From Alkalispirochaeta sp. (lineage in GTDB: Bacteria > Spirochaetota > Spirochaetia > DSM-27196 > Alkalispirochaetaceae), in NCBI GenBank assembly GCA_965601925.1, contig OZ271854.1:992001-1056000 (forward strand): a stretch of 64,000 nt of DNA. Direction: 5' to 3'. Both the position numbers and the translations under genes were made by a program. This document shows positions 1 to 64,000 of the stretch, piece by piece. The notes under the pieces are model-generated. The model saw only the letters and a program-made list of their open reading frames with translations, was not told the origin of the DNA and did not search any database. The first letter of the stretch is position 1, and each line of letters opens with the position of its first letter.

Positions 1-66
1 GTCGTCGACAACTCCCGCGAGCTCGAGCGCATACGTCGGTTGCACGTGGGACAGGAAATCGTCGCG

Positions 67-915
67 CTATCCTTTTACGCCGCCGGCGGCGAGGCCCGAG
101 GCGATGAAGCGCTGCAGAAAAAAGTAGAGCACCACCACCGGAAGCGATATGAGCACCACGTTGGCAAACAGGAGATTCCACCCGGTTACCGTACGTTGCC
201 CGAAGAAGAAGAAGGTGGTAAGTGTCACGGTGAAACGCCGCGGCGAATTGAGGAGAAAGATCGCGATCTCAAACTCGTTCCAAACGCTCATAAAGGTGAT
301 GATGATAACCGTGACGGTAATGGGTTGCAGGAGCGGGAAGATCACGCGCGCGAAGGTCTGAGGCGGCGTGCATCCGTCGATCACCGCCGACTCGTCGAGC
401 TCGCGGTGGATACTCTTGTAGTAGCCGGTATAGAGAAAGACGGCCAGAGGAAAGAGTCGCGAGGTGTAGGCGAGGATCACACCCAAGTGCGTGCGCGCGA
501 GCCCCATCGAATCGATGATGAAATAGGTCGGTACCACCGACGACGGCAGCGTCATGCCGGCCAAGATACAGAAGTTGATCGCAGCCACGATGCGCTGTCT
601 GCGCCGCTGAATGACGAACGCCGATGTCGCCGCGCACACGACGATCGCCGCCACCGAAAAAGCGCTCACGATGAGGGTGTTCGCGTACGCGGTAAGGAGA
701 TGTGCCTCGCGGATCACCGCCGCGTAGTTTTCGACGATCTGCGCCAACCCCGAGGTCGGGAGCGCGAGCTCGAGCCGGTTTGCCGCCTCGGGACTCTTAA
801 AGGAGTTGACGAGAATAAGCAGAAAGGGAACGAGCATCGGCAGACTCAGCGCAACGGCGGCGACCTCGACGACGAGTGATCGAGCCGGCGTTCGTACACG
901 GAGGGGGATACTCAT
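67..915 (-). CDS. Carbohydrate ABC transporter permease (MalG-like)
   Basis: Multiple TM segments; EAA loop ELDESAVIDGC; WNEF motif; ends GLAAGGVKG. Confidence 0.92.
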   Translation of the reverse strand: MSIPLRVRTPARSLVVEVAAVALSLPMLVPFLLILVNSFKSPEAANRLELALPTSGLAQIVENYAAVIREAHLLTAYANTLIVSAFSVAAIVVCAATSAFVIQRRRQRIVAAINFCILAGMTLPSSVVPTYFIIDSMGLARTHLGVILAYTSRLFPLAVFLYTGYYKSIHRELDESAVIDGCTPPQTFARVIFPLLQPITVTVIIITFMSVWNEFEIAIFLLNSPRRFTVTLTTFFFFGQRTVTGWNLLFANVVLISLPVVVLYFFLQRFIASGLAAGGVKG

Positions 916-1842
916 CTATACCTCGACCTCTCGTTTGCTGATGAACAGATAGGTGGAGAGGGAGATTGCCACGATAATGAGGCTAAGCACCACCGTGCCG
1001 GCCGCCGCTTCGCCCTGGCGATTAAAGACAAACGATTCGTAGACCACCGTGTTGATCACCTCAGTTCGCCTCCCAGGCCCCCCCTGCGTCACCGTTGCCA
1101 CGAGGGCGAAGACCTTCAACCCTCCGATAAGGCTGATGATGATCGCATTGTTGAGCGCCGGCATAATGAGCGGCAGGGTAATGTGGACGAACTTGTGCCA
1201 TGGCGAGGCGCCGTCAAGGGCGGCAGCCTCGTAATACTCTCGAGAAATCGTCTGAAGACCGGCGAGGAGTATCACCATTGTGAAGCCGACCCATTGCCAC
1301 ACCTCGATCACACTCAAGCTGGTCATGGCAATCGCGCGATCCGTGAGCCAATGGAGCGCCCATGCGCTCAAACCGACGGCGTGCAGAAATCGGTTCAAGA
1401 GGCCGAGTGTCGGATGAAGGATCGCGGAGAAGACGATCCCGACTGCAACGACGTTGAGGATCGCCGGGAGATAGTAGATCGAACGGAGGAAGTTCTTGGT
1501 GCGCAGGCTTCGATTGAGAAAGATCGCCAGCGCGAGACCGAGCCCGACCTTCAACACCGTCGTCAGGCCGGCAAAGTACAGCGTGTTGCCGATCGCAATG
1601 CGCAAGTCGGGATTGGAGAGGATCGAACGGTAGTTTTCCAGCGCGATAAACTCGGCGGAGAAAAAATCCCACCGAAAGAACGAGAAATAGAGTCCGACAA
1701 AAAAGGGCAGCGCAAAGAAGATGAGGTAGATCGACGCTCCGGGAGCCAAAAAGTACAGAGGATAGAGCGTACGATTAAGAGGTCGGTATGTCGTCATAGT
1801 GCGTCGATTTCTTTCACCATCGTCCGACTCCGACGCCGTCAT
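916..1842 (-). CDS. Carbohydrate ABC transporter permease (MalF-like); start may be 1797
   Basis: LAGLQTISREYYEAAALDGASPWHKFVHITLPLI EAA motif; TQGGP motif. Confidence 0.92.
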   Translation of the reverse strand: MTASESDDGERNRRTMTTYRPLNRTLYPLYFLAPGASIYLIFFALPFFVGLYFSFFRWDFFSAEFIALENYRSILSNPDLRIAIGNTLYFAGLTTVLKVGLGLALAIFLNRSLRTKNFLRSIYYLPAILNVVAVGIVFSAILHPTLGLLNRFLHAVGLSAWALHWLTDRAIAMTSLSVIEVWQWVGFTMVILLAGLQTISREYYEAAALDGASPWHKFVHITLPLIMPALNNAIIISLIGGLKVFALVATVTQGGPGRRTEVINTVVYESFVFNRQGEAAAGTVVLSLIIVAISLSTYLFISKREVEV

Positions 1843-1871
1843 GGTGCCGGAGTCGGACAGGGCCCGCGTAC

Positions 1872-3200
1872 CTACCAGTTAGGATCGTCGGCGTCGCGCG
1901 CCTGTTCGGCAAAGTTCTCGTCGATCCGCTGTGCGATCTCCCGCGGCGTAGCGTCGCCCACGAGCATCTCCGCGACGTATCGCTCCAGAGGTCCTCTCGT
2001 GTATCGCAGGAATGCCGTCGGGTCGGGACCCGCCCTCCCCGCCTCGATCAGTGCGAGGAAGTCCTCCTGGACCGGATACAGCTCGGCGACCTCGACACCC
2101 GTCGATATGAACGGGATCCCCGGTTGCGCCTGAAAGAACGTGTTCATCGCCTCGGGGGAGACGAGGAAATCGACGATCCGTTTACTCAGCTCCGGGTTGC
2201 GCCCCCCGGACAAGACGTACAGTCCCGTTGGCGTGTTCGCCACGATCCACGCGTCGTCGGTGACCGGAAATGCGAATCCCCCGATATCGGAACGGAGCGT
2301 CTCTTCGGAGAGCCCTGCCAAGTCGGGTATCATCCACGTCCCTTGGACGTACATTCCCGCCTCGCCGTTCATAAGCGCTTGCTGCGCCATCGCGTAGGTA
2401 TCGGAGAGAAACGTATCGTTAATGTAGCCGCGCTCCACAAGTTCGAGGGTTCGCTCAAGAGCGGTGATGAAGAGATCCAGGTCGGCCCACTGCATCTCGT
2501 TGGTGCTGAGGCTCCGAGCCAGATCGGCGATGCCGGCGGCACGCTGCTCCTGCGCCAGACCGATAAGGGGTATCAACTGTCCGGTCCACGCGTCGTTGAT
2601 CGAGTAGTAGACCGGCACGCGTCCGATCGCCTCGATACGGCGGCACGCCTCCAGGAACTCCTCCCACGTCGTCGGCACGCCGTCGATGCCCGCCTCTTCG
2701 AAGACGCGGCGATTGTAGAAGACGCCGAACACCGTCGAATCGTTGAACGGGGCCTGAATCAATCTACCGTTTTGCGTATACGCGGGCCACGACAAACGCT
2801 CGGCATCATAGTATCGGGTGAACGAGAGGTCGGAAAGATCCTCGAACAGATCGTCGATGTTGTCGCGTCCCAACCGGCTGGCAGTGACGTTGGCCAACTG
2901 CCAGTAGAGAATATCGGGGTAGTCCCCGGAGGCGAGGCGCGCTTGAATCACCTGCTCTCCCGACGCTCCTTCGGGTACGCGCTCAAAGACGAGACGCGCT
3001 CCCAGCTCCTCGGCACGCTCGTTGACCAGATCGAACGCCGCCTGCGCGCCGGGGCGTAGCCACGAGGTGTGCATCATCACCGTCAGCGTGGTAACCCCCT
3101 CTTCCTCGACCTCGCCGCCGCCGCCGGCCCAAAGCGGCACGGTAACCGAGAGCAGCACACCGAGGAGTATGAGCAATCTCATTACGCTTCCTTTGTTCAT
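1872..3200 (-). CDS. Carbohydrate ABC transporter solute-binding protein
   Basis: ATG at 3200 with GGAGGA RBS; signal peptide ending LWAGGGGE; VFYNRRVFEEAGI..PTTWEEF SBP family 1 motif. Confidence 0.9.
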   Translation of the reverse strand: MNKGSVMRLLILLGVLLSVTVPLWAGGGGEVEEEGVTTLTVMMHTSWLRPGAQAAFDLVNERAEELGARLVFERVPEGASGEQVIQARLASGDYPDILYWQLANVTASRLGRDNIDDLFEDLSDLSFTRYYDAERLSWPAYTQNGRLIQAPFNDSTVFGVFYNRRVFEEAGIDGVPTTWEEFLEACRRIEAIGRVPVYYSINDAWTGQLIPLIGLAQEQRAAGIADLARSLSTNEMQWADLDLFITALERTLELVERGYINDTFLSDTYAMAQQALMNGEAGMYVQGTWMIPDLAGLSEETLRSDIGGFAFPVTDDAWIVANTPTGLYVLSGGRNPELSKRIVDFLVSPEAMNTFFQAQPGIPFISTGVEVAELYPVQEDFLALIEAGRAGPDPTAFLRYTRGPLERYVAEMLVGDATPREIAQRIDENFAEQARDADDPNW

Positions 3201-3371
3201 AACGGTCCTCCTTTGACACATCGCATGGTCCGCCAACCTACGGTGCATACCGCGGGATGAGCGGCTCCGTCTCACCGCGCCGGGCTCGGGCCCGCCGCTC
3301 CCGGTACCGGACGTACCGTGTACCGTTCTCTCCCGGAGAGTGCAATCGGCCTCGCCGGCGGCGGTAACGTC

Positions 3372-3431
3372 ATCGTACACCCCCTTCAGTGGGGGCGAGG
3401 GAGGGTAAAAAGGCTACGATATCGTGTGAAT
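3372..3431 (-). promoter_or_regulatory. Putative activator site plus -10 (TACGAT) for the SBP operon
   Basis: ATTCACACGATA-N4-AGNCTTTT motif is repeated at 5097-5120 at nearly the same distance from a TAnnnT hexamer. Confidence 0.55.
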
Positions 3432-5011
3432 TACTCTTCGTTTTTGTGGTCGAAGTAGCCCTCGACACGCGTCGTCGCACCGGGAGCGAAGATGTCCTGT
3501 ATCAGGAGACCGGCGTCGGGGTTGTCGGGAAGGCGCAATCTGCCGAAGCGCGCCCAATCGTCGCCGTCGATACCGCCCGTCTCACCCCCGGCGCGTAGAT
3601 GGGCGAGAAGCGCAGCCTTCATCTTCCGACGCGGCCGCTCACAGAGCGATACCCCGGCTCGATCGCGCGTCTCCTCGGGGTCGCCGAGTCGGTCGAAGAG
3701 AAACTCACGCTCGTCGGGAGCGCTGTATACGTACTTCCATTCGCGCGAGACGGCCATGTAGATCGAACCTGCGGCTCGGCGCGAGACGGGATCGTTCTTC
3801 ACCGTCGGGGGGAGGCCGATATCCATCAGTGTCGACCATACGGATGTGTCGATATGAGAAAAGACGCTCTCTCGCCGAGCACTTCCGTCGAGGACCCGAA
3901 CGAGTGACACCCCGTCGGTCTCCGATTCGTCGTCGAACGTGGTGCCGGCAATCTCGCGTAGCGTCGGCGCTATGTCGACCAAACTCACCGGTGTGTCGCA
4001 CCGCCGACCGCCGACAAACGGAGCGGACGGCCCGCCGTTTGTTGCACCTCGAACGATCAGGGGAACGCGTGAGGCGCCGTCGTGCATGCTTCGCTTGCCG
4101 TAGCAGTTGTAGTCGCCCAGAAGCTCACCGTGGTCCGCGGAGAGGAGGATCACGGTGTCGTCCAACACACCGCGCTCGGCAAGGGCGTCGACCATGCGCC
4201 CGACCTGATAGTCGATGAAGGAGACACAGGCGTAGTAGTACGCCTTGATCAGGCGCACCAGATTGGTGTCGTGTCCCTGGTCGCGATACTTGTAGCGATT
4301 CTGCACACGATTGACGAAGGTGAGAAGCGATTCCGAGTTCGCCGGGACTTTGGGAGGCGGCATGAGCGTGGCGCGATAGAGCTTGTGCCACGGAGAGGGC
4401 GGCGAAAAGGGTGGATGGGGATGGACGAAGCCGGTAAAGAGATACCACGGACGATCGCCGGTCTGCTCGCCGATGAAGTGCAGGGCTCGGTCTCCCACCC
4501 ACTGCGTCGGATGGAGGCGGGCAGGCACCTGAGAGGGCTGCGGTACGTAGTACATTTCGCCGCGCACGCCGTGAGGTTCGGCGACGTACTCGAAACCGCG
4601 CTCGGCCAGATAGGCGAGATAGTCGTCGCTCTCTCCATCGCCGAAGTCGTCCTCCTGTGTCTCGCGCGTCTGGAACCCCAACAGCGCGTCCCGGTTCGGT
4701 GTGAAGTGGCACTTTCCCACACCGTGAGTGCGGTACCCCACCTCGGTGAGAGAGTCCATGAACGTGGGACGTCCGTCGGAGGGCATGGGGCCGTTCTCGT
4801 AGCAACCGGTTCGGTGGGGATACTGTCCGTAAATCATTGAGCATCGCGCCGGCACACAGACCGGCGATGGGGTGAAGGCGTTGGTAAAGAGGACCCCTTC
4901 CCGACACAATCGATCGATGTTGGGTGTTTTCACAACACCGTTTCCCGACGCGCCGACGGCATCGAAGCGCAACTGATCGCAAAAGATGTGAAGAATATTG
5001 GATCGTCTCAC
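3431..5011 (-). CDS. Cys-type (formylglycine-dependent) sulfatase
   Basis: NILHIFCDQLR, SPVCVPARCS (CxPxR), GKCH, PHPP, SADHGE motifs; GTG at 5011 with GGGAGG RBS. Confidence 0.93.
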   Translation of the reverse strand: MRRSNILHIFCDQLRFDAVGASGNGVVKTPNIDRLCREGVLFTNAFTPSPVCVPARCSMIYGQYPHRTGCYENGPMPSDGRPTFMDSLTEVGYRTHGVGKCHFTPNRDALLGFQTRETQEDDFGDGESDDYLAYLAERGFEYVAEPHGVRGEMYYVPQPSQVPARLHPTQWVGDRALHFIGEQTGDRPWYLFTGFVHPHPPFSPPSPWHKLYRATLMPPPKVPANSESLLTFVNRVQNRYKYRDQGHDTNLVRLIKAYYYACVSFIDYQVGRMVDALAERGVLDDTVILLSADHGELLGDYNCYGKRSMHDGASRVPLIVRGATNGGPSAPFVGGRRCDTPVSLVDIAPTLREIAGTTFDDESETDGVSLVRVLDGSARRESVFSHIDTSVWSTLMDIGLPPTVKNDPVSRRAAGSIYMAVSREWKYVYSAPDEREFLFDRLGDPEETRDRAGVSLCERPRRKMKAALLAHLRAGGETGGIDGDDWARFGRLRLPDNPDAGLLIQDIFAPGATTRVEGYFDHKNEE

Positions 5012-5061
5012 TCGCTTTCCCTCCCGCGGTATACCGCGTCGCTCGGTACACACCCGCACGT

Positions 5062-5120
5062 ATGGTATACCGAGCCCGCGGTCGACGTGGTAGAGGAAAA
5101 GACTCATGTATCGTGTGAAT
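5062..5120 (-). promoter_or_regulatory. Putative activator site plus -10 (TACCAT) for the sulfatase
   Basis: Second copy of the motif at 3408-3431 (19/24 identical, no gaps). Confidence 0.55.
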
Positions 5121-5233
5121 CGCTCAACGTTTATGTACTCGTCTGGCGATGTCGGCGGACGCCGATCCACGGCGGTGACGCTGCGTTTCGGCCGTGGTAT
5201 CGTGGGCGTCGAACATCCGACCTCGGAGGGGAC

Positions 5234-8005
5234 GTGAAGGGCGACTTTATACCGATCGATCTGTTGTGCGAACATCTATCGAACCCGCTGGGACTCGACA
5301 CCGGCGCGCCCAGGCTCAGCTGGCGTATCGCATCATCGCGACCGGGAGCGCGACAGACGGCGTATCGCATCCTTGCGGCGACATCTCGTGAGCGCCTCGA
5401 TAACGACGACGGCGACGTGTGGGACACCGGCCGCGTCGCGTCGGATATGACGCTTCACCACCGTTACGACGGCGCGCCGATACCTGCGTGGCGGCGGTGC
5501 TACTGGAAAGTGAAGGTGTGGAGCGAGGACGCTACGGAGTCACCGTGGAGTCGAACCGCGGAGTGGAGTCGCGCTCCCGGTAGCGAGCACGGTGAATCGA
5601 CGACGGCGCGCTGGATCTCATACCGCGTCGCGGCGGTGTCGCGGCGGCGATCGAGATTCGAAACCTGGGACCAAACGCGAGCTCGTGAGCTCGATTCACC
5701 GGTGAGCGCGCCGGCCGTACTCATGCGCCGCGAGTTCGAGCTACCCATTTCCCGGAATGCGGGGCCGCCGCGGAACAAACCCCAAGCGACGATAACCGTC
5801 GGTGGACTGGGTTACTACGAGCTGTTCATAAACGGAGAGAAGATCGGCGATCACGTGCTCGACCCCGTTTTTTCCGATTATCAACGTCGTGTCCACTACG
5901 TCACCTACGAGGTCGGGGACCGCATCGTCGAGGGCAGCAACGCGATCGGAGTCGTTCTCGGCAACGGGTTTTACCATTCGCCGACTCCCGACCTCTTCCA
6001 GATGGAGCGAGCCAACTGGAAGACGCCGCCGAAGCTCGTGGTTCACCTCCATATCGAATCGCCCGGCGCAACGTTCGACCTCGTCACCGACGCCTCGTGG
6101 AGGTGGTCTACCGGCGCAATACGGTTCAACAGTATTCGCGCCGGAGAGACGGTCGACCGACGGCGATCGTTAGAGGGCTTTTCCCGCGTCGGATTCGACG
6201 ACGGCGCGTGGAGGGCGGTCGTCGAGGTTGCGCCTCCGGTGGGAAAGCTCGCCGCGCAGCGCATGCCGCCCATGCGCATCACCCGCACCGTGACGCCGAT
6301 CGCGCACACCGAGCCGCGGCCGGGTCTCCGGCTCTTCGACTTTGGGGAGAACCTCACCGGCTGGGTCGAGCTGACGGCACGGGGAAGCGAGGGCGACGAG
6401 ATACTACTCGACCATAACGAGGCACTCGCCCCCGACGGAACACTCGATACACGCTACAGTGCGACGCACACCGGCGGCCGCTTTCAGCAGGATCGGTTCG
6501 TCTGCCGGGGAGGGGGACCGGAGCGTTTTGAGCCCCGTTTCACCTACCATGGATTCCGTTACGTCCAAGTCGAAGGAGGTTCCGGGATACCCGATATCGA
6601 GAAGGTACGCGCAAAGGCGGTCCATACCGATCTGACGACTGCGGGCTCCTTCGAGTGCTCCGACGACAGACTCAATCGGTTGCACGGGGCGGTTCGCCGC
6701 ACTCTCCTCAACTCGATTCACGGTATGCCCGGCGAAGAGCCGACGCGCGAAAAGATGGGCTGGACCTTTGACGCCGGCATGGCGACGATGGAAAGCTATC
6801 TGTTCAACTTCCATGCAGTTACGACGTACGAGAAATATCTGTGGGATCTCATCGACGCCCAGGAAGCGGGCGGCCACATTCCGCCGATCGTGCCGACCAA
6901 CGGGTGGGGTCTCCTCGGCACCGACGGACGGCCGATCGCCTACGACGACCCGTGGTGGGGCGGTACGATCTTCTACGTCGCGTCGACGCTGTACCGATTC
7001 ACCGGCGACGGAGTCTTCTTGGAACGCGCCTACGATCCGATGCGCCGTTACCTCGATTTTGTCGCGAGTACGGCGCGCGACGGTCTGATCGAGTGGGGAC
7101 TGGGAGATTGGCTGGACATGGGCCAGGAGTCCGACGCGCCGGGCCCGGGCCTCACTCCGGTGGCACAGACGTCGACCGCGGCCCTCTTCTGGATGTACAC
7201 GGTGCTCGCCGACACGGCGCGTCTCACGGGGCGCGTCGAGGACGCCGAGCGCTATAGGGCCGAGGCACGAGAGGTGGCGAAGCGCTTCAACGCGACGTTT
7301 CTCGATCCCTCGACCGGCTGGTATCATCCGGGGTCACAAACGGCGCAGGCGCTCCCGTTGGCCCTGGGACTGGTACCGGACACACACATTCCGGCGGTGA
7401 GAGCGCGCCTCGTGGAGGCGATCGACGGCGCCGGCGGACACATCTCGAGCGGGTTTATCGGTGTCAATCCGCTACTCAACTATCTGTCCGAGAACGCCCT
7501 TGCCGAGGCGGCGTACGGTATCGTTACCCGGGAGGAGAGTCCCGGCTGGCTTCACATGCTCACCGGCGAGCGGGCTACGCTGGGAGAGAATCTCAATCAA
7601 CGGGGGTACGGCACCGGCCACCACCCCTTTGGGGCGTGCGTCGGTTTCTGGCTCTATCGGTACGCCCTCGGCATCGCTCCCGATCGCGACGGTGGAGCGT
7701 TACGGAACGGCGCGGGCTTCAAACGTTTCACCCTGCGTCCCGCCCTCATTACCGCGATCGAGTGGGCCTCTGGCCGCTACGAGTCGCTCCACGGACCGAT
7801 CACGCTCGAATGGCGTCGTGTCGGCGAGGACCGATGCGAGGCGCGAGCGGGCGTCCCTCCCAATACCACGGCTCGCGTGGAGTTTCCCGTACGCGCAGAA
7901 GGAACGGTGCGTATAAACGGGGAGCGCCGCGGCGCGGTCCGTCCCGTCGATCTGGGGCCCGGCGACCATCGTCTGCTGATCGACGGAATCGCGCCCTACT
8001 CGTAG
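5234..8005 (+). CDS. Alpha-L-rhamnosidase, GH78
   Basis: LLCEHLSNPLGLD..PRLSW N-terminus; DFGENLTGW; FTYHGFRYVQ; PTREKMGW; GDW; GTG at 5234 with GGAGGGG RBS. Confidence 0.9.
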   Translation: MKGDFIPIDLLCEHLSNPLGLDTGAPRLSWRIASSRPGARQTAYRILAATSRERLDNDDGDVWDTGRVASDMTLHHRYDGAPIPAWRRCYWKVKVWSEDATESPWSRTAEWSRAPGSEHGESTTARWISYRVAAVSRRRSRFETWDQTRARELDSPVSAPAVLMRREFELPISRNAGPPRNKPQATITVGGLGYYELFINGEKIGDHVLDPVFSDYQRRVHYVTYEVGDRIVEGSNAIGVVLGNGFYHSPTPDLFQMERANWKTPPKLVVHLHIESPGATFDLVTDASWRWSTGAIRFNSIRAGETVDRRRSLEGFSRVGFDDGAWRAVVEVAPPVGKLAAQRMPPMRITRTVTPIAHTEPRPGLRLFDFGENLTGWVELTARGSEGDEILLDHNEALAPDGTLDTRYSATHTGGRFQQDRFVCRGGGPERFEPRFTYHGFRYVQVEGGSGIPDIEKVRAKAVHTDLTTAGSFECSDDRLNRLHGAVRRTLLNSIHGMPGEEPTREKMGWTFDAGMATMESYLFNFHAVTTYEKYLWDLIDAQEAGGHIPPIVPTNGWGLLGTDGRPIAYDDPWWGGTIFYVASTLYRFTGDGVFLERAYDPMRRYLDFVASTARDGLIEWGLGDWLDMGQESDAPGPGLTPVAQTSTAALFWMYTVLADTARLTGRVEDAERYRAEAREVAKRFNATFLDPSTGWYHPGSQTAQALPLALGLVPDTHIPAVRARLVEAIDGAGGHISSGFIGVNPLLNYLSENALAEAAYGIVTREESPGWLHMLTGERATLGENLNQRGYGTGHHPFGACVGFWLYRYALGIAPDRDGGALRNGAGFKRFTLRPALITAIEWASGRYESLHGPITLEWRRVGEDRCEARAGVPPNTTARVEFPVRAEGTVRINGERRGAVRPVDLGPGDHRLLIDGIAPYS

Positions 8006-8030
8006 GCGGTGGGTCGGATGCCGCAACGGA

Positions 8031-9677
8031 TCACGCACGGTCATCGCGACGCGGGCGAGTCATGAACTCCCTGGGTGTGCACCCGGTGAGCCGTTTGAAA
8101 CAGTTAAAAAAGTACGTATAGCTGTGAAAACCGCAACGATAGCTCACCTCTTTGATGTTGTTCTCTCCCAGGCGAAAGAGCTCTTTGGCACGCGCGATGC
8201 GGGTGCGGTTGAGATACTCGGAAAAACCGACGCCCACCTCTCTCTTGAAGAGTTTACTTAGGTAGGAACTATGTATCCCCAACTCGTCGGCGATGTCGTA
8301 CTCCTTGAGCTGTTCCGCGAAGCGACGCCTCACGATAAGCACCGCGTCTCGGACGTGAGGAGAGTAGGAGCCGAACTCGGCGTCGTCCACGAGGGAGAGG
8401 AGCTTGGCGAAGAGCGACGAAAATCGATCGTGAATCTCGTCAAGCGTCTCCAGCGTATCGAGCGCATCGTGGGGCGGCCGATCGTCTTCGAAAAGGTCGT
8501 TCAGTTCGATGGTATGCGCGAGGCACAGGCGATGGAGCACACTGTGCAGGTCATTGAAGAGCATCTGACTGCGCGATCGATCGAGGCCGCCACGACGCAG
8601 AGTACGAAAAAGGGTCGAGATGCGCCTCTCGACCCGTTTTGCGTCGCACGACTCAACTGCGGCGACGAGGTCCTGTTCCGACTCGACGTCCAGCGAGACC
8701 CACCCGGTGGCGTCGGCGATTTCCGCCGCTTCGGAGAGGGCGTCCTTACCGAGAAGAAACTTCCCCTTGAGCGCCTCCTCGGCCTCCCGGAAACTGCGCG
8801 GAATCTCCGCCGCGGCGCGGACGAGAGAACCGTACCCGAATGAGACGCCGGTATCCACGACGTTTTTGATACACCCTCTGATACGTTCCAACAGAGTGCG
8901 TACGTGGTGGCGATAGTATTCGTCGTCCCCTCTATCGATCAGCCGCCTCGGCGGTGAAAGGAGCAGGAGGTAACGCTCCGGGGCAATCGGGATGATGGTA
9001 CCCTTCGACTGTTGGTCGATAATCTCCTGTCCCAACGTAAGAATCGATCGTTCGACCATCACCAGTGTCGGTCCGTCAAGGGCGGCGGCAAGCTTGTAAA
9101 AGTCGTCAATCTCCATCAATACGAGGACGGCACCGCTCGGGTCTACCGGAATACCGAACGTCGCGCCGGCATCGACCAACTCTTGGTCCGACACAAACGC
9201 GCCGGTGGTGAGTAGCTCGACGAATCGTCGCCGCGCCGCACGGGAGTCAAGCTTGGACGAGTCGTTCGTCGCCTCACGCCCGTTCATCGCCGGGCGTTGC
9301 GTCGAGAGACGGGCCGCCGCCGCTCGAAGCGTCTCGGTGAGCACGGATGGAGTGAGGGTATGCTTCAAGATGTAGTCGCCGGCGCCGTTACGGAAGGTGG
9401 AGCGTGCGTACTCGAAGTCGTCGTAGTTGCTCAGGACGATGAGAAGCGTCTCGGGATGGCGTTCACGCAGCGCCGCCGACAGCGCTACGCCGTCCAATCG
9501 CGGCATGCGAATGTCGGAAAGGACGATATCGGGGCGTTCGCGCTCGATCCGATCCAACGCCTCCACGCCGTCGGACGCCTCGCCGCAAAGAACGAACTCG
9601 TCGCCGGCCTCCTCGATCATCATCTTCATCTTGGTGCGCATGAGCGCATCGTCGTCTACCAACACGATCTTATACAT
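8031..9677 (-). CDS. Two-component response regulator, YesN type (REC + AraC HTH)
   Basis: IVLVDDD, SDIRMP, DYILK receiver motifs; C-terminal YLSKLFKREVG..GFHSYTYF..FKRLTGCTPREF. Confidence 0.92.
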   Translation of the reverse strand: MYKIVLVDDDALMRTKMKMMIEEAGDEFVLCGEASDGVEALDRIERERPDIVLSDIRMPRLDGVALSAALRERHPETLLIVLSNYDDFEYARSTFRNGAGDYILKHTLTPSVLTETLRAAAARLSTQRPAMNGREATNDSSKLDSRAARRRFVELLTTGAFVSDQELVDAGATFGIPVDPSGAVLVLMEIDDFYKLAAALDGPTLVMVERSILTLGQEIIDQQSKGTIIPIAPERYLLLLSPPRRLIDRGDDEYYRHHVRTLLERIRGCIKNVVDTGVSFGYGSLVRAAAEIPRSFREAEEALKGKFLLGKDALSEAAEIADATGWVSLDVESEQDLVAAVESCDAKRVERRISTLFRTLRRGGLDRSRSQMLFNDLHSVLHRLCLAHTIELNDLFEDDRPPHDALDTLETLDEIHDRFSSLFAKLLSLVDDAEFGSYSPHVRDAVLIVRRRFAEQLKEYDIADELGIHSSYLSKLFKREVGVGFSEYLNRTRIARAKELFRLGENNIKEVSYRCGFHSYTYFFNCFKRLTGCTPREFMTRPRRDDRA

Positions 9678-11472
9678 AGCGGGATACCTCGGCGACGGTG
9701 ATGCGCGGTACCGCAACCTCTACCTCAGTATAGCGGTGCTCCTCGCTTAGTATCGTCACGCCGTAAGCGTCACCGAAGTGGGCACGAATCCGACGAGCGA
9801 CGTTCAACAGACCCACCGCCCCTTCACCGCGTTCCGCGGCGGTCGTTGGGAGTGATGCAGCCTCGGCGGCAAGAACGCGTCGAAGCTCCGCCAGGCGCCG
9901 ATCAGGCACGCCGACACCGTCGTCCTTCACGCGTATCCGCAAGCGTTCACCGTCGACGAAAAACTGAAGAACGATGCGTCCGCTCCCCTCTTTGGCGGCG
10001 ATACCGTGGATGAGGGCGTTTTCGACCAACGGTTGTATGAGGAACTTGACGACCAACAGATCGCGAGCGGCCGGCTCAACGTCGAAGGTGACCTCGAACT
10101 TGTTGGCGTACTTAAACTCCTGGATATAGAGATAGCTTCGTAGACAGTGCATCTCCTCCTCGACGGTGATAAAGAGAGTATCGCGCTTCACGGCCACGTG
10201 GAGCAGGCTCGACAGGGCGTCGGTCACCCTTCGAATGTTCTCCGCCCCCTTTAGGGAGGCCAGAAAATTGATCGTCGTCAGCGTGTTTTGCAGAAAGTGC
10301 GGGTTGATCTGGTTCTGGAGCACCTCGATCTCCGCGTTGCGCTTCTGTCTCTCACTCTCCTTGACCTCGACCACGAGACGCTGTATACGCCCGATCATCG
10401 CCTCAAATTGACCGAAAAGCTCCCCCACTTCGTCGCGAGAACGGATCGCCGCCGGAATGGAGAGGTCGTACTCGCCGGTGGTCTGCATGATCTTGTTCAA
10501 CGTGACGATATCACGACTGATGAACGAAGAGAGGCCGAAGGTCATGACCAGTGCGGCGAGGCAGAACAGAAGCGATATGGCAAGGGCCGTTCTGCCGGTA
10601 CGTGCAAAATCGGCCAAGAGCGTATCCTTCGGTATGAATCCGATCGTCGTCCATCGCGTGTAGTCTGAAACGAGGGTCACGACCAAATACTCCCTCCCCC
10701 GTACCGTCGCGTAGAGCGCGGACTGGGTCGAGAGAGTTTGCACCGCCGTATCGGCGACCACGCCGGCGAGGTCGTCGTCGTCGGGACGGAAAATCGTCTC
10801 GCCGGTGGTGGTGTCCGCGATGGCGATCGTACCTCCGTAGGGTAGATTGGCACTAAACGTATCCAGCAGGACGTCGCACCATATATCTCCTTTTACGAAT
10901 CCGATGGGTCGTCGCGCCTCGTACACCGGACGCACGACCGAAAGCACCATCTGCCGATAGTCGATCTCCCCCGATCGGCCGCCGGTGGGTTGATTGTAGT
11001 GGGGCGGAATAAAGATCGTCGCATTTCCGGCGGCGAGAATGTCATCGTACCAGTCCTCCGCGCGGAGTGCCTCGTGCGGCAGGACGGTGCCGTAGCCGAA
11101 CTCAACCCCGTCGAATCCGACTAACTGGAGCGCGCTGAAGTAGCGATTGAACGCTCCGGACAGCCGGAGAAATAGATCCTCCATCGTACGCATATCCGCC
11201 AAACGTTGAGAGTTGGACTCGTAGTCTTGGGCAAGCAGGGGGACGATGAGCTCGCCCTGATCCAATGCGATGAGGGAGACCACCAGACTCATCTCCTTCA
11301 GCGTCTCCTCGAGGCGCTCGTTGGATATCCGGATGATTTCGGAGACGTATTCGATCGCCGCGCGTTCGGCGTTCTGCGCGTTGGTGCGATACCAGATAAA
11401 GGCGATCGTACCGGCGAAGAGTACGAGCAGAAAAAAGACGGAAAGCGATATCTTGTTGCGGATGCTTCTCAT
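9670..11472 (-). CDS. Sensor histidine kinase, YesM type (TM-Cache-TM-HAMP-His_kinase-HATPase)
   Basis: LQNQINPHFLQNTL H-box; QPLVENALIHG; VKDDGVG; GLLNV. Confidence 0.92.
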   Translation of the reverse strand: MRSIRNKISLSVFFLLVLFAGTIAFIWYRTNAQNAERAAIEYVSEIIRISNERLEETLKEMSLVVSLIALDQGELIVPLLAQDYESNSQRLADMRTMEDLFLRLSGAFNRYFSALQLVGFDGVEFGYGTVLPHEALRAEDWYDDILAAGNATIFIPPHYNQPTGGRSGEIDYRQMVLSVVRPVYEARRPIGFVKGDIWCDVLLDTFSANLPYGGTIAIADTTTGETIFRPDDDDLAGVVADTAVQTLSTQSALYATVRGREYLVVTLVSDYTRWTTIGFIPKDTLLADFARTGRTALAISLLFCLAALVMTFGLSSFISRDIVTLNKIMQTTGEYDLSIPAAIRSRDEVGELFGQFEAMIGRIQRLVVEVKESERQKRNAEIEVLQNQINPHFLQNTLTTINFLASLKGAENIRRVTDALSSLLHVAVKRDTLFITVEEEMHCLRSYLYIQEFKYANKFEVTFDVEPAARDLLVVKFLIQPLVENALIHGIAAKEGSGRIVLQFFVDGERLRIRVKDDGVGVPDRRLAELRRVLAAEAASLPTTAAERGEGAVGLLNVARRIRAHFGDAYGVTILSEEHRYTEVEVAVPRITVAEVSRYV

Positions 11473-11610
11473 GTCACCTCGTGTTGCGATGCGACGCCGT
11501 CAGGGTACCGGAAGGGGAGAGGATTATGCAAGGAGCCGGTTCGATGTGGGCTTCCGTGACGCCCCGGACGAGGCAACGGCCCGATCCGGAGTCTCGCGCG
11601 CTACGGCGCG

Positions 11611-12165
11611 TTATCGAACGTCGAATCCCGCCATCTCGGCCAACGTGAGCACGGTGCGCCAGTTGCGCGTCGTTGCCGGAGAGCCTGCGGCACGATCCAG
11701 GACCGCAGGCGAGAGCTTCGAACGCCCGCTGCCGCCGGCGTAGTGAATCCACAACGCATCACCGACACGAGTAACGCGCTCGTCGTCGGCGGCGCGATCG
11801 AGAAGCATCTCAACCGCACCGTCGCGCGGCGGCGCCCCGCACAGAGCGAGCATCACCAGATTGGGCTCGGTACGAGATGCGCCCGGGTACGGATTCTCCG
11901 CCACATACTTCGCCCACCGGGCGGCGGTGCGAACGATGACCGATACGTCCAGTCCAAAACGGCTCCCGATCGCGCTCTCGAGTTCCCGCGCGTGGTCGTC
12001 GGGCTCTCCAACGGCTCTATACACGACATTGCCGCTTTGAATGTAGGTTCGCACCTCACGCCACCCGATGTCGGTACACAGCGCGCGCAGTTCCGCCATG
12101 GGAATTTTGTTATGCCCGCCGACGTTGATGCCCCGCAACAACGCGATACACCGGGAACGCTCCAT
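11611..12165 (-). CDS. DUF1697 family protein
   Basis: ALLRGINVGG, TYIQSGNV, TTRNWRTV motifs. Confidence 0.88.
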   Translation of the reverse strand: MERSRCIALLRGINVGGHNKIPMAELRALCTDIGWREVRTYIQSGNVVYRAVGEPDDHARELESAIGSRFGLDVSVIVRTAARWAKYVAENPYPGASRTEPNLVMLALCGAPPRDGAVEMLLDRAADDERVTRVGDALWIHYAGGSGRSKLSPAVLDRAAGSPATTRNWRTVLTLAEMAGFDVR

Positions 12166-12285
12166 CTCGGATCATGATACAAGGCGCATCACGCACGACG
12201 CAACGCCGACGAGAATGCCGAGGTCGTCGCGCTCTACCGACGGAGGGTGTCTTTTTCGCCGCCGACGCCTATTATGAGTAGTGTT

Positions 12286-12765
12286 ATGGCACATCGTATC
12301 GTAAAGATAGGCGGATTCATCGTCGGTGCGTTGTTCGTGCTCGTTGTCGGAGTGCTCGCTGCGGCGCGCCTTACGATGCCGTCGCGACAAGAAGTGGCGG
12401 TCGGCCCCGTCGCCGGCGCATTACGCACCTGCCCGGACACACCCAACTGCATATCGTCACTCGACGACCGTACCGATAGCCGCGTACCGTCGATCACCTA
12501 CTCCGGAGACGCCGCTCTCGTTATGGAGAGGGCCGGCGCCGTCCTACGCTCCTTCGGCAACGTGACGATCGTGGAGGAACGGGACGACTATATCCACGCC
12601 GAGGCGCGAAGCTCCCTGTTCGGATTCGTGGACGACGTGGAGCTCCATCTCGACGACGAGAGTTCCGTGCTGCACTTTCGATCCGCATCGCGCGCCGGAC
12701 ACTCGGACCTCGGAGTCAATCGAGAGCGGTACGAGGCCTTTCGCGAAGCGTTTTCCACGTACTGA
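12286..12765 (+). CDS. DUF1499 family protein (start uncertain, 12274 or 12286)
   Basis: N-terminal TM; CPDTPNCISS, FGFVDDVE, RSASRAGHSDLGVNRER. Confidence 0.85.
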   Translation: MAHRIVKIGGFIVGALFVLVVGVLAAARLTMPSRQEVAVGPVAGALRTCPDTPNCISSLDDRTDSRVPSITYSGDAALVMERAGAVLRSFGNVTIVEERDDYIHAEARSSLFGFVDDVELHLDDESSVLHFRSASRAGHSDLGVNRERYEAFREAFSTY

Positions 12766-12777
12766 AGGCGATGTCGC

Positions 12778-13332
12778 TTAGCGCTCCGCGTCCCACAAGC
12801 CGGGATAGGCGCGAACAAAGCCCACCTCGTCGGCTTCGAGGACTCCCGTGTAGCCGAAGCTCGGCGCCTCGTAATAGTAGGTCGTATCTCCCCGCCGTTC
12901 GTAGCGTTGAGGCAGCACCTGTAGGCTCGCGGTCTCCACATCGAACCAGGCGGCCGTCAGGTCCGCCGCGTCTCCCACCGCGAGGGACAGACGCCTCAGC
13001 GAGATGAGGTTCGTTGCCGGGGTAAATCCCAGATCGAGATCATCGCAATGGTCCAAGCCCGCCGCGATGGCGCCGTTGACGGCCCAACTGCCGATATCCA
13101 ATCGCACGATGTCGACCTTGACCGAGTCGTTCCCGATCCAGCCGCGAACGTGGCCGCGCTTGGTGCGCCAGTCGGCGTCGCATAACACGCGATAGGACAA
13201 CTGGGTAGCGTGTCCGTTGTGCCGAAACACCGCCGTACCTTCGAGCTCACGGTTGAACATGCTGCTCTTGAGGCGACACGCGTCGTGTCCCGGCGCGTCC
13301 AGTCTTCGCCATAATACCGACTCACCGGCCAT
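12778..13332 (-). CDS. Putative glycolipid-binding domain protein (DUF1089)
   Basis: WRRLD..GHD, DLDLGFTPATN, QRY, GFV..YPGLW; AGGAGG RBS. Confidence 0.82.
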   Translation of the reverse strand: MAGESVLWRRLDAPGHDACRLKSSMFNRELEGTAVFRHNGHATQLSYRVLCDADWRTKRGHVRGWIGNDSVKVDIVRLDIGSWAVNGAIAAGLDHCDDLDLGFTPATNLISLRRLSLAVGDAADLTAAWFDVETASLQVLPQRYERRGDTTYYYEAPSFGYTGVLEADEVGFVRAYPGLWDAER

Positions 13333-13437
13333 GTACTACTCCCCTCCTAAACGGATTCGACGTTCACGCATCTGGTTACCACCATACACGGAAAGCGCCG
13401 GTAATCAAACAGAGTTGCCGTAGCGGCCGAGTGCGCG

Positions 13438-13965
13438 TCACCGATCGGCGTGCACGACGAACACATCTCGCAGTACGCCGCCGGGGCGCTCGACTGTCTT
13501 CAGTTTTCGCATACCGACGGCCACGGCGACTTTGGCGGAGGCGATGTTGTCCGGATGTATCAGAGCGACCAGTCTGTCGATTGAGAAGTGGGAAAAGGCG
13601 TACGCTTTCAACGCCGTCGCGATTTCGGTGGCGTATCCATTTCGCCAAACGCGGGGATCGATGATGTAGGTCAGATCAATTTCGACGACGCCGTCGATCT
13701 CCTTGTCTACATATCCGCAATGGCCGACGGCATGTCCCGATCGCTTTTCTTCGAGCACCCACAAATCATAGGTATGTTCCGTCGGCCGCCGTGCCGTTTT
13801 CTCGAACTCAGTGTTCAATCGATCGCGATCACGAGGCCCTCCGATGAACCGGGTGACCTGCGGATTCGACCACAAATCGCACAGAAAGGCGATATCGGCA
13901 AGGGTTTGGTATCGTAGGATGAGTCTTTCGGTCTCCAGAATCGGATCGTTATGGCGGCCGTCCAT
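13438..13965 (-). CDS. GNAT N-acetyltransferase (RimJ/RimL type)
   Basis: LETERLILR, WRNGYATE, IHPDNIASAKVA..GM; AGGAGA RBS before ATG 13965. Confidence 0.88.
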   Translation of the reverse strand: MDGRHNDPILETERLILRYQTLADIAFLCDLWSNPQVTRFIGGPRDRDRLNTEFEKTARRPTEHTYDLWVLEEKRSGHAVGHCGYVDKEIDGVVEIDLTYIIDPRVWRNGYATEIATALKAYAFSHFSIDRLVALIHPDNIASAKVAVAVGMRKLKTVERPGGVLRDVFVVHADR

Positions 13966-14164
13966 ACCGAGACATCTCCTCGTCTTACGCGTCGATCGGC
14001 GATTAAGGGCCGCCCGGAAGCGACCGACGATGTCCGCCCGCATCGATCGTCGCGGTTTGCGCCCCTACACTCTTATCACACATTACGTCTCGAGGCGACC
14101 CAACGGTATGAGAACCCCGTGCGGAGTATTTGCCGAGGAAGGCCGGTAGCCAACCGTCGCGACG

Positions 14165-15103
14165 CTATCGATTCCGACCGCCGATGGGGCGCGTAAAATC
14201 TACGACCAGCGTTATGTCGGGCTCTCCCTCGAGCCAACGGTGCGAGACGTAGGTACCGGCGAGGGCTACGAGTTGTAGATTCCAGTTCCGTCGCAACGCC
14301 CTCGTATACACTGAAGCGGCGGCCAGTTTCACGTTTCTCCGGTCGGCGTCCGGTACGCCGTCGACGGTACTGTTGACTCCGACGAGCAGGCCGGGAGTCG
14401 CAGCGTAGAACACGAATGAGTTGTTTTGGATCCAGACGCCGCGCTCATTGAGCACCTCGTCTATTCCGCCTCCGCCGTCCAAGAAGAAGTCGAAATCATC
14501 GTCGTCGCTTGCAAAGGTGCGATAGTCGACCCACGTCATTTGGATGGTGTGACTCGCGACAAAACGACGCATCGCAAACTTGAAACGCGGTGCGACACGA
14601 ATGATCGTGCCGCCCTGAGTCGTGTACCGATTCGAGATGTCATCGGTCGGATCCTCGTCGTAACCGGTGAGTCTATAGTAGCCGGCGCCGTCGAGGAGCC
14701 CGTCGTACTGCACTTGATATCCGACCGACGCCGTCACGTCGAATGCGGCGATCGGCTCGAAATAGACGTAGGCCGCCACATCGTTGAACACCGGCGCCCA
14801 CCTATTCGTCAGTCCCACCTCGATGCGTGCCGGATCCCATAACGGCCCGGTCGCATCGATGATCGGACGCTGATACCATGCCCGAGCACCCAGCGCCGCA
14901 CGCGGTCCGTCGGTAATGTTGTAGAGCCCGTTTATCGAGGTCCCGAGAAAGAAGCCATCCGCCGGTTCTCGACCATCTGACTCTTGCGCGCTCCCCGGCG
15001 TCGGTACGGCGAGTATCACCACTGCGCACACGACCCATACAAACACTCGTCGCCGCACGTGAGCAACTCCGTTGTTCCGTCTCAGCACTATCGTTTCGTC
15101 CAT
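14165..15103 (-). CDS. Hypothetical exported protein, probable outer-membrane beta-barrel
   Basis: Signal-peptide-like N-terminus; many alternating amphipathic strands rich in aromatic residues. Confidence 0.6.
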   Translation of the reverse strand: MDETIVLRRNNGVAHVRRRVFVWVVCAVVILAVPTPGSAQESDGREPADGFFLGTSINGLYNITDGPRAALGARAWYQRPIIDATGPLWDPARIEVGLTNRWAPVFNDVAAYVYFEPIAAFDVTASVGYQVQYDGLLDGAGYYRLTGYDEDPTDDISNRYTTQGGTIIRVAPRFKFAMRRFVASHTIQMTWVDYRTFASDDDDFDFFLDGGGGIDEVLNERGVWIQNNSFVFYAATPGLLVGVNSTVDGVPDADRRNVKLAAASVYTRALRRNWNLQLVALAGTYVSHRWLEGEPDITLVVDFTRPIGGRNR

Positions 15104-15208
15104 ACGTACCTCTCATTGCGTGTAATACGAAAGCGGAAGACTCCTCCGAAGCGTAACGCGCAACGGAAAACATTCGTTCTTCGCGGTGAAAGGTACACAA
15201 GAGCTTCA

Positions 15209-15241
15209 ATCTTGACAATGTAAAATTTACGCCGTCAAGAT
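15209..15241. promoter_or_regulatory. Imperfect 33-bp inverted repeat, operator-like, upstream of the beta-barrel gene
   Basis: ATCTTGACaatGTAAA-A-TTTACgccGTCAAGAT. Confidence 0.5.
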
Positions 15242-15323
15242 CGACCGCACGAGTGATTGCTCAGGCGTACGCGACCACGCGGCGGAACGTCACGCCACGC
15301 CTTATAATTACTCTACGCTTCTT

Positions 15324-16145
15324 TCACGCGAACAATCGTCGATAGCTCGGTAACTCCCGCCGAACCATACACACCACAAGAGGCGTCACGGCGTATGATA
15401 CCAACGCCATAGGCGACGTTTGATCGAGAAAAATATGGAACGCCAGAACGTTCAGCAGCCCTGGGGCCAGAACTACCAGCGCGAGGGGCACGGCAACGCC
15501 ACCGAGGAGCATCACCCCGACCGACATCTCGGTGGCTCCCACGAGAAGATAGAGATACCCGGTCTCCTGCATCGCCGCGATCAACCCAGTCGTCTCTACA
15601 AGGCCAAATATCTTTGCCGCACCTGTGGTCACAAAGAGCAGGCCGACCAGGGTGCGTACGATCAGGGCTACGCTCCATCGGCCTCGTCGCGCCGCGGCGA
15701 TGATATTTAGCTGCATCGGAGTGACCACAAACGGCATGAAATGCTCACGATATCGCCATAGGAGCGCCAGGTGAACAAGCGCCATGAACGTAATCTGTAT
15801 TACCCTCGCAGGCTGCGGATCCAAAACGGCGTGGAAGAGAAAGATATTGAGGTTGACGGGGACGAAGACGACCAGAGCTAGTGGCACAAGTAGCCCACCC
15901 ACCAAAAGCAACCCAACTGATAGTTCCGTAATGAGCAGCAACGGTGTCAGATATCCCGTCTCATCCATGGCGGTTAACCAGGCCTGTGCTTCCGGGGAGA
16001 AGCGGGCGGGGATGTGTTCGGTGAGGAAAACTCTCGCGAGCACACTCAGAACGAGGAAGAGGCCAAGAGATATCCGCCCCACGGTGACCGGAATTTTCGA
16101 CCACTCCGGTCCAAAGGGGGTTGAGGTTCCATTGCGACGTGTCAT
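15324..16145 (-). CDS. DoxX-like membrane protein with internal tandem duplication
   Basis: Two repeats: AMDETGYL..ELSVGLLLVGG..VPLALVV..NIFLFH and AMQETGYL..EMSVGVMLLGG..VPLALVV..NVLAFH. Confidence 0.75.
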   Translation of the reverse strand: MTRRNGTSTPFGPEWSKIPVTVGRISLGLFLVLSVLARVFLTEHIPARFSPEAQAWLTAMDETGYLTPLLLITELSVGLLLVGGLLVPLALVVFVPVNLNIFLFHAVLDPQPARVIQITFMALVHLALLWRYREHFMPFVVTPMQLNIIAAARRGRWSVALIVRTLVGLLFVTTGAAKIFGLVETTGLIAAMQETGYLYLLVGATEMSVGVMLLGGVAVPLALVVLAPGLLNVLAFHIFLDQTSPMALVSYAVTPLVVCMVRRELPSYRRLFA

Positions 16146-16293
16146 GACCGTTCCCTTTCTAACATCAACCGAAAGAACAAACTTGCTTTGAGCGTACCGA
16201 ACCACAACGCCCGACGTCGTCGACTCCACCGGGGCGAGGCCCTATGCGATCCATAAAAACACTATCGTGTGCGGCTTTCACCTCGACGATTCT

Positions 16294-16932
16294 CTATTCT
16301 TCGCCGACCGCGGCGCGGGCCGCTTCCGCGAACCGCTGAAGCCCGCCGGCTATGTAGGCTTCGATCTCGTCCATGTTGCTGCGTACGACCTGCCGAGTGA
16401 TGAAACTCCTCGGCAGCACGTTGTAGGTCCACTCGAACCGCGTACCGGACTCGCCCGGGACGAAGCGCTGTTCACCGACGATCTGTTCAACGCCACGCCC
16501 CGTCTCGTTGGTGAAGACGAATACCTGGTATTTGAAAAACTCCGGTTCGTTCTCGATCACCCGCTCAATCACGTAATGGCCGTCGGCGAGTCGCAGCCGG
16601 CGCGCGGCACCAGGCTCCGGCCACGTCCCTTCCAGCACCTCCGCGGCGACCGGGTTTGCGATGCTCTCCGTGGGTCGGAGAAAGTAGATCAGCGGTCGCT
16701 CGACCATGAACGCCCGTAGCTCGTCGAGGTCCATCGGGATCGTCTCTTCTACGTACGCCGTCAAAAAACCGGAGCGCGCGACCTCCGGAGGCGCGCTCAT
16801 CTCGGGCGGTTCGGTGGGTGCTTCGAGCGTGCGGCACGCACTGAGCAAACCTACAGTGGAAAGGACAAGAGTGCCCCCTAAAGAGAGAGTCATAAGAAGT
16901 CCCCTCTTATTCCGATGGATTGAAATCTTCAT
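16294..16932 (-). CDS. Exported or lipoprotein SRPBCC-like protein
   Basis: Hydrophobic segment ending LLSAC (lipobox-like); WPEPGAARRL.LADG...E, GTRFEWTY pattern of SRPBCC folds; divergent from MerR. Confidence 0.6.
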   Translation of the reverse strand: MKISIHRNKRGLLMTLSLGGTLVLSTVGLLSACRTLEAPTEPPEMSAPPEVARSGFLTAYVEETIPMDLDELRAFMVERPLIYFLRPTESIANPVAAEVLEGTWPEPGAARRLRLADGHYVIERVIENEPEFFKYQVFVFTNETGRGVEQIVGEQRFVPGESGTRFEWTYNVLPRSFITRQVVRSNMDEIEAYIAGGLQRFAEAARAAVGEE

Positions 16933-16938
16933 GACGGG

Positions 16939-16970
16939 AAGGTAAGGTATGAACCGTGGTGCAAGGTCAA
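16939..16970 (-). promoter_or_regulatory. MerR-type promoter: TTGACC-20 bp-TACCTT with a dyad in the spacer
   Basis: Spacer contains TGCACC-AC-GGTTCA; long spacer is typical of MerR-activated promoters. Confidence 0.7.
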
Positions 16971-16990
16971 CCGGTATGTGCCGATCGCCC

Positions 16991-17356
16991 ATGTATATCC
17001 AGGAATTTGCAGAAACAGTAGAGCTTCCGGTAAGTACCATCCGCTTCTATGAGCGCAAGCGGCTCCTTACGGAAGAACACTTCTCTCGCCACGACAACAA
17101 CTATCGCGTCTACAATGAGTGGGCAATCGAACGTGTCAGACTCATACGAGGCGCACAGCAAGCGGGATTTACGATTCGAGAAATCCTCAACTACGTCAGT
17201 GATTGGGAACTGAACGTCTTTACCCACGAGCAAAAGCGAGCGTTCTTTCTGGATAAATTAACGGAGATAGAAGTTCGTATCCAAGGCCTTGTGCGCATGC
17301 GCGAATATATCAATGCTAAAATAGATAACTTGAAAGCCCACGACGAACGTTCGTAA
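16991..17356 (+). CDS. MerR family transcriptional regulator
   Basis: IQEFAETVELPVSTIRFYERKRLL..NNYRVY..IRGAQQAGFTIREI. Confidence 0.9.
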   Translation: MYIQEFAETVELPVSTIRFYERKRLLTEEHFSRHDNNYRVYNEWAIERVRLIRGAQQAGFTIREILNYVSDWELNVFTHEQKRAFFLDKLTEIEVRIQGLVRMREYINAKIDNLKAHDERS

Positions 17357-17439
17357 ATACCGGTGACGGTTGGCGGCATTCCACTAAAAACGGAAGTATT
17401 CGCTATATGCTTTCCATATATACGAAAAATTTTACGCTG

Positions 17440-17468
17440 TTGACCGCTCATGATAACAGGGATACCAT
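17440..17468 (+). promoter_or_regulatory. Sigma70-type promoter TTGACC-17-TACCAT
   Basis: Consensus-like hexamers with 17-bp spacer, preceded by AT-rich DNA. Confidence 0.55.
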
Positions 17469-17508
17469 CCTATGATAGAATTCTGTTCCTATACGGAGGG
17501 CAACGGTT

Positions 17509-18051
17509 GTGACGCTCAAACGAATGGTATCCTTTGCGGCGATGTTACTCGTCGCGACACTCTGCTCGGCGGGGGATTGGGGAATCGGGGTCGGCGCGGC
17601 ATATCAAAACGTCGATGACTTTGAAGACGGCGGAGCGGCAATCGTGGTTCAAGGAACGAGGAGTCTGGGATTCCTCCTGAAAAATCTTGCCGTAGAGGCT
17701 GAAGTGACGGGAACGCTCTCCTCGCCCGAGGAAGAGTTGTTTAACTCCTCCAATGTATCGGTCGGTTTTGCCGAGTATACCGGAATCTCCGGCGGCGCAT
17801 ACGCCGCCTACTCGCTCCCGCTCATCGCCGGCCTGTTTGTGAAAGCTCGGGTGGGCGCAACGGTACTGTACGCCGAAGCGGAGAGCTGCGTCGTCGGGGT
17901 TTGCGAGACCGACGATGATACTACGTTCAACGTAAGTTACGGTGCCGCGTTGGGGTACCGATTGAACCGTTGGTTGTCGATCATGGCGGACTGGACGCAA
18001 ATCGAACCCGATGTGTTCCACGTAGGTGTGCTTGGGAAGGTCGAGTTGTAG
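17509..18051 (+). CDS. Small outer-membrane beta-barrel protein (OmpA/PagP-like 8-stranded class)
   Basis: Signal peptide; LAVEAE, FVKARVGA, SYGAALGYRLN strands; GGAGGG RBS. Confidence 0.75.
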   Translation: MTLKRMVSFAAMLLVATLCSAGDWGIGVGAAYQNVDDFEDGGAAIVVQGTRSLGFLLKNLAVEAEVTGTLSSPEEELFNSSNVSVGFAEYTGISGGAYAAYSLPLIAGLFVKARVGATVLYAEAESCVVGVCETDDDTTFNVSYGAALGYRLNRWLSIMADWTQIEPDVFHVGVLGKVEL

Positions 18052-18431
18052 TGTCGCGAGGCGGGCAGGTCCGCCGCCCGCTCGCATGACCGACACAAAG
18101 CCGAGATTCTCAGCCGTACGAGTCGATACCGCGTCGAGTCAAGTCCGTCATACGGTGAAAGACGTCATCATAGTCGATATGAACGACGCCCACCTGTGCG
18201 CGTATGTCGGTGCGATGGACACGTAGCGGTCGAATTGCGACGCGCAACTACTGATCGCGCATCCCCGTTGTGAGTCTTACCGGCTCGCCGTTCGTCACCG
18301 CACGTTCGGCTCCATTGCAAACGTTCCACAGTTTCATCATGCGTAATACGGCGGGAGGAGCGCTATGGCACGAAGCGAGCATGGTCTCATAGGAGCACAA
18401 CGAAGCAATACCCGGGAGTGACCGCGCTCCG

Positions 18432-18908
18432 TTAGAGCCGTCCACTCCGAAACGGGGTGACGCCGGGAAACCAACGCGACACATTTTTCTTGTATTGCGC
18501 CCAATCTTCGCCGAAACGCTTGGCAAGCCACGGTTCTTCGTGGAACGCGACGCGTAGATGGAAACCCACCGCCAGTAATATGCAGTATAAGGCGACAAGC
18601 GGGGACGCGAAGGCACCGGCAAAACCGGCAACGACGAGCACCACGGCCAGGTACATTGGATTTCGCACGTGACGATATAACCCGACAATAACGAGATGCT
18701 CGGGAGGAGCCCACGGCGCGAGCGTTCCTTTTCCCGATGCATAAAAATCCCGAATACACCACCCCAATGTTCCCATGCCGATACACACGGCGATAGAACC
18801 AAGGTAAGAACCCGCGCCACGCAACGGATCGGCGACCCCTATCGAAATCGGCACCAAGATACCGAACACACCGGGAAGAACACAGAACGCAACGATCGCC
18901 TTAAGCAT
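18432..18908 (-). CDS. Isoprenylcysteine carboxylmethyltransferase/PEMT family membrane protein
   Basis: GKGTLAPWAPP.HLVIVGLYRHVRNPMY; EEPWL..RFGEDW..Y..NVSRWFP. Confidence 0.88.
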   Translation of the reverse strand: MLKAIVAFCVLPGVFGILVPISIGVADPLRGAGSYLGSIAVCIGMGTLGWCIRDFYASGKGTLAPWAPPEHLVIVGLYRHVRNPMYLAVVLVVAGFAGAFASPLVALYCILLAVGFHLRVAFHEEPWLAKRFGEDWAQYKKNVSRWFPGVTPFRSGRL

Positions 18909-19104
18909 ACACTCCCGCCTTTAGCGCCGCGTCGAACGGCTGCATTTTTTCCTCACAGTACGCCAAAACATCTTAGTGTCCAGCGGTTTGCTACGGCTGA
19001 CGGCTACACGTCGCGTTGCGCACCACCTCTTCGGGAATACTACTCCGACTCCGGATAGACTCATCGTTCCTCCAAAATGGATCGTCTCCAAGTACAAACG
19101 GCGA

Positions 19105-21726
19105 TTACGGCATCCAACGCTTGCTTCTTGAGGCCATACGCACCGAGCGCGTCGGCTGTACCCCCGTCGAGCCGGGGCACAACGCGGCGGCAAACCGTTC
19201 GAACGACATCGGTGCTCCGGTCAGATACCCTTGGAGTTTGTCGACACCCATCGTTATCAGCGTGTCACGCTGGGTCTCGGTTTCGACTCCCTCGGCGCAC
19301 ACGACGAGCCCCAGCTCTTTCGCCAAGTTCACTATCCAGCGGACGATCTGACGATCCTGTGGGTTGTGATCCATCCCTGCGACGAAGCTCCGATCGATCT
19401 TCAGTTCGTCGATCGGGAGTGCGCGGATGTTGCTCAACGACGAGTACCCGGTGCCGAAATCGTCGAGCGCGATTCTGACACCGCGTCGGCGGAGCTCATG
19501 CAGTACCTCGATCGAGCGAGCTCGATGGCGCATCATCGTGTGCTCCGTTACCTCCAAAATCAGACGCTCGGAGGGTATTGCGCCGCTTTGTAAAACGTTC
19601 TCCACATCGGCGACGATCGCCTCATTCGTCAGATGTCCCGCCGAAACGTTGATCGAAAGATCGATGTCGTCCCCGCACAACTGCCGATAATATGCCGCAC
19701 CTTTGTCGAGCACCCGTTGTCCGATCTTCACGATGAGACCGTTGTCTTCGGCGACGGGAACAAACCGGGACGGAGGCACCTCGCCGAGCTCCGGATCGGT
19801 CCAGCGCAGCAATACCTCAGCCGAAACGATGCGACCGCTGACGGCATCGAGCTGCGGTTGAAACACAATGGACAGGAGATCCATCTGGAGAGCGCGCGGC
19901 AGGCGTCCTCCGACGCTGAGATGTTCGTTCGACCTGAGCGCCATCTCCTCGGCGAAGATCACATACCGACCGCGCCCGGCTCGCTTTGCACAGTACATCG
20001 CGGCATCGGCGTTCTGAAGCAAGGTATACGGGTCGCCGCCGTGCCGCGGATAGTCACTCACACCGATACTTGCGCCGATCAGTACGTCATGTCCTGCGAC
20101 ACGGAACGTATGCGATGCTCCGTGCACGATCGCATCCGCAACGCGAACCGGCGCCTCACGCGTCTGAAGATCGAGGCACACGACGACGAACTCGTCGCCA
20201 CCCAGGCGAAACAAGCGGTCGGTTTTACCGATGATCCGTCGGAATCGACTCGCGACGCTACGAAGGAGCTCATCGCCCGATAGGTGGCCGAGCGTATCGT
20301 TCACATGCTTGAAGTTATCGAGATCGACGAAGAGCACGCCGAACATTCGGTTGAGCCGCTCCGACCGCAGGATCTCGTCTTCCAAGAGGGCGTACAATGC
20401 GACGCGATTCGGCAAGCCGGTGACACTGTCTTCGCGAGCCATGACCTCAAGACGATCGTTGGCCTCGGTCAGAGCGATCGACAGGCGCTCCTGATCGGCG
20501 AGTGCGTTCGAGAAGCGCCTCGCCAGGCTGAGGGACTGGGTGATGAGCAACGCCAAACCGACCGCGTTGTGAACGGGAGGTCCACTCACGAGTCCGTAGT
20601 ATCGCAAGCTATCGAACACGACACTGACAACGGCCAGGATTCCGACAACGAGAAAAGCTCGTGCTCCGCGGACCCCCCTTCTAACGAGCCCCACCATCCG
20701 GACGCCGATCCAGACAAACGCGACGGCCAACGCCACCTGCACGACGCGAACCGAGAAGGTCATGACCATAATCGGTGCGACGATCGCGATCACAGCCGCG
20801 CACGTAACCACGCCGATGTACAGCCACGACGGAATCGGGCCGATGCGCATCTCGAACATCCGGTAGGCATACAGCACGAAAAAGAGGGCCACGCCGTAGA
20901 GGCCCAGATACTCAATCCGAATCATGAGCCCCCACGGAACTGCGGGGAGGAGAGCGTTCCAGTACACGGCACTGCTGTATCCCGCTCGGACGGTGAAGCA
21001 GAGCGCGGCAAGGGCAAACCACAGGAGGACACGATCCGACCGGCGAGTGGCAAACAGCGCAAAGTGGTACAGCGCGATGAAGACCCCCGCACCGATGAAC
21101 AACCAATCGCGAAATGTCCAGAATTGATGAAACCGGTCGATGCGCTCCGCGGTACCGAAGTGTACGGTACTACGCAACCCGGCGGAGCTGTGCTCCCAGT
21201 TCGCGACTTCGATACGAATATCGAGTACACCGTCGACCGGCGCATCGAAGCGATACACGGCGGGATACCACTGTGGGCGGTGTCGACGAGGGTCGAGACT
21301 CGGTTCGCCGACGCCGCCGACGACGTCGCCGTTCACGATGAGACGGTACGCGGTGGGAACAAACCCGATGCGCAAAGCGAGCGTGGATAACGATGCCCCG
21401 TCAAGGTGTAAGACGAGGCGGTACGTTCCCGCTCCGCGAGAGGGTATGCCGTACAACGACCAACTGGACGGCACCTCTATCGATATGGCGTCGATCGGAG
21501 AGGGGTCCCGGCCGATAAAGCGTCCCGGATAGAAGAGCCAGCTACCGTGGAGGGTGCGTACGCTTCCCGGATCAACCGTGTATGCCGCGGTGTGTTCTCC
21601 GACACGTTGGGCGCCGAGTGTCCAAATCGTACCGATACCACATAGCAGTATCGTCACGAACACGACTCGAGACCTCGGAAGCGAAAAACCGAACACGCTC
21701 AGAAGTACGCGGAGTAATCGGTCCAT
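19105..21726 (-). CDS. 7TM-DISM sensor diguanylate cyclase/phosphodiesterase (GGDEF-EAL); start uncertain
   Basis: Extracellular jelly-roll-like domain, about 7 TM helices, DLDNFK.VND.LGH..GD, RLGGDEF, EVLLRW, DDFGTGYSSL, EGVE, QGY. Confidence 0.9.
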   Translation of the reverse strand: MDRLLRVLLSVFGFSLPRSRVVFVTILLCGIGTIWTLGAQRVGEHTAAYTVDPGSVRTLHGSWLFYPGRFIGRDPSPIDAISIEVPSSWSLYGIPSRGAGTYRLVLHLDGASLSTLALRIGFVPTAYRLIVNGDVVGGVGEPSLDPRRHRPQWYPAVYRFDAPVDGVLDIRIEVANWEHSSAGLRSTVHFGTAERIDRFHQFWTFRDWLFIGAGVFIALYHFALFATRRSDRVLLWFALAALCFTVRAGYSSAVYWNALLPAVPWGLMIRIEYLGLYGVALFFVLYAYRMFEMRIGPIPSWLYIGVVTCAAVIAIVAPIMVMTFSVRVVQVALAVAFVWIGVRMVGLVRRGVRGARAFLVVGILAVVSVVFDSLRYYGLVSGPPVHNAVGLALLITQSLSLARRFSNALADQERLSIALTEANDRLEVMAREDSVTGLPNRVALYALLEDEILRSERLNRMFGVLFVDLDNFKHVNDTLGHLSGDELLRSVASRFRRIIGKTDRLFRLGGDEFVVVCLDLQTREAPVRVADAIVHGASHTFRVAGHDVLIGASIGVSDYPRHGGDPYTLLQNADAAMYCAKRAGRGRYVIFAEEMALRSNEHLSVGGRLPRALQMDLLSIVFQPQLDAVSGRIVSAEVLLRWTDPELGEVPPSRFVPVAEDNGLIVKIGQRVLDKGAAYYRQLCGDDIDLSINVSAGHLTNEAIVADVENVLQSGAIPSERLILEVTEHTMMRHRARSIEVLHELRRRGVRIALDDFGTGYSSLSNIRALPIDELKIDRSFVAGMDHNPQDRQIVRWIVNLAKELGLVVCAEGVETETQRDTLITMGVDKLQGYLTGAPMSFERFAAALCPGSTGVQPTRSVRMASRSKRWMP

Positions 21727-21853
21727 ATCACGTTTTGAATGTACTCCACATACGTTCTCGGTACCGTCGTTGCGCTCAAAAAGCGACATCGGACTTTACG
21801 TGAAATCCCGTGCCCCGCACTGCGGGCGGACGGAAGGACTTCGAGGAAGACGG

Positions 21854-22231
21854 TCACGCGCTACTCTCTCGATACTCCTCGGCCAAACGTTTCTTTTGTA
21901 CCTCCTTGATCTCCGCCCACGACAGGCCGCGCTCGATCCCGGCAATGCGCTCCTCGTACTTTGCGACGGCTCGTTGTGCGACGCGGGCGAGGGAAATGCC
22001 GCGCTCGCGTTCCAGACAGACAAGTACATTGAGGTAGTCCCACAGAACGTCTCCCAACTCGTCCTCCAGATAACACAGACGCTCGCGGTCGATCTCCTCT
22101 TTGACCTCCGTGAGCTCTTGCACCATCTCATTGAGGTAGGTTGAAGAGCCGTCGGACCACCGTCCCCGCTGATCGATTCCGTACTTTCGCCGAGCAGTAT
22201 AAAGAAGCGCTTCGATCTCGTTCGATGTCAC
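21854..22231 (-). CDS. MazG-like nucleotide pyrophosphohydrolase
   Basis: ELTEVKEEI..LEDELGDVLW motif; GGAGG RBS before GTG 22231. Confidence 0.82.
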   Translation of the reverse strand: MTSNEIEALLYTARRKYGIDQRGRWSDGSSTYLNEMVQELTEVKEEIDRERLCYLEDELGDVLWDYLNVLVCLERERGISLARVAQRAVAKYEERIAGIERGLSWAEIKEVQKKRLAEEYRESSA

Positions 22232-22368
22232 CGATTCCTCCGTATTGAACACACGTGGCCGCTATTATGCGACGAACGTCGTAGTATCTTCCATATCGGT
22301 AGGCGTGCGATGCGGTGGACATCACACACGTTCACCGCCGGCAGAACGAATCACATGGGGAGGATACC

Positions 22369-22764
22369 GTGATCGGACACGCAGGAAGAATCGGCTTTCA
22401 TACCGTTACACCGTACATCATGGTGGGGGACATCGACGCGTTTCAGCGGTTTCTGGGCGACGTTTTTGACGCGACGGAGACGTACCGAGCCACCGGCTCG
22501 GGCGGCGGGACACATTTGGAAATGCAGATCGGAGACTCGCGGATCATGATCGGCGAGTCCGCGGGAGGTTCTACTCCGACCTATCTCTTTCTGTATGTGG
22601 AAGACGTCGTCGCGATACACGGTCGCGCCCTTCGCGCCGGCGCGAGGGAGATGTTGCCGATAGAGAAGGGACAATTCCAAGAGGAGCTGGGCGCCGCGTT
22701 TACCGATCCCTTTGGAAACGGTTGGTTCGTAGCGTACCACGGGCCGGAGAGCGCGTCGCCGTAA
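22369..22764 (+). CDS. VOC/glyoxalase family protein (PhnB-like)
   Basis: TVTPYI, HLEMQIGDSRIMI, LYVEDV, DPFGNGW; GGAGGA RBS. Confidence 0.85.
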   Translation: MIGHAGRIGFHTVTPYIMVGDIDAFQRFLGDVFDATETYRATGSGGGTHLEMQIGDSRIMIGESAGGSTPTYLFLYVEDVVAIHGRALRAGAREMLPIEKGQFQEELGAAFTDPFGNGWFVAYHGPESASP

Positions 22765-22857
22765 TGTTGCGGGCGTGCACGATCGTTATCGGCCTCTCAC
22801 GCGGGTAGAAACGGCTTCGCGCGTACGAAAGCCGATGTGCGGAGCTCGGAGAAATAC

Positions 22858-23730
22858 TCACAGACGCTTCTCGAACCAGTGGTGCGCGTACGGCTCGTCG
22901 TTGAACCGTTCGATCTCGTAGTACCCGCTGCGGCGGTAGAGGGCGATCGCTTCGGTGAGCGTCTTATTGGTGTCGAGGCGTACCACCGGAAGATCTCGCT
23001 CCCGTGCCAGACCCTCGAGATGCCCGAGTATTCGTCGCGCAATGCCGAGTCCGCGAGAGGCACCGGCTACCCACAGTCGCTTAATCTCGCCGTAGCCGGA
23101 GCGAAACTTCAGCCCTCCGCATCCGACGGCCTCGCCGTGCAGCCGGGCCACCACGAAGTAACCGGCCGGGGGCGTCATCTCACGAGCCGCGGGATTCAGA
23201 CTCCGCTCGGGATCAAAGCCGGTATCAAAACGCTCGTCGAGCTCCCGATAGTAGTGTTCCAAACACGCTTTCGCAGTTGTACTGCCCGCGTCTTCCAGGG
23301 TGAGGACGACCGAGCCCGCCTTCAGCAGTCGCACGACGGTACCCATCGCCTCCACGAGCGTTCGGCGCTGCTTCTCCGATAGGGCGGCAAGCATGGACGC
23401 CGCCGCTTCATCGGAGAGTCGATTCAGGAGCGCACGTTCGCCCCGTCCCGCCTCGGTTAAGGTTGCCGTCCGCACCCGGGAATCGCGGGTCGACGGTCTG
23501 AGGAGAATGAGCCCTTGCGTCTGAAGCGTCCTAAGCAGCCGACTCGTGTAGCCGGAGTCCAACGCAAGACGCGCACGAAGCTCCCGCACCTCCGAGCCGT
23601 TCTCCCCGATTTCAAAGAGAAGTCTGGAAGCCCCCAAAGAACGAGCGCGGCCCAAGAAGCGCCCGTCGAGAGCTCCGACTCGTTGTGTCACCGCGCGGTT
23701 GAACTCGCGGACCCGAGCAATATCGTTCAT
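22858..23730 (-). CDS. MarR HTH-GNAT acetyltransferase fusion
   Basis: VREFNR..LALDSGYTSRLL..DSRVR..LTEAG wHTH; GEIKRLWV..RGLGIARRIL..LDTN..EAIALY GNAT. Confidence 0.88.
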   Translation of the reverse strand: MNDIARVREFNRAVTQRVGALDGRFLGRARSLGASRLLFEIGENGSEVRELRARLALDSGYTSRLLRTLQTQGLILLRPSTRDSRVRTATLTEAGRGERALLNRLSDEAAASMLAALSEKQRRTLVEAMGTVVRLLKAGSVVLTLEDAGSTTAKACLEHYYRELDERFDTGFDPERSLNPAAREMTPPAGYFVVARLHGEAVGCGGLKFRSGYGEIKRLWVAGASRGLGIARRILGHLEGLARERDLPVVRLDTNKTLTEAIALYRRSGYYEIERFNDEPYAHHWFEKRL

Positions 23731-23766
23731 TTATCTGACTATAGTCAGATAAATGAAATCGGTCAA
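23726..23766 (-). promoter_or_regulatory. Promoter TTGACC-17-TATAGT with a perfect 32-bp palindromic operator covering -10 and the ATG
   Basis: TTCATTTATCTGACTA|TAGTCAGATAAATGAA at 23726-23757. Confidence 0.8.
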
Positions 23767-23866
23767 CGCGTCGGCACACCCAAAGAGGGTCCACTACCGA
23801 TGGGCTGTGTCGGACGATACGGTACCGGGCACCATTTCGTACCATCGACCGACGCCGCCGGGTGGG

Positions 23867-25453
23867 CTACTCCGCTACGCCGGTTCCCGCACGGATGCGG
23901 TCCGCCGAGTCGACCGTCCCCCCGGCCATGAGGGCGCCGATATCCTCGATCCGCGCATCGTCTCGCCCTACGATTCCTACGATCCGTCCCTCGTAGATAA
24001 CCGCGATCCGGTCGGAGAGCGTTCGAATCTCGTCCAGGTCTTCGGATATGAGAAGAATGGCCGTTCCGTTGTCCCGTTGCGCCAAGAGCATCTCGTGAAT
24101 GTACTCCGACGAGCCGATGTCGACCCCTCGAGTCGGCTGCGCCGCGACGAGTACCGCGGGACTGCGCGACAGCTCCCGGGCGAGAATGAGTTTTTGGATG
24201 TTGCCGCCCGATAGGTTTTTGAGGGGAGAGGCGAGGCTCGGCGTCTTGACTGCGTACTGCCCGACCAGGGCCCCCGCGTGGCGTTCCATCTCCCGAAATC
24301 TCAGAAATATCCAACTGCAGAATCGCCGATCGGCGTGATCTCTCAGAAAGACGTTCTCCTGAACGGAGAAGCGGTCGATCGCGCCGTCCCGCATCCGCTC
24401 CTCGGGGACGCACGACAGACCGAGATCGGCCCGTTCATCGATCGTCGCATCGGAAATATCGCGTCCGTCGATGCGAATCGTTCCCGCGCGTTTCGGGCGT
24501 ACCCCTGCGAGGGCCTCGGCGAGTTCCCGTTGCCCGTTGCCGGAGACACCCGCCAGGCCGACGATCTCCCCCCGGTGAACCGTGAGATCGACGCCGCATA
24601 CCAGTTCGGTGCCGCGATCGCCCCGTACACGCAATCCCTCAACCGAGAGACCTCCCGGTTTCGTCGCGGCCGGAACCCGCTCGTGCCCGGACAGCTCGCG
24701 TCCGACCATCAATCGCACGAGCTCCTCGCGATTCACCTCAGAGGTGCGACGCGTGCCCATCGTCACCCCGTCCCGAAGCACCGTCACCCGATCACTGATC
24801 TCCAGTACCTCGTGCAACTTATGGGATATGAAGAGCAGGGAGTGCCCCTCCGCGGTCATACGTTTGAGCGTTCGAAAGAGATCCCGCACCTCCCCCGGAG
24901 TCAACACGGCCGTCGGCTCATCCAAGATTACGAGGCTCGCGCCCCGTTCCAGGACTTTGAGTATCTCAACGCGTTGTTGCTCTCCTACCGATAGCTGCCA
25001 GACCGACGCCTCGGGATTCACGGCCAGACCGTACGCTTCGGAGAGGTCGCGAATGCGCGAGCTCACCCGATCGAGATCCAGGCGGATACCTCGCGAGGAC
25101 GACCGTCCGAGGGCGAGATTCTGCGCCACCGTCATGGTCCGAACCAACATGAAGTGCTGGTGGACCATTCCTATACCGGCACGAATCGCGTCGGCGGGGG
25201 ATCGAAACGACACGGGACGTCCGTTAATGCGAATCTCGCCCCCGTCCGGTTGATACATTCCGTAGAGTTGGCGCATCAACGTACTCTTCCCGGCACCGTT
25301 CTCACCGAGAACGGCGTGGATTTCTCCAGAGCGCAGATCGAGCGAGACGCCGTCGTTGGCCCGCACGCCGGGGAACCGCTTTACGATATCGATCATTTCC
25401 ATATGGTCGATCCGAGCCGGCTCCGGCGTCGTGCTGAAACGCGCTATTCTCAT
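23867..25453 (-). CDS. Nucleoside/purine ABC transporter ATP-binding protein (CUT2, two NBDs); start uncertain
   Basis: GENGAGKST, LSVGEQQRVEI, LDEPT, GVSGNGQ, LSGGNIQK, ISEDLDE. Confidence 0.92.
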   Translation of the reverse strand: MRIARFSTTPEPARIDHMEMIDIVKRFPGVRANDGVSLDLRSGEIHAVLGENGAGKSTLMRQLYGMYQPDGGEIRINGRPVSFRSPADAIRAGIGMVHQHFMLVRTMTVAQNLALGRSSSRGIRLDLDRVSSRIRDLSEAYGLAVNPEASVWQLSVGEQQRVEILKVLERGASLVILDEPTAVLTPGEVRDLFRTLKRMTAEGHSLLFISHKLHEVLEISDRVTVLRDGVTMGTRRTSEVNREELVRLMVGRELSGHERVPAATKPGGLSVEGLRVRGDRGTELVCGVDLTVHRGEIVGLAGVSGNGQRELAEALAGVRPKRAGTIRIDGRDISDATIDERADLGLSCVPEERMRDGAIDRFSVQENVFLRDHADRRFCSWIFLRFREMERHAGALVGQYAVKTPSLASPLKNLSGGNIQKLILARELSRSPAVLVAAQPTRGVDIGSSEYIHEMLLAQRDNGTAILLISEDLDEIRTLSDRIAVIYEGRIVGIVGRDDARIEDIGALMAGGTVDSADRIRAGTGVAE

Positions 25454-25487
25454 ACGCAATCCGCGCATCCCGGATATGTCACCGTCT

Positions 25488-26495
25488 TCACGGCTCCACG
25501 GTGATTGATCCGTCGACGATGCCCGCGACGGCCGCCTCGGCGGCATCGATCACCTCCGACGGAATGTCGAATCCGTCGTTGTAGGCGATCCTGAGACCAC
25601 CGTTTGCGAGGGTTAACACGTAGCTCTCACCGCCGTATACGCCCCGTTGGGCGCTCTCGATGATCTCCGTCAGCATTGCAGTCCAGTCGTAGACTTGAGA
25701 GGCGACGACCAGGTCCGGCGCGAGGGAGGTCTGGTCGGCCTGGGTACCGAACCACAGGACCGCTCCGTCTTCCTGCGCCGCGCCGATCGAGCCCACCACG
25801 GACTGGGAGGATCCGGTGAGAATATCGGCACCGTTGGCAATGTGCGTCTGCGCGGCGGCGGTCATAAGCGCGACGTCTGAGAACGACCCGGTCCACGTCT
25901 GGGAGACGCGCGCAGTCGGCGCAACGGAGGCGACACCTTGGACGAATCCGCTGATATAGGTTCGGGCATCGCCGACCTCTACGGGACCGGTAACGCCGAT
26001 TTGTCCGCCCCGGGTCATGAGCCCCGCCATAACGCCGTTTACAAACCCGCCCTCCTCGGCCGCCGCGGTGTACGCGTAGACGTTATCGAGACCGAATGTA
26101 TTGACGTCGGTTCCCCAGGCGAAGGCGGTCTCCGGAAAGTCGGGGGCCATGTCCTCGACGAAGGTTCCGTATTGCGATCCGTGGGCCACGATCAGGTCGA
26201 AACCCTGAGAAGCGTAATCCCGTACCGCTGCGGCGGCGTCGGGGACGTTGAACATGTTCTCCGAATAGACCAACTCGACGGCGCTCTCGCCGCCCATCTC
26301 TTCCTGTACCGTCACCAGGGCCGACCACATCGACTGACTGAAGGCGGTATCGGTCGTGGCGCTCGGCATTACCACGGCAATGCGAAAACGTTCGTCTTCG
26401 CCCGCTTCCGACACCTCACCGCTTCCCCCGGCCCAGACTGAGGAGACGAGTACCACAAGACCAACAACACGGAACACCATCGATCGTACGTTCAT
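25488..26495 (-). CDS. BMP family nucleoside-binding protein
   Basis: Signal peptide VWAGG; DTAFSQS, DYASQGFDLIVAHGSQY, WTGSFSD; AAGGAG RBS. Confidence 0.88.
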   Translation of the reverse strand: MNVRSMVFRVVGLVVLVSSVWAGGSGEVSEAGEDERFRIAVVMPSATTDTAFSQSMWSALVTVQEEMGGESAVELVYSENMFNVPDAAAAVRDYASQGFDLIVAHGSQYGTFVEDMAPDFPETAFAWGTDVNTFGLDNVYAYTAAAEEGGFVNGVMAGLMTRGGQIGVTGPVEVGDARTYISGFVQGVASVAPTARVSQTWTGSFSDVALMTAAAQTHIANGADILTGSSQSVVGSIGAAQEDGAVLWFGTQADQTSLAPDLVVASQVYDWTAMLTEIIESAQRGVYGGESYVLTLANGGLRIAYNDGFDIPSEVIDAAEAAVAGIVDGSITVEP

Positions 26496-26557
26496 ATGAG
26501 TCACTCCTTTTGTTAGATGTCCTCTGCACCCTCCACGGGCGCCTTTTCTCGTATCCA

Positions 26558-27490
26558 TTATCCGCCGCCCCGTAAGAAAGGCGTGTTGAGCGCCGCAGGT
26601 CGTCGTCCCTTGTGAACGGTAACCGTTAGCGCGACGATGGTGAGGATGTACGGCAGCATGTTCGCGACGCTCGCCGGAATATCGACCCCGAGCACTTGGA
26701 GCCAGAGTTGAAGAGAGTTGGCGATACTGAAAAGGAGCGCACCGAGCATGACACCCACCGGCGTCCATCCACCGAAGTATACAAGAGCAACGGCGACAAA
26801 ACCCTGCCCCGAGGTCAAGTTATCTTGAAACAGATTGGATATCGATATCGAGAGTGAGGCGCCGCCGACGCCGGCGAGTATCGCACCGAAACAGACACTC
26901 GCATATCGCACTCGATTGACGTTGATGCCCCGGGAATCGGCGGCGTGCGGATTCTGCCCGACCGCTTTGACGGTCAGACCGATCGTAGTGCGTTCGAGAA
27001 TCCACCACGAGAGGGGCACCAAGGCAAAGGCGATGTACACGAGAATGGTATTGTCGAAGAAGATCGGTCCGACGATGGGTATATCGCTGAGACCGGGGAC
27101 GGCGAGGCGCGGAAAACCGCGAATCGTGCGCACCGTGCCGACCAACACTTTGAACAGAAGGCTCGACATGCCGAGTCCGAACATTTGGAGGCCGATGCCG
27201 CTCACCCCCTGTTCCGCCTTCAGGGTGACGCTGACGAACGCCATCATGAGTCCCATCACCAAACCGATTGCCATGGCACACAACAGGCCGAGCCAGAGGT
27301 TCCCGGTCGTCATAGCGACGTAGAACGCGCCGAAGGCACCCATAAGCATGATCCCGTCCACGCCGAGGTTCACGACTCCGGAGTTTTGGGAGAAGGTCTC
27401 TCCGATGGCGGCGAAGAGCAACGGCGTGGCGAGGGTCAACATCGTGTTCAGTAGTCCCACGAGCACCGAGGCGGTAAAGAGGTCCGTCAC
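26558..27490 (-). CDS. Nucleoside ABC transporter permease (NupC-like)
   Basis: ATPLLFAAIGE..SGVVNLGVDG; AVGQNPHAADSRGINV; GQGFVAVA; LPYILT; GTGA overlap with upstream permease. Confidence 0.9.
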   Translation of the reverse strand: MTDLFTASVLVGLLNTMLTLATPLLFAAIGETFSQNSGVVNLGVDGIMLMGAFGAFYVAMTTGNLWLGLLCAMAIGLVMGLMMAFVSVTLKAEQGVSGIGLQMFGLGMSSLLFKVLVGTVRTIRGFPRLAVPGLSDIPIVGPIFFDNTILVYIAFALVPLSWWILERTTIGLTVKAVGQNPHAADSRGINVNRVRYASVCFGAILAGVGGASLSISISNLFQDNLTSGQGFVAVALVYFGGWTPVGVMLGALLFSIANSLQLWLQVLGVDIPASVANMLPYILTIVALTVTVHKGRRPAALNTPFLRGGG

Positions 27491-28572
27491 GCGGCGGCCC
27501 CGGCTCGTGAGCGTATCCGACGCGTCCACCGGCTCGTCCACATGGCGGCTCCCGACACGAGGAGCACGACGAGTCCGAGTATCGCGCTCACGAGTGCCGA
27601 CGGCACCTGAACGGCGCGCTGCATCGTGTCCGCTCCGACCAGAAGCCCTCCGAAGAAGAGGGACGCCGGGATAAGGCCCAAGGGGTGCAGCCATCCGAGG
27701 AGCGCCGCCACGATGCCGGTGAAACCGTACCCGCTGGTGAAGCCCTCGATGAGTCGATAGTGGACCCCCATCACCTCTACCGCCCCCGCAAGACCGGCCA
27801 GCGCTCCGGCGAGAGAGAGTGAGAGCGCCTGGTGGGCCGGGACGTTGATTCCGGCGTAACGCGATGCGTGAGGATTCAAGCCCGTTGCGCGCAAGCGGTA
27901 GCCCACGGTGGTACGCCACAGAAAGACAAACACGACGACCGCCGTGGCGAGGGCGAGAAAGAGCCCGGAGTGAAGAATCGTCCGCGGCACGATACGAGCC
28001 AACCGTGCGTGCTCCGGTAATCTCGCCGACTGGGCGAGGAACGTACCGGCCTCGATACCCGCCGGGTCCATGAGCGGCCCCTGGAGCAGGAGATTCATCA
28101 ATTGTAGAGCGATGGAGTTCATCATAATCGTGGTAAGAATCTCGTTAACGTTGTACTTGGCCTTCAGAAACCCCGGAACGAAACCCCACACCGCGCCGCC
28201 TATACATCCGGCACAGAGCGCCGCCGGCACGAGGAGCCATCGCGGTAGGATCTGGGCGTAAAGGGCGAGCCACGTCGCCAGAAGCGCGCCGGATATCATT
28301 TGGCCGCGCCCGCCGATATTGATACAACTCGAGCGAAAGGCGATGCAAATACCGAGGCCGACGAGTAAAAGGGGAGTCGCTTTGACCAACGTTTGGGTGA
28401 TACCGAAGGTCGTCCCTGCGGCGCCGCGGAACATCGCGGCATATGCGACCCAGGGATTCGCTCCGAGCAGCACGAGAAGGAGCGCACCGATTACGAGGGC
28501 GATGAGGACGCCGGCGACGGGTACGACGAGTCTAATACCGAGTTCTTTCCAGTCGCTCCGGGTGAGGTGCAT
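27487..28572 (-). CDS. Nucleoside ABC transporter permease (NupB-like)
   Basis: ATPLLLVGLG..NIGGRGQ; NEILTTIMMN; GLNPHASRYAGI; GYGFTGIVAALLG. Confidence 0.9.
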   Translation of the reverse strand: MHLTRSDWKELGIRLVVPVAGVLIALVIGALLLVLLGANPWVAYAAMFRGAAGTTFGITQTLVKATPLLLVGLGICIAFRSSCINIGGRGQMISGALLATWLALYAQILPRWLLVPAALCAGCIGGAVWGFVPGFLKAKYNVNEILTTIMMNSIALQLMNLLLQGPLMDPAGIEAGTFLAQSARLPEHARLARIVPRTILHSGLFLALATAVVVFVFLWRTTVGYRLRATGLNPHASRYAGINVPAHQALSLSLAGALAGLAGAVEVMGVHYRLIEGFTSGYGFTGIVAALLGWLHPLGLIPASLFFGGLLVGADTMQRAVQVPSALVSAILGLVVLLVSGAAMWTSRWTRRIRSRAGAAA

Positions 28573-28583
28573 ATTCTGGTTCA

Positions 28584-28600
28584 AGCAAAATGCATACCAG
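28584..28600 (-). promoter_or_regulatory. Sigma54 (-24/-12) promoter for the nucleoside ABC operon
   Basis: CTGGTATGCATTTTGCT matches TGGYAYR-N4-TTGCW with GG-N10-GC spacing; AT-rich DNA upstream. Confidence 0.65.
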
Positions 28601-28819
28601 ATGCGAAGTGACTACACCAACTTCTTAACTTCTTCTCCCGTATATAAAAGAGACGTCGCGACGTTACAATACTGACAAGTACACTATGGTATATACTACA
28701 TTTTCGTATGTTCTTCCGCTCAAACCTACCTCCTTGTAGCAAAGCCCCATAGTAAGTGGCGTGCAGTGTCAACCGTATGGAGGAGCGCGCCGCAGGCCGA
28801 TATCCGGTCGGCGGCGCGG

Positions 28820-29695
28820 TCAGCGCGCAGTGTCCGTCGCCGCCTCGCCACCGCCGCCCTCCACACGACGCGAGATGTCGACGAGCCGTGCCGCCTGTTC
28901 GACAATGACCGGTGCCTGCTCGAGCGAGTCGGCGACGGAAAGAACGTAGGCAAGGGCGGCAAAAATAGTGCCGGCCTGAGCGCCGCCCGTACCGGTGATG
29001 TGGAGAAGTACCGAGACGACCGCAACGAGGGAGAACAGATCGGTTACCGACCACGCGGCGGCCTGGACGTCGGACAACTTCACGCGCCACTTGGCGACGG
29101 CTCGAAAGTGAACGCCGACACGCTCTCTTTGTCCGTCGGCTACGGCGTCCACCTGCCGTTCCCATCGATCGTTGAGACGGCTATTGAGGGCGAACGCCCT
29201 CTTCCCGTAGAGACGCTGAATTACCGCGACCGGTACGAGCAGCCCCGCGGTGATCAACCCGGCAGTTATGTCGTAGAAAAAGAGCATGACGATCGACCCC
29301 ACGATACCTATCACGGACCGGGCAAACAACGGTAGCTCATATTCCATGAAGTCGATCACCTCTTCCATCATGTCGACCCGGGCGGCCACTTCGCTGGTCG
29401 AGACACCTCGCGCGCGTTGGTCCACGATCATGTCGGCGGCGGCGCGCCCGTACATGACGGTAAACAGCCGCGTGTCGTAGAGCTGACGCCCCGCTCCGGT
29501 GGCGACGTGGGCGACCCATATCGTCGCCAGAGGTGCCACACTCATCACCCCGTCACGGCGAAGGAGACCGTCGATCGCCAATCCGACGGCAAAAGGATAG
29601 AGCAGTTCGAACACATTCTCGACAACCGTCAAAAAGTAGGTGACGACAAGTCTCCAACGGTGGGAACGAACGACACGTTTCAGGGGCGATGACAT
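28820..29695 (-). CDS. Stand-alone ABC transporter six-transmembrane domain protein
   Basis: ENVFELLYPFAVGLAIDGLL, RQLYDTRLF, LNDRWERQV pattern; no NBD; GGGAGGA RBS. Confidence 0.78.
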   Translation of the reverse strand: MSSPLKRVVRSHRWRLVVTYFLTVVENVFELLYPFAVGLAIDGLLRRDGVMSVAPLATIWVAHVATGAGRQLYDTRLFTVMYGRAAADMIVDQRARGVSTSEVAARVDMMEEVIDFMEYELPLFARSVIGIVGSIVMLFFYDITAGLITAGLLVPVAVIQRLYGKRAFALNSRLNDRWERQVDAVADGQRERVGVHFRAVAKWRVKLSDVQAAAWSVTDLFSLVAVVSVLLHITGTGGAQAGTIFAALAYVLSVADSLEQAPVIVEQAARLVDISRRVEGGGGEAATDTAR

Positions 29696-29711
29696 ATTAA
29701 TCCTCCCATGA

Positions 29712-29753
29712 TATTATACAGCGTACGATAAATTTATCGTACGCTGTATAATA
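29712..29753. promoter_or_regulatory. Perfect 42-bp palindrome, probable double TetR operator
   Basis: TATTATACAGCGTACGATAAA|TTTATCGTACGCTGTATAATA between divergent genes; TTGACA on the minus strand at 29755-29760. Confidence 0.8.
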
Positions 29754-29769
29754 ATGTCAAGGAGAAGCC

Positions 29770-30414
29770 ATGCCGAGAACCAAGGGTCAGACGCCGCTTA
29801 CACGAGAGCGGATTGTAGGAACGGCCGTCGAACTCATCGATCGCCGCGGCTTAGAAGAGCTCAGCATGCGTCGCCTCGCCAGCGCACTTGGAGTGAAGCC
29901 GATGGCGCTCTATTATCACTTCAAGGACAAAGAGGCGCTAATCGAGGCCATTGTCGACGCCGTGCTGTCGGAGTGTCGTACCGACCCGGTGGGGCGTTGG
30001 GATGAGCGTGTGCGTCTGTTGTGCCTCTCGATTCGGGATGTGGCTCGACGTCACCCGACCATCTTCATGGCCGCGATGGCCAACGTCAATATCGTGCCCA
30101 GCGACTTCGTCATCGCCGAGGCGTTTCTCGATGCCCTCGCGTCGGGCGGGCTACCTCCGGAGGAGGCGGTACGGGGGTACAACGCGCTGATTACCTACGT
30201 CTCGGGCTTTGCCGTCGACGAAATTGGTGGAATGCTTCTGATGTTCGAAGGCGCGGAAGCGGCTCTCGACGAGCTGCCGCCGGGGCGCTTTCCGCGATTA
30301 CACGCCCATCGCGCGTATCTCACGACGGTCGACGCCGATGCGGAGTTCGAGTACGGGCTCGCCGTACTCCTAAACGGTATCGCGACCGGGAGCACGGGAG
30401 AGACGTCGGGCTGA
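29770..30414 (+). CDS. TetR family regulator (TetR_C type)
   Basis: LTRERIV..GLEELSMRRLASALGVKPMALYYHFKDKEAL; FEYGLAVLLNG. Confidence 0.92.
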   Translation: MPRTKGQTPLTRERIVGTAVELIDRRGLEELSMRRLASALGVKPMALYYHFKDKEALIEAIVDAVLSECRTDPVGRWDERVRLLCLSIRDVARRHPTIFMAAMANVNIVPSDFVIAEAFLDALASGGLPPEEAVRGYNALITYVSGFAVDEIGGMLLMFEGAEAALDELPPGRFPRLHAHRAYLTTVDADAEFEYGLAVLLNGIATGSTGETSG

Positions 30415-30469
30415 GCGGCGCCGGGGAACACCGCTCTCGGATCGACTCACTGCGCCCTTGCGTGCCCTC

Positions 30470-31660
30470 CTACCGGATCCTGCGCACTCCGGCGTCGACG
30501 AGCTCGTTCAGTTTCGATGCGGGCTCCTTGAACTTACTGAGAAAGATCATCGCCGCGATGACATACGGCTTGAAGCTCGCCTCCTTGTAAAGCGGTACCC
30601 GATAGCGGTCGAAGACCGTTGAAGCGACCTCGCCCTTCTCACAGCTGACACCGGTGATATCCGCCGGAAGGCAGTGCATGTACAGCGCGCTACCGGCGTT
30701 GGTCGTCGCCATGAGCTCCTCGGTGCACTCCCAGTCGGTGTGGTCGGCGTTCTGCGTCAACAGCTCCCGCTCCAGCGCCTTGATACCGTCGAAGTCGCCC
30801 TCGCCGTAAAGGGCCGTGCGTCGCTCCATCGCCGCAAAGGGTGCCCAGCTTTTGGGGTACACCACATCCGCGTCGGCAAACGCCTCGGCCATGCTATGGG
30901 TCTTGGTAAACCGGCCGCCCGACGCGGCGGCGTTCTTCCGTGCCACCTCTTCGACCTCTTCCATCACCTCGTATCCCGTCGGGTGGGCGAGCGTTACGTC
31001 GGCGCCGAAGCGCGTCAACAAGCCGACGATGCCCTGAGGTACCGAGAGCGGCTTCCCGTAGGAGGGACTGTACGCCCAGCTCATGGCGATCTTCTTACCC
31101 CGAAGCCCCTCGACACCGCCGAAGTGGTGAATGAGATGCAGTGCGTCGGACATGCTCTGGGTGGGGTGATCGATGTCGCACTGGAGGTTCACCAACGTCG
31201 GTCGCTGCTCCAGGACGCCGTCGGCGTGCCCCTCCTCAACCGCCCGGGCGACCTCGCGCATATAGGTGTTTCCTTTGCCGATATACATATCGTCCCGGAT
31301 GCCGATGACGTCGGCCATGAAGCTCACCATGTTGGCCGTCTCGCGCACCGTCTCGCCGTGGGCGACTTGACTCTTCCCTTCGTCCAGATCCTGGACTTCC
31401 AGGCCTAAGAGGTTGCACGCCGAAGCGTAGCTGAAGCGCGTCCGCGTAGAGTTGTCGCGAAAGAGGCTGATCCCGAGCCCCGAGTCGAAGACTTTGCTCG
31501 AAATGTTCGCCTCCCGCAGGGCGCGTAGAATATCGGCGACGAGAAAGGTGGCGTTAATCTCGTCATCGCTCTTTTCCCAGGTCAACAGAAAGTCGTTGAG
31601 GTACATCCCGCCGGTCTTGAGGTTTCGTAGTCGTTCGATGTCTCTTTTTAGTGTGTCCAT
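30470..31660 (-). CDS. ygeW: Knotted carbamoyltransferase YgeW
   Basis: FRDNSTRTRFS, GETVRETANM, NLQCDIDHPTQ, WAYSPSYGKPLSVPQG, MHCLPADI. Confidence 0.93.
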   Translation of the reverse strand: MDTLKRDIERLRNLKTGGMYLNDFLLTWEKSDDEINATFLVADILRALREANISSKVFDSGLGISLFRDNSTRTRFSYASACNLLGLEVQDLDEGKSQVAHGETVRETANMVSFMADVIGIRDDMYIGKGNTYMREVARAVEEGHADGVLEQRPTLVNLQCDIDHPTQSMSDALHLIHHFGGVEGLRGKKIAMSWAYSPSYGKPLSVPQGIVGLLTRFGADVTLAHPTGYEVMEEVEEVARKNAAASGGRFTKTHSMAEAFADADVVYPKSWAPFAAMERRTALYGEGDFDGIKALERELLTQNADHTDWECTEELMATTNAGSALYMHCLPADITGVSCEKGEVASTVFDRYRVPLYKEASFKPYVIAAMIFLSKFKEPASKLNELVDAGVRRIR

Positions 31661-31891
31661 TCGTCTCTCCTTAGTATGTGGTACCGCTCCCTCGCGGTAG
31701 CGCGTATGTCGACGTGCCGAGGATCGCGTCGTCCGGTCGCGGATGTAAAACCTCCGATTCAGCGTCGGTATGACGGCGCGACCGGCAAAACCGGAACGAG
31801 TGAGATGCCCGGACCGCCGGGGCGAACGCGGCATGCCGCGCACACCGTCGGCGTCGGAGCGCTCGAGTGGGCCGCTGCACCGGGACGCCGG

Positions 31892-33355
31892 CTACGCGTA
31901 CGAGCGCACCCTGGCGTTAAACGCGTCGATCATATCGTCCAGAACATCCCGCGCCTCGTAGATACGCTGCCAGTAATCCCGGTCGTACCACTGGGCGTTA
32001 ATCTCCTCATACGTCTTTCCCTGTTGTTCCACCCACGTGTAGTACTTGAGATTGTGAACGCGTTTGCGATCCTCGTAGCGTAACTCCAAAAGCGCGTCGG
32101 TACCGATCCCGTGCAACATCTCGAAGTCCGCCACGGCGTTGTCCCGGGAGTACGCCCCGCGCTCGGCGGTCAGCTCCTGCAACCGAGAGGTGTACAACGC
32201 CTCGGAGTCGGTAAAGACGGTCATCACCACGTCTTCCTCGGTGAGTTCGTAGTACTTTGCAAATTTAATGGCGGTAAGTACGTTACAGATACAGCTGATG
32301 CCGAGCGTGTCCAAGGCGTCGACGACCGTCGCGTCGACGCCCCGCTCCTTAAGGTACGCCCGGCCCGCAGGCTCGTTGAAGAGCCGCAACAGTCGCATCG
32401 TGTGCTCGTCGTCGACGGCTACCACCATATCGGTGTTCTTCACGTTGTGAATCCACGGCACGTGCTTATCACCGATTCCTTCGATTCGATGGCCGCCGAA
32501 ACCGTTTGAGAGGAGCGTAGGACACTGGAGCGCTTCGCTCACCGCGAGCTTTGCATCGGGGTAGATCGTCTTGAGATACTCCCCCGAAGCGGTAGTACCG
32601 GCGGAACCGGAGGAAACGCACGTTCCGGCGAAGCGGTCACGCGGCCCCATCACGCGTCGCAGGACCTTCTCCATGGCGTGTCCCGTTACCTCGTGGTGCC
32701 ACAGGTGGTTCCCCAACTGGTCGAACTGGTTGAAGATGAAGATGCCCTCCCCGCGCTCGGCGTCCAGTTCGTGGCACTTGTCGAAGATCTCCTTCACGTT
32801 ACTCTCACACCCCGGAGTGGCGATCGTCTCGTCGGCCATCTTCTCGAGCCACGCGAAGCGCTCCCGAGACATCTCCTCCGGCAGGATCGCGATCGATTTG
32901 CACCCCAACAGGCGTGAGATGTAGGCGCCGCCGCGGCAGTAATTGCCGGTCGAGGGCCATACCGCCATGTTCCGCTCCGGGTCGAACTGGCCGGTCACCA
33001 GCGTCGGGGCCAAGCAGCTGTAGGCCGCGCCGACCTTGTGAGCGCCGGTGGGGAACCATTTTCCCACCAACGCGACGATGCGGGCCTGCACACCGGTAAG
33101 CTCTCGCGGCATCTCGAAATAGTTGACCCCGGCGTACGTACCACCGGACTCCACCGGCTCATTCTCCCACGAGACGCGAAAAAGGTTGCGAGAGTGCACG
33201 TCGTTGAGGCCGATCCCCTTGAGCTCATCCCGTATCGCTGCGGGAATCTCCTCCGGGTGGGCCATCTGCCGGTAGGTCGGGAGCACGATGCCCTGCTTGG
33301 CGCAGAGTTTTGCATTCTTCTCTATCTGGGCGTCATGTTTGGTAAGGTCGATCAT
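31892..33355 (-). CDS. Fold-type II PLP-dependent enzyme of unknown specificity
   Basis: GKWFPTGAHKVGAA (PLP lysine), PSTGNY, SGSAGT phosphate loop, HRIEGIG; ATGA-coupled to upstream gene. Confidence 0.85.
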   Translation of the reverse strand: MIDLTKHDAQIEKNAKLCAKQGIVLPTYRQMAHPEEIPAAIRDELKGIGLNDVHSRNLFRVSWENEPVESGGTYAGVNYFEMPRELTGVQARIVALVGKWFPTGAHKVGAAYSCLAPTLVTGQFDPERNMAVWPSTGNYCRGGAYISRLLGCKSIAILPEEMSRERFAWLEKMADETIATPGCESNVKEIFDKCHELDAERGEGIFIFNQFDQLGNHLWHHEVTGHAMEKVLRRVMGPRDRFAGTCVSSGSAGTTASGEYLKTIYPDAKLAVSEALQCPTLLSNGFGGHRIEGIGDKHVPWIHNVKNTDMVVAVDDEHTMRLLRLFNEPAGRAYLKERGVDATVVDALDTLGISCICNVLTAIKFAKYYELTEEDVVMTVFTDSEALYTSRLQELTAERGAYSRDNAVADFEMLHGIGTDALLELRYEDRKRVHNLKYYTWVEQQGKTYEEINAQWYDRDYWQRIYEARDVLDDMIDAFNARVRSYA

Positions 33356-34554
33356 GAATCATCTCCGTTCCCTTGCGAAGTCGAGATAGGGTCTGCTCCG
33401 CCCACGGGGAGAGAGACTCCCTTCTTGGCGGAATCGATATCCTTGAGGCCGCTGCCGGTGACGAGGAGCACTACGGTTGAATCCTGCGGCACCTCATCGC
33501 TGAGTTTCAACAGACCGGCGTAGGATGAGGCGGCGGCGGGTTCGCCGAAGAGACCGCACCGCGATGCGAGCTCACGCTGGGCCGTCAAAATCTCGCGGTC
33601 CGAGACGACCACGGTCCGCCCCCGGTGGCGTTGCAGCCGCCCCAAAGCGAACAGTCCGCCCCGCGGGACATCCACCGAGATCGAGTCCGCAATCGTTTTG
33701 GAAGGGACCGGCGGGCCGAATGAGCCTGTGGCCAGGGCGCGAGCGATGGCGGAGGAACCTTCGGCTTGAACGGCGACCACCGTCGGCATCGCGTCGGCCA
33801 GTCCAAAGGTCACCAAGTCTTCGAACCCCTTATAGACGCCGCTGATAATCACGCCGTCGCCGGTAGGGACGAAGACGTAGTCCGGCATGCGGTCTCCCAG
33901 TTGCTTGAAAATCTCCAGCGAGACGGTCTTTTTCCCCTCGATGGTAAGGGGATTGTAGGCGGTATTGCGCGAGAGCCCGCCGTGCCGCTCCGTGTACTCC
34001 AACGATGCGTCATAGGCGACGTCGTAGGTCCCGTCCACCCGGATGAGATCGGCGCCGTACTGCTCGGCCTGAACCATCTTTGCCGGTGGGGCCGAGGCCG
34101 GCAAGTAGAGGCGTACGGCGATGCCGGCTGCGGCGCCGATGCCGGCCATGGAGCTCCCGGCATTTCCCGTGGAGGCGACGACGATGCGGTCGATCCCCTC
34201 GCGCCGGGCGTACGCCGAGACGAGATAGCTTGCCCGATCCTTGAGCGAGCCGGTGGGATTACCCGTCTCGTCCTTGAGGAAGAGCCCGGGACGGCCCAAA
34301 GCCTCTCGCAGCCGCGCGGGTTCCCAAAGCGGCGTATTCCCCACCGGGACCGGGGGAAACCATGTGCGCTCGACCGGCAACAGATCGAAGGCCTCCCATT
34401 CTTTTTCCGGCACGCCGTCCGGCACGACTTCCAAGACGCCCATGAGGGGCCGGTCGGGGGTTTGTAATGCAGAACAGTCGTCGCAAAGCATTCGATCCGG
34501 GGTAATTGGATACTCCCGACCGCACCGGCTGCAGCGATACGAAAAGCGGATCAT
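33352..34554 (-). CDS. Threonine synthase-like fold-type II PLP enzyme
   Basis: CxxC..CxxC N-terminus; VGNTPL, NPTGSLKDR, ASTGNAG, EGKKT, PTGDG, TGSGLKD. Confidence 0.85.
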   Translation of the reverse strand: MIRFSYRCSRCGREYPITPDRMLCDDCSALQTPDRPLMGVLEVVPDGVPEKEWEAFDLLPVERTWFPPVPVGNTPLWEPARLREALGRPGLFLKDETGNPTGSLKDRASYLVSAYARREGIDRIVVASTGNAGSSMAGIGAAAGIAVRLYLPASAPPAKMVQAEQYGADLIRVDGTYDVAYDASLEYTERHGGLSRNTAYNPLTIEGKKTVSLEIFKQLGDRMPDYVFVPTGDGVIISGVYKGFEDLVTFGLADAMPTVVAVQAEGSSAIARALATGSFGPPVPSKTIADSISVDVPRGGLFALGRLQRHRGRTVVVSDREILTAQRELASRCGLFGEPAAASSYAGLLKLSDEVPQDSTVVLLVTGSGLKDIDSAKKGVSLPVGGADPISTSQGNGDDS

Positions 34555-35777
34555 TGCTCCGGGGTATCCTCCAGTGCGTAGGGGAGCATCGCGTAGAAGG
34601 CGCTGCACTTCTCCAGATCGTCTACCCGAGTAATCTCGTTGGGTGCGTGGGCCTGGTCCTCGTCTCCCGGTCCGAATCCTATAGCGGGAATCTTGTGCCG
34701 CCCCGTTGTGGCGACGAGATTTGTGGAAAAGGTCCACTTATCGACCGTGGGTGGTGCGGACCATAGCGCTTCGTACGCACGTTTACCGGCTTGCACGATC
34801 CGGTGATCCTCGGGGATCTTCCACGTCGGGAAGTAGAGCTCTTGGGAGTAATCCGCCTCTTTCCACCCCCGTCGCGTGTAGTCCGGCATCGTTACCTCCA
34901 CCGCCGACTCGCTCTCGCCGATCGCCTCGGCAACGCACTCCTTTACCTGGCGAATCGCGAGGTCGGCATCCTCCCCCCAGGTGAGGCGGCGGTCCAAATA
35001 GAGCATCGCCTGGTCCGGGACGGCGCACTGCGACGGCCCCTTCACATCGATTTGGCTCACGACGATCGTGCCTTTCCCGAGAAAGTTGTCCTCGTCGGGC
35101 GCAAGTTCCGCGTTCAGTTTCTCCAACGCCAGGGCGGCTCGGGCGGCCTTGTACGCCGCGCTCTCTCCTCGCTCCGGTGCCGACCCGTGGGCCGAGACGC
35201 CGGTAAGACGCAGGACCATCTCCATGCGGCCCCGGTGTCCGCGGTAGAGGCGGCACGAGGTCGGCTCCGTCGAAACGACGAAATCGGGCTTGAGCCCCTC
35301 CTCCTCGATGAGGTACTTCCAACACATCCCGTCGCAATCCTCTTCCATAACGGTAAAGGTGAAGTACACCGAATACTCACCCGCATAGTCGAGGTCTTTG
35401 AGTATCCGCCCGGCGGTGATCATCGCCGCCGCACCGCCTTTTTGGTCGGAGGTGCCGCGACCGTGGACCAACCCGTCGGCGATCTCGCCCGAAAAGGGGT
35501 CCTTCTTCCATTGCGCCGGGTCGCCTACCTCTACGGTGTCGACGTGGCCGTCGAAGGCGAGCTTCTTCGGTCCCGATCCGATACGGGCGACGACGCTTCC
35601 CAAGCCGTCGATACGTACCTCGTCGAAGCCGTAGGACTCGCACATCTCCTTGATCCGCAGGCAGACGTCTTTTTCGGCGGCGCTGTAGGACTTGATACGT
35701 ACCAACTCGCTCAGTACACCGGCGGTCTCATCGCGATACTGCTGCGCCTTTTGTACAATGTCTTGTGCTTTACTCAT
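34551..35777 (-). CDS. ygeY: YgeY family M20 hydrolase
   Basis: DGHVDTV, GRGTSDQKGG, VMEEDCDG, GHRGRME, LDRRLTWGE, KWTFSTN, GFGPG..AHAPNE. Confidence 0.92.
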   Translation of the reverse strand: MSKAQDIVQKAQQYRDETAGVLSELVRIKSYSAAEKDVCLRIKEMCESYGFDEVRIDGLGSVVARIGSGPKKLAFDGHVDTVEVGDPAQWKKDPFSGEIADGLVHGRGTSDQKGGAAAMITAGRILKDLDYAGEYSVYFTFTVMEEDCDGMCWKYLIEEEGLKPDFVVSTEPTSCRLYRGHRGRMEMVLRLTGVSAHGSAPERGESAAYKAARAALALEKLNAELAPDEDNFLGKGTIVVSQIDVKGPSQCAVPDQAMLYLDRRLTWGEDADLAIRQVKECVAEAIGESESAVEVTMPDYTRRGWKEADYSQELYFPTWKIPEDHRIVQAGKRAYEALWSAPPTVDKWTFSTNLVATTGRHKIPAIGFGPGDEDQAHAPNEITRVDDLEKCSAFYAMLPYALEDTPEQ

Positions 35778-35825
35778 GGTGTTCCCTTTCCGTAGCGTCA
35801 GGCCTTTCGGGTTGTCGCGTCCGCG

Positions 35826-37151
35826 CTACGCCTCGATAGTCTTCATCCGTTCCCACAAGCGCACCGCTTGACCACGCGCCTCGCGGTAGATTGCCTCTGT
35901 ATCCGCGGAGAGTCGCCGGTCGCGCATTACGATACGCCCCTCGATCATCACCGTCTCCACGATCTCCGCCCCCATGCCGAAGACCATGTGCCCCGCGATG
36001 TTCTCCGCAACCAAGGGCGTCGGACTCGCGTAGGTCGCGACGACCAAATCCGCCGCATACTCAGGCTCCAAGCGCCCGAAAGAACGGCCGAATATGCGTC
36101 GCAGAATCTCGTTTCCCGACGCCAGGGCCTGCAAAAAATCTCCCGGTCCCAAGGAGCCGCCGGCGTCGCGATGTTTAAAATAGGCGCTCTTCAACTCGGT
36201 AAACATGTCGCCACCGATACCGTCGGTGCCGAGAGCGAAGTGTTTGAACTCCGGCAGACGGTGGTTGTACCCCACGTTGTTGTTCATGTTGGATCGACAG
36301 CTGTGCAGAAGAAAACCGTCGTGTCCGTTGAGAAGCTCGACTTCGGCGGCGCCCAGATGGGTGCCGTGGGCGACGAGACACTTCCCGTCTATGAGGTCGA
36401 AGTCCGCCAGGCGCGGAATCAAATCCTTACCGTAGGTGATATGCGAGTAGGAGGCGTCGTAAAGATCCTCCGCCACGTGTACATGGAATCCTCGCCCCGT
36501 CTCTTCGCACGCGTCGGCGACCATCTTCAGTCCGTTATCCGGCAGGGTCGCCGGTGCATGTCCACCGATGAGTGCCTCGGTGAGGCCCGACCAGGAGCCG
36601 GCGGTGCGCTCCTCGTCGATGCGCTTCGCAAAAGCGATGTTCTCCGCTACTCCCGCGCGCATCCCCGCCTCTCCGTGACGGTCGGTCACCTCGTAGCAGG
36701 TGACGCCCCGGAGACCCGCCTCCTCAAAGGCTCGTTGTATCGTCGCGAGGGATCCGGTAATGAAGTTAGGCGACGCGTTGTGGTCGACTACCGCCGTGGT
36801 ACCGCAGCGAATCGCGTCCAATGAGCAAACGAGGGCGGCGGAGTAGAGACTCTCCTCGTCCAGCGCGCGATCCATGCGCCACCATAGATTTTTTAGGATC
36901 GAAACGAAGTCCGGCGTGGGGCCGATCTCCACGAGCATCCCCCGGGCGAGGCCGGAGTAGTAGTGGTGGTGACTGCAGACGAGGCCGGGAAAAATCACCT
37001 TGCCGCCGGCGTCGACTACGGTCGCTCCGCCTTCGACCGAAATGTTCGCTCCGACCTCTTTGATCGCCGCCCCATCCACCAGAAGATCGTAACCCTCCCG
37101 TACTCGCGGCGGATCGAAGTCGACAAGGGTAGCGTTCTTAAAGAGAATCAT
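35826..37151 (-). CDS. ssnA: Amidohydrolase SsnA
   Basis: PGLVCSHHHYYSGLARG, LWWRMDRALD, HVHVAE, SNMNNNVG, LGTDG. Confidence 0.9.
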   Translation of the reverse strand: MILFKNATLVDFDPPRVREGYDLLVDGAAIKEVGANISVEGGATVVDAGGKVIFPGLVCSHHHYYSGLARGMLVEIGPTPDFVSILKNLWWRMDRALDEESLYSAALVCSLDAIRCGTTAVVDHNASPNFITGSLATIQRAFEEAGLRGVTCYEVTDRHGEAGMRAGVAENIAFAKRIDEERTAGSWSGLTEALIGGHAPATLPDNGLKMVADACEETGRGFHVHVAEDLYDASYSHITYGKDLIPRLADFDLIDGKCLVAHGTHLGAAEVELLNGHDGFLLHSCRSNMNNNVGYNHRLPEFKHFALGTDGIGGDMFTELKSAYFKHRDAGGSLGPGDFLQALASGNEILRRIFGRSFGRLEPEYAADLVVATYASPTPLVAENIAGHMVFGMGAEIVETVMIEGRIVMRDRRLSADTEAIYREARGQAVRLWERMKTIEA

Positions 37152-40100
37152 CGCGGCACTCCCGATATCGTCGGCTCCACGGGCCCGAACAGGTGAGGGC
37201 GACGCATACGCACCAACTCGAAGAGGCGAAAGAAGCGCGCCTCGTCGTCTTCACCCCGAGCCGCGGCGGCGACCTCGGCGGTGGTGAGGGTGCGCTCCGT
37301 TCCGGCGAAGCGCACCGTGACCGTGTCGCCCTTCAAGAGCCATCCCTGGTTGGTGCTCTGTGCGAAGTCCTCGGCAGTGCTGAACACCGTCGGCTTGTCG
37401 CGATACGGCAGCCCCTCCCACGGACAAAAGTGCCCGCAGTTGCCGCATTCGTTGCAGTACGCGTCGATGTGGACGATCTCGTACGGATTGTCGAAGAGCT
37501 CTTCATCGGCCACCGGCAGGGCGATATTGGCGCGATTGGGGCAGACGTCGACGCACTTATTGCAGACGAAGTCGCACTCCAGGCAGCGCGACCGCTCCAC
37601 GGCCCCGAAGCGGGCGGGCTCGTAATCGGAACGTGCGTCCGGCTTGGCAACGATCCGGCGCCGCTTGTCGGCGATGTGCGCCGCGCGCTCCTCGGCGTCG
37701 AGACGGGGCACGACTTCCGATCGCACCCAATCCGGCTCCACTCTGCGACAGATGGCGTCGGCGGCGCGGCGTCCCTCGGCGATGCAGTTGACGATGGTTG
37801 AGGCGCCGGTACGGCTGTCGCCGATGAGGAAGACGTTCTCAATCTCCGTCTCGCCGCCCTCCGACGTTGGGACGCCCCCCCGCTCGTCTGGGTGGAGGCC
37901 GAGATCTCGGAGCGAGACGACGTCCGGATCGTCGCCGATGGCGTAGACCACGCTGTCGGCACGAATCTCTTCGGTCGCGTCGGTGGGCACGGGACGACGG
38001 CGCCCCGAGGCGTCCGCCTCGCCCAAGGTCATGACGCGTACGGTAAGTGTTCCATCGTCGTTCAGCCGCTCAGGGCTGCGAAGCCAGCGAAACGCGACGT
38101 CGTCCTCCCGGGCAAACTCATACTCCTCACGGCTCGCCGGCATCTGTTCGAAAGCGCGACGGTAGACGATTGAGGCGCCCTCGACGCCGGGGCATCGTAG
38201 GGCCGCGCGGGCGCAATCCATCGCGGTGTCGCCGGCGCCGATCACGACGACCTCTTTACCCATCTCAAGCGTCGTCGCGTCGCGGTTGTACTGCAAAAGG
38301 AACGGGAGCGACGGATGGATGCGCGAGGAGTCCCCGCCGATCGGCAGATTCCTGGTTTGGTAGGTCCCCAGGCCCAGAACGACAAACTCGAAGCCCTTCT
38401 CTTTGAGTTCGTTCACGCTGATGCCGTGGGTGACGCCGAAGTGGAACTCGACGCCCATATCGCGGATAACTCCGACATCGCTATCGATCGCCTCACGGGC
38501 GATGCGAAAGTGCGGGACAACGTTGCGTACGACGCCTCCGGCGTCACGCTCCCGCTCAAAGACCGAGACGGCAAATCCCTCGCGGGCGAGAAAGTACGCC
38601 GCCGAGAGTCCCGCCGGACCGGCACCGACGACCGCCACCTTCTCGGACCGCACCGGGCCGGGGTGTCGTTGCGGACGATACGCGTCGATCCCTTTCAAGA
38701 CCGCCAGTCGCTTGACCTCACGGATGTTGAGGCAGCCTTCGTAGTCGAGGCGTGTGCAGACCAACTGACATTTATGGTCGCAGATATGGCCCGTGATCGA
38801 AGGGAGGGCGTTGCGTTCGTAGATGCACTCCAACGCCTCGTCGTAGCGCTCTTCCCCGACCAGGCGGATGTACTCCGGTATGTGCTGCCGAATCGCGCAG
38901 GCGGTGACGCACGGCGCCTCGTAGCAGTCGAACAGCGGTAGCGCTCCCGGAACGGCGACCTCGTCGGTGCCGCGAAACTCCTTGTGGAGGCTTCTCTCGG
39001 TATAGGAGCTCCGGGCGAGCGCGGCCAGCGCCGCAACGTCGATTCGACTCATCTCCCGGTCGTCGACGGCGTCCAACGCCTCGGCGATCTGCACTTGCCG
39101 GAGGTAGCCGCCGGGCTTCAACAGATCGGTGGCGAGCGTGACGGGGCGGATGCCGGTCTTGAAGACCGCTTGCGCGTTGTGAACGGTAATCCCTCCGGAG
39201 AAGGAGATCGGCAGCTCCCCGTCGAACGCCTCGGCGAGCCGGGAGGCGACGGTAATGGAGAGGGGAAAGAGTGCGCGCCCCGAAAGGTACATCTCGCCGC
39301 CGGGGAGCTCCGTGCGATTGTTCTTGGTCGCGAGGGTGTTGGTCAGCTTCACACCGAAACACCTACCGTGATCCGCCGCGACGGCTCGTAATCGTGCGAG
39401 GATCTCCAGAGCCTGTGGATACTGCAGGTCGTGCGCGAATCCCTCGGCGTCCAACGCGACGTAGCCGAAGCCGAGACCGGAAAGAATCGACGTCACGGTA
39501 TCGTAACCCAGAAGCGTAGGGTTAAGCTTTACATACGTGTCCAGCCCCTGATCGACGAGCATATGGGACGAGATCGCCTCGATCTCGTCCGGCGGACACC
39601 CGTGCATCGTCGAAAGAGTGACGGAGCGGCACATTCGCCCGGTCACGGTAAAAGCCTCGAATACCTTCGCTTTCTCCTCTAAACCGGTGCCGGCCAGGAG
39701 CGCCGGCATAACGGTGCGCACCTCACCGATCCACCGCGCAAAGAGCGCCTCTGCGGAAGAGTCCTTCATGCGGTTGATGTAGCGCTGCATCGCTTCGGTG
39801 CGTATCCCGGCCATGTCGTAGCCGACACTCATATTGAAGATGAAAGAACGCTCCAAGCCGGAAGCCTTCATATCGAAGAGCTCCTCGACGACGTGGAGCA
39901 GAATCCACGCCTTGGCGTACTCCCGCCACGCCTCCTCCAAGGAAAGCTCCGTGGACCACTCGGTGTTGTATCCCTCGTCGTAGGCGTCGATACACGGCTT
40001 CTCAATCTCAAGAGCGTCGAGGATCTGGACCGTTTTTAGTTCGATGAAGCGGCTACCGGTGAGATACGAGCACACGATATTGGACGCCAACTGCGTGTGT

Positions 40101-40282
40101 GGGCCGGCGGCCGGGCCTAAGGGTATCTCGCACGATTCGTTTAGAATGCGAACGGTGCGCGCGTCGGTTCGGCGGTACCAGGAGTCCTGAGGAATATCGA
40201 ATATCGACCGCTGTTCGCGATACTCCTCAAGCATGCGCCTCAGGAGTTCGCCTAACGGTACGAGCCTCATGTTGTCACCCAT
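37148..40282 (-). CDS. ygfK: YgfK Fe-S flavoprotein oxidoreductase (DPD-like; annotated putative selenate reductase subunit)
   Basis: GPAAGPHTQL, ELKTVQ, LSTMHGCPP, KLNPTLLG, GAGPAG, CLECDFVCNKCVDVCPNRAN, CNECGNCGHFCP; AAGGAG RBS. Confidence 0.93.
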   Translation of the reverse strand: MGDNMRLVPLGELLRRMLEEYREQRSIFDIPQDSWYRRTDARTVRILNESCEIPLGPAAGPHTQLASNIVCSYLTGSRFIELKTVQILDALEIEKPCIDAYDEGYNTEWSTELSLEEAWREYAKAWILLHVVEELFDMKASGLERSFIFNMSVGYDMAGIRTEAMQRYINRMKDSSAEALFARWIGEVRTVMPALLAGTGLEEKAKVFEAFTVTGRMCRSVTLSTMHGCPPDEIEAISSHMLVDQGLDTYVKLNPTLLGYDTVTSILSGLGFGYVALDAEGFAHDLQYPQALEILARLRAVAADHGRCFGVKLTNTLATKNNRTELPGGEMYLSGRALFPLSITVASRLAEAFDGELPISFSGGITVHNAQAVFKTGIRPVTLATDLLKPGGYLRQVQIAEALDAVDDREMSRIDVAALAALARSSYTERSLHKEFRGTDEVAVPGALPLFDCYEAPCVTACAIRQHIPEYIRLVGEERYDEALECIYERNALPSITGHICDHKCQLVCTRLDYEGCLNIREVKRLAVLKGIDAYRPQRHPGPVRSEKVAVVGAGPAGLSAAYFLAREGFAVSVFERERDAGGVVRNVVPHFRIAREAIDSDVGVIRDMGVEFHFGVTHGISVNELKEKGFEFVVLGLGTYQTRNLPIGGDSSRIHPSLPFLLQYNRDATTLEMGKEVVVIGAGDTAMDCARAALRCPGVEGASIVYRRAFEQMPASREEYEFAREDDVAFRWLRSPERLNDDGTLTVRVMTLGEADASGRRRPVPTDATEEIRADSVVYAIGDDPDVVSLRDLGLHPDERGGVPTSEGGETEIENVFLIGDSRTGASTIVNCIAEGRRAADAICRRVEPDWVRSEVVPRLDAEERAAHIADKRRRIVAKPDARSDYEPARFGAVERSRCLECDFVCNKCVDVCPNRANIALPVADEELFDNPYEIVHIDAYCNECGNCGHFCPWEGLPYRDKPTVFSTAEDFAQSTNQGWLLKGDTVTVRFAGTERTLTTAEVAAAARGEDDEARFFRLFELVRMRRPHLFGPVEPTISGVPR

Positions 40283-40504
40283 CGAGCCACTCCTTGCCCG
40301 CGGCACCCCCGGGCAACGCTATCGCTTCCACGGGAACGACCGGACGGTCGGTCCATCGGCCGACAAAAAAAGAAAGGTTGAGTTTAGGTTAATATCAAAA
40401 GCCGTGCGCTCTCGCGTTTTGTAGCTTTGAGATTATCCTACGTCCACCGACGGCGGCCGTCAAGACGACCGTCGAGTGGATATTATCTCAGTCGCACACC
40501 TATT

Positions 40505-41797
40505 CTAACCGATGAAGAAGTGCAGCACGAACACCGCGGCCACCACATAGGTCGCGACCCCCACTTCCTTGGCCCTACCGCTCAAGACCTTCAGAATCAC
40601 GTAGGATGTCAGGCCCCACACAATGCCTTCGGCTATGCTGTAGGCCAAGGGCATCATCACCATGGCCAAAAAGGCCGGTACGGACTCGGTAATCTCCGAA
40701 AAGTCGATCTCCCGGACAGGGCTCATCATGAAAACGCCCACCAGAATCAACGCCGGAGCGGTCGCGGCGCCGGGAACGAGGAGAAAGAGGGGACTCAAAA
40801 AGAGAGCGAGAAGAAACATGCCCGCGGTAGTGAGGGATGTCAGGCCGGTGCGGCCGCCCTCCTCGACACCGGCGGCGCTCTCGACGTAGGTGGTAACCGT
40901 CGATGTGCCGAGCATGGCGCCGACGGTGGTTCCTACCGCATCGGCAAAGAGCGCCTGTTTTGCCCGAGGAATCGAACCGTCCTCACGCAGGATACCGGCC
41001 TTTGTGGAGACACCGATCAAAGTTCCTACGGTGTCGAACATGTCGACAAAGAGAAAGGTGAACAGGACGATCACCATGTCGATGGTGAATATTCGGCTGA
41101 ACTCGAACTGCAGAAAGATAGGTGCCAAAGAGGGCGGCGCCGCCACGAGTCGGAATCCGGTAAGGTTGGTGACTCCCATAGGAATACCGATGATCGTAGA
41201 CCCGAGGATTCCCCACAGAAGCGCGCCGCGAACCTTGAAGGCGATCATGACGCCGGTGATGATCAGGCCGATGACGGCCAGAAGGGCGTTCGGATTTCCC
41301 AACGAGCCGAGCCCCACCAGAGTCGCATCGTTATTCACGATGATTCCGGCGTTCTGCATGCCGATAAAGGCGATAAAGAGCCCGATACCGACGGAAATCG
41401 CGCGCTTGATATTCATCGGAATCAGATTGATGATCGCTTCACGAATATTGAAGAAGGTCAAAATGAGAAAGATGATACCTTCGAGAAACACTGCGGTGAG
41501 CGCAAACTGCCAGCTATAGCCCATGCCGAGGACGACGGCGAAGGCGAAGAACGCATTGAGTCCCATACCGGGAGCCAACGCAAAGGGAAGCTTGGCAACC
41601 AAGGCCATCACCACCGTGGCAATGAGGGAGGCCAGAGCCGTGGCCGTAAAGACCGAGTCCGCCGGCATCCCCGCAGCCGAGAGAATGCTCGGGTTGACCG
41701 CGAGAATGTAGGCCATAGTCAAAAAGGTGGTGATTCCGGCGATAACCTCGGTTCGAACCGACGTGTTATGCTCTTTGAGTTGAAAAAAACGTTCCAT
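40505..41797 (-). CDS. NCS2 permease, AzgA/PbuG type (adenine/guanine/hypoxanthine)
   Basis: TEVIAGITTFLTMAYI, LAPGMGLNAFF, DMFDTVGT, TTYVESAAG. Confidence 0.92.
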   Translation of the reverse strand: MERFFQLKEHNTSVRTEVIAGITTFLTMAYILAVNPSILSAAGMPADSVFTATALASLIATVVMALVAKLPFALAPGMGLNAFFAFAVVLGMGYSWQFALTAVFLEGIIFLILTFFNIREAIINLIPMNIKRAISVGIGLFIAFIGMQNAGIIVNNDATLVGLGSLGNPNALLAVIGLIITGVMIAFKVRGALLWGILGSTIIGIPMGVTNLTGFRLVAAPPSLAPIFLQFEFSRIFTIDMVIVLFTFLFVDMFDTVGTLIGVSTKAGILREDGSIPRAKQALFADAVGTTVGAMLGTSTVTTYVESAAGVEEGGRTGLTSLTTAGMFLLALFLSPLFLLVPGAATAPALILVGVFMMSPVREIDFSEITESVPAFLAMVMMPLAYSIAEGIVWGLTSYVILKVLSGRAKEVGVATYVVAAVFVLHFFIG

Positions 41798-41856
41798 CTT
41801 TACTTCCCCTTGAGCTGAATAGTGATGACCCCCGCCCCGGGACGAACAGTTCACTC

Positions 41857-41989
41857 AGTGTAAACCTCCTTTTCTTTGGGCGCAACTTAAAACCTTCGCT
41901 CTTCAAATAAGCAAACGACGAAAATGGCGCCTCAAAAATGGGCATATTCAAACCTTTTCCTTGCTCGGTGATTCTCGCGGGGCTATTCT
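41857..41989. promoter_or_regulatory. Divergent sigma70-type promoters for the permease (minus) and ade (plus)
   Basis: Minus: TTGCGC-17-TACACT (41885-41857); plus: TTGCTC-17-TATTCT (41961-41989). Confidence 0.5.
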
Positions 41990-42006
41990 GAACGTGGGGG
42001 TACCGC

Positions 42007-43740
42007 GTGGAACGGAAACATCTGATCGACGTTGCGATGGGACGCAGTGATGCGGATCTCGTGCTGCGAAATGCGCGTGTTGTTAATGTGCGCACTCATG
42101 AAGTGGTAACGGGAGACCTCGCAGTGGCGGGCGGCGCCGTGGTGGGCATCGGCTCCTACGACGGGCGGGACGAAAAGGACGTGGGCGGCCGGTACGTAAT
42201 TCCCGGTTTCATCGACAGCCACGTCCATATCGAGTCGGCACTGGTCTCTCCCGAGCAGTTCGCTCGCCTCGTGGTGCCCCGGGGGACTACTACGGTGATA
42301 GCCGACCCCCACGAAATCGCCAACGTCGCGGGGATTGAGGGTATCCGCTACATGATCACCGCCGCCAAGGACATTCCCCTCGACGTTCTGTACATGTTGC
42401 CCTCCTGCGTTCCTGCGACCTCTTTTGAGAACGCCGGTGCAATCTTGGATGCCGAAGCGCTGGCGACATTGATCGACGAGGAGTCGGTGCTGGGGTTGGG
42501 AGAGGTGATGGACTATCCGGCGGTCGTCGCCGGCGACGCCGGAGTTCTGGCGAAGATCGCACTGGCCGCCGAACGAGACAAACCGGTCGACGGCCACAGC
42601 CCCATGCTCCGGGGACGCGGTCTCACGGCGTATCGCGCCGCGGGCATCGGCACCGACCATGAGTGCTCTACGGTAGAGGAGATGTCCGAGCGTCTCAGGG
42701 TGGGCATGCGGGTGCTCATTCGCGAGGGGTCGGCGGCGCGCAACCTCGAGGCCCTTGTCGAAGGAGTGAATCGCGACACCGCAAGGCGCTGCTCCTTTTG
42801 CACCGACGATAAGCAAGCCGAGGATATCCTGCGGGAGGGCCATATTGACCACATCGTACGCCGCGCGGTAGAGCACGGTCTCGATCCGCTCACGGCGATT
42901 CAGATGGCGACGATTAACGCCGCGGAGTGCTTCTCCCTCGACCGGAAAGGGAGTCTCGACCCCGGTTTCGCCGCAGACCTTGTCGTGGTAGACGATCTTG
43001 AACGCTTCCACGTTCGCGAGGTGTATAAGGGCGGGCAACTCGTTGCGGAGGACCATCGCGCCGCCTTTGCCGTACCCGGTGCCGACATCTCGTCGGTGAG
43101 CGGGAGCGTGCACGTCGCGGAGCTGGACGCCGAGAGTTTCCGCCTCCCACTGGCGGGCACATCCGTCAACGTAATTCGCCTCAACCCGGGAAGCCTCATC
43201 ACCGAAAAGGAGATCCGCACCGTGGCGGTCGACGACGAGGGTTATTACGCCGCCGATGAGACGTCCGCCGTCTCGAAGCTCGCGGTCGTTGAGCGGCACC
43301 GCGCGACGGGAAACATCGGTTTGGGGCTGGTCGAGGGGTACGGCGTCGCGGGAGGCGCCGTCGCAACGACGATCGCACACGACTCCCACAACCTGATCAT
43401 CATCGGCGACAACGATCGCGACATGTTCGAGGCGGCCGCCGAGCTCATACGGTGCAGCGGCGGTATGACCCTTGCCAAGGGGGGCCGTATTCTCGACACC
43501 CTCCCCCTCCCGATCGCCGGGCTGATGTCCGATGAGCCGGGGGAGAAGATAAGCGAACGGCTGGCCCACCTCAACCGGCTGGCACACGCTGAGCTTCGCG
43601 TGAACTCCGCGATAGACCCCTTTATGAGCCTCTCGTTTCTGGCGCTCCCGGTGATTCCCGCCATCAAGCTGACGGATATGGGACTCTTCGACGTAAGCCG
43701 TTTCGAATTTATGAACATCGAGGCGGTCGCCGACGCCTAA
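42007..43740 (+). CDS. ade: Adenine deaminase
   Basis: PGFIDSHVHIES, DPHEIANV, PSCVPAT, DGHSP, DHE, IREGSAA, AHDSHN. Confidence 0.95.
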   Translation: MERKHLIDVAMGRSDADLVLRNARVVNVRTHEVVTGDLAVAGGAVVGIGSYDGRDEKDVGGRYVIPGFIDSHVHIESALVSPEQFARLVVPRGTTTVIADPHEIANVAGIEGIRYMITAAKDIPLDVLYMLPSCVPATSFENAGAILDAEALATLIDEESVLGLGEVMDYPAVVAGDAGVLAKIALAAERDKPVDGHSPMLRGRGLTAYRAAGIGTDHECSTVEEMSERLRVGMRVLIREGSAARNLEALVEGVNRDTARRCSFCTDDKQAEDILREGHIDHIVRRAVEHGLDPLTAIQMATINAAECFSLDRKGSLDPGFAADLVVVDDLERFHVREVYKGGQLVAEDHRAAFAVPGADISSVSGSVHVAELDAESFRLPLAGTSVNVIRLNPGSLITEKEIRTVAVDDEGYYAADETSAVSKLAVVERHRATGNIGLGLVEGYGVAGGAVATTIAHDSHNLIIIGDNDRDMFEAAAELIRCSGGMTLAKGGRILDTLPLPIAGLMSDEPGEKISERLAHLNRLAHAELRVNSAIDPFMSLSFLALPVIPAIKLTDMGLFDVSRFEFMNIEAVADA

Positions 43741-43803
43741 AGAACGGGCCGTGCCCGCGTGCCGCCGACACGTTTCGACGACGCGCGGGTCACACATCCT
43801 CCG

Positions 43804-45219
43804 TTAGTTCACATCCTCATATCCCGACGAGGGCGTCCCGGAGACCTTTTCCTGACGCAACGACCGCGGCAGTACCAGATTGAGAAAGAGCGCCGTGAGC
43901 CCGCCGGTGGTGATTGCGGATCCGAAGATCTGCCGGAGAAGGGGCGGGAAGTTCTTGAGCACGTCGGGGACAAAGACGACGCCGAGACCGAGGCCGAAAC
44001 TGATCGCCATAATCAGAACACCACGCCGATCGATAGTACTGGAGGCGATAATTCTCACTCCCGCGGCGGCGACCGTTCCGAACATAATGATAGTGGCACC
44101 CCCCAACACCGGGGGAGGAATAATCGAGAAGAGCCCGCCGACGACGGGAAAGAGTCCTACCACGACCAAGAGACCGGATATCCAGTAGCCGACATACCGA
44201 CTCGCAATACCGGTCATCTGGATAACTCCGTTATTCTGGCTGAAGGTTGTGTTGGGAAAGCTGTTGAACACCGCTGCGATCGCCGAGTTGACGCCGTCGC
44301 CCAAGACACCGCCGGAGATGCGTTTCATGTAGACATCACCCTCGATCGGCTCGCCCGAGACCATCGACGTTGCAGTCAGGTCTCCGATCGATTCAACTGT
44401 GGTAATGAGATAGAGGAGCAAAAACGGGACGAGGCTCGCCCAGCTGAAACGGAAAAAACCGTAGCGGAAGGGAATCGGAGCTTGAATGACGTTGAGGTCC
44501 CGAAGAGCACCGAAGTTGACGCGGCCTAGTATCGCGGCGACGACGTATCCCACCAGTAAGCCGATGAAGATCGCGCCCATTCGAACGAACTTGTTCCGAC
44601 TGCGATTCAATACCACGATCGTGACGAGGACGATCGCGGCGAGCCCCAAGTTCTGCCACGTCGCAAAGGCGTCCGGCACGTTCGCCTGGACGTAGGCTCC
44701 GCCGGCGATATCGGTGATACCGACTCGAATCAGGGATAGACCGATCATCGTCACGACGATACCGCTGACCAAGGGAGTGATAATCTTGCGCAACAACGGA
44801 ATGAAGCGGCTGAAGATCATCTCGATAAATGAACCCAAAAAACAGACGCCGAACACCGTCGCCAGCGCCGCCTCCACGGTACCGCCTCCCGCCTTGACCG
44901 CGAGTCCGGTCGCAATGACGGATCCGAGAAAGGTGAAGCTGGTGCCTTGAATGCTGAGGAGACCGGATCCTATAGGGCCGATCTTTCGCACCTGAATGAA
45001 TGTACAGATTCCGCTGGCAAAGAGCGCCATACTGATGATGAAACTACTTTGCTGCACGTCCAACCCCAATGCACCGCTTATGATAATCGGCGGGGTAACG
45101 ATGCCGACAAAGATGGCCATGAGGTGCTGCAATGCGGCAAAGAAGGATTGGAGAGTCGTCGGTTTGTCATTGAGACCGTAAATCAGATCCGTTGCGGACA
45201 CACGATTGGAATCGGACAT
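43804..45219 (-). CDS. NCS2/NAT xanthine or urate permease (XanP/XanQ-like)
   Basis: ALQHLMA, QGTSFTF, ESIGDLTAT, PNTTFSQNNGVIQMTG NAT signature, PVLGGA. Confidence 0.92.
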   Translation of the reverse strand: MSDSNRVSATDLIYGLNDKPTTLQSFFAALQHLMAIFVGIVTPPIIISGALGLDVQQSSFIISMALFASGICTFIQVRKIGPIGSGLLSIQGTSFTFLGSVIATGLAVKAGGGTVEAALATVFGVCFLGSFIEMIFSRFIPLLRKIITPLVSGIVVTMIGLSLIRVGITDIAGGAYVQANVPDAFATWQNLGLAAIVLVTIVVLNRSRNKFVRMGAIFIGLLVGYVVAAILGRVNFGALRDLNVIQAPIPFRYGFFRFSWASLVPFLLLYLITTVESIGDLTATSMVSGEPIEGDVYMKRISGGVLGDGVNSAIAAVFNSFPNTTFSQNNGVIQMTGIASRYVGYWISGLLVVVGLFPVVGGLFSIIPPPVLGGATIIMFGTVAAAGVRIIASSTIDRRGVLIMAISFGLGLGVVFVPDVLKNFPPLLRQIFGSAITTGGLTALFLNLVLPRSLRQEKVSGTPSSGYEDVN

Positions 45220-45364
45220 AGAGGCTGCTCCTTTTCTGTAAACGAGATGAAACAACTATTCTCACACCGCGCGTACTCCCGCGGTGAGAAGCGCCTATAT
45301 CTACCGGTACTCAGACGGTCGGCGCCACCATCGGTCGGCGCCGCCTATACTCCTGCGAGCGGCA

Positions 45365-46222
45365 TCATCCGCCGAGGGGCGTTAAAACATCATCGATAAA
45401 TGCGCCGACTAAGTTCAGCGCAACTTCCGTTCTGTAGTAAGCGGTGGATCGCTGATCGTCGATCGGAGAGACGAGCTCGCGATAGCCTTCGATAAGCTCG
45501 TCGCGGCGCCTGACGACCTCCTCGATCGATAAGCCCTTCATCGTCTCCTCGACTCTTTGAGACCGAACGACCGTGGGCGCAACGGCACCGAAAGCTATGG
45601 CGACATCGGCGATCACGCCGGCCTCGACTGCGGCGCAGGCGGCGACGGACAGCTTGGAAAGGGCGTTCGCACGGCGCGTCCCCACCTTTTTATAGAACCA
45701 AGCGTCGCCGGACCGGCCGGGTATCACAACGGTTGTGAGGAGTTCGTCGTCTCCGAGAGCGGTGCGCCCCGGTCCGGTGACGAACTCCTCGATTGGGAGT
45801 CGTCGCGTCCCGGCGGATGAGGAAAGCTCGACGTGAGCGTCCAAGGCGTACAACGGACACACCGCGTCCGCCGCGGGAGAGGCGTTGCAAATGTTGCCGG
45901 CAAGGGTACCGACGTTTCTGAGGCCCGGGGCGGCGATCTCGACGATGGCGGCGCGGAGCAGTTCCGGTGTCGCCGGATGCCGAAGCAGGTCGGTATAGGT
46001 TACCGCACCGCCGATGCGCAGCTCTCGATAGCGGCTCTCGATCCCCGTTAACTCTTCCAGATGGGCTATGTATACGATGGGTCCGTCAAACTCCGGCACC
46101 ATCCCGGCCGGCTTGCGGTACCGAACTAACAGGTCCGTGGCTCCGGCCATGGGGACCGCTCTCTCCCGGGCCCTGACGGCAAGCGCGTCGGCCAGGCTTG
46201 CGGGGCGATACCACGAACTCAT
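45365..46222 (-). CDS. xdhB: Xanthine dehydrogenase family FAD-binding subunit
   Basis: AGATDL, LRNVGTLAGNICNASPAAD, SPIDDQRSTAYYR. Confidence 0.88.
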   Translation of the reverse strand: MSSWYRPASLADALAVRARERAVPMAGATDLLVRYRKPAGMVPEFDGPIVYIAHLEELTGIESRYRELRIGGAVTYTDLLRHPATPELLRAAIVEIAAPGLRNVGTLAGNICNASPAADAVCPLYALDAHVELSSSAGTRRLPIEEFVTGPGRTALGDDELLTTVVIPGRSGDAWFYKKVGTRRANALSKLSVAACAAVEAGVIADVAIAFGAVAPTVVRSQRVEETMKGLSIEEVVRRRDELIEGYRELVSPIDDQRSTAYYRTEVALNLVGAFIDDVLTPLGG

Positions 46223-46722
46223 GATGCCGCCTCGACGTCCCGCCCTTCCGCATCGGATACGAGCTCTTTGGAGGCGTTACTCACCGCCTGCACGATGGCG
46301 TCGTATCCCGTGCAACGGCACAGGTTGCCGGAGATTCCCTCTCGTATTTCGTGATCCGTGGGGCGGGGATTTTCTCGAAGGAGCGCGTCGGCGGCGACGA
46401 TCATACCCGGTATGCAAAACCCGCACTGCACCGAGCCGTCCGCGGCAAAACGTTCGACAAGACGCTTACCCCGCTCGGTATCGCGAACACCTTCTATCGT
46501 CTCGATCCGACTCCCTTCGACCGCCCCGACTGCGAGGATACACGAATCCACGAGGCGTTCGTCCAGAATAATGGAGCAGGCACCGCACTCGCCCTCGCCG
46601 CACCCCTCTTTTACCCCGAGTAATCCTAAATCGTCGCGGAGGACGTCAAGGAGCCGCTTGAGCGGGTTGACCGTGACCGATGCTTCTCGCCCATTTACCA
46701 GAAACCGTATCTCTTTTTCCAT
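46219..46722 (-). CDS. xdhC: Xanthine dehydrogenase family 2x[2Fe-2S] subunit
   Basis: [29 protein letters not shown]. Confidence 0.9.
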   Translation of the reverse strand: MEKEIRFLVNGREASVTVNPLKRLLDVLRDDLGLLGVKEGCGEGECGACSIILDERLVDSCILAVGAVEGSRIETIEGVRDTERGKRLVERFAADGSVQCGFCIPGMIVAADALLRENPRPTDHEIREGISGNLCRCTGYDAIVQAVSNASKELVSDAEGRDVEAAS

Positions 46723-48850
46723 GTACAAGCTCCATTACGTATTCCGGCGTCACGGGAATGCGATGCACCGGGAGATCGAGCGCCTTTTGTATTGCCGCGG
46801 CGTAGGCCGGAGCCAGACCGTCAAACACTACCTCGCCGGCGCCCTTTGCACCGAAGGGACCGTACTCGTAGGGATTGTCGAACAGTTTGGAGGCTATCGG
46901 CGGGAAATCCAACGAGGTCGGTATCATATAGTCCGCCATGGTCGCCTGCCGGTACCGCCCGTCGACGAGCTCCAGCTTTTCGAGACTCGCATACCCGAGC
47001 CCTTGGCTCGCGCCCCCTTCGATCTGGCCGCGTACCACTTTGTCATCGATCGCGCGTCCCACGTCGTAAGCGGTCCACACTCCCCGGACCGTCACCTCGT
47101 AGGTATACCGATCTACCTCGACCTCCACGGCATTAACTCCCCAGGAATAGGAAGGGTATGCATCGCCCTGATAGGTCTCCGCATCCCACTCCAAACCGCT
47201 CGGATGGCGGTAGCCCTGGTGTACCTCGAACTCTCCCGGCTCGTCCAACCTACCTTTGAGCTTCTTCGCCGCCTCCTGCAGGAGATATCCGACGATTCCC
47301 ACCGATCGAGAAGCACAGGTGGGACCGGAGTCCGGTACTTTTGAGGTGTCCGATTCGTGATAGAGCACCTCGGAAACGGGTATCTCCAATACCTCCGCCA
47401 CGATCTTTCGCAGCGTGGTGAGGGCGCCCTGCCCGATCTCCACGATAGAGGCCTTGATTTCGGGACGGCCGTCGGCGCGCTTCTTGATGGTGACCCGAGA
47501 TTTGATGATGTCCCGCTCGCCGCTTCCGGTAAAGGCGCTCCCGTGCTTAAAGAGGGAGATACCGATACCGCGCCAGTTCCCTCGGCCGAACTCGCGGTCC
47601 TTGCGACGGTAATCGCTCTCGGTCATCACATGCTCCAACATTTCCGGAAGCTTCACCACCTCTCTGATGCGCCCGTTGGTGACGGTAACCGATCCCTCCT
47701 GCAGAAGCATACGACGTCGGAACTCGACCTCGTCGACGCCGAGATCTCGCGCGATGTGCGTCATGAGAGTCTCCGCGGCGAAGAGCGCTTGGGGCGCGCC
47801 GAAGCCGCGGAATGCGTCGTTCGGGACGGTGTTGGTGCACAACGCGCGCCCGCGAATGCGAACGTTCGGGATGTCGTATACGCCGGCTGCCGAAAACATC
47901 GCCCGCTGCAGAACCACCCCGGAGCCGCTCTGGTAGGCGCCGGCGTTGATCATGAGATCCGCGTCCAAGGCGACGACGCGATCGTTCCCGTCCACGGCGA
48001 CGCGGTAACGCGTCCTTGAGGGGTGTCGTTTCGTGGAGTATAGGAGATCTTCCCCACGCTCCATGATGAAACGCACCGGTGAGCGTACGACGAGCGACGC
48101 CACGGTCATCGCCGCCGCGAGGACATCGGGAAAGTGCTCCTTGCCGCCGAATCCGCCGCCGGTGACGCACTGCTTCACGGTGACCTCGTCCGGCGAGCAT
48201 CCCAAGGCACCGGCCACGCCCTTTCTCACGTAGAAGGGACATTGCGTGGATATATAAATGGTCGGCCGCCCGTTCTCGACGGTCGCAACGACCCCTTGGG
48301 GTTCCATGTAGACGTGCTCTTGGTACCCGGTCTGAAACTCGCTCTCAAAGACGCGCTCGGCGCGGGCAAACGCAGCGTCGGGATCGCCCTTGACGATCGT
48401 GTGATCCGAAAAGAGATTGTCGTCGCCGTGAATCGGTCCTCCGACACACGCCAGCGCGTCGAGATCGGTGAAAGCCGGCGTCTCCTCCTCTATGTCGAGG
48501 GAAAAAGAGTCCAGGAGCTCTTCGAGGTGGGTGGCATCGGGTCCCACGAGGAGCCCCACCGGCTCGCCGAGATATCGTACCGTGTCCTCGGCGAAGACCC
48601 GCCAGTCCGACGTTATCATGGGGACGACGTTCTTGCCGCCTTCCGGAATGTCGTCGGCCGTAACGAAAGTATACCCGCGGGGAAGGTCCGGGACGGTAAT
48701 CCGACGGATCGTTCCGCGAGGAACGGGAGATCGAAGGAAACGGGCGGACAGCGCACCGTCGAACCGATGGTCGGCAATGTACGCGGCCTCTCCCCGAGAT
48801 TTTGAACGGGCGTCTACCCGTTCTACCGAGCGGCTTATCGTGGAGCTCAT
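46646..48850 (-). CDS. xdhA: Xanthine dehydrogenase family molybdopterin-binding subunit
   Basis: QEHVYMEP, GGGFGGK, AFRGFG, SGPTCASR, GQIEGG, GAKGAGE; GGAGG RBS. Confidence 0.88.
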   Translation of the reverse strand: MSSTISRSVERVDARSKSRGEAAYIADHRFDGALSARFLRSPVPRGTIRRITVPDLPRGYTFVTADDIPEGGKNVVPMITSDWRVFAEDTVRYLGEPVGLLVGPDATHLEELLDSFSLDIEEETPAFTDLDALACVGGPIHGDDNLFSDHTIVKGDPDAAFARAERVFESEFQTGYQEHVYMEPQGVVATVENGRPTIYISTQCPFYVRKGVAGALGCSPDEVTVKQCVTGGGFGGKEHFPDVLAAAMTVASLVVRSPVRFIMERGEDLLYSTKRHPSRTRYRVAVDGNDRVVALDADLMINAGAYQSGSGVVLQRAMFSAAGVYDIPNVRIRGRALCTNTVPNDAFRGFGAPQALFAAETLMTHIARDLGVDEVEFRRRMLLQEGSVTVTNGRIREVVKLPEMLEHVMTESDYRRKDREFGRGNWRGIGISLFKHGSAFTGSGERDIIKSRVTIKKRADGRPEIKASIVEIGQGALTTLRKIVAEVLEIPVSEVLYHESDTSKVPDSGPTCASRSVGIVGYLLQEAAKKLKGRLDEPGEFEVHQGYRHPSGLEWDAETYQGDAYPSYSWGVNAVEVEVDRYTYEVTVRGVWTAYDVGRAIDDKVVRGQIEGGASQGLGYASLEKLELVDGRYRQATMADYMIPTSLDFPPIASKLFDNPYEYGPFGAKGAGEVVFDGLAPAYAAAIQKALDLPVHRIPVTPEYVMELVHGKRDTVSGKWARSIGHGQPAQAAP

Positions 48851-48906
48851 AGGCGCCTCCTGTGCATATGCACCTATACTGACACTACTCCCGGTGATGT
48901 GCGCTG

Positions 48907-51744
48907 TCAACGCTCGATACCTATCGGGAGTCGCGAGGGATACGAACCGACCGCGTCGGCAATGGCATTCGCGACAGCGGGCGCCGTCGGATTCAGGGGA
49001 ACCTCTCCAAGGCCCTTCGCTCCCCGGGGACCGTCGACGTGATCGACCTCGACGATGTGGGACACAACCTCGGGCATATCGGTGATGCGAACGATTCCGA
49101 GCTGTCTCAGAGAGACCGGACCGATACCGCGGTCGTCGACGGCGTAGGACTCGTGGAGGGCGTATCCCAGGCCCATCATGACGCCGCCCTCGATCTGACC
49201 CAGTATGTTTTGTCGGTGGAGCGCCTTTCCGGCATCTTGAGCGGCGATGATGGAAAGCACCTCGACCGCCCCGGTCTCTACGTCCACCTCGACGATAGCG
49301 GCCTGAGAGGCGAAGCAGTAGCCGAAGTGTATCGCGAACTCCTCCTCACTGACACCGGCGCGGTGGTCGGCGTAGCGTTGTAACGGATAGGTCTTGGGCG
49401 CGTCGTACCAGAGCTCCTCTCGAATCGGACCGCCGGCTCGCTCTACGGTGGCCGCAAAGAGTGCTCGATCGACCACGGCATCGCCGGTGGGCGCACTCCC
49501 GCCGAAGACGCGGTTTTTGAGCGCCCGAGCCGCGGCGACGACGGCGTTCCCCGTTACGAAGGTCTGCCGGGAGGCGGTGGTCATACCGCCGTCGGGGCAG
49601 CGGGCCGTGTCCGAGGAGACGACGTGTACGATGTCGTATGCGCAGCCCAACTCGTCGGCGGCGAGCTGGGCGAATACGGTGTCCGATCCCTGCCCCATAT
49701 CGGTCGCACCGACATATATCGTTACCGCGCCGTCGGCGGCGATCTCCACGGTCGCCCCCGCGCCGTCGGGCACTCCTTTTCCGAGGCCGACGTTCTTGTA
49801 CGAGCTCGCCACTCCGACACCGAGGCGATATCGCCCGCCCGTCGCTCCGTCGGAAACGTCGGCCCGATCGGTGAACTCGGCGCCCCGAAGCGCTTTCCGT
49901 TCTCGGCGCACACGCGGCACCGTCTCCGCAAGCTCCCGCTCTACGGCGTCCAAGGTTTCGAGATAGCCGACGCCGGTTGATACGCGGTGGCCGAAGGCGT
50001 TGACTCGCCCGGGAGCAAGACCGTGGCGCCGACGGAGCTCTATGGGGTCCACTCCGGCGGCTCGGGCGATGCGATCCATTTGAATCTCGACGGCGTAGGT
50101 GACCTGGGTGCTCCCGAAGCCGCGAAAGGCGCCGGAGGGATTTTTGGTCGTGTACACGCCCCACGCTTCCGCGTGGACGTTGGGGATCTCGTAGGGGCCG
50201 GAGGCCATAACCGTGGCCCGAAAGACGACCGGCTGGGTGAGGGACATGTACGCCCCGGCGTCGCAAATCGCCTCGCTCTTACACGCAATAACCGTACCGT
50301 CCGCCTTGGCGCCGTGCTTCATACGGACCTTGGAGGCGTGACGCTTGGTACTGATGCGGATCGACTCCTCGCGGTTGAGGCGCATCTTGGCGGGACGTCC
50401 GGTTTTGAGCGCCGCCAAGGCGCAGTGGATCTGCACCGTCGGCTCTTCTTTGCCGCCGAACCCGCCGCCGCAGGGGGTGTAAACCACCCGAACACGATTC
50501 TCCGACACGTCAAGGCTCTTGGCGATCATCTCACGGAACCGGAAAGAGCCTTGGTTGTGAGTATAGACCGTAAGGCCCGCCGCCCCGGCGGTTCCGTCGT
50601 CAGGTACGGCCAGACACGCCTCGGGCTCCAGATATCCGTGCTCCACCGACGGCGTCTCGTACTCCCCCTCGATCACGATATCGGCTTCCCGAAACGCCTC
50701 ATCGGGGTCACCTTTGGTGAAGACGTAGTGCTCCGCCACGTTGCCGCCCTCGTGGAGCGTCTGGGCGTCCGCGGCCATATTCGCCTCCGCGTCCATGGCC
50801 GGCGCCAGGGTTTCCCAACGCGCCGAGATCGCCTCTGCGCCACGACGCGCCGCCTCTTCGCTTTCGGCAAAGACCGCGGCGACGACCTCGCCGCGATAGC
50901 GCACGATACCGTCGGCGAAGACCGGTTGGTGCGGCACCATGAGACCGAAACCGTTCCGTCCCGGTAGATCGGCGGCCGTCAGTACACATGCCACGCCGTC
51001 CATCGCACCGGCCGCGGAGGTATCGACGGAAAGAAGCCGGGCGTGTGGATGGTCGGCAAAGCGAAAGGCGCCGTAGAGCTGGCCCGGCGCGGCAAAATCG
51101 TCGGCAAAGATGCGTTCCCCCTGCACCTTCGCCGGCGCGTCCTTGCGAATCGGACTAAAGCCGGGGCGGGCGGCATCGGTAGAGAGATGATCTCCCCGCT
51201 CTATCGCGTGAGCGAGGTACGTTCCCTTCCCGGGAGGCGTAGCCGGTACCTCATCGACGCCTTTCCGCGCGCCTCGATCGGAGAGCGAATCCTCCGCCAA
51301 CTCCCTAACTGCACGAATAAAGGGTAGGTAGCCGGTGCAGCGACAGAGATTGCCCTTGAGCGCCTTTCGTATCGCGGCGTCGGAGGGTGACGGGTCGGAG
51401 TCGAGGAGCGCCTTGGTCGCCATAACCATACCGGGAGTGCAAAATCCGCACTGAATCGCCCCGTGACGAACAAACGCGTCTTGGATGGGGTGGAGCGATC
51501 CGCCGGCGGAAAGCCCTTCGATCGTCGTAACCGTTGCCCCGTGAAGCCGCGAAAGGAGCTGGGTACAGGCCCTACGGGCCTTGCCGTCCACGAGGACCGT
51601 ACAGGTGCCGCACTCTCCGGTGCCGCACCCGTTTTTTGTTCCAACCAGATCGAGATCGTGGCGCAGAAAGGCGAGGAGCGTTCGCTCACCCGGTCTCGCC
51701 ACGGTGTGTTCGGTTCCGTTTACCGTCAAAGTAACCTCTGCCAC
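48907..51744 (-). CDS. Fused [2Fe-2S]/molybdopterin hydroxylase (XdhAC or selenium-dependent xanthine dehydrogenase-like)
   Basis: N-terminal [20 protein letters not shown]; then [30 protein letters not shown]. Confidence 0.88.
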
Positions 51745-52076
51745 GTCTTACCTCGTCCTTTCGTGTCGTATGGTGCGTCTACCGTCTTGCACGTTGATGG
51801 TCCTCGGCTCGGGACGCGTGGTCCGAAGCATCGAAGGCGAGGTACCGCGACCGCGTCTCGCCGATCACCTCTTCGTAACCCGCGACCATCTGTGCCGCGC
51901 GCCCGCTCCGAGATGCACGATGTGGAGATCGCCGCTCACAATCGGCACCGTTTCGCGCGCCGTCATCACCGGGAGGACCTCCACCGACTCGGGTCGCGAC
52001 TCGTAAAACGTTCTCGGGTCGTCGCCCTCGCTCCGCATTATCATAAACAGCCGGCCCTCTGTTGTGGTGTTGCGCA

Positions 52077-52114
52077 ATTATCAACCCGATTTCAACGCAA
52101 TGCAAGGAAAAGGT
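52077..52114 (-). promoter_or_regulatory. Putative xdh promoter TTGCAT-17-GATAAT preceded by ACCTTTTCC
   Basis: Consensus spacing; the same 13-mer is at the ade promoter. Confidence 0.45.
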
Positions 52115-52192
52115 CACGCCGCACACTCCGTTCTGCAGGAGGCCCCGCACCATAAAAATCGTACCGTCGCGTCGAAATCCGCCGTACACCGG

Positions 52193-52819
52193 TCACCGCG
52201 GCACGTCGGCCTGCCGCGCATTGTAAATGGCGCCGCCCGTCTCCCGATACGCAAGCAGCACGCGTCGCCCCTCGTCGCGCAACAGGTCGCGCCGCACCGC
52301 TATACCGCGATCGGCGAGCTCGTGCGGCCATCGCTCCGGCTTGGGACCCTCATCAAAACCGATCTCCCGAGCGTCTTCGTCACGGGCGGAACAGACGAGG
52401 CGGCGGACGCCGGTCCAGAGCGTCGCGCCGAGACACATGGAGCACGGCTCGGTAGAGGTAAAGAGCTCGCACCGCGGCATCCCGTCACCGCCGAGATCGT
52501 GGGTTCCCATACGCTGTTGGGCGACGGCGAAGGCGACGATCTCGGCGTGGGCCCCGGACCATCGGCTCGGCACGACCATGTTAATCCCCGGGGCGATAAG
52601 GAGATTGCGGTCCGCGTCGAATACCGCAGCGCCGAACGGTCCGCCGCCGTTTCGACGAGTGTTCTCTTCGGCGAGTGTGAGCACCAAACGCATCTTTTCC
52701 TCGTCGGTGCGATAGACGTGGCCCTCCGGTGGAATGAGGTCGCAGACCCAATCCGGCAAGGCGATGGCGAGCTCCGGAAAACGTGGATCGGTCGTATCGG
52801 TGTGAGTAGTCTCTCTCAT
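52193..52819 (-). CDS. Cytidine-deaminase-fold nucleobase deaminase (possible guanine deaminase)
   Basis: GGPFGAAV, HAE, EPCSMC zinc motifs, GFDEG. Confidence 0.85.
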   Translation of the reverse strand: MRETTHTDTTDPRFPELAIALPDWVCDLIPPEGHVYRTDEEKMRLVLTLAEENTRRNGGGPFGAAVFDADRNLLIAPGINMVVPSRWSGAHAEIVAFAVAQQRMGTHDLGGDGMPRCELFTSTEPCSMCLGATLWTGVRRLVCSARDEDAREIGFDEGPKPERWPHELADRGIAVRRDLLRDEGRRVLLAYRETGGAIYNARQADVPR

Positions 52820-53045
52820 GCTCTGTCCTCGCTGTGGATAATATCCTAGTACCTTGCCGGAATACGCGCAAGTGAATGCGACGGATAGGCACGGTCGACC
52901 CAGATCGGTGTGTCGAGGAGGAGCATTGCGACAATACCTCGCCGTCACACCGTGGCGGATGTACTCGGAGCGAGGGGGAGGTGATCGGTCGTCTCCGACG
53001 GCTCACGCCGAGCGGTTACCGAACGACTGCGCGAACTGCGGCCGT

Positions 53046-53555
53046 TCAACCGCGATGTACCCACTCAAGCTCGTTACCGGTTTGCATCTGCACCCTCAGA
53101 CCCAACTGCGCGGCGTGGTGCTGAATATGGCGGGTAACGTACACGTACAGTTCGGCGCGGGTGAACTCCTTTCCCGCAAAGCCGGACGGACCGAAAAGCG
53201 TCTTTTCGGTATCGGAACCGATCACCGCCTCGGCCTTCTCGACGCAGAAATCGAGATAGCGGGCGCACAGCGCGCGGTCATATAGATTGACGGGGGCGTT
53301 CCACTCGAGTTCCTCGTAGTCTTGAAAGAGCGCGGGATGCGCCCGGTGAAAGGACTGTTCCTTGAATCCGGCACCATCCACCTGCAGATAGTAGTCGGTG
53401 AAGAAAAGCGTGTGAAACACCACTTGTGAAAACGGATAATCGCGGTGCGCCTCGTGCCAGTCTTCGCTCGGGCAGCCGACGATACATTGAGACATCGTTG
53501 CCAACGCGGCCTTCATTTGAGCGAGAATCAGAACCTTGTACTCGTCGACGATCAT
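53046..53555 (-). CDS. DinB family protein
   Basis: FSQVVFHTLFFTDYYL and RHIQHHAAQL metal-binding His pattern. Confidence 0.8.
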   Translation of the reverse strand: MIVDEYKVLILAQMKAALATMSQCIVGCPSEDWHEAHRDYPFSQVVFHTLFFTDYYLQVDGAGFKEQSFHRAHPALFQDYEELEWNAPVNLYDRALCARYLDFCVEKAEAVIGSDTEKTLFGPSGFAGKEFTRAELYVYVTRHIQHHAAQLGLRVQMQTGNELEWVHRG

Positions 53556-54249
53556 AGGTGTTTAGTGTACACCGACGGGAGTCGGACGGTGTGTTGTGGG
53601 GCGAGATATCCCATAACGGTGGATATTTTGAGCCCGGCGTCCCGCAACTTGTGCAGCACCTCGGTCTCCAACGTCGTTCGCGATACCGCCCTGGTCGCGC
53701 ACGCGACACTAATCGAGGCGACACACTGTGCATCGTGGTTGAGGATCGGTACGGCGACGGCGTGCATTCCCACGACGTGTTCCTGGAGATTCAAGGCGTA
53801 CCCCCGGCTCTTCACAACACGCAAATCGCGCGACAACGCCTCCTTATCGGTGATGGTATGCTCGGTAACGCGTCGCATCGAAAGACCCGTTACGATATGT
53901 TCGAGCGAGGCGTGATCGAGATGAGCCAAGAGTACGTTTCCCGCCGCGGTAGAATGGACATCGGTCTTCACGCCGACGAAGCATGAACATCGCACGGCAC
54001 GCCGAGATATGAGAGCCCGACTTCTACGAGGCCCAACCCGATATCGTACTTTCTGGTGTCCGCGTCCTTCTGGAGGAACTTCAGAGTCGTCAACGTCTTC
54101 ACGTGGTGGTATAGAGACGATTTATTGAAGCCCATCGCCTCCGCGATCTCTTTTATGCTCAAGGGGCGTTTCGCCCGCTGCATCGTCTGTACGATCTCGA
54201 CGGCTTTGCCGATCGTATTCAATTTCAGCGCTCGTTCCACGACGATCAT
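53552..54249 (-). pseudogene. IclR family regulator split by frameshift and internal deletion
   Basis: HTH (LSIKEIAEAMGFNKSSLYHHVKTL..YDIG) stops at 53968; effector domain (HSTAAGNVLLA..RGYA..E..AVAVPI) is in another frame; the middle segment is missing. Confidence 0.8.
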
Positions 54250-54347
54250 TCCATAGTGCAAAATGCGGATCGAGGGCAAGGACCACGCCGGCGCGTGCCG
54301 GCTGCGTACCGACGGATCGCGTTCACGGTGTGATATGCTTCCATACC

Positions 54348-54752
54348 ATGAAACGTCCGGTACTCGTCGTCGTGTCGATGCTGTGCTACGCAAATCTCGT
54401 GGCGACACCCGCGGATAGCGGTTGCACCTATACGTTTTTCTCCGACGGTGGAACGGCAAGCTCGCGCTGTACCGACGAGACCGGAGTCGAGGCTACGGTG
54501 CGCGTCTATAACCGAGACGGCGAGATCATCGGCGAATGGGGCTTGTTGCGCCGTCCGCGGGCCTCGAACATCGATATGGCGTTTCACCCCGACGGCATGG
54601 TCCGTCGCGTTCGATACACGTGGCAGCCCGACGGCGGGATTCAATGGTACCGCAGCACGACCATCTACGATTCAGACGGAACCATCATCGACTTTCAGGA
54701 GCAGTCGCACGATACGTTCGATCGAATCCGTGCGATCGATCCGTTCGGGTAG
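54348..54752 (+). CDS. Hypothetical secreted beta-rich protein
   Basis: Signal peptide; repeated (F/Y)xxDG beta-hairpin units. Confidence 0.6.
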   Translation: MKRPVLVVVSMLCYANLVATPADSGCTYTFFSDGGTASSRCTDETGVEATVRVYNRDGEIIGEWGLLRRPRASNIDMAFHPDGMVRRVRYTWQPDGGIQWYRSTTIYDSDGTIIDFQEQSHDTFDRIRAIDPFG

Positions 54753-54865
54753 CACGGAGTCGGTACGGGATCCCTCCGCCTGCCGTATCACACGGCGAAT
54801 CGCGACCTCCAGCTTTTACTTGTCCGGACCGATCACTTTTTTTATCCTTTCGGTGGAAACGAACG

Positions 54866-55588
54866 ATGAATATACAAAACTTATTGAACCAATTCGTCGG
54901 CACGGGCGAGACGGGTTCACCATCATCCACGTCGGGCCGAAGTGTGCGCGACACGATCGGCAATGTAACGAGCCAGATTCCCGGCGGAGTCGCGGGCGGT
55001 GCGGCCGCCGGTGGTATTATGGCGCTCATCGTGGGCAACAAGTCGGCGCGTAAATTCGCCGGCAAAGCGGCGACGTACGGCGGTCTTGCCGTTCTGGGCG
55101 GTCTTGCATACAAAGGCTATCAAAACTGGAAGCACAATCAGACCGTCGAGAAGGCGCAAACCGCAACGGTGTCGGACATCGACGCACCCCACGAGGCGTA
55201 CATGCCCGACGCCGAAGCCGCGGGCCCGCCTCTCGAGCTTACCCTCATAAAGGCGATGATCGCCGCCGCTAAAGCGGACGGTCACATCGACGCGGACGAA
55301 CAGACGAGAATCTTCGATGCGGTGGAACGGATGAATCTGCCGGCGGATCAAAAGGGAATCGTCTTCGACTATCTTCGGAGCGACATCTCGGCCCGGGAGA
55401 TCGCCTCGGCGGTCACGAGCTTGGAGCACAAGTCCGAGGTCTACTTGGCATCGTGCTTGGCTATCGATCCCGACCACCCTCGGGAGCGCGCCTACCTGGA
55501 CGAGCTTGCCGCGGCACTCCATCTCCCCGAGGGGTTACAGGATCATCTGGAGGTTCAAGCGGCGAGAGGACTGTCCGGAATCGAATAG
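54866..55588 (+). CDS. DUF533/TerB-like (YebE family) membrane-associated protein
   Basis: GGLAVLGGLAYKGYQNW; AMIAAAKADGHID..E; EVYLAS; ERAYLDELA..L. Confidence 0.88.
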   Translation: MNIQNLLNQFVGTGETGSPSSTSGRSVRDTIGNVTSQIPGGVAGGAAAGGIMALIVGNKSARKFAGKAATYGGLAVLGGLAYKGYQNWKHNQTVEKAQTATVSDIDAPHEAYMPDAEAAGPPLELTLIKAMIAAAKADGHIDADEQTRIFDAVERMNLPADQKGIVFDYLRSDISAREIASAVTSLEHKSEVYLASCLAIDPDHPRERAYLDELAAALHLPEGLQDHLEVQAARGLSGIE

Positions 55589-55901
55589 ACGTGGCCGCAC
55601 CGGTTTCGGCCGGGACCATGGTCAAGAGCGGCTCGGTGTGTAGTGGATAACGGTACGCCGCACCGTCCGCCGAGCACACATCGCCCGACCTGTCTCCGAG
55701 TACGCGGACGGCGGTGACGGTCGAGACGAGCGGTCCGACGGTGGAGCAAACACTCCATGACGAAATAGCATTCTGACTCTTTAATAAATAAAAGATTATT
55801 GATAAAGAATTGACAGCGGAATGGTCTCGGCATACCCTGAAACATTGAAAGAGCCGGAATAGCCGGCACATACCTCACCACAATAGTAAGGAGTAGTCAC
55901 C

Positions 55902-56681
55902 ATGCGTACTTTTATGACCATCTTGGTGTCTGTCGTCGTCGTAGTAGCTCTCGCGAGTTGCGGAAGTGACGCCGCAGCACCGACCGGATTCGCTCCGGGC
56001 CAAAGTGTCGAGGCATATGCATACGTGCACGGCGGATACGTCGGCCAGGCCGTCGTTACCACCGATGCCGACGGCGCATTTGAGGTAACCGTCGACGAGG
56101 CGTTTCTTCCCCATTCATTAGCGATCGTCGACCTCGAGTCCGCCGATTGGAATGAGAATAACACTGTGAGCTATGTCGTACGCGGCGATACCGTGTACGT
56201 TGCGCGCCACATCGCCTACGCCGGTACCAATTATGTCGGCACGACGGTCGGCACGACGCTCGTGTACGTAGAGGCCGACGAGGCCGGTAATCCCGCGGGT
56301 AACACCGCACTGGAGATGATGATCATCCGTAATGAGGGGAACATGGCCGCGTGGTTTGCAAATGCCGCCGCGGGCGAATTTGAGATCTTTACCGAGTTCG
56401 GCGGCACCCCCATTCCCGTCACCACGACCCCGTACGGCGGAGTTACCAAACGAGGTTCGGAGTACTGGAACTTCGGCATCGGATGGCACGGCAACATCGA
56501 CGCAATCGGTGACGCGGCCGAGCAGTACGGCGTAGCGTTCACCGTCGATGAGATGACCCGCGGCGGCGACAACCAATGGCGCCTCGCAGACGCCACGACC
56601 GCCGCTACCGCGGTAGATTTCAGGGATTACTTCGGCCTTATTCAACGCGCCGTCGCGCGCTTAGAGATGACCACCGAGTGA
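55902..56681 (+). CDS. Lipoprotein with a C-terminal FMN-binding-like motif
   Basis: Lipobox LASC; AAGGAG RBS; W..NI.AI......DATTAAT..F..Y..LI..A C-terminal pattern. Confidence 0.7.
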   Translation: MRTFMTILVSVVVVVALASCGSDAAAPTGFAPGQSVEAYAYVHGGYVGQAVVTTDADGAFEVTVDEAFLPHSLAIVDLESADWNENNTVSYVVRGDTVYVARHIAYAGTNYVGTTVGTTLVYVEADEAGNPAGNTALEMMIIRNEGNMAAWFANAAAGEFEIFTEFGGTPIPVTTTPYGGVTKRGSEYWNFGIGWHGNIDAIGDAAEQYGVAFTVDEMTRGGDNQWRLADATTAATAVDFRDYFGLIQRAVARLEMTTE

Positions 56682-56729
56682 ATCCAACGTTGTGCGATCG
56701 CTATCGCACGAAACCGACGCAGACATGAC

Positions 56730-56758
56730 GAGCCGTCCGGTGATAAGCCGGGCGGCTC
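56730..56758. terminator. GC-rich hairpin between convergent genes
   Basis: GAGCCGTCCGG-TGATAAG-CCGGGCGGCTC; no U-tract. Confidence 0.45.
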
Positions 56759-56774
56759 TATGCACGCCGCCGGC

Positions 56775-57404
56775 TCATCCCCCGTGCGCTTTCCACGAAG
56801 AGTCCGCAATCGTGTGACTATCGAAGCGTGCCTGAAACGATCCTCGGGTCGGGCTGCAGGCGTACACACCGAAGCGCACAGGTTTTTCCGGCGCCGCAGG
56901 AGGATCCTGCCTCCCCATATCGGCGGTTGTCTCGCCGAGAGCGTGGAGGTGGAAGATGCGCATCTGCGTATAGAGGACACCGTCCGGTGAAGACTCGACG
57001 AGAAAATCGGGACCGCGGCGGCTCACTCGGTACCACCGGACCGATACCGGCTCGATATCCGTCGTCGCCCAATCGGAATAGCCGAGGTTGGTTACTACGC
57101 TTCCCAAACGCCACGACGCATCACACTCGATGCCGACTTTGCACCAGTTTTCGCTGTCGATGTATACGATGACGCCGCACTGGTCAAAGAGATCCCCGTA
57201 CTCAAAGGATACCCGAGTGGTGAATGAAAAATTCGCATCGCTCTCCACGAGCAGCGCGGGCGCATTGTCGTTACGGAAACCGTAGTAACTGCGCTGCCAA
57301 AAGTCGGTACCCGGCTCGGTCGTAATGGTGATCGCATTGGAGGCGACTTCAAAGGTCTTGGGCCGGTGAATCCATTGCGCGTTCGAAAAATCCATTGTGC
57401 TCAT
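56775..57404 (-). CDS. DUF1349 family protein
   Basis: TDFWQRSYYGF, FDQCG, LGSVVTNLGYSDWAT, GVYACSP. Confidence 0.88.
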   Translation of the reverse strand: MSTMDFSNAQWIHRPKTFEVASNAITITTEPGTDFWQRSYYGFRNDNAPALLVESDANFSFTTRVSFEYGDLFDQCGVIVYIDSENWCKVGIECDASWRLGSVVTNLGYSDWATTDIEPVSVRWYRVSRRGPDFLVESSPDGVLYTQMRIFHLHALGETTADMGRQDPPAAPEKPVRFGVYACSPTRGSFQARFDSHTIADSSWKAHGG

Positions 57405-57487
57405 CGTTGCCCCCTTCGGTGTAGGCGTAACTCCGCGCCTCGTTCAGTGCGCTACTCCCGCGATACCACCTGTGATACCGTAATACC

Positions 57488-58417
57488 ATGAACCGTGTCG
57501 ATCGCCTCACCGCGATTCTACTGCATCTTCAAGAGCGGAAGCTCTCGGGTGACGCTCTGGCGCGGCGATTCGAGGTGTCTCGGCGTACCATCATGCGGGA
57601 CATCCAGGCGCTGTGCGAAATGGGTATACCCATCGTCGCGGAAGCGGGTCCGTCCGGCGGCTACTCACTCATCGACTTCACGTTGAAGCCCCTCGCCCTC
57701 AGCCTGCACGAGGCCTTTCTGCTCCAGTTGGCGCTGAATACCTTGGAGGCGTCGGCGCACCTCGCGCGTTCAGCAACACGGCAATCGGTGCAGGCAAAGA
57801 TACGGAGTCTCATGCCGGAGCCGATGAGAACTCGAGTCGATACGTTGATGGTCAACGTTGAGCAGCACGTCCCCGGTGGTGCAGCGGAGATTCCCCTCTT
57901 CGATCCCATTTTGACGGCGATACAAGAGGAACGGTGGATCCGCGTCGAGTATACCTCGATGGAACGCAACTCGATCCAGCTCCTCTATCCGCAAAAGCTC
58001 TCCGCTCGAGACGGGTTCTGGTACCTCAATGCGTATTCTCACGAACGCGGAGAGGAACGCACCTACCGCGTGGACCGTATATCGAGCATGAGCACGGCAC
58101 AACCGCCGACGGGAGGGCAGCGAAGTGTAAACCGACCTTCATACGGCGATCCATCCCTCCCGGAGGTCGTCATCGCCCTCACCCAACGGGGCGTTATGGA
58201 GGTGGAACGCACCTGCTCGTGGGCGATCGTACACAAGACGGAGACCGGCGGAGAACTACGTCTCCGGTGCCCCACGGAAGAGTATCGGTGGCTCAGTCGC
58301 GTCGTGCTCGGCCTAACCGGGGAGGCCGAGGTCCTCTCCCCACCCGAACTGGTCGGCATGGTGTGTCGGAGTGCTCACGAGGTCATTCGCATGTACGGGG
58401 CGACAAAAAACAAGTGA
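57488..58417 (+). CDS. WYL-domain transcriptional regulator (YafY type: HTH-WYL-WCX)
   Basis: MNRVDRL..LARRFEVSRRTIMRDI..GPSGGY; WYLNAY..RTYRVDRI. Confidence 0.92.
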   Translation: MNRVDRLTAILLHLQERKLSGDALARRFEVSRRTIMRDIQALCEMGIPIVAEAGPSGGYSLIDFTLKPLALSLHEAFLLQLALNTLEASAHLARSATRQSVQAKIRSLMPEPMRTRVDTLMVNVEQHVPGGAAEIPLFDPILTAIQEERWIRVEYTSMERNSIQLLYPQKLSARDGFWYLNAYSHERGEERTYRVDRISSMSTAQPPTGGQRSVNRPSYGDPSLPEVVIALTQRGVMEVERTCSWAIVHKTETGGELRLRCPTEEYRWLSRVVLGLTGEAEVLSPPELVGMVCRSAHEVIRMYGATKNK

Positions 58418-58448
58418 CATAGGGTTGTCACCGTCTCCGGTGTACGCT
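58414..58448 (+). promoter_or_regulatory. WYL operator GTGACA-N6-TGTCAC plus -10 TACGCT
   Basis: Perfect dyad at 58414-58431 overlapping the WYL stop codon; TACGCT 11 nt downstream. Confidence 0.7.
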
Positions 58449-58484
58449 TCCCATGTTCGCCCGAGCGGCGGGCAAGGAGGAAGA

Positions 58485-59435
58485 ATGAAACGATTATCGA
58501 AGGAACGATTCGGTGCCGCCGAACGATTTCTGCTGCATGAAGCGCGCGATGTAGAGCGAGCACTCTTCCGCTTCCAATTCGGCGGAGGACGACGAGACGA
58601 TGTTCTTACGGCGCTTGCGGAGTATCAGAACGACGACGGCGGCTTCGGACGAGCCATAGAGCCGGACGTGCGTGCGCCCGACTCCTCGCCGTACGCGACT
58701 GAGGTGGGCCTGGCAATCCTGGCGGACACGGGGTGCCCCGGAGATGAGTCCGCGGCGCGACGAGCCGTGCGATATCTGGCGACGCAGTACGATCCGGTCG
58801 AGCGCGGCTGGTCGATACTTCCATCCTCAGCCCAGGACCACCCTCGCGCTCCGTGGTGGGACGATCGGGGCGGTGACGGGCCGTTCGGGAACTTGAGGGA
58901 AACCTTCGACAACTTCGCAATCATCCCGCGTGTACACCTGGTGGATCTTCTCCACCGCTTCGACACCGAAGACTCGATCCCGGATGCCGCATCACTCGTC
59001 GAAAATGTTTTGCGATCAATCGTCGATGCCGACGCCGGGGGCCTTGGCGGGGGTGGAACGGCACTCAGGTCGAGTCTATCGCTGATCGACAATGAGCGCG
59101 TCGTACACCCAATCAAGGATCGCGCGATGGAGCATCTGGAGGGAATGATTCCTCGCGTGCTCTCCTTTGATCCGTCGGAGTGGAACACGTTCTGCGCTGC
59201 GCCGCTCAACGTCTTTCCCACCCCCTCTCCCCTTGTCCAAGGAGCGGTGGCCGAGGCGGTGGAGCGTCACCTCGATTTCGTGGTGGAGTCCCAGCGCGAA
59301 GAAGGGTACTGGGAGCCTACCTGGACCTGGATGGGGTGGTATCCCGACGCGTGGGAGGCGGCACACAAGGAGTGGCGAGGAGTCGTCACCCTGGAGAATC
59401 TACGGATACTCCACGCGTACGGTCGACTGGACTGA
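58485..59435 (+). CDS. Hypothetical protein with prenyltransferase/squalene-cyclase-like (alpha/alpha) repeats
   Basis: YQNDDGGFGRAIEPD, PRAPWW, QREEGYW..W QW-like repeats; AAGGAGG RBS. Confidence 0.75.
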   Translation: MKRLSKERFGAAERFLLHEARDVERALFRFQFGGGRRDDVLTALAEYQNDDGGFGRAIEPDVRAPDSSPYATEVGLAILADTGCPGDESAARRAVRYLATQYDPVERGWSILPSSAQDHPRAPWWDDRGGDGPFGNLRETFDNFAIIPRVHLVDLLHRFDTEDSIPDAASLVENVLRSIVDADAGGLGGGGTALRSSLSLIDNERVVHPIKDRAMEHLEGMIPRVLSFDPSEWNTFCAAPLNVFPTPSPLVQGAVAEAVERHLDFVVESQREEGYWEPTWTWMGWYPDAWEAAHKEWRGVVTLENLRILHAYGRLD

Positions 59436-59560
59436 GCGAATCGCGCGTAGGAAATCCGGCGGCCGGCGTCCCGCCGGCCCCATGTGGGATCGACGGGGTA
59501 CGTCCCTACCGCGCCGCGCCGGATTGCCGTGCCGACTCCAGGGTGAACCACATCGCTTTA

Positions 59561-59917
59561 CTACTCGCCGTCGCTCACGAGATGTATAATCGACGAAGGA
59601 CTTGAAATCCAAAAGCCCCGTAGCGCATCGGGTAGCTTCTCTATCTCGTCACATCGGGCGATACCGGCGGCTTTGAAGTGGTCTGCCGCCGCCGACACAT
59701 CGTCGGTGACAAGCTCGAGCCAGAGTTCCGCCTGGCTGACCGTTTCTACTTTGTCGATCCACAGCTGGTTGTGACCGAACTGAAATACGACCTCCGGCGC
59801 GTTTTCGGTAATCTCGTCAAGGCCGAGAATATCCCGATAAAAACGCACCGTCGCCTCCCACTGGTGCGGCGGCACTTTGAGAGCGATGTTTCGGCCTCCG
59901 CGAAATGTTCCCGCCAT
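59561..59917 (-). CDS. VOC/glyoxalase-like protein
   Basis: GRNIALKVP..TVRFYRDILGL; LWLE; GFWI; GGGAGG RBS. Confidence 0.8.
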   Translation of the reverse strand: MAGTFRGGRNIALKVPPHQWEATVRFYRDILGLDEITENAPEVVFQFGHNQLWIDKVETVSQAELWLELVTDDVSAAADHFKAAGIARCDEIEKLPDALRGFWISSPSSIIHLVSDGE

Positions 59918-59942
59918 CGTTCCTCCCCTTTCATTCATGTGG

Positions 59943-60296
59943 CTACTCTTCCTCAACCAACGCCTTAAGACGCGCGATTGCGTGTTCCCATTGCTTGGAT
60001 GCGCGATCGAGGTAATCACGGGCCTCCACGATCGCCCCGGGATCGAAGACGAATCGGCTCTCACGACCGACGCGCACGCTCATTACAATACCGGCCCGTT
60101 CCAGAATGCGGAGGTGCTTCGTCACTCCCTGCCGCGTAATACCGACGCCCTCGGTCAACTGGACGATGGAGCGCGGTTTCCCATCGCCGAGGCGTGAGAC
60201 GAGGGCAAGGCGCGTCGCATCGCCGAGGGCGGCGAACACCGGAGCGGGATCCGCAACGGCGGCCGAAGAACCGGCCCCGAACTCACGATTCGACAT
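59943..60296 (-). CDS. ArsR/SmtB family regulator
   Basis: VFAALGDATRL..ITRQGVTKHLRILERAGIV..GRE. Confidence 0.88.
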   Translation of the reverse strand: MSNREFGAGSSAAVADPAPVFAALGDATRLALVSRLGDGKPRSIVQLTEGVGITRQGVTKHLRILERAGIVMSVRVGRESRFVFDPGAIVEARDYLDRASKQWEHAIARLKALVEEE

Positions 60297-60729
60297 AGGC
60301 GGCGATGTTCTTTGCCTGCTCATTCCACCCTTGCGTGTTCTCGCGAAGTAACTCGATACGGCGGGGATCGGGTACGGAGGCGAAGCCCGACTCGGTGATG
60401 GTAAGGCGCGTTCCATCGCCGGCGGCCTCGAGACGAAACTCCACCAGCATCCGTACGATCTTCGGATCGTCGATGGCCGACTCTATCTCCTCGGAGGGCC
60501 AGTAAAAGGAGAAGAGTCGTTCGTGGTCCATACGGTGGGTTATCGACTCCCACGGCATATCCTCGTAGCCCGGATAGGTCATGCGTCCCCGCGTAATCTC
60601 CCCCACTTTGAACGGTCCGTCGAGCTTCACGCGAAACCAGCGGCCGAACTCCTCGTAATCGGTCAGGGCCCGCCATACCCGCGATATCGGCGCGGCTAAG
60701 TGGACGATTTTTTCGATCTTGTCTTTCAT
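60283..60729 (-). CDS. SRPBCC (AHSA1-like) protein
   Basis: IEKIVHLAAPISRVWRALTD..FGRWF; GTRLTITESGF; GW. Confidence 0.88.
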   Translation of the reverse strand: MKDKIEKIVHLAAPISRVWRALTDYEEFGRWFRVKLDGPFKVGEITRGRMTYPGYEDMPWESITHRMDHERLFSFYWPSEEIESAIDDPKIVRMLVEFRLEAAGDGTRLTITESGFASVPDPRRIELLRENTQGWNEQAKNIAAYVES

Positions 60730-60799
60730 AAAGCAACCTTTCAGTTGCGTTTATGATAACCCAATCGATCGCAAAAAGCAACTGTTTAGTTGCTTTATG
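60727..60799. promoter_or_regulatory. Two ArsR-type operators GCAAC-N6-GTTGC
   Basis: AAAGCAACctttcaGTTGCGTT (from 60730) and AAAGCAACtgtttaGTTGCTTT (60775-60796). Confidence 0.75.
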
Positions 60800-60834
60800 T
60801 GCGACACATTCACGTCGCACTACGCGGTCGGCCG

Positions 60835-61704
60835 CTACACTCCCGATAAAACCGCCCGAAGAACCTTGCGCCACTCCGGAATTAGGCACAGGTGTCCGAG
60901 TCCGTCAAAGACGCACAGATCGCCCTGCGGCAATCGGTCGCGGTAGTAGGCTCCGTGGTCCGGGGGAACGATGGTATCGCCCCGGGCGTAGAACAACCGA
61001 ACGGGCACTTTGATAGCGGCGAGATCGGGTCGCCACGGGGCGACGTGGGTCGCAATGATGTCGGCCGCCGTTCCACGGGCACCTTGTCGAAACGCCTCGC
61101 GCAACATGTCGACGACGCTTGACTTCGCCTCGAGATCGTCGAGCACCGCTTGGTCGCCGGGACCGCCGGCGATGGAGTACACCGCCTCGTCCGGTTGTGC
61201 GGCGAGCTCGGCGAGCATCGACGTGAGGGTGTGAAACGCCGACGAGGGTCGCCTGCGAAGCTCGCGAATCAACCCACGATGGTGATCGGTCAGCCACGGC
61301 ACCTCGTCGTCGGGCGCCGGAGAGGCGACGACGCCTACCGCCGAGACGAGATCGGGACGGCGAGAGGCGAGCGCCAAGGCACCGACACCGCCGGAGGACC
61401 ATCCGATAATCGGCAGCGGTCCGAGACTCGCCTGCTCCAACGCAACGCCGAGATCGTCGGCGAAGGCGTTCCAGCTCGGCACGACGCCGTCGGCATAGGA
61501 AGAGGAACGTCCGTATCCCGGACGATCGACGACCAAGAGCCTCACGCCGAGTTCGGCAGTTACCGGAGGGTTCGGGTCGAAGAGACGAGAGCCGGGGGCG
61601 GAGGGCAGAAAGAGCACCGGAGTGCCCGAATCGGATCCGAAATGCTCAACGGCGAGAGTCCGTCCGTCCGTCAGGGGCCATAAAAGGGTGTGTTGATCGT
61701 TCAT
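60835..61704 (-). CDS. Alpha/beta hydrolase
   Basis: DGRTLA, DRPGYGRS, GWSSGG nucleophile elbow, D..VP, GH. Confidence 0.9.
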   Translation of the reverse strand: MNDQHTLLWPLTDGRTLAVEHFGSDSGTPVLFLPSAPGSRLFDPNPPVTAELGVRLLVVDRPGYGRSSSYADGVVPSWNAFADDLGVALEQASLGPLPIIGWSSGGVGALALASRRPDLVSAVGVVASPAPDDEVPWLTDHHRGLIRELRRRPSSAFHTLTSMLAELAAQPDEAVYSIAGGPGDQAVLDDLEAKSSVVDMLREAFRQGARGTAADIIATHVAPWRPDLAAIKVPVRLFYARGDTIVPPDHGAYYRDRLPQGDLCVFDGLGHLCLIPEWRKVLRAVLSGV

Positions 61705-61711
61705 ACCAAGG

Positions 61712-61746
61712 AGCGTACACGGCAATGGTGACACCATTACGTCACC
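61712..61746 (-). promoter_or_regulatory. WYL operator GTGACG-N6-TGTCAC plus -10 TACGCT
   Basis: Dyad at 61727-61746; TACGCT 10 nt downstream; ATG 7 nt after that. Confidence 0.7.
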
Positions 61747-61766
61747 AATTGTGATACTTTTTTCGT

Positions 61767-62480
61767 ATGAATCGTACCGAGCGACTCTACGCGATCGTGG
61801 AAGAGCTGCGTAGAGCCGGCGAACGCCCCCGAACCGCCCGCGCCTTGGCCGACGAGTTCGAAGTCTCTACGCGCACGATCAAACGCGACATCGCCTCTCT
61901 TCAGGAGGCGGGTGTGCCGATCTGGTCGGAAAGCGGCCCGATAGGCGGATACGGCATGCTCAATCGCTCGGAGGTACTCCCGCCGATCGCCTTTACCACC
62001 GCGGAGGCGGTGGCGATCGCCTCCGCTCTGCACGCCGCGGGCCGACGCCCCTTTTCGGCGGAGGGCAACGCCGCGTTGTCCAAGATCGTGGGCGCCATGG
62101 AACGAAGCGACCGCGACGAGGCGAGGAAACTCGGCCGGCGCATATGGTTTCAAGAGAGGTCGGTGGACTCGGACGGAACGTTTCGCGCCCTGGGCGAGGC
62201 GATACGTCGATGCGTCGTGGTTCGCATCGACTACACCGACGCCGACGGTGCCGCGACGCGTGCGCGCCCCGTCGAGTCCCTCGCTCTCGCTCAGATAGAG
62301 AACCGCTGGTACCTTCTCGCGTGGTGCCGACTGCGCTGTGCGGGCCGGTGGTTTCGTCTCGATCGGATCGATGGGGTAACGGCGACGCGGGAGGTGTTCC
62401 GGCCGCGCGATGTCAGGCAGGTCTTCGGCGAGCCGCCCCCGGAGGCGTATACCCTCTCCCTTTCACCGGAGGAGACCTAA
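61767..62480 (+). CDS. WYL-domain transcriptional regulator (short, no WCX domain)
   Basis: MNRTERL..LADEFEVSTRTIKRDI..GPIGGY; WYLLAWCRLR...RWFRLDRI. Confidence 0.92.
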   Translation: MNRTERLYAIVEELRRAGERPRTARALADEFEVSTRTIKRDIASLQEAGVPIWSESGPIGGYGMLNRSEVLPPIAFTTAEAVAIASALHAAGRRPFSAEGNAALSKIVGAMERSDRDEARKLGRRIWFQERSVDSDGTFRALGEAIRRCVVVRIDYTDADGAATRARPVESLALAQIENRWYLLAWCRLRCAGRWFRLDRIDGVTATREVFRPRDVRQVFGEPPPEAYTLSLSPEET

Positions 62481-62642
62481 GATCGCTACCGCTATACACC
62501 TCGCGCCCTCGAGTGGGCATCCGCAGGTCGCCGGTCGCGGCGAAGACGATCCAAGAGCGCATGCCGACGATGTAACGTCACGTGCAGTCTCTCTTGACGT
62601 GACGCAGGTGACGTCGATATATTTTAGAACGATTGGTAACTT

Positions 62643-63215
62643 ATGGGACGACCACGGGGATACGATAGACGAGCTGCGGTCCTCGCCGCGAAGAATCTCT
62701 TCTGGGAGCGCGGCTACGTCGGGACCTCCGTGGGCGATCTTGTCGAGGCGATGATGATGCCGCGACGCAGCCTCTACACGGAGTTCGGAAGCAAGGACGG
62801 ACTCTTCGTCGAGGCGCTCCGACTCTACGCTCGAAATGAGGGCTCGGTGTACCGACGCCACCTGGGTGGATCCGACAAGGGGTGGCCGGCGATCGTCGGA
62901 TACTTCGATGCGATGGAGTTCGGACCGAGCTTCCGCGGATGCTTTCTCGTCAATAGTCTGGCCGAACGGGAGATCTTGCCGGACGAGGCGACTGAGACGG
63001 TGGATCGCTTCTTCGACGAGGTACGGCGGCTCTTTGAAGAGAACTTACAGGCGGCGCAGCATGCCGGCGAGCTTCGCGGCGATGTCGATCTCGGAGCACT
63101 CGCCGCGACGATTCTCTCCTTCGACAATGGACTTGCGATCGCGGGGAAACATCCCTCGACGCGGAAGGAGTTGGCCGATGCAGTGCCCCTGTTTCTCGAT
63201 ACCGTTCGCGAATAA
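62643..63215 (+). CDS. TetR family regulator (NemR/ComR-like)
   Basis: MGRPRGYD..FWERGY.GTS..SLYTEFGSKDGLF; GCFLVN. Confidence 0.9.
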   Translation: MGRPRGYDRRAAVLAAKNLFWERGYVGTSVGDLVEAMMMPRRSLYTEFGSKDGLFVEALRLYARNEGSVYRRHLGGSDKGWPAIVGYFDAMEFGPSFRGCFLVNSLAEREILPDEATETVDRFFDEVRRLFEENLQAAQHAGELRGDVDLGALAATILSFDNGLAIAGKHPSTRKELADAVPLFLDTVRE

Positions 63216-63260
63216 TTTTTTGTCGATTATAGATCGATCATTCTAATAAGGAGGTTCACG

Positions 63261-63557
63261 ATGAAGATATTCGAACACGCGGTATTCAAGCTGAAAACGG
63301 ACAAGGAGGCGGCTTTCTTCCGCGAAATCGAACCGCGCATCAAAGAAGAGGCGCGAGAACGGTTTCCCTCTTTGCGCGAAACCGCCACCTATCGCGTAGT
63401 GGGCAAGGAGCGCACCTACGCCCACCTCTTTCTGTGGGACAGCCTGGAGGAGGCGCACGTCGCCATGAGCGAATTTCCCACGCTCCCGAGTGCCGCCGCC
63501 TTCATGGACTGTATAGAGGAGAGTGTGTCAATGGACCATCTGGAGGAGCTACGCTGA
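63261..63557 (+). CDS. Small hypothetical protein, possibly ABM/dimeric alpha-beta barrel
   Basis: AAGGAGG RBS; E..VFKLK..F, WDSLEEA pattern. Confidence 0.65.
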   Translation: MKIFEHAVFKLKTDKEAAFFREIEPRIKEEARERFPSLRETATYRVVGKERTYAHLFLWDSLEEAHVAMSEFPTLPSAAAFMDCIEESVSMDHLEELR

Positions 63558-63578
63558 AGCGGAAGGCGCTCCACTCCT

Positions 63579-64000
63579 TCAACCGACCGGCCGTGCTCCG
63601 ATTGCCCCTTCATACTCCGCCTGGAGCTCGGCCAGTACCGACCGCTCGGGCGGCGGTGAACCGAGGTGGAGCGCTCGAAGCTCCTCCATAAACGCCTCCC
63701 ACATCTCGGGTCCTCCCTTTTCCAACAACTCGGCGCGCACACTCAGTTCGTAACTCGCCGGTGTATGCCGCCTACCCCAAGCGCCCATGTGCGCCAAGAG
63801 CGGTACCAGCTGAATAGAACTCTCGGTCAGACTGTAGATAACTTTCTGCTTGTGGTCCGGGGCGGCGGACCGACTCAACAGCCCTAAGGCCACCAAACGC
63901 TTGAGACGGTCGGACAAAATGTTGGTGGCGATCCCCTCGATGGAATGCCGGGCCAGGGCGTTAAAGGTGCGTCGATTCCCGAACATCACGTCGCGAATAA
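63579..64000 (-). CDS. HxlR family winged-helix regulator (5' end outside the window)
   Basis: IRDVMFG.RRTF..EGIATNILSDRLKRL..YSLT..LVPLL..WG. Confidence 0.88.
   Translation of the reverse strand, partial: IRDVMFGNRRTFNALARHSIEGIATNILSDRLKRLVALGLLSRSAAPDHKQKVIYSLTESSIQLVPLLAHMGAWGRRHTPASYELSVRAELLEKGGPEMWEAFMEELRALHLGSPPPERSVLAELQAEYEGAIGARPVG

Follow-up and report, generated by a model that had tools for sequence, protein, structure and literature searches.

A Threonine-Synthase-Like and a CysK-Fold PLP Enzyme as Candidates for the Last Step of the Urate Pathway in Alkalispirochaeta

Layout of the Locus

The window analysed here is a stretch of 64,000 nucleotides from Alkalispirochaeta sp., and it holds a purine cluster in the order ygfK-ssnA-ygeY-THRL-PLPB-ygeW, with every gene on the minus strand (Table 1). 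THRL is used here for a threonine synthase (ThrC)-like protein of 400 aa and PLPB for a CysK-fold protein of 487 aa. A sequence-only reading had held that ygeY and the two PLP genes are joined by ATGA overlaps and followed by ygeW, which is borne out by coordinates and sequence. A third ATGA overlap couples ygfK to ssnA (37151-37148), and GGAG precedes the start codons of both THRL and PLPB. Although the open reading frame list has THRL begin with a GTG at 34737, alignments with homologues start from the ATG at 34554. The ATG of ygeW, at 31660, lies 231 bp beyond the PLPB stop (31892). A scan for promoters and terminators gave numbers close to chance (7 against 3.5 +/- 2.1 and 9 against 10.3 +/- 3.1). 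The THRL-PLPB pair was found again in purine clusters of many phyla, which argues that the arrangement is not due to chance.

Table 1. Features of the cluster in the window.
Feature	Position	Strand	Remarks
ygeW, knotted carbamoyltransferase	30470..31660	-	TIGR03316 752 bits, cut-off 500
PLPB, CysK-fold PLP enzyme, 487 aa	31892..33355	-	N- and C-terminal extensions
PLPB site residues			K107, PSTGNY 134-139, Q210, S354, HRIEGIGD 289-296
ATGA overlap, THRL stop / PLPB start	33352..33355	-	sequence
THRL, ThrC-like fold-type II PLP enzyme, 400 aa	33352..34554	-	N-terminal four-Cys (putative zinc) motif, Schiff-base K105
ATGA overlap, ygeY stop / THRL start	34551..34554	-	sequence
ygeY, M20 ureido hydrolase yielding diaminopropionate	34551..35777	-	NF009555 499 bits, TIGR03526 486 bits, both above cut-off
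ssnA, amidohydrolase	35826..37151	-	TIGR03314 549 bits, cut-off 455.5
ygfK, flavin/Fe-S reductase	37148..40306 (start codon unrefined)	-	TIGR03315 1299 bits, cut-off 835

The Missing YgeX

YgeX, or DpaL (EC 4.3.1.15), is described as the last step of the 2,8-dioxopurine pathway (bioRxiv 10.1101/2025.04.24.650524; PMC12507026) and as equally active on both isomers of 2,3-diaminopropionate (DAP) (PMC12507026). DAP is what remains once YgeW and YgeY have stripped both ureido groups, as published for E. coli and Clostridium, and ygeX mutants of E. coli K-12 or C. sporogenes are reported to build up DAP. THRL and PLPB resemble YgeX/DpaL (TIGR03528, NF006058; PDB 4d9g) in being fold-type II PLP enzymes and in occupying the same slot of the ygeW/ygeY/ssnA/ygfK cluster, but here two genes stand in place of one. 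Neither passes any NCBIfam cut-off, no DpaL model (TIGR03528/NF006058/TIGR01747) is among the matches listed for them, and BLASTP against E. coli YgeX gives 37 bits for THRL and 28 bits for PLPB, below 40 bits in both cases. The claim that neither protein is a canonical diaminopropionate ammonia-lyase is thus upheld, and profiles, fold, tree and BLASTP agree in excluding the 487-aa protein as an orthologue of DpaL. A quick tree puts DpaL with DsdA, THRL towards ThrC and PLPB beside CysK.

The host genome, assembled as one contig and 96.7% complete, has no dpaL by profile search; the best TIGR03528 score genome-wide is 21 bits. It holds nine PF00291 proteins, with no IlvA/TdcB among them, and separate thrC, cysK and cysM genes lie elsewhere. 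A search of the same genome did not find the Fe-S serine dehydratase SdaA and gave no clear HyuA (best match 29%).

THRL: A Remodelled Threonine Synthase

THRL scores 252 bits against Pfam PF00291. Its best NCBIfam match, PRK08197, stays at 206 bits (cut-off 303), and TIGR00260 at 149 (cut-off 167). The predicted model (pLDDT 90.8) is closest in fold to CapA2 (Z 39.9, rmsd 2.7, 350 aligned), followed by M. tuberculosis ThrC (2d1f; Z 39.2, rmsd 3.1, 331 aligned), with Z 30.5 for DpaL 4d9g. THRL shares about 34% identity with the short-type threonine synthases (2zsj, 2d1f, 6cgq, 1uim). Like them it keeps K105, STGN, K159, N197, E338 and T366, so that the ThrC fold comes with the Lys, Glu and Thr ligands of PLP (K105, E338 and T/S366 conserved). 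In contrast to ThrC, it carries the added N-terminal four-Cys motif, sits in a catabolic context and has lost T88, R160, N188 and F134 (T. thermophilus numbering) throughout the family. Conservation was computed over 110 family sequences: T88 is replaced by A132, R160 by T, M or L204 and N188 by D233, each in 110/110, and Y177, R196, D290 and S291 are invariant. T88, N154, S155, R160 and N188 are conserved in solved ThrCs and are taken by us to be the phosphate-binding residues of the substrate site; among the control sequences, the T, N-S, R and N are kept in 6/7.

On this sequence evidence, THRL appears to be a threonine-synthase descendant with a remodelled substrate site and newly gained, invariant acidic residues. 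Y177 aligns with Y168 of YgeX. Lys77 and Asp120 of DpaL were named as potential catalytic residues (PMC4000059); the Lys is kept (K105 in THRL, K107 in PLPB), and the Asp120 position is Thr in both proteins (Thr129 and Thr136).

Databases list homologues of the two proteins as "threonine synthase" and "cysteine synthase", in line with a housekeeping pair that lies in the cluster by chance. This reading is rejected as next to inconceivable. Both proteins miss the family cut-offs in a genome that has its own thrC, cysK and cysM, which also answers the earlier question of whether the ThrC-like protein is the housekeeping threonine synthase. The ThrC substrate-site residues are changed, the quick tree sets THRL in a separate cluster from short-type ThrC, and the distribution of the pair is tied to ssnA.

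PLPB: A Distant Member of the CysK Fold

PLPB reaches 52 bits against PF00291. Its best NCBIfam match is cysK (TIGR01139), at 89.5 bits against a cut-off of 351, and TIGR01136 gives 80 against 344. The predicted model (pLDDT 95.7) best fits Fn1220 (5xem; Z 35.9, rmsd 2.0, 299 aligned), with Z 23.5 for DpaL, and Z values to members of the beta-replacement family, which includes Fn1055 of Fusobacterium nucleatum (PDB 5b53, 5b55), CysK, CBS, SbnA and CmnB, range from 31 to 36. The CysK fold, the Schiff-base Lys, the Gln and the pyridine-N Ser are all present, and K107, Q210 and S354 are invariant over the 181 family sequences used for conservation. One homologue of PLPB, WP_013252734.1, comes from the cultured Sediminispirochaeta smaragdinae.

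Unlike the CysK/Fn1055 family, PLPB is no more than about 20-25% identical to the members with solved structures, has an invariant ESN insert (184-186) and carries extensions of about 80 residues at the N-terminus and about 90 at the C-terminus, with a conserved HNLKYYTWVEQ motif; its context is purine catabolism. The PTSGNT and HKIQGIGAG loops of CysK/CysM are absent, with PSTGN(Y/F) and HRIEGIGDK in their place in 181/181 sequences, and E292 and D296 are invariant (181/181). D296 aligns with D232 of Fn1055 (HRIEGISD), the position altered in the D232N structure, in a short alignment (E 0.002). Over the whole chain, similarity to Fn1055 is not above that to CysK, and the equivalent of Fn1055 Ser74 is Thr136 in the CysK alignment. 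Fn1055, a cysteine (hydroxyl) lyase (L-cysteine + H2O -> L-serine + H2S), is described as converting cysteine and water to serine (PMC12940168, PMC9865163).

PLPB could also be a racemase that exchanges the D and L forms of DAP, or those of the ureido precursor, with THRL eliminating one enantiomer. An R configuration has been proposed for the pathway (PMC12990295), fold-type II racemases exist (5ybw, 1v71), and PLPB has Thr136 at the Asp120 position of DpaL. However, the fold of PLPB is nearer to CysK/CBS (Z 35.9 versus 26.4 and 25.5 for the racemases), and the quick tree places it with the CysK/CBS beta-replacement enzymes (SH-aLRT 99), which makes a racemase quite improbable.

Distribution of THRL, PLPB and DpaL

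The Spirochaetota sample comprised 251 genomes, 51 of them ssnA-positive, and the Clostridia sample 300 scored genomes, 25 of them ssnA-positive at 299 bits or more. Exactly one of THRL and DpaL was found in 74 of these 76 ssnA-positive genomes, among which kin are not independent. The 51 spirochaetes divide into 23 with THRL and without DpaL, 26 with the reverse, one with both and one with neither; counted by family, there are seven with THRL, three with DpaL and one with both. One family accounts for 23 of the 26 spirochaetes with DpaL only or with DpaL and PLPB. Among the Clostridia, nine have THRL and 16 DpaL, with none having both or neither. In all, THRL is present in 33 of the 76, and YgeX is missing in 32 of these 33. 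THRL is a strict alternative to dpaL, and its distribution is complementary; this strictness does not extend to PLPB. The mutual exclusion that the sequence-only reading had proposed to profile therefore holds for THRL but not for PLPB, which also occurs with DpaL. Together with the lack of dpaL in the host, the complementary distribution supports the proposal that the pathway ends in a non-orthologous way. Less favourable are the Chloroflexota, where PLPB is absent for 14 of 35 THRL-like matches; several of these THRL-like genes lie outside purine clusters (L266-L270), and the catalytic Lys is lost in L261 and L262.

PLPB was found in 22/51 ssnA-positive versus 1/200 ssnA-negative Spirochaetota. 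Since PF00291 searches can miss it (as in G726 and G254), claims of its absence rest on protein searches. Around PLPB homologues, 180 loci contained THRL in 98 cases, a DpaL-like gene in two and a purine gene in 123. The second fold-type II gene that accompanies it in purine clusters is THRL or, in G179, DpaL; in G638, G702 and G726 this place is taken by a divergent ThrC-fold gene directly downstream of PLPB. Two genomes (G138 and G723) hold THRL, PLPB and DpaL together.

One unlikely alternative is a serial route, in which PLPB would convert DAP and water to serine and ammonia and THRL, as a serine dehydratase, would release pyruvate and ammonia, both genes being needed. The Fn1055-type loop of PLPB is in its favour, as is the presence of PLPB in 20 of 24 spirochaetes positive for both THRL and ssnA and in 9/9 Clostridia of the same kind, and so is a host genome without SdaA and without IlvA/TdcB among its PF00291 proteins. 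Partners may be swapped with the logic kept: L263 joins THRL to a short CysK-like protein with the same loop, and L275-L277 join PLPB to a divergent ThrC-fold gene. Against this, THRL stands in the purine clusters of G037, G047, G067, G090 and G658, genomes in which PLPB, its short relative and DpaL were not found. The first four are spirochaete draft assemblies with a completeness of 88-97%, and PLPB may simply be missing from the assembled part. The invariant acidic residues D233 and D290 of THRL would moreover suit an amine-bearing substrate.

It is somewhat less probable again that THRL alone replaces YgeX while PLPB works off the DAP node, for example as a cysteine (hydroxyl) lyase giving sulfide to the molybdenum hydroxylases of the cluster. 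The specificity of Fn1055 for L-cysteine is reported to depend critically on Asp232, PLPB follows xdhB directly in 11 of 181 loci and an XdhC-type accessory gene in two, and five genomes without THRL have PLPB and DpaL (G012, G179, G322, G501, G675). A TAG had been flagged in the G179 match to PLPB, but the frame there is intact (485 aa). PLPB in such genomes may be a relic or a sign of another job. However, molybdenum hydroxylases occur in all of these genomes, yet PLPB follows THRL (29/33 THRL-positive, ssnA-positive genomes) and not DpaL without THRL (4/42 in the ssnA-positive set). It is also retained when unlinked: in 5/5 genomes with a solitary PLPB gene, THRL and ssnA are encoded at other sites and DpaL was not found.

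PLPB was also considered as a sulfur alternative to selenium. This was not supported, the selenium-cofactor gene yqeB being present in 5/10 pair genomes tested.

Proposed End of the Pathway

By orthology, YgeW and YgeY would remove the ureido groups to leave DAP in Alkalispirochaeta too. Judged from its profile and residues, THRL would then beta-eliminate ammonia from DAP via a PLP-aminoacrylate to give pyruvate and two NH3, as an analogue and not an orthologue of DpaL. PLPB would draw on the C3 pool that THRL uses, as a CysK-fold beta-replacement enzyme bearing the Fn1055 loop. Its most likely reaction is the addition of water to the aminoacrylate (DAP + H2O -> serine + NH3), and it would perhaps take the enantiomer that THRL handles poorly. 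Separate enzymes for D- and L-DAP, as the sequence-only reading had suggested, are thus a possibility. As DpaL accepts both enantiomers, PLPB would be dispensable in DpaL genomes. With the serial route included, it is very probable that the step of YgeX is taken over by THRL at least. The full model, with THRL as a non-orthologous DAP ammonia-lyase and PLPB making serine from DAP by beta-replacement, has a little short of an even chance of being right. The same nearly balanced judgement applies to PLPB as a diaminopropionate (hydroxyl) lyase alongside THRL as an independently evolved second DAP (or serine) ammonia-lyase.

The sequence-only reading had also suggested a direct elimination of urea from albizziin (3-ureidoalanine) by THRL or PLPB, bypassing YgeY. 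Beta-substituted alanines are indeed substrates of CysK-fold enzymes, O-ureido-L-serine synthase is weakly related (E 3e-5), and in 45 of the 98 pair loci the DNA retrieved holds no gene for removing a ureido group. The operon nevertheless keeps both YgeY and YgeW. Two ureido-removing enzymes are present in 41/98 pair loci (YgeY and a carbamoyltransferase in 22, two carbamoyltransferases in 19), so both ureido groups would already be removed there. One of the two pathway papers has 3-amino-2-ureidopropanoate and not albizziin as the intermediate. The suggestion is thus disfavoured and very improbable.

Significance

YgeX is the one exit known for the reductive urate pathway, which was worked out in 2025. 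The present data suggest that a common form of this pathway ends without YgeX, a gap easily overlooked given the published scoring. According to the legend of Fig. 3g in PMC12507026, any PF00291 neighbour was scored as YgeX, so THRL and PLPB would both have been counted as such; the other pathway paper asked for 50% identity to YgeX but for only 4/7 genes. Both families are misnamed as threonine synthase or cysteine synthase in databases, and an ESM Atlas search returned only PF00291 clusters with generic names. A literature search through titles and abstract openings of freely accessible papers found no paper on the THRL-PLPB pair, which the supplements of PMC12507026 or the bioRxiv paper may nonetheless name, and no usable structural paper on the active-site residues of ThrC or DpaL/DsdA, or on CapA1/CapA2.

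What appears to be new is a variant of the known urate pathway with two further candidate enzymes. Both look soluble and model well, and commercial substrates would serve to assay them; their activities would bear on the stereochemistry of the pathway, as raised in PMC12990295. If the proposal is true, purine carbon would enter metabolism as serine besides pyruvate, and chemistry not yet described would end the urate pathway in a large share of the anaerobes that carry it, among them many Spirochaetota, Chloroflexota, Clostridia and others.

The Operon and the Rest of the Source Genome

In E. coli and C. sporogenes, urate is described as being degraded through 2,8-dioxopurine and, further on, 2,3-diureidopropionate to 2,3-diaminopropionate (DAP), which YgeX (DpaL) converts to pyruvate in the last step; DAP builds up in ygeX mutants (bioRxiv 10.1101/2025.04.24.650524; PMC12507026). 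Both DAP isomers are reported to give equal YgeX activity (PMC12507026), and ureido cleavage order and stereochemistry are described as still unsettled (PMC12990295). In the operon studied here, two genes lie between ygeY and ygeW: THRL, a 400-aa ThrC-like PLP protein, and PLPB, a 487-aa PLP protein of the CysK fold. The ATGA overlaps that the sequence-only reading placed at 34554-34551 and 33355-33352 are present. GGAG precedes both starts, another ATGA overlap joins ygfK and ssnA, and ygeW starts 231 bp past PLPB. NCBIfam cut-offs were passed by YgfK, SsnA, YgeY and YgeW; in the same scan none was reached by THRL (top model PRK08197, 206 of 303 bits) or PLPB (cysK, 89.5 of 351 bits). E. coli YgeX gave BLASTP scores of 37 bits with THRL and 28 bits with PLPB. 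Named close homologues are from spirochaetes. Xanthine-dehydrogenase subunits, adenine deaminase and NCS2 permeases are encoded upstream of the operon (window 40505-51744); downstream of it (window 23867-28584) lie ORFs similar to those of a BMP-type nucleoside ABC importer.

Coordinates of the operon genes and of the alternative partner genes
Feature	Genome	Coordinates	Strand	Pfam
Operon ygfK-ssnA-ygeY-THRL-PLPB-ygeW	G000 (source), window		minus	
THRL	G000, window	34554-33352	minus	PF00291
PLPB	G000, window	33355-31892	minus	PF00291
Divergent ThrC-fold gene	G638	L275:7849-8889		
Divergent ThrC-fold gene	G702	L276:7523-8572		
Divergent ThrC-fold gene	G726	L277:7703-8728		
Short CysK-like protein	G698	L263:10548-11603		
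Short CysK-like protein	G614	L311		
Short CysK-like protein	G627	L267:15123-16200		

The source genome, a single 5.05-Mb contig at 96.7% completeness, yielded no DpaL, as TIGR03528 scored at most 21 bits and a YgeX tblastn search gave no match at 1e-15. Nine PF00291 proteins are encoded, including THRL and PLPB; the other seven, by sequence inspection, are CysK, CysM, OrtB, DsdA, TrpB, long-type ThrC and cysteate synthase. Since the genome thus encodes a housekeeping ThrC plus two cysteine synthases outside the cluster, the chance that THRL and PLPB are themselves housekeeping enzymes is close to negligible, and the threonine synthase role that the sequence-only reading had kept in view for the ThrC-like gene falls to the separate long-type ThrC. 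Neither SdaA nor YqeB/YqeC was found in this genome, and its carbamate kinase gene sits outside the operon. No clear HyuA orthologue was found there; the best candidate (29%) matches an allantoinase-like cluster protein at 36%. Two further purine-type clusters are present, one (G000:C1:2233691-2244993, L372) with allantoinase-like, HIUase-like, XdhD-like and 8-oxoguanine-deaminase-like genes, the other (G000:C1:2360810-2374757, L373) with mocA, xdh genes and carbamate kinase. The allantoinase-like gene of the first may stand in for the missing HyuA.

Distribution of THRL, PLPB and DpaL

Among 251 Spirochaetota genomes, source genome included, ssnA was found in 51, ygeW in 35, PLPB in 23 and DpaL in 32. 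PLPB occurs in 22 of the 51 ssnA-positive genomes versus 1 of the 200 ssnA-negative ones, and this lone genome carries ygeW. THRL was sought in these 52 genomes and called at 219 bits or more, or as a split gene (G023); housekeeping ThrC reached at most 164 bits. THRL and PLPB without DpaL were found in 19 of the 51, THRL alone in 4, DpaL alone in 24, DpaL with PLPB in 2, all three in 1 and none in 1. Clostridia (300 genomes scored, one further unscored) included 25 ssnA-positive genomes at 299 bits or more, after 11 with only 238-251-bit matches were excluded as other amidohydrolases. Fourteen of these have DpaL alone, two DpaL with a divergent, unlinked PLPB, nine THRL and PLPB without DpaL (one being the centre genome, picked because it was PLPB-positive), and none lacks both. 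Exactly one of THRL and DpaL is therefore present in 74 of 76 ssnA-positive genomes, which, together with the lack of DpaL in the source genome, supports the non-orthologous pathway end proposed from the sequence and agrees with the mutual exclusion by which it was to be checked. The Fisher p values for this exclusion (3e-12 and 5e-7) are nominal, kin not being independent; by spirochaete family (THRL 7, DpaL 3, both 1), p is 0.024. Similar clostridial clusters carry either DpaL, with the divergent PLPB on another contig (G322: L368, L279), or THRL-PLPB (G289, G402: L362/L363), which fits a replacement of THRL by DpaL, the direction being putative.

In 171 Chloroflexota genomes, taken without an ssnA filter, PLPB was found in 26, THRL-like matches in 35, both in 21 and DpaL in 7. 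G675 has PLPB and DpaL without THRL, G723 has all three, and in G716 the THRL-like and DpaL matches are both flagged with a stop. Ten of the 14 THRL-like matches without PLPB were fetched: two (G658, G698) keep intact motifs inside purine clusters, one (G614) adjoins xdh genes, two (G634, G714) adjoin purine genes and no longer have the catalytic Lys, and five more distant relatives (L266-L270) lie outside clear purine clusters. In the alignment, the Schiff-base Lys of the G634 and G714 relative (L261:8995-10245, L262:9085-10335) is replaced by Ala/Thr; it adjoins carbamate kinase, XdhD and adenine deaminase and is probably a pseudo-enzyme.

Gene Neighbourhoods and Partners

The 180 PLPB loci comprised 20 from Spirochaetota (20 of the 22 other positive genomes; G019 and G125, split at contig ends, were omitted) and the best 80 of about 600 from each of the metagenome and GTDB sets. 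Of these, 98 contained THRL, 2 a DpaL-like gene and 123 some gene of purine catabolism; for the 91 that span at least 15 kb, the counts were 58, 1 and 74. The pair is co-stranded within 1.5 kb in 68 of the 98 pair loci. Named hosts of the examined loci include Spirochaetota, Chloroflexota, Clostridia, Halanaerobiales, Thermotogae, Bipolaricaulota, SAR324, Actinomycetota and Desulfobacterales. Within the fetched DNA, 22 of the 98 pair loci have YgeY with a carbamoyltransferase, 19 two carbamoyltransferases, 12 one ureido-removing gene and 45 none. Since the visible kits can strip both ureido groups upstream, DAP is the likely substrate reaching the pair, and direct elimination of urea by one of these enzymes is very improbable. 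In the 19 loci (e.g., L036, L038, L059, L140, L148), two non-YgeW carbamoyltransferases and carbamate kinase replace YgeW and YgeY, which suggests two phosphorolysis steps. Anaerolineae-type loci carry a 189-aa protein without Pfam or NCBIfam match after PLPB (31 loci, e.g., L160:12571-13140) and a GT2 glycosyltransferase immediately upstream of PLPB (32 loci, e.g., L114:855-1796).

THRL occurs without PLPB or DpaL in five draft genomes (G037, G047, G067, G090, G658). PLPB in purine clusters was accompanied by a second fold-type II enzyme, be it THRL, DpaL (sharing the cluster in G179) or a divergent ThrC-fold gene. Five genomes had PLPB by itself at its locus; all five carried THRL and ssnA at other sites, and none yielded DpaL. 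In the 1.5-Mb G254, PLPB is present and neither THRL nor DpaL was found. This asymmetry suggests that THRL takes over the function of DpaL and that PLPB is a coupled partner. In three genomes (G638, G702, G726), the gene immediately after PLPB in the purine cluster encodes a far more divergent ThrC-fold protein (26-27% to THRL; top NCBIfam score 84.5 bits); neither THRL nor DpaL was found in these clusters, and the protein may represent a third way of completing the pathway. The partner of THRL in G698 is a short CysK-like protein instead of PLPB, with PLPB's substrate-loop Thr. Such proteins pass the cysK cut-off, have TTGN and H[KR]IEGIGD loops resembling those of PLPB, and are encoded beside THRL or within a purine cluster.

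Structure Models and the Proposed Terminal Step

The THRL model (pLDDT 90.8) best matches CapA2 (Z 39.9, rmsd 2.7, 350 aligned) and M. tuberculosis ThrC (Z 39.2, rmsd 3.1, 331 aligned); DpaL gives Z 30.5. Invariant in 110 sequences are K105, S128-T129-G130-N131-A132, K159, Y177, R196, G232-D233, A289-D290-S291 and E338. Compared with solved short ThrCs, THRL has T88 replaced by Ala, R160 by Thr/Met/Leu, N188 by Asp and F134 by Tyr. T88, R160 and N188 are presumably the phosphate-binding residues for O-phosphohomoserine; their loss, together with two gained aspartates, suggests a site suited to an amine-bearing substrate. Y177 aligns with YgeX Y168 and a DsdA Tyr, a position held by Phe in the DpaL of G179. 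A quick tree of 71 fold-type II proteins placed THRL in its own group (SH-aLRT 85) apart from short-type ThrC (99), DpaL with DsdA (90) and PLPB with CysK/CysM (99).

The PLPB model (pLDDT 95.7) has a CysK-type fold, matching Fn1220 (Z 35.9, rmsd 2.0, 299 aligned), CmnB (Z 32.8) and SbnA (Z 31.6); DpaL scores Z 23.5. K107, PSTGN, E184-S185-N186, Q210, H289-H298 and S354 are invariant in 181 sequences. Residues 270-325 best match the cysteine (hydroxyl) lyase Fn1055 (E 0.002), with HRIEGIGD corresponding to HRIEGISD; D296 aligns with the residue altered in the Fn1055 D232N structure, and ordinary CysK has Q and A in place of the loop E and D. Compared along its full length, PLPB resembles Fn1055 no more than it does CysK. 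Fn1055 is reported to form serine and H2S from cysteine and water, and Asp232 is singled out as key (PMC12940168, PMC9865163). That PLPB is a genuine cysteine hydroxyl lyase, away from the DAP node, is unlikely.

We tentatively favour a division of labour in which THRL would eliminate ammonia from DAP to give pyruvate, and PLPB would trap DAP-derived aminoacrylate with water to give serine, perhaps acting on the opposite enantiomer. A serial route via serine, with PLPB acting first and THRL second, is rather unlikely. A racemase working with a lyase is quite improbable.

Li et al. called YgeX as PF00291 within 15 genes of ssnA (PMC12507026), a criterion by which THRL and PLPB would score as YgeX. 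Neither "cysteine synthase" nor "threonine synthase" appears as a term in the main text of that paper or of bioRxiv 10.1101/2025.04.24.650524, and literature searches, with subscription journals and supplements outside their reach, found no publication on the pair. Judged from sequence, this is a known pathway whose last enzyme appears to have been displaced, non-orthologously, by two uncharacterised families.
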